Shown one piece after another: positions 1 to 64,000 of a DNA stretch of 64,000 nt. The stretch is taken from NCBI GenBank assembly GCA_047967505.1, contig CM106538.1; one strand, 5' to 3'. Below the pieces are notes generated by a model that had not been told where the DNA came from, made no database searches, and saw only the letters and a list, made by a program, of their open reading frames with translations. The stretch's first letter is position 1, and each line of letters starts with the position of its first letter. Made by a program: the position numbers and the translations under genes. The DNA comes from Dipteris shenzhenensis. Lineage: Eukaryota.

Positions 1-3000
1 TTAAATCTATTTTATGATCTACTTCTCTCTCAGGAGATAAACCATCAGGTAAATTAGACGGAAAAACATCTTTAAATTTAAACATTAAATCTTTTAAAGA
101 AGATTTATATTTTTTAACATTACAAAAAACAACATTACTTCTTTCCGATGCAAAAGACATAAAATCACCAATAAAAGTAAGTTCACAAAGATATACCTCG
201 CATTCTTCTTGGTGTAGTAGTCGTTCCAATTCCATCCAACAAATAAGAGGAGAATTAGGCACATCATGTTCTCCTTGAATCTGAAAGACTCTACCCTCTT
301 TTTCAAACATAATGGAGTTATTAAGATAACTCCTCTATAACCTATGCCCAAGACTATATAGCCATTCTCGACCAAGCACTACATCTATTCGGTCGAGATG
401 CATGATTTGGAAATCCAACGCATCCTGATAGCCTTGAATATCCATCTCTACACCATATATCATGGTGTCCCAAACTTTTTTATCACTGCCCTTCGCCAAA
501 GAGACCACATATTTATGGGCATTGGGACTCTCAGGCAATTTTAATTTCTTAACTAGCGAGTAGTTTAAGAAATCATATGTTGCACTATCATCGACCATCA
601 CTCTTACTCTTTGCCCCTTAATTTTTCCATGCATCCTCATTAAATCATGAGGAACAAAGGTGGGCTGCCACATTGCCAATGATAGACAGCACAGGTGGGT
701 GCTATCCTCATGATAGACCTCTACCTCAGTGTACTTTTCAATACCATTAAGAGGTAACACTTGCACCGCATGCACTTGTTTTTGTGGAGGTCTATTTGGG
801 GCTTTAGCTCTTGCTAGTTTATTTTTAGGATAGTTCCAAGCAACATGGTCTTTGCCCAGACATTTGAAGCAAATATTTTCTTGCCTGGCGCTTTCATAAT
901 CCTCTTTCTTCAAGAGAGGATAATTTTGTGTTTGAGGTTTCTTAGGTGGTGCCTGAGGAACCTCCTTCTTAAAGTGCCCCTTCCTTTTCAAATTGGAAAA
1001 TTTATTGAACTTTGGAACAAAACATGTTTGCTCCGAAGTTCCAATTCTGAATTTCCCCGTCGTATCATCATATATTTGGGCATACTGAATGGCTTCCTCA
1101 AAGGTTTTTGGAGAATTTCTTTTCATCTCAACCTTGTAAGTGTCTTTGAGACCTCTCATGAAACCCCTTATCTTTTGGAATTCATCAATTCCCTTTAGCT
1201 TAAGGACTGCCTCCCTATAATTTGCTATGTACTGGACTAGAGTGTTTTTACCCATAGTGCAATTGTCCCAAGCCTCCCACGCTCTTTCTTATTCATTTTC
1301 TGATAAAAACTCTTTTAGGAAGGCTTGTTCAAACTCAGTCTAATACCTAGGAATTTTATCACTCTCCCTGAGGCTCATCCACCATTTATAGGATTTATTT
1401 CCAAGGGAAAGACTTGCTTCCACGACTTGATTTTCAGGAGGTGTATTCTTGAGTCGATGAAAGTCTTGCCATTTTTGAAAGAACGTATTAATCGCATCTT
1501 TATTACGCTCCTTTTCTTCCCCATTAAAAATTGGTGGTTTTAAGTCCTTAAGGATGTTCGAGGTTTCTCTAAGTCAAGAGGTAGACCTCTCAACTTGATT
1601 AGGAGGAATCGGTGATTTTTTAGTAATAGATACCGATTGAGAATCGGCTATCTTAGTTATAGCTTCAGCTAGAGTTTTTAATGTTTCACTGATAACCCCT
1701 AACTGTGTTTCTATATTTTGCGTTCGAGTTTCAAGTTTAGTGAATTCCGCATACGGAATTCCATAATCACCATAATCAATATCCACCATTTGTACATTAT
1801 CCTCTTGAGTTTCAGTTTGTACCTCCTCATGTATTTCCTCTCTAACTATTGCTTTTCCCTTTCTAGCCCTTTCCTCGGCCTCCCTATTCATACTATCCCT
1901 TTCTGGAGTTATCATTTTAAAAATGTATATTTTCCAGAAAATGTAAAGCAAAGTGCTTTATGTGAGAGAGAAAAATATTATGCCCACTTCCCTGGTATTT
2001 GTTCGATGGTCTTGAATTCATCTTCGCGCTTTCTTCGATCCACGATTCTTCAATCCCGCTTCTTCCGTTTCCCTCGATGCCTCGATGCAGAAATTCGAAA
2101 TCCTCGATACCTTCTTCTTCTTTCAATTTGGCGAGGCTAAGGAGTTTTGGAAGAAGAAGAAGAGGGTGAAAAGACTTTGAAAAGAGAGGAGGGCTTTAGA
2201 CTTTAGAGAGGGTATAAATTCTCTGATGAGATGGCTTTTTTTTTTGTAATTAAGGTACTTTTCAACCTTTGGATGATGTGTTTTGAGGATCCAAGAGCTG
2301 CGCAGGCACATTGATGAGGCAAGTGCTGGAGGAATTGACCGAGAATTCTTTCTCTACTTCTTTCAAAATCTGAGCCGCCCCTGGAGTCTAGACCTGTGAG
2401 ATCCGCAGCACTGATGCTCTGGTCTCACCTTCTTGATGTCTAAAGTCTGCGCCATCGCTCAGCCGCTCAGGCCTGCAGATTTGAGAGAAGAGCAAGCTAT
2501 GTGCCCTACGCAGCAATTGCGGCTTGTCTCCCGAAATGGCCGTGAGTATGAGTTTGTGTTACGAGATTGGGCTTGCAGACTCTGGGTGACTGAGTCGTGA
2601 GCGCTGCGCGGACGGATCAATTAATAGAACTTGCTGGCTCACGTATGTTGAAGCTCGCAACTCCTGAGTCCCAACTGTGGGCTTGAGCCTTGAAGAATAT
2701 TGCAAAAGCTATAATTATAGGGTGCCTTACCCGCCTCCTACGTACGGCACCCCTGTCGGGTATCCTTGCGAGGGATTGCCTTGAATGCCAAGAATGATTT
2801 TAGTCATATTTTGCACTAGTTCAGGGTCTTCACTGTAGCTCTCATAGCAACGCCCCCATCGTGGATCTCTAGAAACTGCTATGCAAAGAGCAAAGGCATA
2901 CGAGTCGGCATATAGAAAACTTCAAGTCTTCAACACCAAGTCTTCATCGTGGCTCTGATACCAATGAAACATCACCGTAAAGAGGGCCTAATTTAAGTTC

Positions 3001-4759
3001 TCCTTCCAACCATGGCTTTCCAGAGTGATCCCCTTATTCCACCCCGTGAACTCCCTTGTTTCTTTTCTTTTCTTTTTTTGGAGCCTCTCTCTGGAAGCCT
3101 CCCCTGAACCCAATGCATGCCATGTGGTCTTCCTATGATGCCAAGTGTCATTTCCAAGGTCCTCACCCTTTTAACCCCTCTTGGCATCCCTCTTAATGCT
3201 AGATCTATTTTGCCTAGGCATTAATTTGTGTGTCCACCGTTGCACTGTCAAGCCCTCTAGCTTCCCACCTTATACCATGGTCACACGGTATTATACTTGA
3301 CGTAACACCCTTTGATTGGAAGGAACATGCAATGTGTAGAAGATGGAGATTCTTGGTAATTTTGAGAAGGTTTGACTATGTAAATAGTCAGCTCTAGCTT
3401 GATAATTGTTTCTACCTGAGTTGTATTGATTTCTACCTCTAATGGAGTTTCCTCTTTATAAAATTTTACTTTAAGCATACAATTTCACCTAATGATTCTT
3501 TGAATTAATAGTGGAACTTCCCATCATCTACTCTTGTGTAAGAATGTTAGTGGAGCATCTTTGGTGACCATGGCTATCAGAAATTGGTCTTTTGCCTAGA
3601 TCGCTCAATGAAATTTGAACAAGTCTTTCATTCTTAGTTTCTTGTCTAGACAAGGTAGTGTGGACAAGGTAGTATTGATCTATCTTTGACTATGATTTCG
3701 TCGCATTGCTTAGTTAATTTTCAAGCATGTTAGTTGTAAACATGTTCTTGGCATTCTTCGATGCTTTCCATCCATTTAGAACTGATGTCTTTTGTCTAAT
3801 GATTGGAATCTTAGGGTTCTTGGTCTTAAAATTGATAAGGTTAACATCAAAATCGATAAGTTTGAGTGCTTATTGAGGTCTTTCATCGTAGTGCGCTTCT
3901 TGTTTTACTAAGCTCTTTAGTTGCATTAGATATCAAGGGCATCATTAAGGTTGTCGCATGAGGTTTTGATCTTTTCTCTTACTTTGTGATATTGCTCCAA
4001 AATTTCTTCACTTGGAAAATGTTCACAAGTTTGAAAGTCTAATTACCATATTTGCTATCATCCAAATATTATGTCATCATGTGATGTATCATGTTTAATT
4101 GCACTAAAATCAAATCGGTCATTGTAGGCATGTGAGTGTCAAATATTGATGATTTCACACAATAAAAGAGTCTAGAAAAGTTAGGTGAAAATTAATAAAA
4201 GTACACTAAGAGATAGCATACACTATTATAGGTATTACTAAAAATCATAACAAGTATTGTAAGTTTGGCAAATATGTAGACAATAGCAAAAATAGCTTTA
4301 GAAGTGTGGCATATGACATTTTTAAATTGTTAGTGAGGACTATAGTAAAACTTGACACAAATTGACCAAGATATGACCATCCTTGTAAAGAAAGAAGCAC
4401 CAACATATGCATTGAAAGTCGAGATTATGATGCATAAAACTGGTTGTAAAGGTGTCAAAATGAAATGAATAAGATGTCTTTTATATTTCAAACCACATGC
4501 AAAAAGAGTACAAAAAAAGGTGCAAACTGGGTTTAAATAGGATGCTAAACAATCAAGATATGGGCACTTATATTTGGGTGTATTTAGGCAAATTGATTAA
4601 GGCACCACTTTTCTCACTTTCACCAAAATGTTACCTTGACATAGCCTTCCTCTTCAATTAGTGCAATTGTCTTGTGGGGTTAAAGCATCATCAAGTGTAG
4701 CCAATTAAACTATTTTTAGGGGTGCAATACAATAGGCATTAGTGGGTGGGATTACAACA
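1..4759 (-). mobile_element. Gypsy LTR retrotransposon, 5' part (LTR ~2965-4759, PBS 2952-2963, degenerate gag-protease), runs off the window
   Basis: tggtatcagagc tRNA-iMet PBS on minus; gag and protease ORFs at 1574-1951 and 335-1255; outer LTR end approximate. Confidence 0.75.
335..1255 (-). pseudogene. Gypsy gag (zinc knuckle) and aspartic protease remnant
   Basis: PKTFEEAIQYA, CFKCLGKDH knuckle, VMVDDSATYDFL degenerate DSGA motif, DVVLGREWL. Confidence 0.85.
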
Positions 4760-5359
4760 TCAGAGTACGCTCACGATGACATGCAACAGCCCACATAATT
4801 GTAAAATTATTTTTTGCAACGTGATGATTACCACATGAGAGGGTAATCATGGGTGATAATACCCCACAAAAGATAGTAGGAATGGCAACATTCCTCTACA
4901 TAGTGATGGAGGCAATGCATAAAGCATAGGAGATGCTTATTTTGTACCCGCTATGGCGTAAAATCTCTTCTTAGTTATCCAGATGATTGAAAGAGACATG
5001 GAGTTAGTCTTCAACAAGTTCAGGTGCATGAAATACATTCTATCTCATGTATTAAGTCCAACATAAGTTCATCACTTAAACAAAGTCATATTTTGATCAA
5101 CCTATAATAGCTTTGGTAGCACCATGTATAACTCCAACTATTCAGACAATTACCTTTTGCAATTTGCTAGCTCACTTGGAAGGTGTTTAATCCACCATGA
5201 GAAGACACATAGCAAAGGCAAAGAAAAGGTCCTTGATCGATACAATACAACAGCCACAATGGTCATCATCATTGATACACTAAAGAGTCCCACGACCAAT
5301 GTGAGAATATCTTTTTGTGATCTAAAGGAACCTATAAAAAATAATTTGCATTCATGGCC

Positions 5360-5640
5360 AAAGTAACGAAATTGAAAGAACTAACTTCATTCGAAGAAGT
5401 GTGAGTGTCTCATGAATGCCAACAAGCAATGGATGAAGAGTACAATTGTCATATCAAGAATCAAACATGGACTTTGATAGATCTCCCTAAAGAGAAAAGC
5501 CCACCAGTTGCACATGGGTTACAAAGTCAAGATCAACTCAAATTGAGCAATTGAAAGTACAAAGCTAATTAGTTGCTAAGGGATATGCCTAAGGTTGCAA
5601 ACTTGAAAACAATAAGAATAGTCATTGCTTTTGCTTTACA
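5360..5640 (+). mobile_element. Copia reverse transcriptase N-terminal fragment, degenerate
   Basis: QAMDEEYNCHIKNQTWTLIDLP, YKA-LVAKGYA with frameshifts. Confidence 0.7.
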
Positions 5641-6149
5641 CTTTGAATACATCTATCCTCTAGTACCATGCTCTTAAGGCAGATTTCAGCCCATAAATTG
5701 CCATGTGAAGCTTTGCATTCCTTCTTTCCTTCATCTGGTTGTCAGAAGCCTTCTGACTGTTCACCCTGAAGCTCACCATTTGAAAGGTAGACTTCATGTG
5801 AAAAATTTGAGGCAACCAAAGCTATGACCGTGTATGGTAGTCATCCTAGTTGTAGGAGCAATTGTCTCTTCATAGTCAACTCCTCTAGCTATGCATAGCC
5901 TTTGACAAGTCTCACCATATACTTATCCAAAATACTATCCAATCTGTGTGTAGTAAACCCATGTGGTTCTCATGATCTTCTTTCAAATCTATCAACCAAG
6001 TCCCAAGTGTGGTTCTTCAGAATGGCCTCCATTTAAGCTTCCATGGCAGCCACCATTGTGGAATTTCCTTTACTCTAATGGTTTAGATCTTATGGATCTA
6101 AACCATCATAGCATAGGTCACAGTAGGTGCTTTCCTCTGAGGCCTCACC

Positions 6150-7520
6150 TCTAAACTTGTCTTCGGAATGTCTAAGACTCTTGAATCCTCCAAGGTCTTT
6201 AGCTACCATCTTGGTAGTTTTCTTTACTTCCCTAGGGTCCGTATAGTTGACTTGGATATGACTCTAAACCTTCAATCTCTGGATTCTTTACTGCTGGTGC
6301 CGCTGCTTGTGGCTTGGACTATCTCCTAGAAAACAACCACCTCTAGCTTCTTTGTCTCGAGGTCATATAGTCGATAGGCCTTTGATTCCTCACTATACTG
6401 ACAAAGATATACTTCTTGATCCTAGGATCCAAACTTAGTTCTATGTGCTCTTGGCCTTCCACCTCTTTGAAATGCAAGAAATCCATATAATCCTACCAAA
6501 ATCATCAATGAAGGTGACGTAATACACAAGCTTAGAGAATGATGTCATGGAAATCTTTCCGCATTTGTCGGAATGGACCAACTCGAATGGAACCTTGGCC
6601 CTTCATGTAGCCTCCTTCGAGAATGCCTCTCAAGGCTGGTTGCCCTATATGCAAGCCTAGCAGACCTTTGCACTGTCGCAAGTGTGGAAGTCCATCGACT
6701 ATGCCAGCTTTTTGCATCTCCAAGAAAGTCCCATTGCTGACATTTCCAAGCCTTTTATGAACTTGAACTACCTATATCCACTTGGGCCATTGAAGCCCTG
6801 ATTTTGTACAGCCCATGATCCTTTATTCCTCTGGCCACAACTTTTCTTGGATCACGACACTTCCATCATCAAACTTAACCGTCATCCTATTCTTTGTGAT
6901 GTGGTTGACAAAAGAAGATTATTGCAAAGATTAAGAACATAAAGAACATTTTTCATTACCTTTTCTTCATGGGAGATGCTAAGCTTAGAGGAAGCATTCG
7001 AATGCTCCCGTTCCCTTCTATTAAGCACTATTTTATCTCCAGCAATTATAGATTAATCCGAATACGACAAGTTGAAGTATCTTAAGCCGATTCCTTTTGT
7101 TGGGCATTTGTATGGAAGCACCATATCAACATACCAACCATCACTATGCTCACTCACTGCCCCATTCCCTTCTATTGAGCACTTTCTTAACTCTAGCAGC
7201 TATAGATGAATCCAGATACGGCATGTTGAAGTATCTTAAACCAATTCCTTTTGTTGGGCATTTGTCTAAAAGCACCATATGAACATACCAACAATCACTA
7301 TCCTCACTCACTACATGAGCTAAGTAGTGCTCTATAACTAGAAAGAGCTCCTCTTTTGTAACATTTGTTGAATCTAGCTTGGACTCTTCTTTGGATTGGT
7401 TGCCTTTCTTCCACTTTAGGCCCATCTTTTTCTTTCTACAATCTTTAGCTATGTGACCTAGCTTGTCGCAATAGAAACACTTTCAATCCCCATTTCTCAT
7501 TTTCTTATCTCAACTCTCTT
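6150..7520 (-). mobile_element. Copia gag-knuckle/protease/integrase remnant with a ~154-bp internal tandem duplication (~7065-7320)
   Basis: CFYCDKLGHIAKDCRK, HKRLGNVS, LVHSD, YVTFIDDF motifs; gttgaagtatcttaa...ctcactcact occurs twice. Confidence 0.75.
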
Positions 7521-7609
7521 GTCTTCCCTGGCTTGTCACACTCAAAAATATTTCGGTCCCAAAACAGTTATGATTTCAGGTTTAACCTTTATGCTTTTTG
7601 TCTTCTTTG

Positions 7610-7968
7610 ACCCCCTGCGCTTCCCCTCCGTACCACCTCGCTACCCCCTCCGCTACCCCTCGCTACCCCCTGCACTCCCCCTGCGCTAGCCCCTCTGCTC
7701 CCCCTACGCTACCCCCTGCTCTCTCCCTGCGCTAACCCCTGCTCTCTCTCCCGCGACCCCCTGCTCTCTCTGCTACCCCCTCCGCTACCCCTTCGTACCC
7801 CCTCCGTACCCCCTCGCTAACCCCTCCGCTACCCCTGCACTACCCCCTACTCTCTCTCTCTCCCGCTACCCCCTCTGCTACCCCTCCGTACCCCCTCCGC
7901 TACCCCTCCGTACCGCCTCGCTACCCCTCTCTCTCCCCCCCCCCCTCCGCTACCCTCACTACCCCTTT
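7610..7968. repeat. C-rich degenerate minisatellite (ccccctccgcta-like units)
   Basis: Many imperfect copies visible; G-run rich on the minus strand. Confidence 0.85.
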
Positions 7969-7984
7969 CAACGACACCAGTGCT

Positions 7985-9100
7985 ACCAAGGTCATGATCT
8001 TTAACACCTCTCGAGCAAACATGCAACGGAAGCAGTTTACTTTTACTTTCGATGGGTCACCAGTCGAGATCATATCCTCATACACTTACTTGGGGGTCAA
8101 TGCTTCCACTCCCACTTCTAAGACCCTCGAACCAAGGTTCTGCTCTCCGACTCCTGGGTCCGACCAGCCGGTATGTATGGCAACCCTTGTTGGGGGCCTG
8201 ACATGTCAGAGATAGAGTGAACACGGGTGGAGCGCCTGCAGATCCTCATGCTCTCACGGATGATCCGGGGGAAACCGTCTGTAAATCACATCATTCAGGC
8301 CGAGTTTGGTGCTTCTCCACTCTAGCTACATGCAGCCTTTCAGACCATTATATATCTACATCGGGTTAGATCATATGGTGCACATCAGGGAGACAGAGGT
8401 TGCCATGGTTGGCTCTCGATTCCTCCATGAGGTTGGCAACAGAGGGAGACGAGCGATGGTATGCATGGACTCACAAATGGTTTGGGAGACTAGGGTTCCA
8501 CATCGATAGGAAACCTCCTTTTCAGTATAATTTAGATGCCCCTTCGGTACTCCCACCCACCATCCTGATCAAGCCACACCAACCAGGTCAGTCATGAGGA
8601 TCTCCTGCAGCTACGCACCTTTGGGACCTGGTTGGAGCCCAGGGAGCTTCCAGTGAAGCTGACTTTCTACAGAGACTACTATCTTCGTATTTCGGAGGGA
8701 TTTCATCACACCACCGGGGTACACACCTTCATATGCCTCACTCACTACGGATCTCCATCAGACAGTTTCGAGTATCATTACACCGCCTCCGCGTAGAGAG
8801 CGGCAGAACAGAGGGGATGCCCAAGGAGCATTGCTTATGCATATTGTGCGACTATTAGGAGGTCAAGTCGGAGGAGCATTTTATTTTCAGGTGCCCAGTG
8901 TACTACGAGATCCGAGGTCGCTATCACTGCCTCTTCAGAGACAACTCTGAGCTCCTTTCCAGATTCCTCGCCTACCCAGATCAAAGATGCCTCGCGGCCT
9001 TCATTCACGAGGGGGTCCAACAGAGAGTACTTACTAAAGCGACGAGGCTTGGCCACATCATCAGACACCTCTCAGAGCAAGATCACAGAGTTCTTCTCAA
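7985..9100 (+). mobile_element. 5'-truncated LINE (post-RT end), same family as 24825-33806
   Basis: accaaggtcatgatctttaacacctctcgagcaaac... shared with 33432 onward; YTYLG and C-terminal C-x-C...EEHFIFRCPVY motifs. Confidence 0.8.
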
Positions 9101-9121
9101 CGAGTGACATTAATCGTCCAG

Positions 9122-9925
9122 TCTCTAGCCGCAATCTCTAGCCGCAAACGTGAGACAGACGACCGCAACACAACACACGAGACATCGAGGGGACACATCA
9201 CTCTGGGAGGCCTCCCGTCATTCGGATACGTCCCACCGGAGTCAAAAGGCTCTGGTCTTGGGTCGAGCCTCGTCCAAGAGACCGATACGTGCAACACCCC
9301 TTGACGAGCACCAACATTCCATCACCGGCTATGCACCAACTAGGGCGACATGACATATGGAGGATTTCGCTCCGCTCCAGTCCTTTTCTTTTCATTGTTA
9401 CATCCAGATGTATTTGATTTAATTATGTATGATCAGACTTAGGATTCAACATGGGTGATATGCTCGTTTCAGTAGCTCCATCCTTACTATGATTTGAATC
9501 ATTTTTTTTTCATTCTCTAGCTGCAGACGTGAGAGACCCCGACCCGACGACCGCAACACAACACACAAGACATCGAGGAGATACACAGATCACTCTGGGG
9601 GACCTCCCGTCATTGTTTAGACTCGGGATATGTCCCACAAGAGTCACGGTGGCTCTGGTCTTGCGTCGAGCCTCGTTCAGGAGACCAAGATGTACAGCAC
9701 CCCTTGACGGGCACCAGCGTCCCATCACCGGCTATGCACCAACTAGGGAGACATGAAATACGGAGAATTCCGCTCCACCACTCCAGTCCTTTTCTTTTCA
9801 TTGTTACATCCAGATGTATTTGATTTGATTATGTAAGATCAGACTTAGGATTCAGCATGGGTGATATGCTCGTTTCAGTAGCTCCACTCTTACTGTGATT
9901 TGTATCAGGTTTTCTTTCAATCTCA
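9122..9925 (+). repeat. Two tandem ~390-bp copies of the putative LINE 3' UTR
   Basis: Units start tctctagc(c/t)gca...cgtgag at ~9135 and 9514 and share long near-identical blocks; each ends in a T-rich tract. Confidence 0.85.
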
Positions 9926-10679
9926 TAGACCCATCGGTCTTCCGAAGACTCTAATAAAATTTCTTTCTTTCTTTCTCCCTCCTTTTCTTGTTCCCACCTT
10001 CTAACTTGCTCTCTCTAGAGTCGTGGTCATCCTTGGGCTTGCCCTTTTCAAACCTACGTTTCCGCCTTTATTTTTTGCAAGGTCTCGCATCTTTGTCCAA
10101 TTGCTTCTCTTGGGCAGCTTCTTTTAGTACTAGAGAACCAAGCTCATCAAACACTGGAGAGTCCATTGACCTACTATCACTACCGAATCCTTTGAAGATT
10201 TCTGGAAAGTGAGACAAGTACAAGCATGGCCAATTGACTAATGTCCACCTTGCCAATCGGTCTCTCACAACTTTCCCCTTAGTGAGATGGTCATCTAGTC
10301 CCCTTCCATCATCCCCATGATGAATGGGGAGGGAAAGGATGTGTAATGTGTTGTTGATCTCATATACATGGTTTAGGATCTTCAAGCCCTCTACTACTGA
10401 TCCGCAAGCTAGATGTGGGCTATGAGAAACTGAGGTGTTGTTGCCTGCCGCTGAGAGTGCCTCCGCATCAATCCCCCATAGCCATTGGATGTACTCGTGT
10501 CTCAACACCTACTTAATGCGCCGAGTCCTTAGGTTTGACCTCCAATACAAGCATGGCCTACTTGTTGGAATGGTCACCTCCCCATCTGTAAGCCCCCATA
10601 TGAGGAGAGCATCAGGGAGGTAGACCTGCAGATATTGGGGCTACCACATGGGCAGCACATGAGCTGCCATGTGGGCAGC

Positions 10680-12632
10680 TGTTAAGGCAAAGGGCAGGCC
10701 ATGGAGCTGCAAAAGAGGCAGCAGATGAGCAGGCTGGAGGCAGCTACGTGGCGAACTGTCTGCCACAAGATATGGGCAGACTCAGGGCCTGCATCAGACC
10801 TGACAGAAGGACAAAACAGTCTCTGGCTATGGCTGGCTATGGCGACCTGCTTGGTGCAATAAATGGACAGGCATAAGGCCTGCAAATAGGCCTGCAATAG
10901 GCGCAGGAAGGGGCAAAGGCAGCAGCCCAAAAGGGTCTGCCAAAGGCCCTTTTATAGAGCTGGTTGGACCAGCCAACCAAGTCTTTTTTTTTGACAGACC
11001 AAGTCGGCCAGTCTGGTCGGCCAGATTGAGCCAGGCTGGTCAGTTTTTGTCACCAGCCCTTGGGGGCTATAAAAGGAGAGCTTCAATGCCCTCATTCCAG
11101 ATCATCTGGAGCAGCCAATCCACTAACAGAAGGAGCAACAGCAGGGCTACCTTTGGGCCTACATTCAGGAGGAAGAAAGAAGTACCTTGTGCTGCAGACC
11201 TAGGTCAAAGTAGGCCTTGAATGCTGCAAAATTATCCGACTGGGACTACAGAAAGGCCAGCCCTGTCTGCAGTCTGCCAGACTTGATTCTGCCAACCTGC
11301 TGGGCCATTTCAATGCCCCCAGTCTGTGAGCAATGTTGCTCCATTACCAGGCCTATTTATAGGCCTTGGAAATCCTCTCTGTAGATGCTGCCACGCACTC
11401 ATCTGCTGCAGTCAGCTTTGATGTAGAAGCCTTGGCATACTTCTCCAGACAAGGCGAGATCAGTTTCCTTGTTATACGATGGTTCACAGCAGATCAATGA
11501 CCTTTCTACCAAAGAGGAAGTTTTCTTGGTGACGACTCCATGTCCCTTTGAGAGAGTTTGCACACCCAGGTGTGACTATTTATGAGAACCATCAAAGAGC
11601 GAAGCATAGAGTTAAGACTTTGTGGTGGAGGTTGCTAGACCTTGGGATTTGAGGATCGCTCCAGTACCACCTACAGAGATGGGAGAGCTCACTCAGAAAT
11701 GGAGCTTGATCTGGAGATTAAGATCTGGTTGAAACAGACCCAAGATCCGTGGTACTTTGCAGGGTTTGGTCTGTTGTTATCTTTTTGAGGGGGACGACTG
11801 AATAATCTATTGTTCCGTGGCATTCTGAAGACTACAGAGTGTTCATGACTTAGGCAGGCACCAGCACAATGCAGCAAAGAGGCCAGATGAACCATGTAGA
11901 CAGACTTCCAGGTCAGCAGATCTGCACACCTGGTTGGGCAGTCTGCTGCGTAGGTCAACCATAAAAGGGCTCAAATGCGGAGCCATTTTACAAAGTCTTT
12001 GGGCAATCTAGCCTCTTCCTCGGTACAGACCAGCAGCCTGTTGGAGAGCACGTGTGGTGTGAAGTAGGACAGGTTCTCTCCGTTGAGCGGTTGCACCGGT
12101 GATTCAATTGCACACAGAGGCAGATCAACATCCTGCAGGAGAGGCAGAATGTGGTGCACAGCAGGTTCCATAGAAAGATTAGCAGCAAATTCACCTAAAC
12201 AGCGACTGAAGTCAACAGAGACGGGCAGTGATCGTGGAGAGTTCAACCACAGTAGGAACAGCAAACAGAGTCTCAGTCTGGTGCCCCAGATCAGTAATTG
12301 TCTGCTGTAGGTGATGGTAGAGATTTGACAAGGTTTTCTACTTGGGTCTGTTACCTGTATATGAAACTGCTTGGCTGTGCATCTGTGTGTTCTCTCTCTG
12401 TATTGGAAGTGTTATTTCCATATAAACAAGCACAAGCAGTTGTATGAGGTGGACCAAAGATGTCTGATACTAATTATCTTGAAGATTAACCCAAACAATT
12501 GATTTAGGGTGAGGGTGGTAATACTACAGCTCCCTCTGGCTACTTACTTCACACTCTAGGACTCATCTTTGTGCAGAAGATACGTCAACGGTAGTTGCAC
12601 ATGTTCAGTGCACCTCAGGAAGAAAGCACACA
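10680..12632. mobile_element. Putative solo LTR
   Basis: TG...CA ends with gcagc on both sides; internal ctggtcggccag motifs resemble the LTR at 29472; no coding. The TSD is weak because cag repeats are common here. Confidence 0.35.
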
Positions 12633-13535
12633 GCAGCAGCAAGGAGGCACTTTAACTAAGGGAAAGCCCAATGAGCCTATAGGAACTATCTGCTCACTAG
12701 CCTGCACATAATCCAAGACAACAGGCAGGAATCTGTTCCAATTGTGGTTGTCTGTTCAGTCTTCAAACCACTTATATGCCCAAGCTCTGTATAGCATTGT
12801 TGCCTACCATTCGAACTCACGGCTAAAAGCAGTATTTGAAGAATTAGAGTTCACCTGGTCTGTTGATTTGCAAGAGAAGAGTAAAGAAGAGTGAATCTCA
12901 AACGGATAATGATGGCGACATCAACAAACATAATCAAGACAATGAAACTACTCTTCAATGAAGAGTATAAAGTTATCCCAAGAAGCATACAAGAAGAGCA
13001 ACTAAACTGACAGACCGGGGCTTAGGAAAAGGAGGATAATCACTTCAAACCCAGATAATTCCAAGACTAAAACCTTTTTGAAGAGCACTTCAGACCAACA
13101 GTAGCAAAATGGGCTGAAAAAGAATAACAGACTTTAATGCACAGACACGTAAGGCAAAGGAAATTTCTGCTATAACCAACCTCTCTAGCTGGGTCTCATT
13201 CGTGTATTTCGTGATTTTCACTGATTTTGGGATATAATCAATACACATACACCCCCCCCCCTCTCTCTCTCTCTCTCTCTGTGTCTGTCTGTCCATGTGT
13301 GATGTAATATCCTCCTGAATCAATCTGAAATACTACAGCTGATTGATTTTTAGAACATACACCTCTACAAAACCTTAACCACAGTTGCATTTGAATAGAA
13401 TGACGTTGAAAAATCATGATTTATGGTTTTCAAGAATAATGCTTTGCTCTATTACATTTTGACCTTAGCAGGCAGTATACATGAGAGAAAGGAGATGAAA
13501 AATCTTCTTCACTGTTCATGCTTCATTGTCCAATT

Positions 13536-13700
13536 TCATCCTGAAATCTCACCATCCAAATGAAGCCAATCCATGTTTGCAATGACTGGACTCTCAAGTT
13601 CAAGATTGATAGCTGGTCCTGCTAGGCCAAAGAGTTGTTCTTCTTCTGATAAATTTGCCCTGAAGTTCCTTGCCATTTCTTCGGCTTCACGAAACACTCG
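13536..13700 (-). CDS. PDE338: PDE338/RLSB-like exon 8, terminal (RVFREAEEMARNFRANL...VIANMDWLHLDGEISG*)
   Basis: 165 nt after a polypyrimidine tract and tAG, phase 0, TGA stop. VFxEAEEMA and ANxxW match the family C-terminus and continue exon 7 in frame. Total CDS 3171 nt. Confidence 0.87.
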   Translation of the reverse strand, partial: RVFREAEEMARNFRANLSEEEQLFGLAGPAINLELESPVIANMDWLHLDGEISG

Positions 13701-15409
13701 CTATAGAAACCAAAAAGAAAAACAAAGGCTTTATTAAAGGCTGGACATCACAAAAGCAAATAATTTTAACTCAGAAATGGCAGGTGGGGATGCTACCACC
13801 TATTCTTGGGACCACAAGAGGCTATTCTTGGTGAAATTTCAACTACCGGAACTTTTCCAAAAAAGGTTATCACACTTCAGAAACAAAGCTAGAAGATCTA
13901 GCTATTGGCAGTTCTTATTAGGCAGACTCAGCCATGACAAAGGCTAGCACTAAAGGAGAAGGCTAGTTCAAAATCTATTCATTCAAGCTACAACAACTAA
14001 ACTTGAATTTACAAATATCTGATTTAATTTTCATAGGCAGACTCCATTAAATTATTAATAAAACACTAAAATATTCACGAAATAAAAGCAATCTTTAAAA
14101 ATTACATTATTTTCCAAGAACTTTACATAGAGGACAGACTTACAATATCACTCGCAATACAAAGTGGTGAAGCAAAATTGGACCTAGGCTCGACCAGGCA
14201 TGAACTAACATCGTTGGTTCATGAGGCTTGTTTGCCTATCTAATTGCTAATGGATACAACTTAACTCAATCTATAGTAGGAGGTCCAAGTTGACCATCAA
14301 CAACTTCAAAGCTATGTAGAATCCTAGCACCTCTTTTCTAACGTCTAACGAGAATTGCGACCATTTTTTGGTAAAATGTTTGATTAACCTTTTTGTGACT
14401 AAGCTCTTTTGAATCCCAAGTCACCTCAGCTAATTTTGATTTCAGAAACCACGAAACTAGCCTTCCAAACAAGAAAATTGGTTTAGCAAACAAGTACTAT
14501 CACAAATCCGTATTTATCGCTAGGAAGAAAAAGAAAATATTTTATTTCGACTTCAGTCAAAGGTTAGTGGCTCTGGCCAAAGGTTATTGACTTTGGTCAA
14601 AGTGAGTTTACTTTTGTCGACTATAAAAGTTTCTATCTTTTTGATTGAGTTTGCTTAGTTGCATGGTGGGGACGGCCACGGAGGACTAGGATTAGTCCAT
14701 AGAATTAGAATGCATGCACTAGCTAGCCTTTAACGGGTGCAAGTGCTTGGTGGTGTTTTATTTATGTGCAAGTGCTTGGAGAGGGCTAAAATCCCCACAT
14801 TTTAAGGGGAAAAGGCATGCAAACTGAGCGCAAGTGCTGAAAGAAGTTCCACGTTCAAGATTACTATCTTTACCAAGAATTGCCACAATTAGCAATCAGC
14901 TCGCCTCTACTAGGGTGAAGGATGAAATTTGGAGCTGACTGCTCAATTGTAACAATGATTTTTTCTATAGCTTCTTATGTGTGCTCTGCGAGAGTTGACA
15001 GGATGGACACGTGACGGTAATGGAGAGGATGGAGGTCGATGACGGTGACGGTAACGGAGGTTGATGATGGTGATGGGATCAATGGCAGGACTGTTGCGTT
15101 ATTCTTGTTGGCTGCTCATAGTGAGGGGATGGAGACCAACAGGCGGGCAAACGTAGGCCAACAATCAGCACTAAATATTCTGCCATAAAGGGTAGCCCTC
15201 ATACGGCGAACTGCTCGTCATCTGTCCCATAGCCGAATTGGAGCTCTACGATCTATTATCCATCTGTGCCCCAACCGAATTAGAGCTTGCTGGTACGCTC
15301 GTGTTGCTTGAATGGCATGCTCGAGTCAGCTTACAAAGAGCTCTGGCAAATGTTTTGAGGCTCTTTGCATTGTGGCACTGGTCAACCGGTGCGTTGTACG
15401 TTATTATGC

Positions 15410-17341
15410 CTTCAAAGTGAAATGCATCAAAGATTGGCCACAGCCACAAAATCCCACCGAATTGAGGGGATTTTTAGATCTTGCTTCCTTCTACAGACAC
15501 TTTATTCGCAAATTTGCCAAGAGGGCAGCTCCTCTTACTGACCTCTTGAAGAAGGATGCTTTTGGGTGGTCAAAGGAAGCACAATGCAGCTTTGAAGACC
15601 TGAAATTTTTGCTCACTGATGCACCTGTCTTGGTATGCCCTAATTTTTCACATCCTTTCATTGTTGAGGCAAACGCCAGTGGCAAAGGATTGGGGGCTGT
15701 TCTGAGGAAACAACACGGGGTAATAGCCTTTGAAAGCAGGAAGTTTAATGCCAGAGAACTAAATTTCCATGTTTATGATCAGGAGATGCTAGCTATCTTG
15801 CATGCTTTCAAGAAATGAGTACAGAAAAGGGAAGGAAAATGTGGTTGCAGATGCCTTGTCCAGGATGTGGGCTTGCAATTTGTCTGCTATCTCTACCATA
15901 TTTCAGGAGTGGATTCATGGCATTCAAGAAGAGTATATGCAGAATTCTAAAGCAGCTCCCATATTTTCAGATATGTAGAAGCCTTCCAATCAGGGTCATC
16001 CGTATTTCAAATTGCATAATGGGCTGTTGTGGTGCCAAGACAAGATTTATTTAGTGCCAGACTCAAAATACCGCCTGCTGGCATGGCTGGACAAGCAGGT
16101 ATCACTAAAACATATGAAAGAATCAAGCAGAGCTTTACCTGGGAAGGCATGTGGAGAGATGTGGTTAAATACTTGGCTGAATGCTTGCCTTGCCAACAGA
16201 ATAAAGTGGACAGCAAGTTACCCGCAGGCCTCTTGCAGCCATTACCCATTCCAGAGAGCAAATGGATGCACATAGCAATGGATTTCATCACAGGATTGCC
16301 TTCTACAGAGAGGAAATGGGACAGCATCTTTGTTGTGGTGGATAGAATGACAAAACAGGCCCATTTCATACCCACTATACCGGTATTCAATATCGCAGGT
16401 TGCTTGGCAATTCATTGAACATGTCTTTAAGCATCATGGTTTCCCTTGGGAAATTATTAGTGACAGAGATGCAAAGTTTATGGGTCACTTTTGGCAGGAG
16501 ATATTAACAACAGTGGGTATTTACTCACACCTAGCACTACTTACAATTCTGAAACTGATGGACAATCAGAAAGGGTGAACAAATGGGTGGAGGAATATTT
16601 GAGGCATTTTTGTCATGATACTCAAAAGTCTTGGGATAAATGGTTGTCACTTGCTGAATTTTGCTACAACAGTACCAAGCATCTCTCCATTAGCATGAGT
16701 CCGTTTGAGGCAATGTATGGATGCAAGGTCTGGATGCCTTCTTCAATTGGTGACAAGCTGCGAAAAATTAGCAAGCACGGTATGACTTGGAGAGGATGGA
16801 TGCCCTTCTACAATTGGCAAAAAGGAATATGCAGGATGCCCAAGCCAAGCAAAAGAAATATGCGGATGAACGCAAGAGATATTTGTCTTTCAAAGAGGGA
16901 GATTATGTGTATTTGCATCTCCATAAGAACCGTTATGCCTCGTTGAAAGGTAATACCAACACAAAGCTTGCTCATCGCAAGGTTGGAGAGGTAGCATATC
17001 AGTTGGAGCTACCCAGCACCTCCAAGATCCATGATGTTTTCCATGTATCTTTGCTGAAACCACATGTTGGACAGCATGTCCATGTTCTTCCAGAGTTAAC
17101 ACCTATGGATGAAGAGGGCCACATCCTCTATGTCCCGTGGGTTTCAGAGACCATGTACTCCAGAACAAGGCCTACGTAGAGTATCTTATCAAGTTGGCGG
17201 GGACTCCCTAGGATGAAAATTCATGGCAGCCAAAAAGCATTGTCCAGGACCACCCCTATCTCCTACCGGATTGATTAGTAGTTGTTGTTTGCTGCACTTT
17301 TGGAAAGCCATGCTGGGCAAAATTCTATGGGAAGGGATGGC
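15410..17341 (+). mobile_element. Gypsy pol 3' fragment (RT end, RNase H, integrase, chromodomain) with PPT; LTR begins at 17342
   Basis: WPQPQNPTELRGFL, VEANASGKGLGAVL, GLLQPLPIP...MDFITGLP, TDGQSERVN, IHDVFHVSLLK, EYLIK; gggaagggatggc then tgtaat. Confidence 0.88.
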
Positions 17342-18300
17342 TGTAATGAAGGGCAACAAGGGGCCAAGTTAGAGGTCCTTTAGGTGGAAGGACTATATAA
17401 GCCTCCATCCACTCCCTACTATGTACTTTTGGACGTGACATCTAATCCTATCTACTACCTCCTTCCTCCTACGTGTTGCCTACTCTCTCTCTCTCTCTAC
17501 CCCTTTCCTCTCCCTCTTCCTCTCTCTCTCTCTCTCCCCCTTCTGCTCCTCTATCCCTCTTTCTCCAAATCTGTCCCTACCCCTTTTCTACAGAACCAAT
17601 CCCTAATTCCCAAACGTAGGAAACGCATACGAAGGACTCTCAATAGTAGATCGAGTTCATCTTCCTTCTTCTTCTTCTTCTTCTTCTTCATCTTCACAAA
17701 ACAGGCATCGAGGTAGAAGCAAAGATTCGAGAACATTCCAGGATTAAGAAATTCAAAGAGGAAGGTAAATCTGTTTGATTTGTTAATTATGACGAGGAAG
17801 GCCACACAATCTATACACAAATTTGATGTGGTTTTAAGAAAGGAGAATTATCAAGAATCATCTAAACTTCAAATAGTGAGCTTGCATCTTACAGGTACAG
17901 CCAGAGCCTGGTGAAGTGACAAACTGCTAGATGGGACTCTTCCCAAGACCTGGGAGAAATTTAAAAAAATGTCTATCGGCAATTTCTCACGAAATAATTT
18001 GTGGATGAGGTTCATATTGCATGGGATGGCATTCACATGAAGTAGGGAGAAACGGTGGAGTCCTTCAATCAAAGGTTTTGGGATGCATATTTGCAGGTGG
18101 CCTTGTTTCACGAAACTCTAGTAAAAAAGACAGGGAATACATCTAACAAGAAGGATGAAAAGAATGCTCCATTGGATACGTTGTTGCTCAGATAAGAATC
18201 TTGTCTAGAATGTTTTGAAGTTCATTTTGCTCTAGCCTATCTATTATCAAAAGGTTTTATCTTTTTCTTTCTCTAAGTTTACTGTCCTTGCAAAAAAACA

Positions 18301-18755
18301 TTTATGATAGAGCCCTACTCTCTTCAGGATGTACCACTTACTTCCTTCAGAGCTTCTCATGCTTCAGTGGACACCTCTTGGGAGATTTTGGTTAGCATTT
18401 CCTCTTGGCACATTTGGAGAGCCAGATGTACAAAGGCATTGGATGGCTCACAGATACACCCATCACAGGGGTTTACGGGTATTTGGACTGACATGGTTCA
18501 CACGTTGATAGCCACTTGGGCTAGCATGCAGGGCCCTTCACGGGCAGCCTCTTCTAGGAGGACTGTTTTTCTTTGAGTTTGGAGGGGTTCTCCCTTTTTC
18601 TTGGAGGGTTCTACTGGATTGAGATGGCACTATCAGCCACAATCCTTTCTTTTTGGCTCTTGAGCTTTTCATGCATTGCATGGTGTATCCCGTATGGAGC
18701 TTGCTCTAACGGTTTTCTTTAATACTTACTAGAAGTCTCTTTTTTCCAAAAAAAA
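18301..18755 (+). mobile_element. 5'-truncated L1-type LINE 3' end
   Basis: WHIWRARC motif typical of plant L1 ORF2 C-termini; A-tail at ~18748; aaaaaaaca on both sides (possible TSD). Confidence 0.6.
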
Positions 18756-20049
18756 ACAACAGCAGGTAGAGCATGTGGTGTAGGAGCTTGAGGATTGGGT
18801 CGTGGTGCCGCATTGTTTGTCTATAACAATTGGACTAGAAGGGGACCATCGAGGAGGCCATCCTCTATGGGAGTCTAGAGGGGTCTCCCTTCTCTAACTT
18901 ACCTTATGAATAAGTACTCGGTTCTTGCTTTAGCGGAGCCCAGTTGGCTCACACTGGGTTTACCTTTTACCTTTGTTACCATGGGTTTACGATTGACGAC
19001 CTGGAAATAAAACATCATGTTCCCAACTTTGTGTCACTTTGCACTTCCCCATGGCTGCAAATGCTCCCTTATGTTCCTATTTTTGTGATCACCTTTTTGG
19101 GTGGAATATGTAGCAAGCGCGGTGAGGATGTGAGGAGGAGAGTTTGCGGGGGGAGACGAAAGGCCAAGGACCTGATAGGACATGGAGTAGCCAAGGGAGC
19201 GTGGCCAACACCCAAGTAGTTTCTTGAGGAGCTTAGTTCCCACTTTGCTCTGATCCGAGATGGATGATCTTATCTCCTTAAACCCCCTTTAGGGCCAAAC
19301 CCTAAGTAGGCTCCTCTAGAGCCTCTCTAGGAAGTTTCAGCACAGTGGCCTCAGGATCCTGTCATTGCTCTCCCTCCCAAATGGATCCTTTTTTTGTTGA
19401 AAAGTTATCGATGAACAATGGATTTAATTTATCAAATCACTGATTTGGATTGAGGATTATTCAAAGGTCAAAAGAGTGGTAGTTAGACCTTAGGTCTTAG
19501 GTTAGTCCACTCATGCTATTATGTCATTGGTTGGTCGTTAGAGATTTTAAGGGGCCACATGATGTGGCATACCCCCACATATATTCAATCAAGGATGATA
19601 GCCAAAGTTATTAGAAGGCTTGCTGAAGTTATTCCGAGCATTGTGAATGGTCACAAGGGCATCCAAGCTTTTTCATCGAGTATTTTCTCTTAGCCTTGCC
19701 ATTGAAGGTTGATCAATATGCATTGTAAGATCCCCCCCCCCCCCTTTGTGTAATCTCTCACCTCTATTATCCTCACACTGTTATGATAGCTAGGAGATCC
19801 TCACTCTAAGAGAAGAGCACGTGTTGCTAGGAAGTGATTCAGGTTTGAAGGAAAGCATCATGATCAATTCCTGAAGACTTTGAAGTTTGAATAGAGGTAA
19901 GGACTTAGGCCTTATTCTATTTGGTACTTGTTTAGTTGTGCTTTATTTGAAAATGCATTAATCATGTTTCATTATCATTTGGTTAACACATGTCATGCAC
20001 ATAGTCTGTGTGATATGCCAACAAGGCACAATAAGTCAAACCAGTGAGT

Positions 20050-20540
20050 GTCTCCCTTTCAGAAAATGCCAAGTTGGATGGAAGCAACCATGGCATCCAA
20101 AAATTTAAGCTTGAGAGTATTCTCAAAGCTAAAAAATTATGGGGTAGAATGGACGGGACGTAAAACTTTCAAGGGAGAATTTCGAAAGTGATGATTATAA
20201 GAGCGAACATGCTCATAGTCTCGTGAACTTGAACATTAAAGTAATATTGTCCATGTAGGTAGGAATTTAAAAATCCCAACTAATAGTTTGGAAGATACTG
20301 CTTAGTACATATGAGAATGCCAGTACTTCAAAGGCTCTAGTCATTAAGCATGCTTAGAATGCGAGAGGATCAAAATGTTAATGATCATTTAAATGAACTC
20401 CAGAACCTGCTAGACCTACTGTCAGTGCATGGTTAAAGATGTCTGATGAAAAAGATATCTTCGTCTCATTGGTATTTGAAACTTGTGGGGACAATTTTGT
20501 CACCATTCTCCCTTATGGAGTTAAGCCTCCCACACTAACT
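20050..20540 (+). mobile_element. Degenerate Copia gag fragment
   Basis: KLDGSNH...KFKLESILKAKKLWG, NVNDHLNEL. Confidence 0.55.
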
Positions 20541-20599
20541 CAGCTTAAAGTATCGAGCAAGATAGCCTCCAAATATTCGAGATGATGTGAATTTGATGA

Positions 20600-23500
20600 A
20601 GCATGAAGGATTCAACACTTCACGACCTCACAAAAGTTGCATTTATGCTGAATATGAAGGATTCACTTTCATACCAAAAGGAGAAGAAAGATATCCCCAA
20701 AAAGAGCAGATTTGTGCCAAAACGGAAGGATTTCCAACCATCCCGGTTTGAAAAGAAAGGGTTTCAGCCTCAAAAGCCGAGGGAAAACCAGAACCAGAAA
20801 AGAGCTCACTTTACACTTAAGCAAATCGAGACCTTCCGGAAGAAAGACCTTCTAGAAGGGAGATGTTTTGACGCGAAGAAGGGCATATGGTTGCCCAGTG
20901 ACCCGAAAGGCCTTCGAGTCCAAGGAAGCACGAAAGACCACAAAACCCACCAAGGCCTATGGCGGGAGGTATCCCAAATGTTTTGGGAAGAGTGGTCGAT
21001 TTGCAGGCAAGAGAACTTTGCCTCTTCTGGGGCAAAGTGAGAGACCAGAATGCTATGATTATTTTTGTCCAGGTGCTACATAGAATTTCATTTCTGGGGA
21101 GTTAACTCTATGACTACAGAGGAGCTCCAAAGAGCTTTAGATGCAGATTAGATGTTCCGAGAAAACTTAGTTCCCATTACTCCACTTATTGGAAGACTTC
21201 GCATTCATGTGCGGGAGTATTTAGACGAGGACGACTTTTTTATTTCACCCCTCATGATGTGGTGCTCGGCATATCCTAGTTCTACAAGAAGGAAGTGCAC
21301 CTTAAATCGGTAAATTCTGCATATATGGTTTTTGTTAAAAGAGATAGAGAATGATATGCATGCTGAATATAATTTTTAGTCTCTAGAAAATTTCAGAGAT
21401 TTCTTTTCAGATACCCTTCTAGATGAGCTGCCCCCTAAAAGACCGAAAGATCATACTATTAATTTTTTTTCGGAGAGTGCATTGCTCAACCGCCCACCTT
21501 ATAGGGTCAGTGGGTTGCAAAGGGAGGAAATAATGAGGACCTTTTATGATTCAGCTCACCTTTTTGTTCCCTAGTCTTGTTGGTTCACAAAAAGGATGAT
21601 TCTTTCTGCACATGCGTTGATTATCGTGCATTGAACAAGACAACCATTTAACCAGTTCCCCGTTCCCTGTATTGATGATGTTTTGGACCAACTGAAAGGT
21701 GCTACAGGTTTTAGCAGGATTGCCCCAAAAGGAGGTATCATCAGACCCGCATACATCCACAAGATGTACATAAGACGGCCTTACATACCACTTTTGGGTT
21801 GCATGAACTTTTGGTTATGCCTTTTGGATTGACTAATCCACATGCAACTTTTGATGGGATGATGGATAGAATTTTCAAGTGACCCAGACACTTTTTTTTA
21901 TGATATCATTGTCTTCTCTAAATCAAATGGACGAGCATAGGCAGCATCTAGCCACAAATTTCCGAGGCTTCACAATGATAAACTTTATGTAAATGGTAAG
22001 AAAAATGAATTTTTCTTGGACAAGATTCACTATCTTGGTCATATCATTTTCTAAGGATGGTGTGCAAATGGATCCTGCAAAGATCCAAGCTATACATTAA
22101 TCGCTTGAGCTGAAGTACGCTAGGGTTATGTTCTTATTACAAGAGGTTTATTCGACAATTTGCTGATATTGCAGCGCCACTCCATGATAAAAAAACTGGT
22201 TCCAGGTGGGGTAAAGTCAAAAAACAGCCTTCAATAGTCTTCAAGAGAAGTCGACCACTGAAACTCATTCTTGTCATTCCAGATTTATATAAACTGTTTG
22301 ATGTGCACTGCGATGCATGTGGGGATTGTATTGGGGCTTCTCTACATCAGGAGGGGCATGTGGTGGCCTACGAAATTAGGAGGTTGCAAAATGCTGAAAA
22401 GCCTTTGCAGATTTATAAAAAATAATTGTTCGCTTTATTCATGCTATGACCATCTGGAAGCATTACCTTTTGGACTGGACTTCACGGTCAAGACTGACCA
22501 TCAAAGCCTAAAGTATTTCTTGAGTCAAACCACGCTCTCTCAAAGCACATAAATGGGCAAACTTTTTCTCTATGTTTCATTTTCGGATCATTCATACGAC
22601 AGGAGTGCACAAAAGAGTGCTAAATGCGATATCTCGGGGGACCCCAGTAAATAATGTTACTATTGCTTATCATCATGATCTAGAGCAAAAATGCAGGCAC
22701 AGTATGCATCAAACGCAAACTTTGGAGTGGCATCTAGAATACCATTGATAGGTTTAGCAAGCAAGCACGCTTCATACCTATTTGGAAGACCATTAAGGAT
22801 TATCACATGGCTAAGGTATTATTTGCAACAGACTTTCAAACCATGGTATGCCTAAATCTATAGTCAGTGATAGAGACCAAATAATGACAAATTCCATTGT
22901 TTTAGATATGTTGAAATATTATGTGGCTGACCAGAAGACTGAGTGGGAGAGAGACCTTACGTTGGTGCAGTTTGCTTATGACAATACAGTTCATAGCTCC
23001 AAAGGAAAGGCTCCTTTTGAAGTACTTTATGGTAAGATCATTCAACTATCCATCCTAAGGAGAAAATATGAAATATTTGCCATTGATCAGTATGTCCGAG
23101 ATCTAGAAACAGCTTTTGAGCAGGTCAAGATAGCAATTACTCGATCTCAAGAGAAACAAAAGAAAGTTGCTAGACCTTCAAATTCTTGACTAGGTGCTTC
23201 TTAAGTTTGAGAAGTCAAAAAATGAGGTGTTAGGAAATATCCAAAACTATCCACCAAATATTATGGACATATTACGGACTGTTTCAGGTCCCCGGTGAAA
23301 TCAATGAGCTTGCTTACAAGCTGATTTGCCTGAGCATTGGAAGATTCATAATGCATTTCATGTGGGTCTTCTGAAGAAGTATAAGGGTCCTGAGCCAATT
23401 GAACCAATTTTGGAAGAACCACGAAAAGCGGATCAGTTGGAAGAAATCCTTCAACTAGAATAAATTGTATCATAAAGAAAAGAGATGACCCAAAGGCAAG

Positions 23501-23640
23501 TTTTTCTACCGCTATCTTGTTAAGTTTAAGAATTATTCAGCACTTGACGCCAACTGGGTTGATGAAGAATAATTTATAGAATATCCACATATCCTACAAA
23601 TGTATAATGAAACCTTTCAATTGGGAAAAACTGAATAGAA
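20600..23640 (+). pseudogene. Degenerate Gypsy gag-pol (RT, RNase H, integrase, chromodomain)
   Basis: [49 protein letters not shown]; many frameshifts. Confidence 0.85.
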
Positions 23641-25719
23641 GCCGAGGGGATATCACAAAACCGTATTTATTCCCAAAAATTAAGAAAATATTTTATTTTG
23701 AGGTTAACAACTCTGGTCAAAGAGAATAATTGACTTCGGTCAAAGTGGATTGATTTCTGTCAACTAAAAAAGTTTACTTGAGTTTGCTTAGTGGCATGCT
23801 GGGACGCCCACAGAGAACAAGGATTAGCCCAGAGAATTAGAATGCATGCATTGGCTAACCTTTAACAGGTGCAATGTGTTTAGTGGTGTTTTATTTATGT
23901 GCATGTAGGAAAAAGGCATGCAACCTAGATGTCCAAAGTGCTAAAAGATGTTCAACATTCAAGCTTACTATTTTAAGCAAGAATTGCCACGATTAGCAAT
24001 CCATTCGTCTCTGCTACGGAGAAGGACAAATTTTGGAGCTGATTGCTTAGTAACAGCAATTCTGATGTAGCTTCTTCTATGTGCACCGCGAGAGCTGCTC
24101 TTTGTAACCGACTATTGAAATTCTGAAATAAAAACCTTCGACGAGGGGGAGGGGGGTCTTTTTTCTGGCCCCTAATGTGTGTGTGTTCTTTGTTCTTTCT
24201 CATCTTCTTTCAATGGATTGTATTCCCACAAAAAAATTCGTTGTTATTCCCTCCAAAAGGAAGTGATCAGATACAAGTTTTCTCCTATTTTCTCTCAATT
24301 CGAGTTTTCCCTGGTGTTTATCTGCTGCGAATTGTGCCAGCTGCTACATATTTTGTTCAACCGCTACAATCTGCTTTCATTTGCTGCGTATTGAGAACTT
24401 TGGCTGCAAATCCACTTGAAACTGCTGCGTTAGGGTTTCTAGTCTGATGACAAATTCGTTTTTAGAGTTTCCAGGCTAAGGAATGTGTATCCAAAACTTT
24501 CCGCCAGAGATGGACCATTTCGCGAAGGTCACCAGTGAAATCAATAAGATTGCTTACACCAACGCTCTCTAAATTCGCATTCTTACCGTATGTTCAAGGC
24601 TAAATCTTTTACCCAACCATCAAACCTCAACACCCTTCATTAAATTTCATTAAATTTCTAGGTTGCAGGAAACGTCCAAAAATGTATGAAAACGCCGTTT
24701 CCATACGTTTCCTAGTACCTGGCATTTCCGAAACATGGAAATGCTTGGGAAACGTTTGCATGCAAGGAGCGTTGGAAAAAATCGTATTTATAGGCCTATC
24801 ACATACATGGTTGGTTGCAGGCGACGAATGGAGATATCCAAATCTCTTTGATGGATTGGCGTCGACAAAGCTTCCACAAATCTTCTAATTGCGATACGGG
24901 AGAGCTCAACTAGCGACACTCCGACGCTGGCCTCTCTGCGAGAGCATCCCACCCTGTCCATGGACGAGGATTTGACACCACTACAGATTGAGGAGCGACG
25001 AGTTCTTCTACAACGGCAGGATGTTGCCTGCAGGGAGGGAAAATGGGCCGTGGTCCGAGATGGTAGGTTGTTGACCGACACCCGTCGGGCTCCCACCCGT
25101 ACCTCCTAGGGAGACGGACCCTATGAGACTCAAGTTTTCGAGACCCTAGACTGCACCATTTGAAACTCTAATGGTACCTTATGGTTAGACTTAGGGAACT
25201 TCTCAAAGTCTTATATAGGACGAGACATAGTCTTTTACACGGAGACACACCAGAGCCCTGAGTGTCCACTACCGATAATCAATGACTACACATGGAAGTC
25301 AGCCTCCAGGGATGAGAAGAGGGATACAGGAGGAGTCCGAGGATCAGGTGGGATCGCAGTATTGTACAAGCCTTCTCTTGTTGGAGCCATCTCCATTGAG
25401 GGCAAGGACGCACACTCTCGATTCATGCGAATTCGGATCCGACGCACAGACACCCGTGACCTTTTAATAGCGATATGCTACTTCCCGCCAGACACATCCC
25501 ACTTCGTCAAAGTGGCACGAGAGGAGGGTGAGACATCACCATATGCACCCTTACATCAAGATATCTCGGATCTTTCAACCCACGGGGAAGTTCTCCTCGT
25601 TGGGGACTTCAATGCTAGGATGAGCATGCGTCAGGCACCACTCCTAGACTTCCGAGACGACTCTATTATGCTACCAGACATGGACGTAGATGGAGCAGGA
25701 ATGACCACGACCTCATCGG

Positions 25720-26191
25720 GAAAAAATAATTTCACCGAGACTTGTAGCATCTACTGCCCTTTCGTCGCGGTGCGCAAAAGGGTCCCAATCTGAGACAATG
25801 TACTCTTGCACTTTTCAACTGTGCTACCTGCAGAGATTTGCTCTCAAACTCGAAAAAAAAAGAAAGCAACACTAATCCTCTTACTAGGACACCACGAACT
25901 TGGTTTACTTTCTTAAGCTCCTTACCACGAACCGAGCTCTGATACCATATAAAGAGAGTGGGAGAGAAAGAAGGAGTCTCACTTGCAGCTTTCTTACATA
26001 CACAATGAAGCAATATACACAAATGAGGAAGCTGAAAACAGTTTTCTCTTCTTAGTTCTGAAAGCCAAAAAAAAAAAATAGATGAACCCTATATGTGGGT
26101 CTCAAACCAAACTCAGCTAACTAAGGTGGCATACTAACTGAGCAACTAACTAGAGTACATAAAGATAGCTGTCATCCAGCTATTATTCACA
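25720..26191 (-). mobile_element. Truncated LTR element (5' LTR 25948-26191, PBS 25936-25947, leader)
   Basis: tggtatcagagc on minus next to a 244-bp segment starting TG; LINE sequence resumes at 26192. Confidence 0.6.
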
Positions 26192-26507
26192 GACGGTGTA
26201 CCAACCGCATCTGCAGCTAACAAGTCGGTGACAAATATGTGGAAGGGGAGAGTAGGGAGCACACCCACACACACAAGCAGGATAAGAAACAAGAAGTGTG
26301 GGGATAAAAGGTATGTGTGTACCTCCCCTAGCACACAGTGAAACTTATATATGAAAGGATAAGGTTACAACACTAAGTACAGTGTACTTAGTGTACTTAA
26401 CAAATAAAGTACTAAGTGTACTAACTGTACTTGGGTGGCCATAGAGCCTTTACCCCAACAACCTCCCACTTAAAGGCAATATGCCCTCAAGTAAAAATAA
26501 ATGAGGC

Positions 26508-27825
26508 TCAACCTATACCCATCAACTGTCGGCAATGTGCAAACCGCTCTGCAGGCAAGCCTTTTATCAACAGATCTGCTGGATTATCATCTGTGTGAAT
26601 CTTGACAAGCTGAATCAGCTTATCATCTATCACCTCCCTGATGAAGTGATACTTCACATCAATGTGCTTTGTCTTTGCATGAAAGACAAGATTGTGTGCC
26701 AACTGAATAGCACTCTGACTGTCACAATGCAACAATGGAATATCACCTGTAATGCCCAGATCTCCCACTAGCCGAGATAACCATAAGGCCTCCTTGCATG
26801 CCTCTGTGGCTGCAATATATTCAGCTTCCGTAGTAGACAAGGCTATGCACTGCTGCATCCTTGACATCCATGACACTGCACCTCCAGTGAATGTATAAAC
26901 ATAACCGGTAGTAGACTTCCGGTTATCGGGATGACCAGCAAAATCTGAATCCACATAACCATGCACCTTTGCATCTCACTTGCCAAAGCATATGCACAAC
27001 TCCTGTGTGCCCTTCAGGTATCTCATGATACCTTTCACTGCATTCCAATGCTTCTTGCCTGGATTTGCCATATACCTACTAACCACTCCCACTGCAAACG
27101 CAATATCAGGTCTGGTAGCAACCATGGCATACATGAGACTGCCACAAGCTGAAGCATACGGAATCTTGGCCATTTCAGCCCTATCAGCATCTGAGTGTGG
27201 GCTGTCCATTGCACTGAGTTTCACATACGGAGGCAATGGAGAACTAAGGGTTTTCCCCCCCTCCATATGAAACCTATGCAATACTTTGCCAATATATTCG
27301 GTCTGAGACAAATACAACAAACACTGTCCCCTGTCTCTCCGTATCCGCATTCCCAGTATGTGATTTGCATCACCAAGGTCCTTCATATCAAAGGCCTCAT
27401 GCAATCTTTTCTTAAGGTCATCAAGCTCCTTACGAGCTCTACCAACAATAAGCATGTCATCCACATATAAAATGAGAATGATTAAGCTGCCATTGGCAGC
27501 CCTTTTAGTACATAAGCAGTGATCGTCATCACTTCTCCTGAAACCTTGGGACTTCATGAAGGTATCAAATTTCTTATACCATTCCCTTGGTGCCTGTTTC
27601 AGCCCATAAAGGCTCTTTTTAAGCTTGCATACAAGTGACTCCTTGCCCTTGACTGCAAATCCTTCTCGCTGCTGCATGTAGATCTCCTCATGAAGATCAC
27701 CGTGAAGAAAGGCTGTCTTCACATCCATTTGGCATAATTCCAAATTCTCACATGCAACCAAAGCAAGTACAATCAGTGTGGTCATCTTAACCACTGGAGA
27801 AAAGATCTCATCAAAATCAACACCA
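26508..27825 (-). pseudogene. Copia RT and RNase H, one in-frame stop at 26976-26978
   Basis: QMDVKTAFLHG, SLYGLKQAPR, LYVDDM, TRPDI, GYVDSDFAG, STTEAEY, TKHIDVKYHF. Confidence 0.92.
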
Positions 27826-27853
27826 TACAACCACACCTTCCTTGTGGAATCAT

Positions 27854-28648
27854 CTATAAATGTGACTGTGCACCTCCAAGTGAAGGACTAGGCATCTCAC
27901 ACACATCTGTATGCACAAGCTCAAGTTGAGCATCTTTATGTCCTAATCTGCCACACTCAACATCTTTGTTGGAGCAGGACTTGCTCCTCCCTTTTCCCCT
28001 TTCCTGAGATTTGCCTCTTTGCTGACTTCTCCCCCTTGCATTTAAGGCATTGTTAGGCTTTACTGCATCTTGAGCTTTCAGCTTCTGCTCTTCTTGCAAA
28101 ATCAGCCCTGTGATATCTGAAAAACTTATGAAAGTGTTTGCATTTGTTACAGCTGTGGTGAATGTATCCCAACTTTCAGGAAGAGAAATCAAGAGTGCCA
28201 TACCTTTGGTTTCCTCATCCACCACATATTTTTGATTTGCAAGTTGAGTGACAATTGAATTAAACTCATTGAGATGTGCATCCATGGAGGTCCCTTCCTT
28301 CATCTTCAGATTGAAGAACTTGCGCAGCCAATATATCTTTGTGGCTACACTCTGCTGCTCATATGTGTCCTGTAGCTTTTTCCACACACCCCAGGCTGTT
28401 TTTTCACCATCCACATTCCAAACAACACTCTCATGGAGTGACAATTCAATTATGGACTTTGCTGACAGATCAGCTAGTGCCCAAGCATCATCAGATGTGC
28501 CAGTGGGCTTCACACCTTTGTGTATAATAGGAGCATGAAACTGCCTGAGAATTAGCACATTCAGGACCATCTTTTTCCACATTGGGTAGTTAGCAGCCCC
28601 CTGCAACTTTTTAATATTGAGAAGAGAAGATTCCGAGGATGAAGCCAT
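27854..28648 (-). pseudogene. Copia gag fused by deletion to a short integrase fragment
   Basis: KLQGAANYPMWK, LLISLPESWD, broken knuckle ECGRLGHK joined to LELVHTDVC. Confidence 0.85.
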
Positions 28649-29471
28649 TACAATCAGCAAGAAATATAACCCACACTTGGGTGCCTGACTCCCTGCAAAC
28701 TAAGTGCACAGATGCACTTGTAGTTGTGCTCAAAAGTTAATTCCTGCAATTTTCTACTGTCTGTTTCCTGCCGGCTGCAGATCCAGAAAAATAATACTTA
28801 ATGCATTAATTGAGGCTCTATAGTACAGTACAGCAGTATCTTGATTTGACACAATGTATGTCCCTGCTGTAACAGTGAAAACAGCACTGTTTTATGCACT
28901 TTAAACTTCAGTAAAGTGTCTGTTTACAGTCCAAAAAATTGACTCCGGACAGTACCCGACTGTACTTTCTAGTACAGCGACAGAAATTGACTGTATAACT
29001 GTCCAAAACTGTCAGAATTAGACTTTCTCTTGCCTCTATAACTGTGTTACACAGTTTAGAACTTGAATGAGGCAAAAGCCCCTTGACTAGAAGCCAATTT
29101 TGAAGATTTTAGTGCATACACAGCTTTCCCAAAGCTCCACTGATCACATAAAGCATCTAGGTGTTTCCCCCAACACTGATATGCATAAAAATGTCAAAAG
29201 CCCCAATTCATACGCATCTGCCACTGTCCCGTAAGTCATAAAATGCATCAAATCCTTGCACAAATCAACTCCAATCAGGAGGATATACGCAAATAAGTGC
29301 GTGTAGAAGCCAATGCTTGGCTGTGGCTACAAAAGCCCCTTGATTCCACAATTCAGAATTTCTCTCACATAGGAGGCATAGATCTGCAGATCTACCTCAC
29401 TGACAACAGACGGAACCCAAAAAAACGGGTGAAGTGGGCTGCTATACGATCGTGCACATCTTCGAGCTCTC

Positions 29472-31847
29472 TATTAAGCAACTAAGCAATTCCCACTTTA
29501 CGGGGCAATCAAATGGCTTACAGGCCAGCCAAAAGGCCAGCTCTCTCAGCCAAACAAATGGCCTGCAAGTTCAGCTGGTCTGGCCGACCAGATCTGGCCG
29601 ACCAGTTGGCTGACCAGCTGGCAGGCCCACCGACCAACTGGCAGGCCCAACCGACCAGCTGGCCGACCAGCTGGCAGGCCCACCGACCAGCTGGCCGACC
29701 AGCTAGGTCTGGCCTATAAGAGGCCTTTGCCCTCACTCTTCTTTTTCACTCTTCCTGGACAGGACAGGACCTGCAGCTGATCCTCATCTCCTCCATCTTT
29801 TGCTGCAGGCCCGCCTGCTCCATCTACCTCTCCTCTGCTGTCTCCCTCTCTTGCCTCTCCTTCATGCCTCCTGGTTGCTTCATCCTCTACTCCAAGATCT
29901 GCTCCCAACTTCTGCTCCTCTGCTCAGATCTGCTCCCCTACTTCAGCTCAGCTCCTTCTGCTCCAGATCTGTCCCATCCTACTCCAGATCTGTCCCCTTC
30001 TGCTCCTCTTCTCCAGATCAGATCCTTCTACTCCAGATCTGTCCCATCCTACTCCAGATCTGTCCCCTTCTGCTCCTCTGCTACATAACAGCTCCTTCTG
30101 CCCTAGATCAGTTCCTTTTCTTCATCCTATTGCTATTCCAGATAGCCTGAAGGTTCCTTCCTCAGAGCATGCTGGTTTCAGCCATCTCCAAGGGCAGCTC
30201 CAGCTCCCATCATCCTCGTCATCATTGAGCTACACGGAGGACTGCGTGACGCTCCCTCTGTGGCTATCTGTTCTACTGTCTCTCTACAGATTCACCTCAG
30301 CCACGGTCCTTCAGACACGATGGCTTGAGGTTCTTGTATTCAGTTTTTCATATTACCGACAGGCACTATGTTTTCTGAGTTCCGTTCTTCAGTTGTATCT
30401 GAGTATTGTCTATTTTCTGATCGCTCCACTGCAAACCCTATGGTTTCTCTATCGTTTCTCTATATGGTATCAGAGCCATGGTGATGAGAGCCATGGAGAT
30501 CAGAGCCATGGTGATCTAAAGACCCCAGATCTCAGGTGATCTAAAGATTCTGCTTCTTCATGGAGGCCATAGGTACAGGGAGCATCACTCCTATGAACAT
30601 ATCAGTTTCCTCTTCATTCCGCTGCGCACTAAGGGAGAGACCTCCATCTTCTACTCCCATCCCTCCCTCCCTTTCAGAACTCCATCTTCTACTGCCATCC
30701 CTCCCTTCCTTTCTTACCTCCATCTTCTACTACTATCCCTCCCTCCTTTTCTAGGTTTCTGGCTTGACACTCCCCATTCCTTCGAAAGAGGGGGTCATGA
30801 CACTTCACCTCTACCACCATCGACATCCCTACACGAAGCTCCAAGCACACAATATTTGCCCCTCAAAATTGGCAATTGAGAGGGGGTATTAAGCAACTAA
30901 GCAATTCCCACTTTACGGGGCAATCAAATGGCTTACAGGCCAGCCAAAAGGCCAGCTCTCTCAGCCAAACAAATGGCCTGCAAGTTCAGCTGGTCTGGCC
31001 GACCAGATCTGGCCGACCAGTTGGCTGACCAGCTGGCAGGCCCACCGACCAACTGGCAGGCCCAACCGACCAGCTGGCCGACCAGCTAGGTCTGGCCTAT
31101 AAGAGGCCTTTGCCCTCACTCTTCTTTTTCACTCTTCCTGGACAGGACAGGACCTGCAGCTGATCCTCATCTCCTCCATCTTTTGCTGCAGGCCCGCCTG
31201 CTCCATCTACCTCTCCTCTGCTGTCTCCCTCTCCTGCCTCTCCTTCATGCCTCCTGGTTGCTTCATCCTCTACTCCAAGATCTGCTCCCAACTTCTGCTC
31301 CTCTGCTCAGATCTGCTCCCCTACTTCAGCTCAGCTCCTTCTGCTCCAGATCTGTCCCATCCTACTCCAGATCTGTCCCCTTCTGCTCCTCTTCTCCAGA
31401 TCAGATCCTTCTACTCCAGATCTGTCCCATCCTACTCCAGATCTGTCCCCTTCTGCTCCTCTGCTACATAACAGCTCCTTCTGCCCTAGATCAGTTCCTT
31501 TTCTTCATCCTATTGCTATTCCAGATAGCCTGAAGGTTCCTTCCTCAGAGCATGCTGGTTTCAGCCATCTCCAAGGGCAGCTCCAGCTCCCATCATCCTC
31601 GTCATCATTGAGCTACACGGAGGACTGCGTGACGCTCCCTCTGTGGCTATCTGTTCTACTGTCTCTCTACAGATTCACCTCAGCCACGGTCCTTCAGACA
31701 CGATGGCTTGAGGTTCTTGTATTCAGTTTTTCATATTACCGACAGGCACTATGTTTTCTGAGTTCCGTTCTTCAGTTGTATCTGAGTATTGTCTATTTTC
31801 TGATCGCTCCACTGCAAACCCTATGGTTTCTCTATCGTTTCTCGATA
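29472..31847 (+). mobile_element. Non-coding non-autonomous LTR element (TRIM/LARD-like) with TA...TA termini
   Basis: LTRs 29472-30464 (993 bp) and 30887-31847 (961 bp), differing by one 32-bp repeat unit and ~2 substitutions; TSD ctctc; PBS 30465-30476; PPT gagaggggg; 422-bp interior. Confidence 0.93.
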
Positions 31848-33806
31848 CTCTCCGGCGATGTCGACGGCGAGGACCTGCACCTGTGGCAAGGACCTGCACC
31901 TGTGGCGATGGCGAGGACCTACAATACTATGGCGCTGGTGGCGACGCTGACGTCGCTGGTGGCCGCTGGCCGCTGGCTGGCGCTGGTAGCTACTGGTGGC
32001 GCTGGTGGCCGCTGGCCGCTGGCTGGCGCCGTGTCGCTGGCTAGCGCCGCGTCGCTGGTAGCCTTGGCCCTGGCGGGCGCCGCGTCGCTGGTGGCCTTGG
32101 CCCTAGCGTAGCCAATGGCCTTGGCACTGGCGTCGCCGGTGGCCTTGGCCCTAGCAACGAATGGCCTCAAAAGGGCTGCTAGCGTAGCGCTAGCAGCTGA
32201 AGGCACTGTCTGACGGCGTGGCACTGTGCCTAGCGATGACTGTGCCTAGCGATGGCTCATCGATGAGGCTGGTAGGCGAGGAGAGCAGGAGCAGCTGTCG
32301 ACGAGGAGGAAGAGATCACGGGACAGCCCAAGCTGGTCCTCCTCCTCCACCACTTTGAGTGGGCTGGTAAGGATTGGACGCAAGGCTCTGATACCAGCTT
32401 TGGAAGGGGAGAGTAGGGAGCACACCCACACACACAAGCAGGATAAGAAACAAGAAGTGTGGGGATAAAAGGTATGTGTGTACCTCCCCTAGCACACAGT
32501 GAAACTTATATATGAAAGGATAAGGTTACAACACTAAGTACAGTGTACTTAGTGTACTTAACAAATAAAGTACTAAGTGTACTAACTGTACTTGGGTGGC
32601 CATAGAGCCTTTACCCCAACAAAATACACAACGGTCACCCTGGCATATCACGAGTAGAGCTCGATATCTCAACACTGAGTTTATCGCATATGGGATCGAT
32701 ATGTTAGCTCCGATCCTAGCAAAGCTATTCAATGACGCTGTTTGCCTTGGCTTCCCCGCACCTGGACACTCAACACCATCACTCCCATCCACAAGACAGG
32801 GGATCACATAGACCCGAGTAACTATAGGACTATCATGATTGGACATGTGATATCCAAGATCTATGCAGCTGTATTGGATGCATCGGTTAGCCTATTCGCA
32901 AAGATGAGAGCGCTCACAGTAGAGGATCATGCCGGTTTCAAGCGAGACCATGGGACTATGAATTACATACTCACACTCAAGAGTGTCATTAAGGATGTCA
33001 GATCACGGAAGGAGAGGGTGTATTATTGCTTTGTGGATTTCCGCAAAGCCTTTGACACAGTACCTCGAGCTCGTCTCATCACATGCCTACAGACACTGGG
33101 ATTTGATCAAGAGATCATCTGATCAGTCATGGCACTGTATGAGAGTCTCAGACTGAGGTTGGACAGGCGCAGGTTGGACAGATGAGATCCTAAGTATCAT
33201 AGGTTGTCCCTTATCACCGCGATCCTGTTTGGCCTCTGCATCAATGAGCTTGAGACTTTCATGGAAGCGTTCGGAGGGACCGGTTGCTCACTTGCTAGGA
33301 TCATCATCAGGATTCTTCTTTATGCAGATGACATGGCACTCTTGTCGTCCACACCCGAGAGGCTCCATTGACACTTGGATGCACTCTAGGCTTCTTGTTT
33401 ATCCCATGATTTGGAGATCAACCTTGACAAGACCAAGGTCATGATCTTTAACACCTCTCGAGCAAACCTGCAATGGAAGCAGATTACTTTTACTTTAGGT
33501 GGTTACTTTTACTTTCGGTGGGTCACTAGTTGAGATCGTATCCTCATACACTTACTTAGGGATCATCTTCTCCGGCCCGATCTTCAAGATGAGATCAGCG
33601 ATGCAGGCCAGACTGAGCAGGGGATACGCACTGACTCGGCTAGAGAGACAATGCTTTCACTCCCACTTCCATGACCCTCAGACCAAGGCTCTTCTCTTCG
33701 ACTCCTTGATCCGACTAGCCGGTATGTATGGCAACCCTTGCTGGGGGCCTGACATATCAGAGATAGAGTGGACACGGGTGGAGCGCCTGCAGATCCTCAT
33801 GCTCTC

Positions 33807-34823
33807 GAGACTATATTGAAGGTGGGCCCTGAACATGTAGTTCAGGTTGTTACTGATAATGCCTCAAATTGCAAGCTAGCTGGTCATCTTGTGGAGCAAG
33901 AGTTCAAACAAATCTTCTGGACCCCGTGTGCTGCCCATTGTTTGAACTTGTTGCTGAAGGATCTTTCAGCCCTGGCGTGGATGGAGTTGGCAATTAGTCA
34001 TGGCAAGGAGGTGCAGCAATTCATCTCCAATCATGAGGCACCAAGAGCCATGCTGTCCAAATTTTCAAAACTGAAGTTGCTGAAGCCAGGTGATACAAGA
34101 TTTGCAACAAACTTCATCATGCTCCAGCGCTTGGTAAAGGTAAAAGCGTCCTTGAGGCAGATGGTTGTCAGCCAAGATTGGGATGATTGGAGAGGTCGCA
34201 ATGATGAAGCCCTTCGGATTCAAAACACCATACTGTCAACCTCATTTTGGGATGAAGTGGAGAAGTATGTGAGAGTGTGTTGGCCTATCATGCTCATGTT
34301 ACAATTGGTGAACAAGGATGATGCATGTCTTGGTGTGATTTATGAAGGTATTGATCAAATGCTTGAGAATATAAAAGAGGTCCTAGCTGGAGAAAGCAAT
34401 GGAGACATTTTGTATGAAGAAATAAGAGAGATTGCAGAAGTGAGATGGCATATGCTTCATTCACCTCTACATGCAACAGCCTTTCTTCTAAATCCAAAAT
34501 GGTTCTGCAAGAATCCACAACAAGATGCTGAAGTGATGAGAGGTTGGAGGCAAACTTTGGATAGAGTGGGGAAGGATGCTGCAGACAAAACTTTGATGAA
34601 GGATCAATTGTTGATGTATCTTGGCCAAGTGGGTGCATTTGGTGAGCTGTCCGCTTCTTCAGATAGAGAGTGTCTTTCTCCCATTGCTTGGTGGGAAAAC
34701 TATGGTTCAGATACCCCTCGATTGCGGAAGTTGGCGATCAGGCTCCTCTCACAAGTATCGAGTTCCTCTGCAGCAGAGCGGAATCGGTCCACCTATGGAT
34801 TCATCCATTCTGTGAAACGCTAA
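33807..34823 (+). pseudogene. hAT transposase C-terminal half (RNase H-like core and hATC dimerisation region), N-terminus deleted
   Basis: VVQVVTDNASN, FWTPCAAHCLNL, TRFAT, WWENYG, SQVSSSSAAERN. Confidence 0.9.
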
Positions 34824-35356
34824 ACTGTTAATGGATGGAACAAGTCATCTAGCTTTGCTCAGCCTACCCCTGCCCCTTCATTACTCAGTTTTCACTTGTC
34901 TTTACTCACCCTACCCCTAACGTTTCCTACTGATTCAATCAACGTTTCAGAAACGTTTCAAGCACATGACATTTCCTGCATGGAAACATTTCGTGCAACC
35001 TCGTTAAATTTTCGCACAAAGTTACAAGCTGATTATTGCTCTTGCTGTGTGGAATAAGATGATGCAGAGAAATACAAGCATAGGGGCAGAGGATAATGGA
35101 CACAAATATAGGAAAGATTACCACGCTAAGGCTGCCGAGGAGTAAGAAAAAATAATAATTACCACGTAACAATATCCAACTTCCTAAGATACATCGGCAC
35201 AGTGTTTCCCCTATCATAACCGAATTTGGCTCTAATTCCAGGTTCCTGATGCTAATCGTAGTTTGCATTAAATTGATGTAAAGAAAATTTAAAAAAAGTT
35301 CAGTCCTACATTGCACAGCTCAAAAACATATTTAATTCTTCTGAGAAAGAAATTAC

Positions 35357-35405
35357 CTCTTTATCCTGAAAAATGAGGCCCCCGACACTTTCCAAGTGTG
35401 CAATG
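35357..35405 (-). CDS. PDE338: PDE338/RLSB-like exon 7 (IAHLESVGGLIFQDKE)
   Basis: 49 nt, gcAG and GTaatt, phase 2/0. Confidence 0.88.
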
Positions 35406-35618
35406 CTGCAGTAGAGAAGGGGCGAAACACACAGCTCAAAACTTCAGTGTGTTATCCAATTAACATGTAAATCCTCCACTATAGCTTCAAAAGAGATTAT
35501 TAGCACATAAGTGACACAAGTCTCTGTCACTGTCACCAGAAAATACATAAAAATATCCCCATCTAGAAACTTTTCTTGACATCTGCCAACCCGTCTTTTT
35601 AAAAAATAACTGAATTAC

Positions 35619-35744
35619 CTGAAAGCTACTTGCTGAGGATCTCGGCCTTTAACTGACATTACTTTGACCTTTTCACCCTCTGTAAATAGATCTCCAACTC
35701 GTTTTACATACTCTCTCGACATATTGGAGACATGTACAAAGCCT
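35619..35744 (-). CDS. PDE338: PDE338/RLSB-like exon 6 (GFVHVSNMSREYVKRVGDLFTEGEKVKVMSVKGRDPQQVAF)
   Basis: 126 nt, acAG and GTaatt, phase 2/2; GxxHxS...GEKVKV S1 core. Confidence 0.92.
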
Positions 35745-35923
35745 CTGTATTGGGAAAGACATGATGTAAGAAAAAGAACATTTCATCAAGAAAACGGGAG
35801 CACACTGAAACAACAAGTAGATCACTTAGAAAAGAGAAAAGAGTTCTTATAATTGGCTGGTAAATTCTGATTCACATTACTGATAGCCGTGCTAGCTTCA
35901 TTCCAGACACTAAAAACAATTAC

Positions 35924-36021
35924 CTGAGTCTTGTATTGTTGACTTCAACTTGCATGCCATAGGGATACACCTTTGAGACAGTACCATCATGCACCATGCC
36001 CAGCCGAAGATTTTTCTTCAT
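35924..36021 (-). CDS. PDE338: PDE338/RLSB-like exon 5 (MKKNLRLGMVHDGTVSKVYPYGMQVEVNNTRL)
   Basis: 98 nt, gcAG and GTaatt, ends in phase 2; G-x-V-x-x-V-x-P-Y-G S1 start. Confidence 0.9.
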
Positions 36022-37279
36022 CTGCATCACAAAACCATTCTCCCGACTGAACAGTGCAAAACAAGCTTCCCCAACATACATAACTGTACATGGCAGCCAT
36101 TCTAAACAAGCTTTGATACTCCTAGGCTATTCTATCAGACTTCCGCTGAATTGTTGTCTTTTCTAACAGCAACAAGCCTCAAAATGGCCGACCCAACCTG
36201 TCCAAAAGCGACCCCCCTCAGTTTGTATAAACTTATCTGGCAGGGTCCTCTTTTTGAGGCCTTGCAAACCCGGCTTGGCCATGTGGCATCCAGCCACCAT
36301 ACACACATTAACAAAGGCAAGAAAATAATACTAGAATAATCAGACCTAGAAATTTTCTATTGAACTAAAAGTCCTCTCTCTGCTTGACTGATCCTTCTCA
36401 GCCTAATATTCTCCCCAGGAAAAAAAAATCATAATCTGTTATTTTAACAAAAACCATGTAACATATACTTAATGGAATGAATCAAATTTCCAAAAGTGAA
36501 TAATGGTTAACTGTTTTTAACAAGAACTTCAAAAGTTTTCAGAGGAAAAGAATCATGATTCATTGTTCTTAACAAGATCTTCAAGAAAAACATCAGTGGA
36601 TCTTTTGTTTGCTGTCCTAATGTGGCAGAAACAAACGCCCCATAGACCCAAAAATGACAACAAAAGGATAACCAAACATTGGAAAAAAATATTTAGTCCT
36701 TGGTGCTAGTATTTGTACATTGAACCACCTGAAATCAGACGCTTAAACGTAGAAATGCAAATTATATATTATTTTCCTTCTCAAAATGTATCAGACCTTG
36801 ATAAACAGCATTTATTGTTATGGACATTCAGAAAAATGTCATGCCAACCTTTGAAAGTGATAAGACCATGACAATCCCTTTCATAGAAATTCTCAGCACA
36901 AAAAATTTCTGCAGTTTTTTTTCCTTCTTTTGCAATGATTTTCTCTTTCTAGCACGCATTTAATGATCTATTCAAAAAGGAATTTAAAGACAGCCATCAT
37001 TTTTTCCCTCTCTGTGGAAGTTGACAGTGATAGATAGTGTATAATGACTATGAGCACATCAACTTGAAATCAAAGATGTATGGTATCTGAACCAAATCAG
37101 AAGTATGTGAAAGAGTATGACAACCAATGTTTTAAGAAAATTGAAATCAAAAGTTTTTGTACTGATTCACAAGAGAATACAGTTGCCAACTTATTGTACT
37201 CTAGTTCCAAAAAACACCAAAGGTATATATATATTGAACTGGATTAGAAAGCACGGAGCAGAAAGATTCTAAATATTAC

Positions 37280-37360
37280 CCAAGCTTTGAATTCACTGAT
37301 GATGAAATTTGATGCATTCTCTTCAACTGAGGTTATTAACACTGGCAGCATTCTCCCAAT
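37280..37360 (-). CDS. PDE338: PDE338/RLSB-like exon 4 (IGRMLPVLITSVEENASNFIISEFKAW)
   Basis: 81 nt, gcAG and GTaat, phase 0/0; completes the second S1 domain. Confidence 0.9.
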
Positions 37361-37529
37361 CTGCATATGCAAAAAAGAAATGCTAAAAAGTCTTGCCCAA
37401 ATAAGGAATCTTATTTCAAGTCCAAGTATAGCCTCCCACTTGTCAAATAGTCGTGAAACCATTAATAACTTTGTGGTGGAATCTGTAAGATGGATGCAAG
37501 TTCAATATGCATGTGATAGATCGACTTAC

Positions 37530-37601
37530 ATATTGCTGGAGCATAGCTGGACTCTCAGGTCTTTGAAGCAACTCAGACCTAGGTAGAAAAGCCCGCAGAC
37601 C
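37530..37601 (-). CDS. PDE338: PDE338/RLSB-like exon 3 (GLRAFLPRSELLQRPESPAMLQQY)
   Basis: 72 nt, cAG and GTaag, phase 0/0; GLRAFLP S1 motif. Confidence 0.9.
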
Positions 37602-38019
37602 CTGATTCAATCAAAGAAATTTGAGAGGCTCTATCAATTTGTGAATTTCTATAAAGCAAAGCTCCAATCAGATTAATAAAGTCAGCAACCCGAAAAACAC
37701 ACACATGCACACGTGAACATATGTCCACAGGTGCATGGGTGCATGCCTGTGTGCAGATGCACATGTTAAAAATTTGGGAAGCTGGGAAGAGTCAGTAAAA
37801 TATGTACATTGTGTGCATGCGTGTGACACTCATGTTTGTCAGGCATGTCAGCCACATGGAAGCAGATGACTTACTGAGAACCATCACGCAGTAAACAAAT
37901 ACAGAAGTTCATGATGAGGGAGAAGAATACTCCAATTGTTCCTCAAAAATCCAAACATCAATATGTTGCAACTTACCTTATAATAGAAATCTACTTCTCT
38001 AGAAAACAAGAAATTTTAC

Positions 38020-38094
38020 CTCATAATAACCCACAAGCCCACCATCATTGGATTGTGCTATCTCAACGTAGACAGCCTCACCCCGCTGCATGAT
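38020..38094 (-). CDS. PDE338: PDE338/RLSB-like exon 2 (IMQRGEAVYVEIAQSNDGGLVGYYE)
   Basis: 75 nt, ttacAG acceptor and GTaaaa donor, phase 0/0; S1-type NxGGL motif. Confidence 0.88.
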
Positions 38095-38739
38095 CTGTAA
38101 GGATTGCCAAAAACAACACAATCAACTTTCTGCTGCTTAATGCTACTTGTTTAAAAAGTTATTCAAACAGCCAAGGAAAATATTTTCATTCCACGTCAAA
38201 GCCACAACATTCAGGAAACATTTCCCAGTAAACAAATAGTAACGCCAAAAGTAAGAACTACCTTTTTAGAGGGAAACACCCTTTTAGAGGGAAACACCTA
38301 CACTTTTGACGGCACATTTAAGCGCAACTCAACATGCAAGGGCGAAAATCAGTAGCGAGCCGATAAACATTGCACCGCTAAGATGACGGTGTACTTGAAC
38401 AGCAAACTTGCAACGATGAGAGAGCATTCCATGATGTGAATCGCTTCAACTTTAAACAAGGCTAAGACAAAGACTAGTTCAACTCATATGACATCAGCAG
38501 TTTTTCATGGTATGAGAATATGATTGGCCTTCTTTTTAGGGGCTCAGGATTGGCTTTTCATTTTGCATTTTTAGAATTTCTATCTGCACTCATTGAATGC
38601 CACCTGAAGATGGCTTCACTGACTCTTTTTAAACTAGGTCCCACACTCTGCTGCCCTAGAATGTTTTCTTCTCAGCATTTGCAACAATTGAACCTTGAGT
38701 ACAGAAGGAATTTCTCTGAGCTCTACCTCTTCTACAATC

Positions 38740-39490
38740 ACAAATGCACATACATGCATGTGTATGTTTGTATGCACATATGCATACACGTGTGTATATG
38801 TATCATGTAGCGCAATGCATGTGCATGTGTATGCATGGGCGTGGGTGCAAGCACGGTGTGTGGTCCTGTCTGTGGGGGTATCTGCATGCATGTGTAAATA
38901 TATGCTTATTTATTCATCTAATTATATACACATATGCATATATACATACTTGCATACACATGCACATTTATACTTCCTTCGGCTCTTCTAATCTCTATGT
39001 ATGTGTAAACATATATGTATATGCAAATATATATACATATAGATGAATCCAGGATCATGCCCAAACTCATCCTCTAAAGACACAACACTGCAGTTCAATC
39101 TCATGATAGTCACTCATAAGGTAGGAACTCATTTACTCCAAGCGCATAACGGTGGGTGTAGACCATATGTAGACATGTACCTATATGTGTACTTAAATGT
39201 CTACATATACACATGTGCACGCAAATGCATATAAATGTGTGCATTCTTAGGCTTTTGTGACCTCTGTATGTATATGTATATGTATCTAAATGAATGTGTG
39301 TGCCGCGCGCACAACAAAAATACACACATGGACGCGTGTATATTTGTAAGCATGTGTAAGTGCATCGATTATATGTGCGTGTGTTGTGCACACGAGAAGA
39401 GAGAGACACACACACAGACACACACCTGCAATTGCACACGCGCACACGTGTACAGCAGCAGGTGTGCCTGTGTGCATGCATGCATATAGT
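38740..39490. repeat. Degenerate (CA/TA/TG)n microsatellite field in intron 1
   Basis: Alternating purine-pyrimidine runs. Confidence 0.85.
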
Positions 39491-39521
39491 AATCTCCAAA
39501 AGGAGCAATACATGCTGCTAT

Positions 39522-42047
39522 TGTTGGAATATGGAAGAAAGAACTAGAACTAGAAACTAGAAATGACAAGACTGAAAGATAAGAAATACCTTGAGAAGAG
39601 TGTAGACAAGACACAAGCTAGACTGATAGATTACAATGATGTGACCCATTGAATATATGGGCCAAAGTACAAGACATAAAGCAAGAGTGCTTATGGGATA
39701 ATTGTAGAAGTGCCACATGGCACACACTAAAGACTAGACTTAGACTTAGACTTAGACAAATGTAGACTAGGAAATAGTACACTTAGTGTGCACTTATCTC
39801 CAACACCCTCCTTAAGTGGACACTAGGAGTAAGACAGAAAGACAAGACTAGAAGACAGACTGATAGACTGAGAGACGAGATTAGAAAACATGACAGACAA
39901 ATGATCCTGAGACACCCCTCCTCAAGTGATATCCTCATATGGGTTCACAAGGGTAAGGACAAGATGGATCTAAGACACAGTCAGATTTATAGACAAATAG
40001 ACAGACAGACAAGACTAGATAGACAGAAGACTGACTGTAGACAAATAGAAAGACCAAGACACTAGAACCCCTTGACCTACATCATCGGTGGTCAAGGTGG
40101 TAAACAAGACAGAGGCAATCAGAAAGCCCACTTCTCATCATGTGAGGAAGGAACAACGGGATCAGCTGATGGAGATGTTGCAGCAACATGGGCTGAGGTA
40201 GTTGCAGGAACTGATGTAGAGGTTTTGGAGTAGCAGTCCTTCTCCCGGTGATTATCACGGCCACAAATGGTGCATGGATGAGCCTTGAAACAGTCCTTCT
40301 CCACATGATTAGTTTTGCCACAATGGGTGCAAGGCTTTCTTACCTTAGAACTTCCTTTCTTTGCTAAAAATGCAGTGTCACTTACCTTTCGTTGTTGAGT
40401 TCTTTCTTCCTCTTGGAGAGCATTGATGATACCCTCAAGAGAAGGATTATTATGATACTTGAAGGTAGTGACAAGAGTATCATAGGAGTCAGGTAAGCTT
40501 TTGAGAAGCACAGCAATAGCAATATCTTCGGAGATGGGAGACTTGACTGACGCAAGCTGAACCATAAGACTGCGAAGATAATTGACATGAGAGGCTATAG
40601 TAGCTCCTTCCTGCATATGTAGATCAAAGAATGAGATCATAAGTGCAATCTTAGAGTTTTTAGATCGGGCTCCAAAAAGAGTATCCAAAGTGATCCATGC
40701 TTGAGGAGCAGACTGTATGTCGGAGATGTGATGAATGTAATCATCTCCAAGGCCGAGCAATATGATAGCATAGGCTTTGTCATTCTTGGCAGCGACAACT
40801 TGCTCAGATGGACCTTCGGGAGCATCACGGTGAACAATGTCCCAAAGGCCTTCTTTCATAAGGTGGCACTTGATTTTGATCTGCCAAGTATGAAAGTTGG
40901 ACCCATTGAATTTGTCGATAGATATGAGAGAATGAGAGGAAGATGCCATGTGGGAAGGTCTTACCTCTTGCTAGGATGCAAGGGCAGTGTCTATTCCCTT
41001 ACAATATTGCAGAAATAAATGAGAGGAAGAGATCCCGGAAGCCGGTTCTCTCACCACTTTGTCAGGGCCGTAGCATATGACAGCCCATCGAAGCAGGAGG
41101 AACCAGCAAAAAAGGAGAGACTGTTCAGCAAACTGAAAGAGGCAAAAGCTCAGTACCTTAATCCCGGGCAAAAGTAGAAGTGTAAAAAGGATGCATATCT
41201 CCGTGAAGATGGAGCTGGAGAAGTCGTCAACCTGTGCAGGTACGGATTCCGTACAGTCGTACGGACTGTACGGACATCGAGCAGAGTACGGAGTACGGCC
41301 GACGTACGGATGTCGTGCAGAGTACGGACGACGTACGGATGACGGCCAGAACTGTACGGATCTGTCCGACGTACGGATGACGGCGCAGAGCTGTACGGAT
41401 AGCAGGAACGGGTGCTAGATCTGTCGTGACAGCAGAGTGCTGCGCAGATCTGGCGCTCAGATCTGTGGCTGAGCTGCACAGATCTGAAGCGCAGATCTGG
41501 CGCAGAGACTTGGAGCACGCGGCGCAGGCGTATACGCAGCAGAATCGCGCAGATCTGGAGCGCAATGGCGGGGCAGAAAGAGGGCAGATCTCGGAGAAGA
41601 GGCGGCCAGCAGAAGCATAGAAGAGGGCGGTGCAGAGGTAGAGGTGCCACGAGAGGCTGAAGAGAGAGATGCCGGAGGGAGAGGTAAACTGAAAGGAGAA
41701 GACGAAGCTATGGCTACAGCAGAGTGAGAGGAGAGGAGAGGGGATCTACATGCTCTGATACCATGTTGGAATATGGAAGAAAGAACTAGAACTAGAAACT
41801 AGAAATGACAAGACTGAAAGATAAGAAATACCTTGAGAAGAGTGTAGACAAGACACAAGCTAGACTGATAGATTACAATGATGTGACCCATTGAATATAT
41901 GGGCCAAAGTACAAGACATAAAGCAAGAGTGCTTATGGGATAATTGTAGAAGTGCCACATGGCACACACTAAAGACTAGACTTAGACTTAGACTTAGACA
42001 AATGTAGACTAGGAAATAGTACACTTAGTGTGCACTTATCTCCAACA
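39522..42047 (-). mobile_element. Gag-only non-autonomous Copia-type element (TR-GAG-like)
   Basis: 284-bp LTRs 39522-39805 and 41764-42047, identical by eye, TG...CA; TSD gctat; PBS 41752-41763; PPT aaggaggg; no pol. Confidence 0.96.
40119..40949 (-). CDS. Intact Copia-type Gag, 276 aa, two CCHC zinc knuckles
   Basis: KFNGSNFHTW, LLKSLPDSY, CTHCGKTNHVEKDC and CTICGRDNHREKDC. Confidence 0.92.
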   Translation of the reverse strand: MASSSHSLISIDKFNGSNFHTWQIKIKCHLMKEGLWDIVHRDAPEGPSEQVVAAKNDKAYAIILLGLGDDYIHHISDIQSAPQAWITLDTLFGARSKNSKIALMISFFDLHMQEGATIASHVNYLRSLMVQLASVKSPISEDIAIAVLLKSLPDSYDTLVTTFKYHNNPSLEGIINALQEEERTQQRKVSDTAFLAKKGSSKVRKPCTHCGKTNHVEKDCFKAHPCTICGRDNHREKDCYSKTSTSVPATTSAHVAATSPSADPVVPSSHDEKWAF

Positions 42048-42482
42048 GCTATGTGCTTCCTATCTGCAGTGATTGAATGGCAATAGCAATATGGCATCAT
42101 TGGCTCTTTCTAACAAGGTCCCCAGCTCTGGGTGTTTTCTTCCAACATTCCTCGCATTGTACTCAGTGATAGAATATAGCAGTAGGGGACTTGAATATAG
42201 CAACACTCCCCTAGACTCTTCTATACTGGGGTTTATCAATTTCTGCAGCAGCACGCACTGCTCTGTTTGGACACATATGCAAGCTCTTGATCTTCCATAT
42301 GACAATACAAGCTTCATCTTTGTGCCCGATCTGTGCAAACTTGAGCTAACATTAACCTCACATCTAGCCTCTTATCCAACATCATTCATTTTATTCAAGA
42401 TAAAGCACGAGTTGCCACTGATAATGGAGCAGGTACATTGCATAACAAGAGATAACAAATAGAAATGAATAGAAAGCTGAAC

Positions 42483-44987
42483 CTGCTTGACGCGATGCCA
42501 TGCCATTCTTCGAGCTGGTGATCTGACTGATAGAATTGCCCTACCATCCCCCAAGGTCATGCCCTGGACTTCAGCAGCAACAACTGTGCCTGCATCGACG
42601 CCTGAACCCATTGCATAGCCAGAGTAGACTTCTTTGTCTTCCACAAGCAGACTTCTGCCAACAGGGGCCAAAAAGCCTTCTGGATTCTCACTAGCATTTT
42701 TGGAAGGGAGCTCAAAAAAGTCATTTTCAGCATTGTTGTCCCCAAATAGTTTCAAATCCTTCGCAAGCATCAGTCCTGGCAGCTCTGCTCCGATTTCTAG
42801 CTCAAGTGTTTGCTCGTCTCCAGAAATGACCGCACCTAGGACCAAATCTCCGTCCTTTGGCTCGTAGAATTCTGCTCTTGACTCAGGCAATTGTTCTTGT
42901 TCTTCCACAGAACCTACTGGAGCCTGTGTGCTGTCTGCAGGGCTGGCCTGCATCGTTTGGCTGCTGAAGGGAGAAGCAGATACTGAATCATATCCCGTTT
43001 TGAAATCTTCCACTGGCTTGGCAACCATAACACTATCAACCCCATTAGTGTCACCTACACGTTCTAAGGGCTTTGTTGGTATATTTGGAATAAAGTCCAG
43101 AGGCCTGGATTCTGGCCTGTCAGCAGGCTTGGCATCCAGCAACCCGCTCCTATCTGAAATGGTGTCTCCACCATTCCACTGATTCTCCACAGGTTTTTGG
43201 TCGATTGGACTCTCCCAAGGCCGAGGACTCCGTGATGCCGCGTCCCCAAAATTGTTGGTAGATACATTCTCGACTTGCTCGGCATCCACTGTACCACTCC
43301 CGCCCATGTAAGATTTCGTACCCCCAACGCTGTCCCTAGGCCTGTAACTGGTTTGACTACTGCTTCCCATTACTGTGTCACCACTCGAACCCAATGAAGT
43401 GTTCCCATACCGAGACCCTGCATCTGAAAACTTGCTGGGAGGGGGAGGCATGGTGTTCAACGTGTTGCTTCTATCAAACATGGAGTTTCTCTCTGTCGGC
43501 TCAGCATCCCTAAGACCAGCGCTTTCCGAGGGACTCATTGGATAACTGTTACCAAGAATGGTGTCACTTTCTGCAGGCTTGGCATTCCCTACACCATACG
43601 CAGACGAGGGTCCCAATGAGCTACTGTCATTGAGAACGACTTTCCTTTCAGTTGGTTTGGACTGCGCAGCACTGTCCCAGTTATTTGGAGCCGGAGAGTA
43701 AACCTGGCCTGATACCGTATTCCTTTCTGCAGGCTTGGCCTCCGCAACGCCGTACCCAGGCGAAGCGCCTACAGGGTTCGTATAGGTGTCCCTTTCAGGT
43801 AGCCTGTTCTCCCTATCGGCATCTCCACCTGTGACAGTCGATGATGGACTGCTACTGCCAGCCATGGCATTCCGTTCCGCTGGTTTGGCATCCTCACTTC
43901 TGTACTCAGATGAAGGTTCCACTACCTTACTGCCACCCGATATGGTATTGATATCCTCGGGTTGCGAATCGCCAGCCTGGTTTACATATTGACTTCTTCC
44001 TGGTGTATAGGCCGGGGAATCTTCAGGCGTATTGTTCACATTCCTGCTAGCATCGTATAAACTCTCCGAAGACCTGATAACCTTGTAGCTACCGAGAGGC
44101 TTAGGTTCTTGGATAGGTCTATTCGCCCTTATATTTTCCGTCTCGATAGGCCTATTCATCCTCGCACTTTCCAGAGGCCTCGTCTTTCGGAGGTATCTGT
44201 AAGGCTGCGAGCCATCGTTTTTTTCAGCGTCAGCTTTAGCTTGGGCATTGAGAGTATCTAAATAGTCTAGCAAAGGAGAGCGTTGAGTGTCTTCCTTTGG
44301 CAGATAATCTTCACCAATCTGTTCTCCGTAGTATTCCTCGAAGACGCCACCAAAAGGGGGGGCTGGCGGCGGTGGGGGCACGTAACCTTCCATAGAATTG
44401 GTTGCGTAGATTTCGAAATCGAGGTCTGTCAGCTCTCGATTCCGTGGACTTTCAAACTTCGGGGGAGGGACATTGAAGAACGGATAGTCGTCGTCGTCGA
44501 AGTCCTCCTCGTCCAGGGGAGGGGGAGGGACGGAGCTCCGATTGGAGGTATTCTCGTAAGGCCCATTGGAGCTCGTATCCAATCGATCGCCCCCTCCGCC
44601 GCGAGGCTCCGGATTCATAATGTTTGGAAAATACTGCGAGCCGCCACCACCACCACCAGGCCTGGGGTTGACGGCGGTGTCGACGCCACGGTAGGCGCGA
44701 CCGGAAGAGTCGGAAGCGGCAGAGACAGGGGGGAGGGAGGGGGAGCGGGGGAGGGAGGGGGAGAAGTCTTTGAAGAGGAAGGGGGAGAAGAGGAGGGAAT
44801 GGGAGGAGGAAAGGTGGCAAGAGAGGAAGAAGCAGGGGGGACGGGGAGGGGAGAGGGAGAGGCAGGAGGAGCGATGGAAGGAGGAGGGGGAGGGGGAATG
44901 GCAAGCGAGGAGGAGGGGATGGGAAGAAGAAGAAGAAGGAGAAGGAGAAGAAGAAGAAGAAGGTTTGCAGAGCATGGAGGACGCCAT
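42483..44987 (-). CDS. PDE338: S1-domain RNA-binding protein (PDE338/RLSB-like), exon 1: transit peptide, long disordered extension, first S1 region
   Basis: ATG at 44987 (MASSMLCKPSSSS..., Ser/Pro-rich transit-peptide-like to ~VSAAS). 835 open codons ending EFYEPKDGDLVLGAVISGDEQTLELEIGA...GRAILSVRSPARRMAWHRVKQ, then CAG|GT donor at 42482. Motifs recalled as typical of the At1g71720 family. Confidence 0.88.
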
Positions 44988-45890
44988 AGCCAGAGCTCTG
45001 GAGCTCGAGCAAGCAAAGCTTGCTACCCAATTCTTAGGGAAGAAGAAGAAGAACTTGTGTTGTTTGTTGATAAGAAATAAAGAAAAGAGAAGCCTCCCTC
45101 CACACAAACTTAACCACCCCCCCTCTTTTTAACCTTCCTCACCTTAACACCTTGCCTTATCTCCTTATTATCTCCCTCATCTCCTCTCCACTACCAATTA
45201 CACCCACCTCTTTGGTGAGTTCACACCTCTCTCACACCCCGACTTGCAATATAAGCACCCGACAACCTCCATCTGTTTCTGCTGGAATGGAAGGGTGCCC
45301 AGCAACACTCATTGGAGACCTGGGCAGAATGCACTTGGCAGGACGCAAGTTTCCTTAACATGCGAATTATTATTCAAGCTCGGTCCACACTCTCAACAAG
45401 GAGCTACTATCCGTGCTGTGTGACCACCGCATAATGGTGGCACTCGTCCGTCTCAAGGCTCCTTTGCCCCGCCAGTTGGTGTGACCTCGACCTCAAAGGC
45501 ATCCAACACTCCCTCATCATTTGCATTATGATCCCTTCCTCCGCCATCAAGAGCAACTCCAGACCAACGTTACATTTCACAATGCTACCGTTTACTTGCT
45601 ATGCATTTTCAGAGAGACCAAACTTCCATGGCCTCAAGTTACCCAACTCACCATCACCCCACCTATTGCATACCATTTTGCTTGCTATACATGCATTACC
45701 TCCCTCAATGGCACATAAGGCATGGAGTGAAGAATGTCAATCAAGACATGCCCAAACACATGTTGCCTTTGATCCCCACAAGCTTACACAATGTCTAAAT
45801 GCATGGTAGCAATTACCATAATTATAGCATGTACACAATCTACAATTTGCTTTATTTACATTACACAATCATTATATGTATTTCTTTTGT

Positions 45891-46109
45891 GTGAGAAATT
45901 CAATGATATGATCTTATAGCATTGTGTGAACATGTTTCAAGATCCACGAATGGCCCCATAGCAACTCTTGTTAAGAAATTCATGGGCTAAGTGTTTAACT
46001 TAAGGTGCTGAGAAATTCAATATGATCTTATAGCATTGTGTGAACATGTTTCAAGGTCCACGAATGGCCTCATAGCAACTCTAGTTAAGAAAACCATGTG
46101 CTAAGTGTT
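45891..46109. repeat. ~118-bp tandem duplication about 1 kb upstream of the ATG
   Basis: tgagaaattcaat...gctaagtgtt occurs twice. Confidence 0.9.
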
Positions 46110-46599
46110 CTGTGAACTAATGTGTTTGTGCTATATCAAACACTTCTAGATAAATTATAGAGATGCATTGGAAGTCAATTGCTAGATACACCAAAAGGTG
46201 TCATTTGGAGCAAACCAAGTACATAGGGCACTATTCTTCATTATAAGCTCTCTTTGATGTGAGAAAGTACTATTTACATCTTTGCATTATGAAAATTGCA
46301 CCTAAAAACACTGTCTAAATTAGATACTACTCTTATATTGTAGATATCTCGTATCTTATATTGTAGATACTACTCGTATATATAAAGAAACACAAACGTT
46401 CTCAAGCCTTTTATTGAGGTATGGTTGTTTCATGAAACCATGTGATACAAGAACTTTATACCTAACATGATGATTCTAGACTAACAATTCCAAACTACAG
46501 AGTAAATTCCTTCATCTTTTTTTTAAAAAATTAAAATGCCAATTATATTAGGGGGTGGTCAATCCCAAAACTAGACACAAGCTTGAAGTTCTATCCCAC

Positions 46600-49500
46600 C
46601 AAAAAATTGGCCTCCACTGCAAGGATGGCCCCACTGATGACCAGGTCCTCCTTTTCCATTATCTTTCCGAGATCGCGGAGGTACACCTTCACAATTACTA
46701 ACATCATCGATGCTCTAAAGCCCGGCTATAGCTTGTGCTTGAAGACCATTATACTCCCAGATGCCCAGGAGCACAACCACCCCAAGGTAGGGCCAGCTAG
46801 CCGCCAACATCGATGGCAACTTGGCCATATCCCCCAGCACCGGCACTTTCCAATTAAATTCGATCATGAAGCGAACCATCAGTTCATAATGCCTCACAGA
46901 TGCTTCTAGTTTTGTCCATGCCTCCCTCACTACCGGGCATCTCCAACATATATGCCGCAAGTCTTCCATCCCATTCCCATAAAGAGCACATCCAAGATTG
47001 ACCTGGATTCTCATGGCCAACTTTGCTCTCACTTGCAGCCCTTGATTAATGCCCTTCCACTGCAGAAACTTCGCCTTTCCTACCGTGCACCCTTTCCATA
47101 TCTCGGTCAGCCTCGTCTTCCACCATTTTCCCCCTCCTCTCAGCCCCCACAATCTGTTTAGCCACACCGCCACCCCCTTAGCTTTGCAAAGACTTGTAGA
47201 TTCTTCTAACCGTTAGCTTTCGTAAGGGGGTTCTCCCTAGAACCCGTTGCCTGTCAACTGCGTCATTGGCTTGGATGCCGTTTGTCGGCCATGAATAGGG
47301 GATTTTGATCAACACCACGCGGATGAGATCCCCTTTCGTCATCCGATACTCCGTCCTCAAGTGCTCCTTCGACTTCCAATCAGCAGTTCGCTGACTCAAC
47401 AGGTTCTGCCACGATCTAAGCCCTTTCCGAAGAGATTTCTCGCCCTAACCACATCATGAAACCCGAAAGCCTCCCCTACCCTACTCGGCACTACACTCCA
47501 CCAAATTGACTCCCTCAAGCTACCATCCCCTCTCATACCCCCTCTACCTTTCCAAGAGAGTAACGAAATGCATGCTCTCCATGCCGTCACTAGCTCGTCG
47601 ACCGTGTCCGAGGCTCCTTTTCTGCAGGAAAAGTTAGACATAAGTCTTTCGTACCAACTTAGCCCAATCCACTTGCCTGCCCCTACCGCCTTACAGTTGG
47701 TAATGAAGTGCTTCACAATTTTGATCCATGGCGACTACTTCGTGAACAAGTGGGCCAGCCACTTTCCGCCGATGAGAGCAGTGTTCTTCAACTGGGCATC
47801 TGGGAGGCCGATCCCTCCTTCCATTTTTAGGGCTGTCAGAAGGTCCCACGAGACATGATGCATCCTTCTCTTCCCTAGTTCCTCGTCCCAAATGAAACTC
47901 CTAAAGAGAGCTTCGATCTCCTACCATTGGGTTTTTTGGAAGTGGCAAATTGATGCAACGTAAGTGATTGATGCCGCCATAATATGTTGCACCACTAGGC
48001 AATGAGCATTCCTCCCAAGACTTATCCCTTTCCAAGCTCTCAACTTCGCCTTGATCTTTGTCTTAAACCAATCGAACTTTTGATGGAGTGAGACTCCAAC
48101 TCCCAAAGGAGCTCCTAGGTAGCGGATGACTTCCCCCCGCGGGATGAGAACCATCCCCAACCTTTTTACCCACTCTAGTGGGTGTTCATGATCAGGCCGC
48201 AGATGAAAGACTTTGCCCAGTTGCACTTCGACCCTAAAGCCTTGCAGAAAGTTTCTACCACCTCTAGAAGGTTTTCCACGCTACTCTCTTGTTCCTAGAA
48301 GAAGGACACCCTGTCATCCGCAAAAAGCTGTGAGCAGAATTGCTTGTTTGTGACAGGAGGGTGACACCTCTGATCTCTCCTCCTCCAACCTTTCTCTTTA
48401 TCATATGCATCAAGGGCAGTGTGGCAATTGCAAAAAGTAAGGAGGCCAGTGGGCACCCTTGTCTCACCAATCTGTTTAGAGTGAAGTGTCCCACCGCCCC
48501 TCCATTGACACATAGGGTAGCAATTGTGTTCCCAAAGAGACACTTAACCATCTTGATGAAATGGGTCCTGAAGCCCAAGCAGTTGAGCACCACGAGTGAC
48601 AAAATCCCATAGGATCCTGTCAAATACTTTATCCAGGTCAATTTCGAACATGACCACTTTTTTTACCGAAGCACTGGCATGGTCGAGGGCCAAGGCAACG
48701 TTCATGACATTTTCGAAGATGTCCCGACCCTTCACAAACCCGTTCTATTCTTCATCAAGTACTGAGCAATAGAGTTCCCATATCATGACTACAAGTGCTT
48801 TGGTGATGATCTTGTAGGAGGTGTTTAGCATGGTGATGGGCCTCTGGTCCCCTACCCGAAGTCTATCCTGCCTCTTTGGAATCAGCCTCATCAAACCCGA
48901 ATTGACGTGTTCTGATAGCGCGCCGTTGGAGATTGCAACATTGGCCATGTCTGTGAGGTCCTACCCCATTACGCCCCAGAAAGCTTTAAAGAACTCTGCA
49001 CTCAAACCATTGGGGCCTGGTGCCTTTTCATCTGCTAGTAAATGAAGTGCCTCTCCCAATTCACTTTTAGTGAATGGTCATGTCAATAGTGACTTCCGGT
49101 AATCAGAAACTCTGTGCTCGAGACCCTTTAGAGATTCATTCAGGTTGCACTGCCACTCAACATCTTGAATGGCTCTTTCGCCTACGATAGCGCTTAACTC
49201 CTTCCGAAATACTATATGCCAGAGGTCTGTAAAGATCTCCCCCTGCACATCTTGTAGATGATCAATCAGATCCCTGTGGCGGTTTCTCTTCAATGATTGG
49301 AAGAAGGCTTTAGAGGGGCAATCCCCCACATCCAACCACCTTTGTCTGCTCTTGATTTGAGCTTGTTTGGCCTCTCGAAGTTTTGCTTCTTGCACGGCCA
49401 TCTCTGCATCCACCATTAAGGATGCTAGGAATTGGCCCTTTGGGTTCTCAACCATGGCGGCTCTGAGTGCCTCCAAAGCTGATGAAGCCGCCTGTAGCCG

Positions 49501-50400
49501 CCCTATCAGAGCTGCCCGAGCTTTGAAGTCTTCATCCTTCGCAATCTGTAACACTCTTCTCACAATCGCATCCTAGAGCAAGATTGGGTGGCCACCTTCA
49601 GCAGCTACCTAAATCCAAGTCCTCCTAATCAGTCTACAAAAGCTCTTTGTGTCTAAGAGGCTCTTGCTAAACTTGTAAGGAACGTCCTTCGGTCTCTCCA
49701 CAATTCTAGGTACAGAGAACTGCCACACAATAGGAGGATGATTTGAGAGTGCCGTCGAAGCTAGACATGATCCTTTTAGGGAGCCCCTCATCCACCAACC
49801 TTCCTCTGTGAAGTAGAACCTATCTAATCTACTGGCTCTAAACTCATCCCCCTCCTCCGATTGGACCATGTGAATTCGTGAAGGCCCTCATGATCCAACT
49901 CCTTGGCTTCAATCAGCCCTCTATCCATGCAGAGGTCTTCCCACGCCTCCTTCTTCGCCCCCACTGGGGTTGTGCCTCCATGCAATCTATCCTTGGGGCT
50001 CTTTGTGATGTTCCAATCCCCCCTTAGCACCCACTTCCCGTCCCCTATACTCTCATTCACCGTCCTCCAACATGCAATTCTCTCCGCATCTAAATTGGGA
50101 GCATACATGCTCATAACCCGAAACTAAAGCCCATTCTACAACACTGCAACTCCTATTACACACCCATTAGCACTCTTGGCTACCTCTCATGGCCCTAAGG
50201 AACTCAATGCTAACACTGCAGTACCCCCTCTCCCTCTCGTTGGTGAATTCACAAATGTGCAATATCCCATCTGGTCAAATGTAAACCACCACTCGTCCTC
50301 GCAACCACATTTAACTTCCTATAATAGTTACACACTCGAGCGCTTCCTCCTGATCACCACCCTTTTGCTTCACCTTGCTACAGCACCATCTCACATTCCA
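46600..50400 (-). pseudogene. L1 ORF2 (endonuclease, RT, zf-RVT), multiply disrupted
   Basis: YAPN, GDWN, RLDRFY, SNHPPI, RPITMLNTSYKI, RQGCPLA, FADD, RYLG, EDLRHICWRC. Confidence 0.9.
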
Positions 50401-50933
50401 TCTCATTATCATTATCTCCGATCCCTTTGCCTCATCAACATGGAATTAATGGGTGAGAACCTTATATGCATCTCTGAAAAAGTTGAACTTATTCTCCCTT
50501 GCCGAACCTCTAGTGACCTCCTTAAGCCTTTTGAAGAGTGTTTTTGACTGTGCCACTTGGCCACCCTCTTGTGGCTCTCTTAACTTAAATTCTGGGACTG
50601 CTTCTCTTCCAATGCTCTCTTGCGGTGATATGCATCAGGCATGATCTCCTCCCTAGTCGTGCCATGCGATTCACCTTCTTCCTTCTACACTTCTTCTCCC
50701 TTGCTTGTGGTTGCATGCCCACCTTTGGGTAGCTCCTCCTCAGAGATATTCAAGGTACCTGGATGGTGCGACACTTGATGCCCTCCATCTTTCCTTTTGT
50801 TCTATTCATCATGTTTCTGTATTGCCTTTCCTTTCTTGCCGATTGTTTTCCAGGGCTCTAAGTCTGTGGGAGCCGTCTGCTCGGGTCTCTTCGAGTGCTC
50901 ATCGCCCGAGCATGTCCCATCGGATGTCTTCTC

Positions 50934-51761
50934 TCAGGGTTCTTCTTGTGAATGGCAAGGCTTCGCCTCTGGTCCATCCGATTTCAAATCTCCCATTGCC
51001 AGCGCTGTATTCATTGCCTTGAGTGGACAATTTTTGGCGAAGTGGCCGAGACGCTTGCAAACGTGACATGCATTAGGATGGGGACTGAATTTAACTTGTT
51101 GCGCAATGATCGGGCTATCCAAAAATTGTATCTTGATGAAGCCCGAGATATCCTGCGTTCTCTCCCATAAAATCCACACCCTCTTCCTACCACCTGGTTG
51201 CCTAGCAGCCGACAGATCCTGTAGCACTTTGCCCAAGGAAGCCACCAAGTACCCAATTTTCTCACCCAGCCATGGGGGGAGGTCTGGAAACTCAATCCAA
51301 ACCGGGCAGTCATGCAACATAAATTGATCAATACTGAAGTCGGGTGACCAAGGCAGCACTAAAACCAGTGAACCTAAGAAGAGAAAGCTCCTACCCACCA
51401 GTTCATCCCTAATAGCTTCGGAGACACATTGGACTAGAAAAAAACCCTTCCCCAAGAATCTTGTGGAATAGCATTCACCTGGGAGGTCACCTTCATATGA
51501 CATGAATTCCTTAATCTCTTTGAAAGAGGGAATATGCCTTGTGAAATAGAGATAGATCCCTCCCCTTGCCAACTTCTCAAGCTCCGGACGCACATTCTCC
51601 ATGTCTAGCATGCATACCATGCCATGTGCCTTCCCACTTTCCAACCATAGCTTGTGCTCCGTCTCCTTTGCTCGTCGGTCAGCCAATTTTGGATGCAGAA
51701 TCTGCTTCGCCTCGTCTTTCGTGAGAGGAGAGAACCCGCTCTGTAGTTTCTTAGTGAGCAC
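50934..51761 (-). pseudogene. L1 ORF1 (DUF4283-like region and zinc knuckle)
   Basis: LGKGFFLV, PWSPDF, PVWIEFPDLP, CHVCKRLGHFAKNC. Confidence 0.85.
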
Positions 51762-53049
51762 TTTGAAGTATGAGGGGGGTGCGTCCTGATGCTCCTTGTT
51801 CTCCTCATCGCTTTCTCCAAGCTCTTAGCATCTGAACCACCTTCCTTATCACTTTGCACCCTGCTAAAACCCGTCTCATCCTAAACCCCCTTGCTAGTCA
51901 TTTCCCACATAGTGATCTAGGGACCCGCTGGAGTCTCCACATGTGGTCTTTTCACAAAGCAACCCCCCCTCTTTCCCATGCAATGGAAGGCGCGTGTCGA
52001 CCATGCACTACTCAAGGAGTCTATTTCTTCTTCAAAAATTCCTTCATCTTATACACTAGCAACCCCCATGTATTTCATATATGAACTTTTAGTCCCTATA
52101 TAATTCATATATTGGTTGTTACTACATATACCCACTAAAAGCACCGCTCCCGTCCCCCCCTCTCCCCTCAAAAATTTAAAAACAAAGTCAACTCCCCCTT
52201 TCTCCCTTCTTCTCCTACCCCATCAGTTCTAGATGCATCATTTTATAAACTCATGAGTACCCTTAGGCAATGGTCCTCATAAATATATGATACCCTTAGG
52301 GAATGGCCCTTTTTGTATGCCACATCATGTTCAAGCTATCATCTTCTTGTAAACTATTGTTAATGTTTCATTTATGGAATAAGTTTTTCAAGTTTTATTT
52401 GCCACTATTGTGCTCTCTTTTCACTTTAAATTGGTATATGGCATGATTTTTGTAATGTGTACATAAACTTTGGGCACAAGAAATAAAAATCAGCATCATT
52501 GGCTATAAGTTGTAGCAACTAGCAAATTTTTTGGGCACATATTTAAGGTGTGTAGCCACTTACGTTCATTGTCCAATACCTTCTTGTAGCATTCTAGACA
52601 TCTATTGTCTCTATCTAGCTTGAGTGTGGAGAGGATAGAGAGCTAGATGGAGAGATGCAAAGTTAGATGGAGTGTGGGTAGGAAATAGGTAGTTTGCCCG
52701 AATGGGAGGAAAAGGGAGAATAAACAAAGGCTCTTTGATATCGCATTAGTTAACTTATAGAACAATATTATTGTGATAAGTGTTGAAAACTTATCAATAG
52801 CCTCGATGTAAGCAATGAAAATGGTTTCTCAAAGGTGTTTTGAGGGTTTTATCGATAGTATTATTGACACTTATACTAGGGCCATATCAACAGCTATTGT
52901 GTTAGTTGTATTTGATTGTTTAGCTAGCTGCTTGGAGAGGGTATGTAAATCTCTTGCTACTATTGTTTGTATAATGTGCTTCTACCTAACATGTTTGTGC
53001 ATGAGAAAAGAAGCATCTCTAAATCAACTAGAGTCTTGTTAAGTAGAGC

Positions 53050-55300
53050 TATATATCGAGTGACGTGTCATCTTGGGTGGTCTCCTCTAAGGAGGGCAGA
53101 GATGGGTCGCATGCTCTACTCGCTCTTCATGTCGTGCGTGGACTCTGCGTCTCTTGCTATTTAGTGTCATCCTGTCTCCTGCTGATCCATGATGCCTTAC
53201 ATGTTTGCTAGCTCCTCCTCCTTTGCCTCTCTATAGCCCAAAGCCCACTTGAATGTATAGAAGTACACAACATGCCGCTGTGATCGGTCTACTTCTTCAT
53301 CATGTGGTGCTAGCAGCACATGCGGTTGTTTGATTTATCATAGTAGTGCCTCTCTATGTCATCACATCTCAATCAAATAGAACTTGATGCAAACCTGATC
53401 ATGGAAGTGGATCACGTGAGAGATCGGGCCAAAACTCTCCCCCTTGTGAAAGAGGCACTGATAACATCCTCGGATCTTATAGTAGGTTAGGCAGACACAT
53501 AAGAAATGCTCCTGTGTCTCAACTGTCTTCAATGTGCATAGCCTGTAGATTTCACTGCTCTATAAGTATGCCTATAGTTCTCCCTCTCCCAGACCCCAGC
53601 TCATGTGATTGCCCAATGGAAATCCTCAATGCATGTGAGGCTCCTATATCCTCAAGAATTGGGGGTTGATGATGAGTCCATCCTCCAATACTCTCTCCCT
53701 TTGATGGACTCGTATAGGCTCGTCACTCCCTTTGATGGACTCGTATAGGCTCATCAATCCCCAAATCAGAACCTCTGGAATCTACATCTCTTGAAGCCTC
53801 ACAATCATACAGGAGCATGGGGCAGTGTCGAAGGCCTTCTAGAAGTCTACAAATTAAGCATAGACTTTATGGCATCTTGATCTCGCCTCCTCAATGATGG
53901 CCCTCAGAGTGAAGATGTGATCAAGGGCGGAGTGATGTCATCGAAAACCTACCTATCCTAGAGCCCACTACCCATGTGCCTTTGTGCGGCTTCTGATCTC
54001 CCTCTCTAGTAACAACCCATATATCTTGGCCTAGGTGTGGCCAATCATAAGAGTACGATATTTCCTAGTGTCCATGGGGTCCCTTGCTTTATGTATGGAC
54101 ACAATGACGGTGGTACTCCAAGTAGATGGAAAGTCATGGTAGATAGCGTGGTTGAATATTTTTGCTAGAATAGGAGCTAGGACGTGTTGCCCATGTGCGA
54201 AGTACTCAATCTGTAGCCTCTCGTGATCCTCAGCATTTTTATTATGAAGTGACGAAAAGCACCCCATACATTCTATGTAGTGAATAGACAAGATGTGGTG
54301 GGCCTGGGCACGGAGGACATGTTCGGTAGCATCTACATTAGGACATCATAGAGTGATGTCGCATAAGTGTGCCAAACTCTTGGATCTATGATGGGAATGG
54401 GTGGCTTCCCTTCAGACAAGAGCTCCCATCCAATGGCCGGATCATCTTCTCAAAATGATTGGATCACCCCCTCCATCATGTGTGTGACAAAGGCTCGTCT
54501 CTTACGATGTGTTAGTCATCATGAAATTCGATGTGCCTCATGTGTCATAAGATGGCCCAAGGCTCGCTAACGTGACCTCATCTCCCTACACTTGTCATCA
54601 TACCAGATTCTACGTCATCATCCCCATTGAGGCATGTGTTGCAGATTGGGTCATGGGGAAGGATCTAGCTGCAATGTCTTATACCACTAATACAAGGATA
54701 TCCGAGGCAAGGGTGATGTTTACATCATCTCTAGGTGATAGATCTAGGAGCTCACGAGCTAAGTGACTCATGTAGACTGGATCAAGAGCATGATCAAAAC
54801 AGACCTGTACACGGGTGGGTGTAGGGGGTCTCTCCCTGTGGCTAGCATGGTAGTTGAGACACTAAAAACTAGGTATGAGTGGTCAGCGCCAAGCGAGGGT
54901 AGAGGCATAGTGAAATCATTTATCCATGATACAAAGGAGATGGGACCCATTCAATAGTCCAATGTACTGGTCCCTCCACCATGTGGGAACCAAGTGAGCC
55001 CACTAGATGACGGCCATCTCTGGAGACCGTTATATATAATCAAGTCATGGACTACTCCCAACTCAAGTAGATGGCACCCATACCATGTCACATGTGGTGC
55101 ATCAATAGAGTGTCTCACTATGCTGAGATCTGTTGAGTCTAGTTCCCATACTATGAGAGAGTCATCCTCAAAATCAACAAACCCACCTATCTATTTCCTA
55201 TGCATGCATTGAAGTCCTTGAGAAGGAGGGCATCCCCCTACGTGGAGAGCTCCATGATGTCATCATGTATCATCTCATATGGACTGTGTCCCCCCTTTGT
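53050..55300 (-). mobile_element. Older, internally deleted LINE related to the 24825-33806 family
   Basis: LAPILAKIFN...SIHKARDPMDTRKYRTLMIGH and FVDF*KAFDT parallel the 32700-33060 sequence. Confidence 0.75.
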
Positions 55301-55404
55301 GCCAACCTCATGTGCATAGGATGATGTATCTAGAGGGAAGTAGAACATTGAAATGAAGATTGGGTGTGTCTCATGATAGTTCTACCATGTCTCATGATAG
55401 TTCT

Positions 55405-56200
55405 ACCATGTTACAATTGCCAGCAACCATGAGATTTGCTACATACTTCTACACTTTGCAATCCCTAGTGAAAAATAGGAGTTCTCTTATAAAGATATTT
55501 CATTGTAATGCATTTGAACGATGGATTTCAAAGTTGATTGATAGGGCAATAAAGGAGAAAATGCATGACTTGAAAGAAACATTAGGATCCCCTTCATTAT
55601 GGAAATGGTTTGAGGATGCTGCTAATGTTATGAAACCTGTATTTTATGCGCTTAGGGCTTTGGACTCTAAGGCTCCAACAATCATAAAAGCATGGATGCA
55701 CTTTTGGAGTATTGAGCAAGCCCTTATTGTGAGGAATCCCCCTACTCGCCCAGGCCAAGAGAATGAGGGAAGACCATTTAATGCTACAAAATGCAAGGAA
55801 TTGTGGCAATTGTTTAGGCCTCGATGGGAGCAAGCTCAACCTTCTAGACCCTAAAGAGATCCCAATTGTTATGCATGACTTTCATAATGTCGTGCGATAA
55901 TATTATCCCCAAAACCATGAGTTTGCAAAGTGTTGCAACAAGTTAGCCAAGTATTGATGCAAGGAGGGGTTGTTTGCGAGCGATGTTCAAGCATTGGCAG
56001 AAACTACATCTGCTTGGAAATGGTGGCATGTGTGAGCTTCTATGCCCAATTGCAATGAGGTTTCTTTCTCAGACATTCTCAAACTCAGGCTCAGAAAGAA
56101 ACTAGAGTCATTACAAGTACATTCATAGTACTTTATGAAATAGACTTCTAAAGGATTGGGCTAAGAAGTTAGTGTACATCTATGCCAATAAGAACATACT
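55405..56200 (+). mobile_element. Degenerate hAT transposase C-terminal part, followed by an acidic tail
   Basis: MRFAT, WKWW, FLSQTFSNSGSERN, YIHS, NRL, KLVYIYAN. Confidence 0.8.
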
Positions 56201-58041
56201 ATAAACATTAGGAGATGTGGGATATGAGGAGAAAGTTCAAAAATGCACATACGATATCCTACCTGATGCTATCCAACCTAAAGCATCCCCATCATTGGAG
56301 ATGCCAGAACCCCAAGAAGTGGATGAGGAAGGGACTGATGGTGCAACATCTGAGGAGGATAGCAATGAGGAGGATGAATTGGATGAAGATGAAGGAATAA
56401 TATTCGCCTTCCACATGGGTATGAAGATGAGGACCTTGATGGACGAACATGATGAGGATAGTGACTCGTGAATTGTGGCAATGATGGTAATGATGCTGAT
56501 GGTGGGTTCTCAATGTCTCATTGTATTCTGAATGTGTTCTTGTTTTTCGATTGCATGTTGTGGTTTAGGGTGGGATAAGAATTTTGCACTATATGGTATT
56601 GTCTTGTCGCATGCTATCGATGGGTGGCAATATGATATTGTCTTGTCGTGCATTGTAAATATCTTGTGTTTTAGGGTTTGGCCTTTGAAGACTTGATTCT
56701 TCCTTATTGCCATCGCATAGGCCTCGAGGTGGCAATGCCAATTGCAGTGCTCTTGACTAGAATCATTTGGTCAAGAGCATGCCAACAACTGGCATACCAC
56801 TCACCATCATATGCAATAGAAGCTTATGTGATGACGTGAGAAAGAAGCATATGCAAAGTGATATTTCTTGTCTTTGGTAACATTCTTTTTGGATGACTTT
56901 CGAGATAAGTTTTAATTGACCAACATCACATGCTTCAATTGTACTTGCAAAGCTAGTACAGTTACTTTGGGTGTTACAAGGAATTGTAACGCGTTGATTA
57001 TGACGATGGTATGAGTGTCCACTACCGTTCTTGTGGTGAGTGTAGCTTGGATTATGGATAGCACACTAAAATTCATCTCTTTGTTTACTTTTATTTAATT
57101 GATACTTCCACCCAAAATCCTATTGTGGTTGCCTACATTATTAAGGCTTCAATCATCTCAGTCAATCACATTGTTTGCTACCTGTCTCTAAGCACACGTC
57201 ATCATATCACAAGAACCATACATTTTTTGTTTTTGTTGCTTGTCGTTCTCTAATGGGCCAATTCCATCATGCTAGTCCAACATAAAATTTGCATAGGATT
57301 CACCCCAATCTATACAATTGGTCTCCGTGGAAATTTTTGGAATTGTTTAGAAGCACATGCGTTTATGATCTTTTCCACTTAGTCCCTATGCTCTGCAATT
57401 CTATCAGATACATCCCTAATTTTGTTCTTTTAATGATTCTATCCGAACTTTTACAACAATGTCCATCATGCATTCAACTCCGATTGCGTATCCTAGGCAC
57501 AACAAAACTTGTTGTCTATGTATTTCAGCCCCTTTTGTCTTTGTTTGTATGTCATAACTTTTGTAGCCTTCTCCTCATGATCTTTATTTCTTAGACTGAA
57601 ATCACCATGATACAGAACAATCCTACTCCTCGGTGCCTCTCACTAGTGCTTGGTACTCATAAAATTTTAGATTTGGAAAGTGCTTTGGATTGTAGCTCAA
57701 AATTGCAAAACAAGCATACGAGAATCCAAGCAATTGATTTGCTTCTCTTGGGGATCACACCTGAAGCTTCCCCCAAAGCTGCTATCACAATCATCTCAAT
57801 GATGGTAGCTTGGCCCTCAACATTGACATTATCCATGGAGTTTGCAGAAGCAAAGTCCTCCCTTTTACAAAGAGCTGAATCATCTATTCTAAAAGTGCCA
57901 TTTGGATTGAGTTGAGCAATTTATTGATGGCTTTTTTGGGCTCTAGCCAAGGCACAACAACCATAAGTAAGGCAAAGCAAATGTTGATCAAGCCCCTGCT
58001 GAGCTATGATGGTCTTTGGACACACACCTTTCCGAGAAAGA

Positions 58042-58045
<4 letters not shown>

Positions 58046-58097
<52 letters not shown>
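58046..58097. repeat. (GA)n microsatellite
   Basis: Direct observation. Confidence 0.97.
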
Positions 58098-58099
<2 letters not shown>

Positions 58100-58100
<1 letters not shown>

Positions 58101-58759
58101 AAGGTGTGTGTCCTATCCATAGCTATGCAAGACTTGATTCGAGACAGAGTAGACATGGAAGAGAAGGAAGACAGAGAATTATGATGATGTCGGGCCCATG
58201 AGATGAGTGCACAAAGTGGACCTAAAATGGTAGAATGGAATTGCAATGGGGGTTCTTGGAGACATACACTGGCAGAGACATGATCTTTATACCAAGGCAC
58301 TTGAGAGCATAGAGAGAGGGCTGCCCACAGTGAGTAGATATACCTAGGAGTCAGCTCGTAGGATAGAGATGAGGAGAGAGAGTGGCATACAGGGCTCTAG
58401 AAATTTAGCCATTCTCTTCAAATCACATTTGAGGCCATTTATATTCATAGTACGGCTCTCTCTGAGGGAGGGAGGGAGGGAGAGAAAGGAAAGGTGTGTC
58501 CTATCCATAGCTATGCAAGACTTAATTCGAGACAGAGTAGACATGGAAGAGAAGGAAGACAGAGAATTATGATGATGTCGGGCCCATGAGATGAGTGCAC
58601 AAAGTGGACCTAAAATTGTAGTATGGAATTCCAATGGGGGTTCTTGGAGAGATACACTAGCAGAGACATGATCTTTATACCGAGGCACTTGAGAGCGTAG
58701 AAAGAGGGCTGCCCACAGTGAGTAGATATACCTAGGAGTCAACTCATAGGATAGAGATG
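58100..58759. repeat. ~270-bp direct duplication (58100-58370 and 58490-58759), each copy preceded by a GA-rich tract
   Basis: Long near-identical blocks from cctatccatagctatgcaagac to taggatagagatg. Confidence 0.92.
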
Positions 58760-59030
58760 TGAGACTTGCTTTAATCGTATTAACTTCACGATGTCTCGAG
58801 CCTCACAAACAATATCTTTGAACCATGGAACTTGTTTATACCAATCTTTCAATGCAAGATTTAAAGTATGCGTACAACACGTAGATGCATATAGATTGGT
58901 ATAGTCCCTTTGAAATATTCTACCCGCCTTTTCATCCATGACAACCTGCACAACCTTTTTAGGGTCTAACTCACTTATAACCTTTGATAATACACCAGCT
59001 ATATATGTCCCCGACTTCTTTACATGTGAA
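58760..59030 (-). mobile_element. hAT transposase core fragment
   Basis: VVQVVMD, CCTHTLNLALKD. Confidence 0.75.
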
Positions 59031-59699
59031 CATCATCATCCTGCAGACGTGCAAAAAAAAGGGCTGGGAAGAATGGGAGCTGGCACCATTTTTGGTCCAA
59101 ATGGTTGATCAGCAAAGAGTACATCCTTTGGGCATGTTGTAAGACATGTGCTTGGAGGTTTTCGGAATTGACTTTATAGTTTCCTTCATCGTGCTTAGTA
59201 TGAAGGCGACTCAGTCGGAGTACAGTTTCCTTTTGGGATGGCCCTCATTATGGCAGGATAAGGTGAAGTAGAATTGGGCCCTCAATATGGTCTTGGTGTG
59301 ATAGGGTAGACACAAGGTCCGCATGCCAATGGAGGTGGTCAATGCGCTCGAGGGGGCAGTGTGACCAATCATGGTGGAAATAGTAAACATGGAAGATGGC
59401 CTAGAGGACGATGAAGAAGAGGAGTCTCTATGCAACAACCCAGACTTGGTGCTACTGTTTATAGTCGATGTCATGGAAAATTTGGCACAATATTGCTAGC
59501 CAAAACCAGGGACTGGTCTGGTGTCATCATAACCATAGCTGCAACCTATGGAGGGCCTATTGTCTGCGGACATAGATATGAAAGATGTCCTAGAACAAGA
59601 GAGGGAATTTGAGGAGCGAATGTCACGCGTGGGTAATGCACGTGCAAGAAGACACTCTAGAGAGAGTGTTCCTAGGTGCCGATGGGAGTTCCAAGTTCG

Positions 59700-60370
59700 T
59701 GAAGATCAGCACACTCTTAAAAGAGGAATTTAGGAAGGAATTGGTGTCACTACTATACGAGTTTGTAGACGTGTTCGCATGGGACTATTATGATTTGCGG
59801 GGGATGGACCCAAAGTTTTTCCAGCATTGGGTTAACTTGAAGAAGGATGCCATGCCTACCAAAATGCACCGTTATCACATGAATTCGCATGTGGCTAAGC
59901 AGGTCAAGACGGAACTAGAGAGGCTATTGCAAGTGGGATTCATTGCACTAATTGAGGATCCAGAGTGGATTTCTCCGATTGTGATTATGCCTAAGAAAAA
60001 CAAGAAGCTATGAATTTGTGTGGATTACTGCAAACTGAATGCAGCTATAGTGCTAGACCCATTTCCACTCCCATATATGGATTCCATGCTAGTTGAAGTG
60101 GCATGGCACAACATCTACTCATTTTTTTCTAGACGGGTATAGTGGATACAATCAGATTTGGATGGTGCTAAAGTACCAACCAAAGACTGCTTCCATTACA
60201 GTCTGGGGGGTATATGTGTGCACAGTCATGTGGTTCGAATTGCAGAATGCACCATCAACGTTCTAGCGCACTATGCAAGAGATCTTCGAGGAATATTTAA
60301 CAGATTTCATGAGAATCTTCTTAGATGACCTCAGCTTGTTTGGAACCAAATCCAATCACTTGGATCATTT
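59700..60370 (+). mobile_element. Gypsy (non-chromovirus type) RT remnant
   Basis: DVFAWD, EWISPIVIMPKKN, ICVDY, DGYSGYNQI, FLDD. Confidence 0.85.
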
Positions 60371-60789
60371 GTGACCCTGGATGGTCTATTGCACCATATG
60401 TAGATTAGATCACTGGTCATAGTTCTTACACCTCTTAATCCATGTATATTGTCAGGATTGACTCGGCTTGCATTGCATGTGGCCTATCCTTCAAAGACAT
60501 GGAGGTGGTGGGTGTGTACCTACTCCCATGTGCACACCCCTACCATATAATATGTTTTGCAATCTTGTGGTTGAGAAAGGATGAATGTTTGCATCATGGC
60601 TACATGTAGACTATCACCAATGCTACAAAGTAGATGGTTTTGGCATGCCATGTCAGTCCCTCCATCAAATACTCAAAGGGCATGCTCTTTTATAATTGTA
60701 TCACAGGTTCATTACTCAGATGTACCACATATTACCACTTTTTGAACATGATCGTGTTAGCATTTTGTCTTTTGTGGTAAATCATTCAA

Positions 60790-61410
60790 AAGCACTGTTA
60801 GGCACCTTTGCATAATTAGCCTTTTTGTTGTGGTTTCTAAGATTGTTTCACACTTTTCCAGCACTTTTGCCACATTTTGAACACTTCTTAAAACTCCTTA
60901 ACAATAGTGGCACTTTCATGAGGCTTCTTGGTACTTTTTTGCACTTCTAAGAAGTTCTAAGCACTCTCCTAGGACTCCTTAGCACTTTTCTTGCACTTAT
61001 AAGCACTTCTTAGCATGGTCAGTACTTTTTTAATAGTTATTTACATTTTCTAGCATGTCTTCTAGTGCCTAGGCACTTTTTAGCACATTCTAGCATTGCT
61101 ACAATACTTTTTGGCACATGTGCACACTTTTAGTACTGTTTGGCATGCTTGAGTGCTTTTTAGCACATTTGAGGACTTTTTAGGACGTTTCAACACTTTG
61201 TAGCACCTTTTACCACTTTTTAATCACTTTTTGGGCAAATTTTAGCACTTTTGGGGCACTCTTTTAGTAGCTATGGACACTTGTTTCCACTTTTAAACAC
61301 TTTTTGGAATATTTAAACACTTTTTCTCACTTCATGATACTTTTTATCAATTGTGGAGATTTCTTAACACCACGGAACAGTTTCTCCTCACCCTCCAATA
61401 CTTTTTAGGC
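60790..61410. repeat. Low-complexity field of (ta)gcacttt-like motifs
   Basis: Dozens of degenerate same-strand copies. Confidence 0.75.
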
Positions 61411-61588
61411 ACCTGGCTGGTCGCATAGGCCAACCACATTGGCCATTCTTGAATGCATAGACTTTCCATGTACTCTTAATAGATGACCAACACAGTGGAT
61501 GAAATAACAATTCCCATTTTGGTTGTAGCTAGTGTGCTAATTGTGCTGTTGCAATTTCCATGCTAGTTGCATCACTATGCTAGTTTCG

Positions 61589-61761
61589 AGCGCTTTAGTA
61601 CAAATAATGAAGCAAAAGTAAAAGCACTTACATTAATGTAGCAACATACATTAGATGTATTCAATGTGCTGGTTGTGCTATTTTGGAGCACTTTAGTACA
61701 AATAATAAGAAAAAGTGAAAGCAATTATATTAATGTAGCAACATACATTAGATGTATTCAA
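61589..61761. repeat. ~98-bp tandem duplication
   Basis: ctttagtacaaataat...catacattagatgtattcaa occurs twice. Confidence 0.85.
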
Positions 61762-62089
61762 AAAATCATATACATTAAGTGTACTCACTAAGGATTACAT
61801 TCATGTTTTCACGTTTGCGTTAATGGGTTATTTAGCATTCATTAATTATGCTTTAAAGTAGCATGAAAACAATGGTGATCATGTTGTTTATTGGAAAAAA
61901 TCACCAAAAAACTAGATAAAACTACCGCCGCCGATAGTACTCATATAACTGACGGTAATAAGCACATTATTGAAAGTAATATTAATTCTCCTGGTGGTTT
62001 ATATTACTATTGGTATTAGCAATATTACCACCAATAGTATGTAGTTGCTAAAAAATTCTATGATTTATGTGCTCTTTCTCTTCTATAGA

Positions 62090-62645
62090 TGCCTTGTCTA
62101 ACAATGGCATACACAATGTGTGCTATGAAGGCAACTTGAAGCCTGGTCCATAGTTAGCAATGCAATTCCATGCAGCTCTCATATCATCGTTATTGACCAT
62201 ACTTAGTGGATATTTTGACTGCAGGATTGATCTACCAAGTACATACTAGGCATTCTCCAAATCTTGAATCCAGATGCTCTCAACTATTGTGCGTTGCCTG
62301 AAGTTAGGAGTCATAGTTGTTGATCTAGCTTCACAAACCATAGGTGGAGATTTATCTTGCATTCTAGTGTCCACATAAGGAGTTCTGGCATGGGAGGCTA
62401 CAACACCTGTACTTCCGTCACTGTGTATGCTTATAAACTCTACTCCAATTACACCTTGACTTTCCCTTGGATTTTCCCATAAGATTACAACTTCTCGAAC
62501 ACAATGCTGAATGCTCTTTCTTGAGTCACCGAGCAAGGACCCCGTATTTGATGTGCTCCCCCAAATTTTTGTATTCCACAATACTTGCATTTCCACTCAG
62601 TGTAGTCACGAACATTAATGACAAAGTCCCATTCTGGAGAGGATT
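62090..62645 (-). mobile_element. hAT transposase N-terminal remnant (BED zinc finger)
   Basis: EWDFV...WKCKYCGIQKFGGA and IANYGPGFKLPS*HTLCMPLL. Confidence 0.7.
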
Positions 62646-63189
62646 ACCAAAAAGTGAACGAACCAAAAAAAGCGAGCAAGAAAAAGTGAGCAAGCCAAAA
62701 AAGACAATCAAAACAAAACAATAATAGATCGACAAATCCTTATTTTAGCAATTGTTTAAGTTCTTCAAAAGTCCATGAGAGAGTTGGACCTATTTCATTG
62801 CCAAGGCATCATTAGTAAAGACACATCCCTATCTTCGCTCACTTTTAGTTTTTTAATTATTTGTAATCCTCCATACTCAAGTTCTCTATCTCCATCAACA
62901 TAAGTGAGATCACCGATGAAATCTTCCACACAAGTCAAAAGTCTCATAGGACATCTTGAATGGAATAGTCTACATTACATGCATGTGCAAATGCTTGGTT
63001 TTTGAAACTCTATTCACTCTTGGAACAAAACCCATGTTTTTTTGTTTGCGAAAAAACCCTCCCTAATGAATCACTCTTACATCCCACCAATCCAACAAAA
63101 TCTGAAGAGTAATTACATGCCTTTCTTTAAAATGAATTAAATTCCAAAACAAATCAATCTTTGCTTATAGAAATCAATGGTAGAAGCCA

Positions 63190-63835
63190 AAATAGATAAC
63201 ATATTGACATGGTCCCAATTAGGTAAACTTTCCTCTGGATTTGATGCAAGAAATTGGCTAATTGTTTATTTAAATCACATTTTGATGCATGAAGTTTTAT
63301 TAAATGGTGCAAAAGGTCATGATAATCATTTAAATCATGCCTTGCCATTTGTTTTGATATGTAACATGACCCCATTTGGATTTGTAAATCAAAAGATATA
63401 GGACGTCGAAACTTTCATCTTTTGGACCAAAAGAGGGAGCGCGTTAACGCGCTACCTATTTTGGCCCAAAAGATGAGAATTTAGGCATCCTAAATTCTCA
63501 TCTTTTGGGCCAAAACAGGCGGTGCCTAAATTCGTATCCTAAATTCTCATCTCAAAGGGCCAAAATAGGTGATGCGCATTAACGCACCCCTCTTTTGGCC
63601 CAAAAAATGAGAATTTTGATGTCCTATATCTTTTGATTTACAAATCCAAATGGGGTCATGTTACATATAAAAGCGAATGGGAAGGCATGATTTAGATGAT
63701 TATCATGACCTTTTGCACCATTTAGTAAAACTTCATGCATCAAAATCTAAATTTAATGGAATTTTGGCTAGTTTCTTGCACTAGATTTAGAGCAAGGCCA
63801 CTCTTATTAAGAGCATGTTAGATCTCTATCTATAT
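63190..63835. mobile_element. Foldback/MITE-like long inverted repeat
   Basis: Arms ~63280-63485 and ~63538-63747 highly complementary, with weaker outward extension; no TSD identified. Confidence 0.75.
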
Positions 63836-64000
63836 ATTGGGAAAAAAACAATCAAATGTTTTCTATGCAAGTTCTTCTGATGAAAATGTAAAGAACACTT
63901 TTACCAAGGTAGACTTTTAATAACATGTTATGATCATGTTTGATGTTGAAGTTTTTATTGAATGATGCACTTCAACTAGACACAACTTGTTGGTAGCCAA

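Follow-up and report, generated by a model that had tools for sequence, protein, structure and literature searches.

The first exon of a gene on the minus strand of the window, by which we mean the whole stretch of 64,000 nucleotides of Dipteris shenzhenensis DNA analysed here, encodes a series of 26-residue units. Our best overall explanation, to which we give a probability of roughly 0.55, is that this is a selected array of short linear motifs in a disordered, lineage-restricted extension, probably serving as multivalent docking sites. That the array is real, expressed and selected, and that it belongs to the disordered extension of an RLSB/PBR1-type S1 protein of seed-free plants, we hold with high confidence; that multivalent docking would be its job is a more tentative proposal, somewhat short of even odds.

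Gene structure, transcript and family

The coding part, assembled from splice joints, the open frame and tblastn, spans 31.4 kb of the minus strand (13536..44987), from a start ATG at 44987 to a stop at 13536. Its eight exons (44987-42483, 38094-38020, 37601-37530, 37360-37280, 36021-35924, 35744-35619, 35405-35357 and 13700-13536, the last with the stop) encode 1056 amino acids, or about 114 kDa. Contigs of runs X1 and X2 show six splice joints of the form CT..AC (minus-strand GT..AG) at the same depth as the contigs that cross the array, and coverage across the array is without a break (X1 on 42483-44524, X2 on 42483-44786). Neither X1 nor X2 has a record as RNA; both are labelled so as a guess, and the splice joints are our grounds for taking them as RNA. 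Run X3 gave small pieces only. At the seventh junction, a loose end at 35357 continues with letters found at 13671-13700, and the joined reading frame stays open up to the stop. The same exons are recovered by tblastn with P0001, a 1149-aa protein from a transcript assembly and the nearest relative found. The sequence-only reading had staked itself on the array being part of the mature mRNA; since spliced contigs of two runs traverse the array unbroken, we therefore take it to be present there.

That reading had also placed the array in the N-terminal extension of an S1 protein that it compared with angiosperm PDE338/RLSB, a placement borne out by the match to P0001 and by shared alignment blocks. 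The name PDE338 does not occur in the available part of PMC3849040. RLSB/PBR1 is described, in the accessible portions of the sources, as a nuclear-encoded chloroplast S1-domain RNA-binding protein that maize and Arabidopsis require for chloroplast function and whose mRNA target, bound in the 5' region, is rbcL or ycf1 (PMC3849040, PMC4870678), the Arabidopsis target being disputed between the two (PMC4870678). It is also reported there to co-localise with Rubisco (PMC3849040, PMC4928308).

Pfam S1 (PF00575) matches P0001 with 54.2 bits at residues 998-1068, which align with window exons 5-6. Window exon 6 alone reaches 17.5 bits (E 0.0057), under the 22-bit cut-off, and the S1 domain of the window protein is assigned through this ortholog, to which it is 64% identical over 352 aa of the S1 part. 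The window protein has EGLRAFLPRSELL and RRMAWHRVKQ, matching the RLSB blocks GLRAFLP and RRxAWxRVxQ; in the published RLSB alignment GLRAFLP occurs six times (maize, sorghum, tomato and Bienertia among the rows) and Arabidopsis has GLRAFIP (PMC3849040, supplement file 1). A survey of RLSB, as far as its available text goes, required that family members align beyond the S1 motif itself at E below 1e-5 (PMC4928308), and the window's last 361 aa, compared by blastp with P0032, align beyond the S1 motif with 39% identity over 349 aa and E 3e-75. P0032 is a 521-aa RLSB-type relative assigned by its match to published angiosperm rows, not by a database name. It has no copy of the motif, in keeping with the earlier statement that the angiosperm protein has about 500 aa and is not known to carry such an array.

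The window protein shares the arrangement of its C-terminal ~350 aa with RLSB/PBR1 of Arabidopsis (At1g71720), maize and other angiosperms, namely an OB-like domain with an insertion, RRxAWxRVxQ, GLRAFLP, Pfam S1, DKExVFxEAEEMA and IAN..WL, and its N-terminus is likewise S/P-rich. In contrast, it has about 550 extra residues between the N-terminus and the first OB-like domain, which hold a conserved module, three [KR]PxE clusters and the 26-aa array. Its 1056 aa and 114 kDa also depart from the ~500-aa precursor and ~44-kDa mature protein of the family, angiosperm RLSB having been purified as p44 according to the available part of PMC3849040. Judged from these alignments, the window protein is a long variant of the RLSB/PBR1 family, with the N-terminal extension accounting for the excess in size. 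The 2016 survey of RLSB evolution, in the part available, omitted the less conserved N- and C-terminal regions from its Fig. 1 alignment (PMC4928308), and we found no published description of such an array.

Register, significance and age of the repeat

The array occupies residues 366-519 of the 835 encoded by the first exon (43431..43892, minus strand), as delimited by unit coordinates and lag-26 autocorrelation. Its units are DAKPAERN at residue 366 (43892-43815), a shifted unit of 24 aa at residue 392 that contains NRLPERD at 394-400 (43814-43743), EAKPAERN at 416 (43742-43665; the E codon is GAG, 43742-43740), QSKPTERK at 442 (43664-43587), NAKPAESD at 468 (43586-43509) and DAEPTERN at 494 (43508-43431). 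The last four cores start at 43742, 43664, 43586 and 43508, in exact steps of 78 bp, and DAKPAERN stands 50 aa before EAKPAERN with NRLPERD in between. The range first proposed matches, to the base, the span from unit 366 through unit 494, and all statements that had been made about the letters themselves hold; the observation is confirmed as real. The description of an exact 26-aa tandem array fits the four consecutive units and fails for the shifted unit at 392.

A decayed sixth unit, residues 520-545 (FSDAGSRYGNTSLG...; 43353..43430, minus strand), follows in the 26-aa register in alignment A1. Its K and P are gone and it is recognisable only against P0001, where it pairs with SDAKPWDGNTGLG; the P0001 cores at residues 546 and 572 match the window's last units and are likewise 26 aa apart. 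The ancestral unit measured about 26 aa, approximately [DN]-A-K-P-A-E-R-[ND]-x-I-L-G-N-S...P...Y-G-V-A, and the duplication that multiplied it is old.

Copies of the motif also lie outside 43431-43892, at residues 270, 279 and 290 and again at 589, 598, 620, 628, 639 and 657. The upstream short-period cluster (residues 268-297; 44097..44186, minus strand) consists of RPLES, RPIET, RPIQE and KPLGS, 5 to 11 aa apart, and is almost identical in P0001. The second cluster, recognised by its sequence pattern (43002..43229, minus strand), is irregularly spaced and consists of RPWES, KPVEN, KPADR, RPLDF, KPLER and KPVED, whose K or R residues are the six from 589 to 657; P0001 has an aligned [KR]P at three of these six sites (598, 628 and 639).

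BLOSUM62 autocorrelation peaks at lag 26 in residues 355-525 (z 5.0), 340-680 (z 5.6) and 250-700 (z 5.6). In 1000 shuffles per region over 100 lags the largest z anywhere was 4.8, 4.1 and 4.7, respectively, and the lag-26 self-similarity stood above all 1000 shuffles in every region tried. The pattern [KR]P[AVLIMFTWP][EDQ], defined post hoc from the window sequence itself, has 13 matches in exon 1, whereas 5000 shuffles averaged 0.56 and never exceeded 6. Tandem Repeats Finder (42300-45200, minimum score 30) gave nine rows, all in 44644-45053, and none on the array; such a blank is what an old repeat would give and does not count against a period at the protein level.

The alternative to selection would be neutral growth of low-complexity sequence, in which the extension would act just as a flexible spacer or as a solubility tail, the repeat would be left over from replication slippage, and composition or uneven mutation, not function, would account for the apparent core. 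Disordered repeats are indeed common and turn over fast, and we regard this explanation as unlikely rather than negligible. The divergence among the units speaks against it. Across the ten pairwise comparisons of five units, the 8-codon cores average 0.67 identity in DNA and the spacers 0.37, and the corresponding amino-acid averages are 0.57 and 0.14, so that the spacers are near random and the cores are still alike, mostly with different codons. Only 17 of the 46 core codon pairs that encode the same residue use the identical codon, and the likeness of the cores is therefore not due to recent copying or gene conversion. The earlier statement that the spacers had diverged while the KPxER core and the frame were kept is thus upheld in both DNA and protein. 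These comparisons among units show a repeat that is ancient, its spacers having drifted almost to randomness and its [KR]-P-x-E-[RS] core being, by the same token, under purifying selection in each copy. Variation among near-identical transcripts also weighs against neutral growth, in a small and incomplete sample: six of the nine listed differences are synonymous, and two of the three replacements fall in spacers, the third (Q603) being the final residue of an 8-aa core window.

The motif in related proteins

P0001 is 44-45% identical to the window protein over exon 1, and despite this low overall identity 10 of the 15 aligned window sites are [KR]P in P0001, which again argues against neutral growth. 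P0001 has 12 matches to the pattern (0.62 on average in shuffles; 12 reached in 0 of 5000) and P0006 has five (0.57 on average; reached in 3 of 5000), giving a 9- to 19-fold enrichment over shuffles in the window protein and these two, and this too is difficult to reconcile with neutral growth. A profile of the window's five units, applied to P0001, gives four units that outscore all 90 shuffled controls (best control 5.2 bits), with a fifth at 5.2; applied to P0006, neither of its two matches exceeded the controls. P0006 has short [KR]PxE motifs only, and its autocorrelation gave no significant period.

P0001 shares with the window protein both the N-terminal module and the upstream RPLE/RPIQE cluster. 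Its array, unlike the window's 26-aa period, consists of three near-identical super-units of 67 aa (lag 67, z 11.6), which retain a longer core, KPAQRDIILGNSKYMEPLSWYP. The comparison shows that P0001 has kept the motif and re-amplified the array at the different period of 67 aa. A change of period of this sort would also be expected under neutral growth.

Conservation of the core between orthologs is less marked. Identical residues make up 56 of 120 core positions (46.7%) and 111 of 326 spacer positions (34.0%; p 0.016), or 42.7% and 31.8% from residue 360 onward (p 0.077), in a comparison that is biased toward the core because aligners anchor on motifs. The expectation that the core would be better kept than the spacer is therefore clearly satisfied between units and only modestly between orthologs, and the weak contrast in the latter favours neutral growth.

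The further expectation that orthologs would carry the motif applies to P0001 and P0006 and does not extend to P0002-P0005, the Adiantum-type group, or to the other 69 collected relatives, each with 0 or 1 copy. Across these 73 proteins, 64 have no motif and nine have one, P0004 being the member of the Adiantum-type group with a single copy. A group that lacks the array is a point for neutral growth, and the array is therefore dispensable for the core function of the family. In the tree, all seven proteins that have the N-terminal extension group together in a single clade (100/100). When it is rooted outside that clade, the window protein, P0001 and P0006 diverge successively with the motif-poor group nested, a branching order that fits an ancestral array that was lost once.

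The array- or motif-bearing proteins found in the word-indexed search number three, two of them from transcript assemblies. A homologue search with alignment A1 returned P0001 alone among 8000 candidates, low-complexity words having probably swamped the index, and a further search gave 13 proteins, including named Adiantum, Ceratopteris (fern) and Physcomitrium (moss) entries, none of them database-named RLSB. With the P0001 S1 part, ESM Atlas returned only generic 'S1 motif domain-containing protein' clusters of Streptophyta.

Disorder and candidate roles of the extension

Exon 1 contains several other recognisable parts. Residues 1-100 (44688..44987, minus strand) are 35% S and 16% P with a net charge of +5, a composition compatible with an organelle transit sequence. 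A module conserved in the alignment, residues 185-256 (44220..44435, minus strand), reads DLDFEIYA..M.GY.PP...PF...E.Y.E..G.DY....LL.YL..LN; it has 21 invariant columns (D190 to N247) in six proteins, and its end coincides with a helix predicted by AlphaFold at 238-256, where the 10-residue block 241-250 has a mean pLDDT of 85. The first OB/S1-like domain, residues about 706-835 (42483..42872, minus strand), has strands at 715-832 in the AlphaFold model and is the part of exon 1 common to all 62 matches of an exhaustive search. Pfam found no family on exon 1 at E up to 1.

Between the module and this domain, residues 260-708 are predicted to have pLDDT below 50 and no secondary structure (AlphaFold and DSSP, 6-row alignment), as the sequence-only reading had supposed when it spoke of a disordered linker. 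By this prediction the array is within an intrinsically disordered stretch of about 450 residues. Its own pLDDT is 28-37, and it is composed of 15% S, 12% P and 11% A with 4.5% aromatic residues and a GRAVY of -0.93. A PDB sequence search with residues 260-666 gave no matches at E up to 1, and an ESM Atlas search with the 154-aa array gave no usable match. A complex prediction of the P0001 S1 part (780-1095) with the array (385-520) scored 0.00 in both runs, which used no custom alignments and no folded controls, and this score weighs neither for nor against contact.

Residues 255-700 have a net charge of -15 and a pI of 4.8, and there are other nucleic-acid-binding proteins in which an acidic disordered tail is known to compete with the nucleic acid. 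By that general precedent the extension could be an intramolecular regulator, its motifs folding back on the protein's own S1/OB domains and its net acidic chain competing with RNA so as to tune or autoinhibit binding. We consider this improbable: the core itself is net +1 rather than acidic, and the AlphaFold model of exon 1, which includes both the array and the first OB-like domain, implies no contacts between them, a weak argument at a pLDDT of about 30. Equally improbable in our view is that a protease or modifying enzyme reads the cores, the extension being removed or modified after import to leave a mature protein of ~40-45 kDa, as in angiosperms. The difference between p44 and the 114-kDa precursor would be accounted for in this way, as would the confinement of family conservation to the last ~350 aa, but no cleavage signal emerged from the analyses, and a pro-region destined for removal would not be expected to retain a 72-residue module with its invariant columns. 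A folded repeat domain, such as a solenoid of 26-residue turns, would suit the regular spacing across four units but is very improbable in view of the predicted lack of secondary structure, the S/P/G/N-rich composition with few aromatic residues, the unconserved spacers and the blank PDB search.

A selected array of short linear motifs agrees with the absence of predicted stable structure and with a core that is kept while its flanks drift, both within the protein and between species. The cores would then be several weak, equivalent docking sites along a flexible chain, by which one RNA-binding molecule could hold several copies of a folded partner, or one partner with high avidity, and the candidate partner would thereby be kept close to the mRNA that the C-terminal S1 domains hold. 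A SUMO-type psi-K-x-E site was dropped as a candidate, K and E being two residues apart in the motif and not one.

With the target and action of RLSB/PBR1 in dispute, the motif could be used as bait for the partner of a chloroplast tether. The long form has twice the angiosperm length, in one plant lineage, and its conserved module and selected multivalent array would constitute a handle that angiosperm proteins are without. The array is in addition a clean natural example of how motif arrays age, with the period (26 vs 67 aa) and the spacers free and the sticker kept. If it has no partner, it is a well-documented but ordinary disordered repeat.

A far more speculative extension, which we consider a long shot, is that RLSB in early-branching ferns is also a scaffold whose 10-15 K-P-x-E-R stickers bind a folded chloroplast partner. 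Candidates would be Rubisco or its assembly chaperones, the ribosome or the nucleoid, and the partner might be gathered at the S1-held mRNA into a hub of translation-coupled assembly or a small condensate; this scaffold would have disappeared in later ferns and in seed plants. Pyrenoids are not known in ferns. Disordered multivalent linkers of Rubisco are known in EPYC1 of Chlamydomonas, CsoS2 of alpha-carboxysomes and PYCO1 of diatoms. The likeness of the window protein to these is one of architecture only: a short conserved sticker recurs at even intervals along a disordered chain, and the protein belongs to the carbon-fixing compartment. It differs from all three in that its motif is unlike their known sticker sequences, and in that its chain is fused to an RNA-binding module.

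Position and expression of the array

The array occupies a stop-free frame on the minus strand (45128-42372) in which the protein's first ATG lies at 44987. Translation places its full units, all on that strand, at residues 366 (DAKPAERN, 43892-43815), 416 (EAKPAERN, 43742-43665), 442 (QSKPTERK, 43664-43587), 468 (NAKPAESD, 43586-43509) and 494 (DAEPTERN, 43508-43431), with a shifted 24-aa unit (43814-43743) carrying NRLPERD at residues 394-400 between the first two. Because these translated unit coordinates match, the range 43431..43892, the E codon of EAKPAERN at 43740-43742 and the 78-bp spacing of unit starts proposed in the sequence-only reading all proved exact.

In BLOSUM62 autocorrelation, the lag-26 peak reached z 5.0, 5.6 and 5.6 for residues 355-525, 340-680 and 250-700, against shuffle maxima over 100 lags of 4.8, 4.1 and 4.7 (1000 shuffles per region); for residues 355-525 the top value fell at lag 52 (z 5.4). 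The pattern [KR]P[AVLIMFTWP][EDQ], composed post hoc once the window sequence was known, occurs 13 times in exon 1 compared with a mean of 0.56 and a maximum of 6 in 5000 shuffles; in the comparison with relatives (shuffle mean 0.68), none of 5000 shuffles reached 13. Since copies on the same strand also lie upstream (residues 270, 279 and 290, spaced 5 to 11 aa and followed by KPLGS) and downstream (residues 589, 598, 620, 628, 639 and 657), the reported array is the regular middle of a broader motif field.

The gene has eight minus-strand exons, located by tblastn with P0001, the nearest relative (1149 aa), and by contigs of two public sequencing runs, X1 and X2: 44987-42483, 38094-38020, 37601-37530, 37360-37280, 36021-35924, 35744-35619, 35405-35357 and, from a loose contig end, 13700-13536. 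Six junctions are CT..AC joints (GT..AG on the gene strand) in one contig each from X1 and X2, and the seventh is placed because the letters of the loose end at 35357 are found at 13671-13700, behind an AG. The joined frame has 1056 open residues (~114 kDa, pI 4.8). Both runs carry no label beyond 'RNA? (a guess)', their RNA nature being taken from the splice joints. The contigs with the six canonical joints run unbroken across 42483-44524 in X1 (11 other letters) and 42483-44786 in X2 (26 other letters, 6 gaps); this marks them as spliced transcripts, from this or a very close organism, in which the array is retained, so that it is part of mature mRNA. Among the nine of 11 exon 1 differences from X1 that were listed, six are synonymous and three are replacements, A408P and M484R in spacers and Q603R at the final residue of an eight-residue core window; because they come from nine of the 11, these figures are only a hint of purifying selection across the whole extension.

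Several contigs end within 44644-44793 (minus), in the low-complexity N-terminus at about residues 65-115. There the X2 contig is 6 bases short at a CCA repeat encoding a glycine run (44644), and a minor X2 contig omits 96 bases (44696 to 44793) with non-canonical ends, signs that the N-terminus varies in length or was poorly assembled. A small LTR element (39522-42047) sits in intron 1 (4.4 kb); its two 284-bp LTRs (39522-39805 and 41764-42047) are 100% identical and the insertion is young. The ORF between them (40122-40970, minus) carries Copia gag, DUF4219 and zinc-knuckle domains only, and the element is apparently without a polymerase; similar sequences occur in contigs of X1 and X2 and of a third run, X3. 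The last intron (13701-35356, 21.6 kb) is packed with transposon remains, among which a domain scan of ORFs recognised Copia RT (26976-27887) and gag (27854-28699), a piece of hAT transposase (33753-34823), a LINE-type endonuclease (25164-25793) and a Gypsy-type RNase H (15312-15818). One stretch in this intron occurs twice (about 29950-30520 and 31330-31930, minus), ~1.4 kb apart and with identical ORF translations, arising either by tandem duplication or as a pair of LTR-like repeats. Retroelement remains also lie upstream of the gene on the minus strand, as a zf-RVT ORF (46715-47212) and a DUF4283 and zinc-knuckle ORF (50934-51824), and the scan of 12 long ORFs turned up no second cellular gene.

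Conservation of the core

When the five full units are compared pairwise (10 pairs), mean DNA identity is 0.67 in the 8-codon core versus 0.37 in the 18-codon spacer, and mean amino-acid identity 0.57 versus 0.14. Only 17 of 46 same-residue core codon pairs share the identical codon, which rules out recent duplication or gene conversion as the source of the likeness and shows that it is maintained at the protein level. Near-complete randomisation of the spacers has left the frame and the 26-residue spacing intact; Tandem Repeats Finder (minimum score 30, 42300-45200) returned no row in the array, its nine rows all being simple repeats within 44644-45053. Neutral low-complexity growth is a less probable rival reading, against which the contrast between kept cores and near-random spacers speaks. 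TILGNS, retained in unit 468 only, and YGV[AG] at two unit ends suggest that the ancestral unit was probably KPAER-x-x-ILGNS...P...YGVA.

Among relatives, the pattern occurs 12 times in P0001 (shuffle mean 0.62; 0/5000 shuffles reach the count), five times in P0006 (0.57; 3/5000) and once in P0004 (0.33; 1420/5000), and is absent from P0002, P0005, P0032 and P0008 (0.24-0.31; all shuffles reach the count). Besides P0001 and P0006, 64 of the 73 collected proteins have no motif and nine have one; related lineages can do without the array. A profile of the window's five units, with the highest score among 90 shuffled controls (5.2 bits) as the bar, placed four P0001 units above it and one at 5.2, and found nothing above controls in P0006 (0/2 matches) or any other collected protein. 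In A1, a six-row alignment of exon 1 with relatives, 10 of the window's 15 motif sites are matched by [KR]P in P0001, whose identity to the window is 56/120 in cores versus 111/326 in spacers (Fisher p 0.016), or 41/96 versus 78/245 from residue 360 on (p 0.077). The array of P0001 has a period of 67 aa (autocorrelation z 11.6), with three near-identical 67-aa super-units at residues 318-518 that share the longer core KPAQRDIILGNSKYMEPLSWYP and each contain a single full unit together with the motifs RPIES and PKPTEK. These super-units are a recent re-amplification of the array; P0001 residues 546 and 572, 26 apart, align with window unit 494 and a decayed sixth unit at 520.

Disorder and possible roles

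AlphaFold2, run on exon 1 with A1, gave a mean pLDDT of 37. Residues 260-708 fall below 50 and are without secondary structure, strands of an OB-like domain appear at 715-832, and within the extension only a helix at 238-256 is predicted with confidence (block 241-250, mean pLDDT 85). The array is composed of 15% S, 12% P and 11% A (GRAVY -0.93), and residues 255-700 carry a net charge of -15. We put at roughly nine in ten the probability that this transcribed, disordered array with a conserved core is a real, expressed and selected motif array in a disordered extension. Disordered motif repeats are common.

Such cores could act as short linear motifs and provide multiple equivalent sites for docking, by which the S1 protein would hold a folded partner with avidity, or multiple copies of it, beside the bound mRNA. 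The multivalent array on a disordered linker envisaged in the sequence-only reading was reasonable, while the function proposed there is tentative. Less probably, the array could fold back onto the protein's own S1 domains, or its cores could be processing or modification sites. A folded repeat is the least favoured, with array blocks at pLDDT 28-37 and no match to residues 260-666 in a PDB sequence search (E up to 1). The ESM Atlas gave no look-alike of the 154-aa array. The selected array is a solid, usable lead toward the partners of RLSB, which the sequence-only reading also calls PDE338.

The extension within the RLSB/PBR1 family

Upstream of the array, a module DLDFEIYA..M.GY.PP...PF...E.Y.E..G.DY....LL.YL..LN (44220-44435, minus; residues 185-256), which ends in the confident helix, occurs in the window, P0001, P0006, P0002-P0005 and the fragment P0039, with 21 invariant columns across the six proteins of A1. 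The true functional anchor of the extension may be this module. In an exhaustive search the module region matched solely members of a seven-protein clade and P0039. That clade was recovered (100/100) for the seven extension-bearing rows in a maximum-likelihood tree of 21 S1 regions, built from blastp matches covering at least 280 query residues and hand-added parts of P0005, P0006, P0070 and P0071, and omitting 55 of 75 collected proteins as too short. Rooted outside the clade, the window, P0001 (fork 90/88) and P0006 (99/97) diverge successively, and P0002-P0005 form a nested clade (100/99).

An exhaustive HMMER search with exon 1 matched 62 proteins (E <= 0.001), nearly all confined to residues about 700-837, the first OB-like domain. 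By blastp, the window's final 361 residues are 64% identical to P0001, 53-40% to P0004, P0002 and P0003 (Adiantum nelumboides), and 37-44% to other full-length matches, including P0032, a 521-aa angiosperm-type relative; the Pfam S1 domain scores 54 bits in P0001 and 61 bits in P0032.

RLSB and PBR1 are one Arabidopsis gene, At1g71720, whose mRNA target is disputed between two groups, rbcL versus ycf1 (PMC3849040, PMC4870678). RLSB-like transcripts are reported from ferns and lycophytes in a study that does not display the less conserved N- and C-terminal regions (PMC4928308); among the papers listed by our literature searches none describes an extended N-terminus or a motif array for fern RLSB, and a mention in the supplements of that study is possible. 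Published RLSB alignment rows contain GLRAFLP (Arabidopsis GLRAFIP) and FRRLAWHRVRQ (PMC3849040, supplement file 1), blocks common to the window and P0032. Because of the C-terminal identities, the S1 domain in the relatives and these shared blocks, we assign the gene to the RLSB/PBR1 family. Its source is probably a fern or another seed-free vascular plant, judging by its nearest named relative (Adiantum) and the 20-kb transposon-filled introns, and the gene would be a long seed-free-plant form of RLSB/PBR1 that carries a selected motif array.
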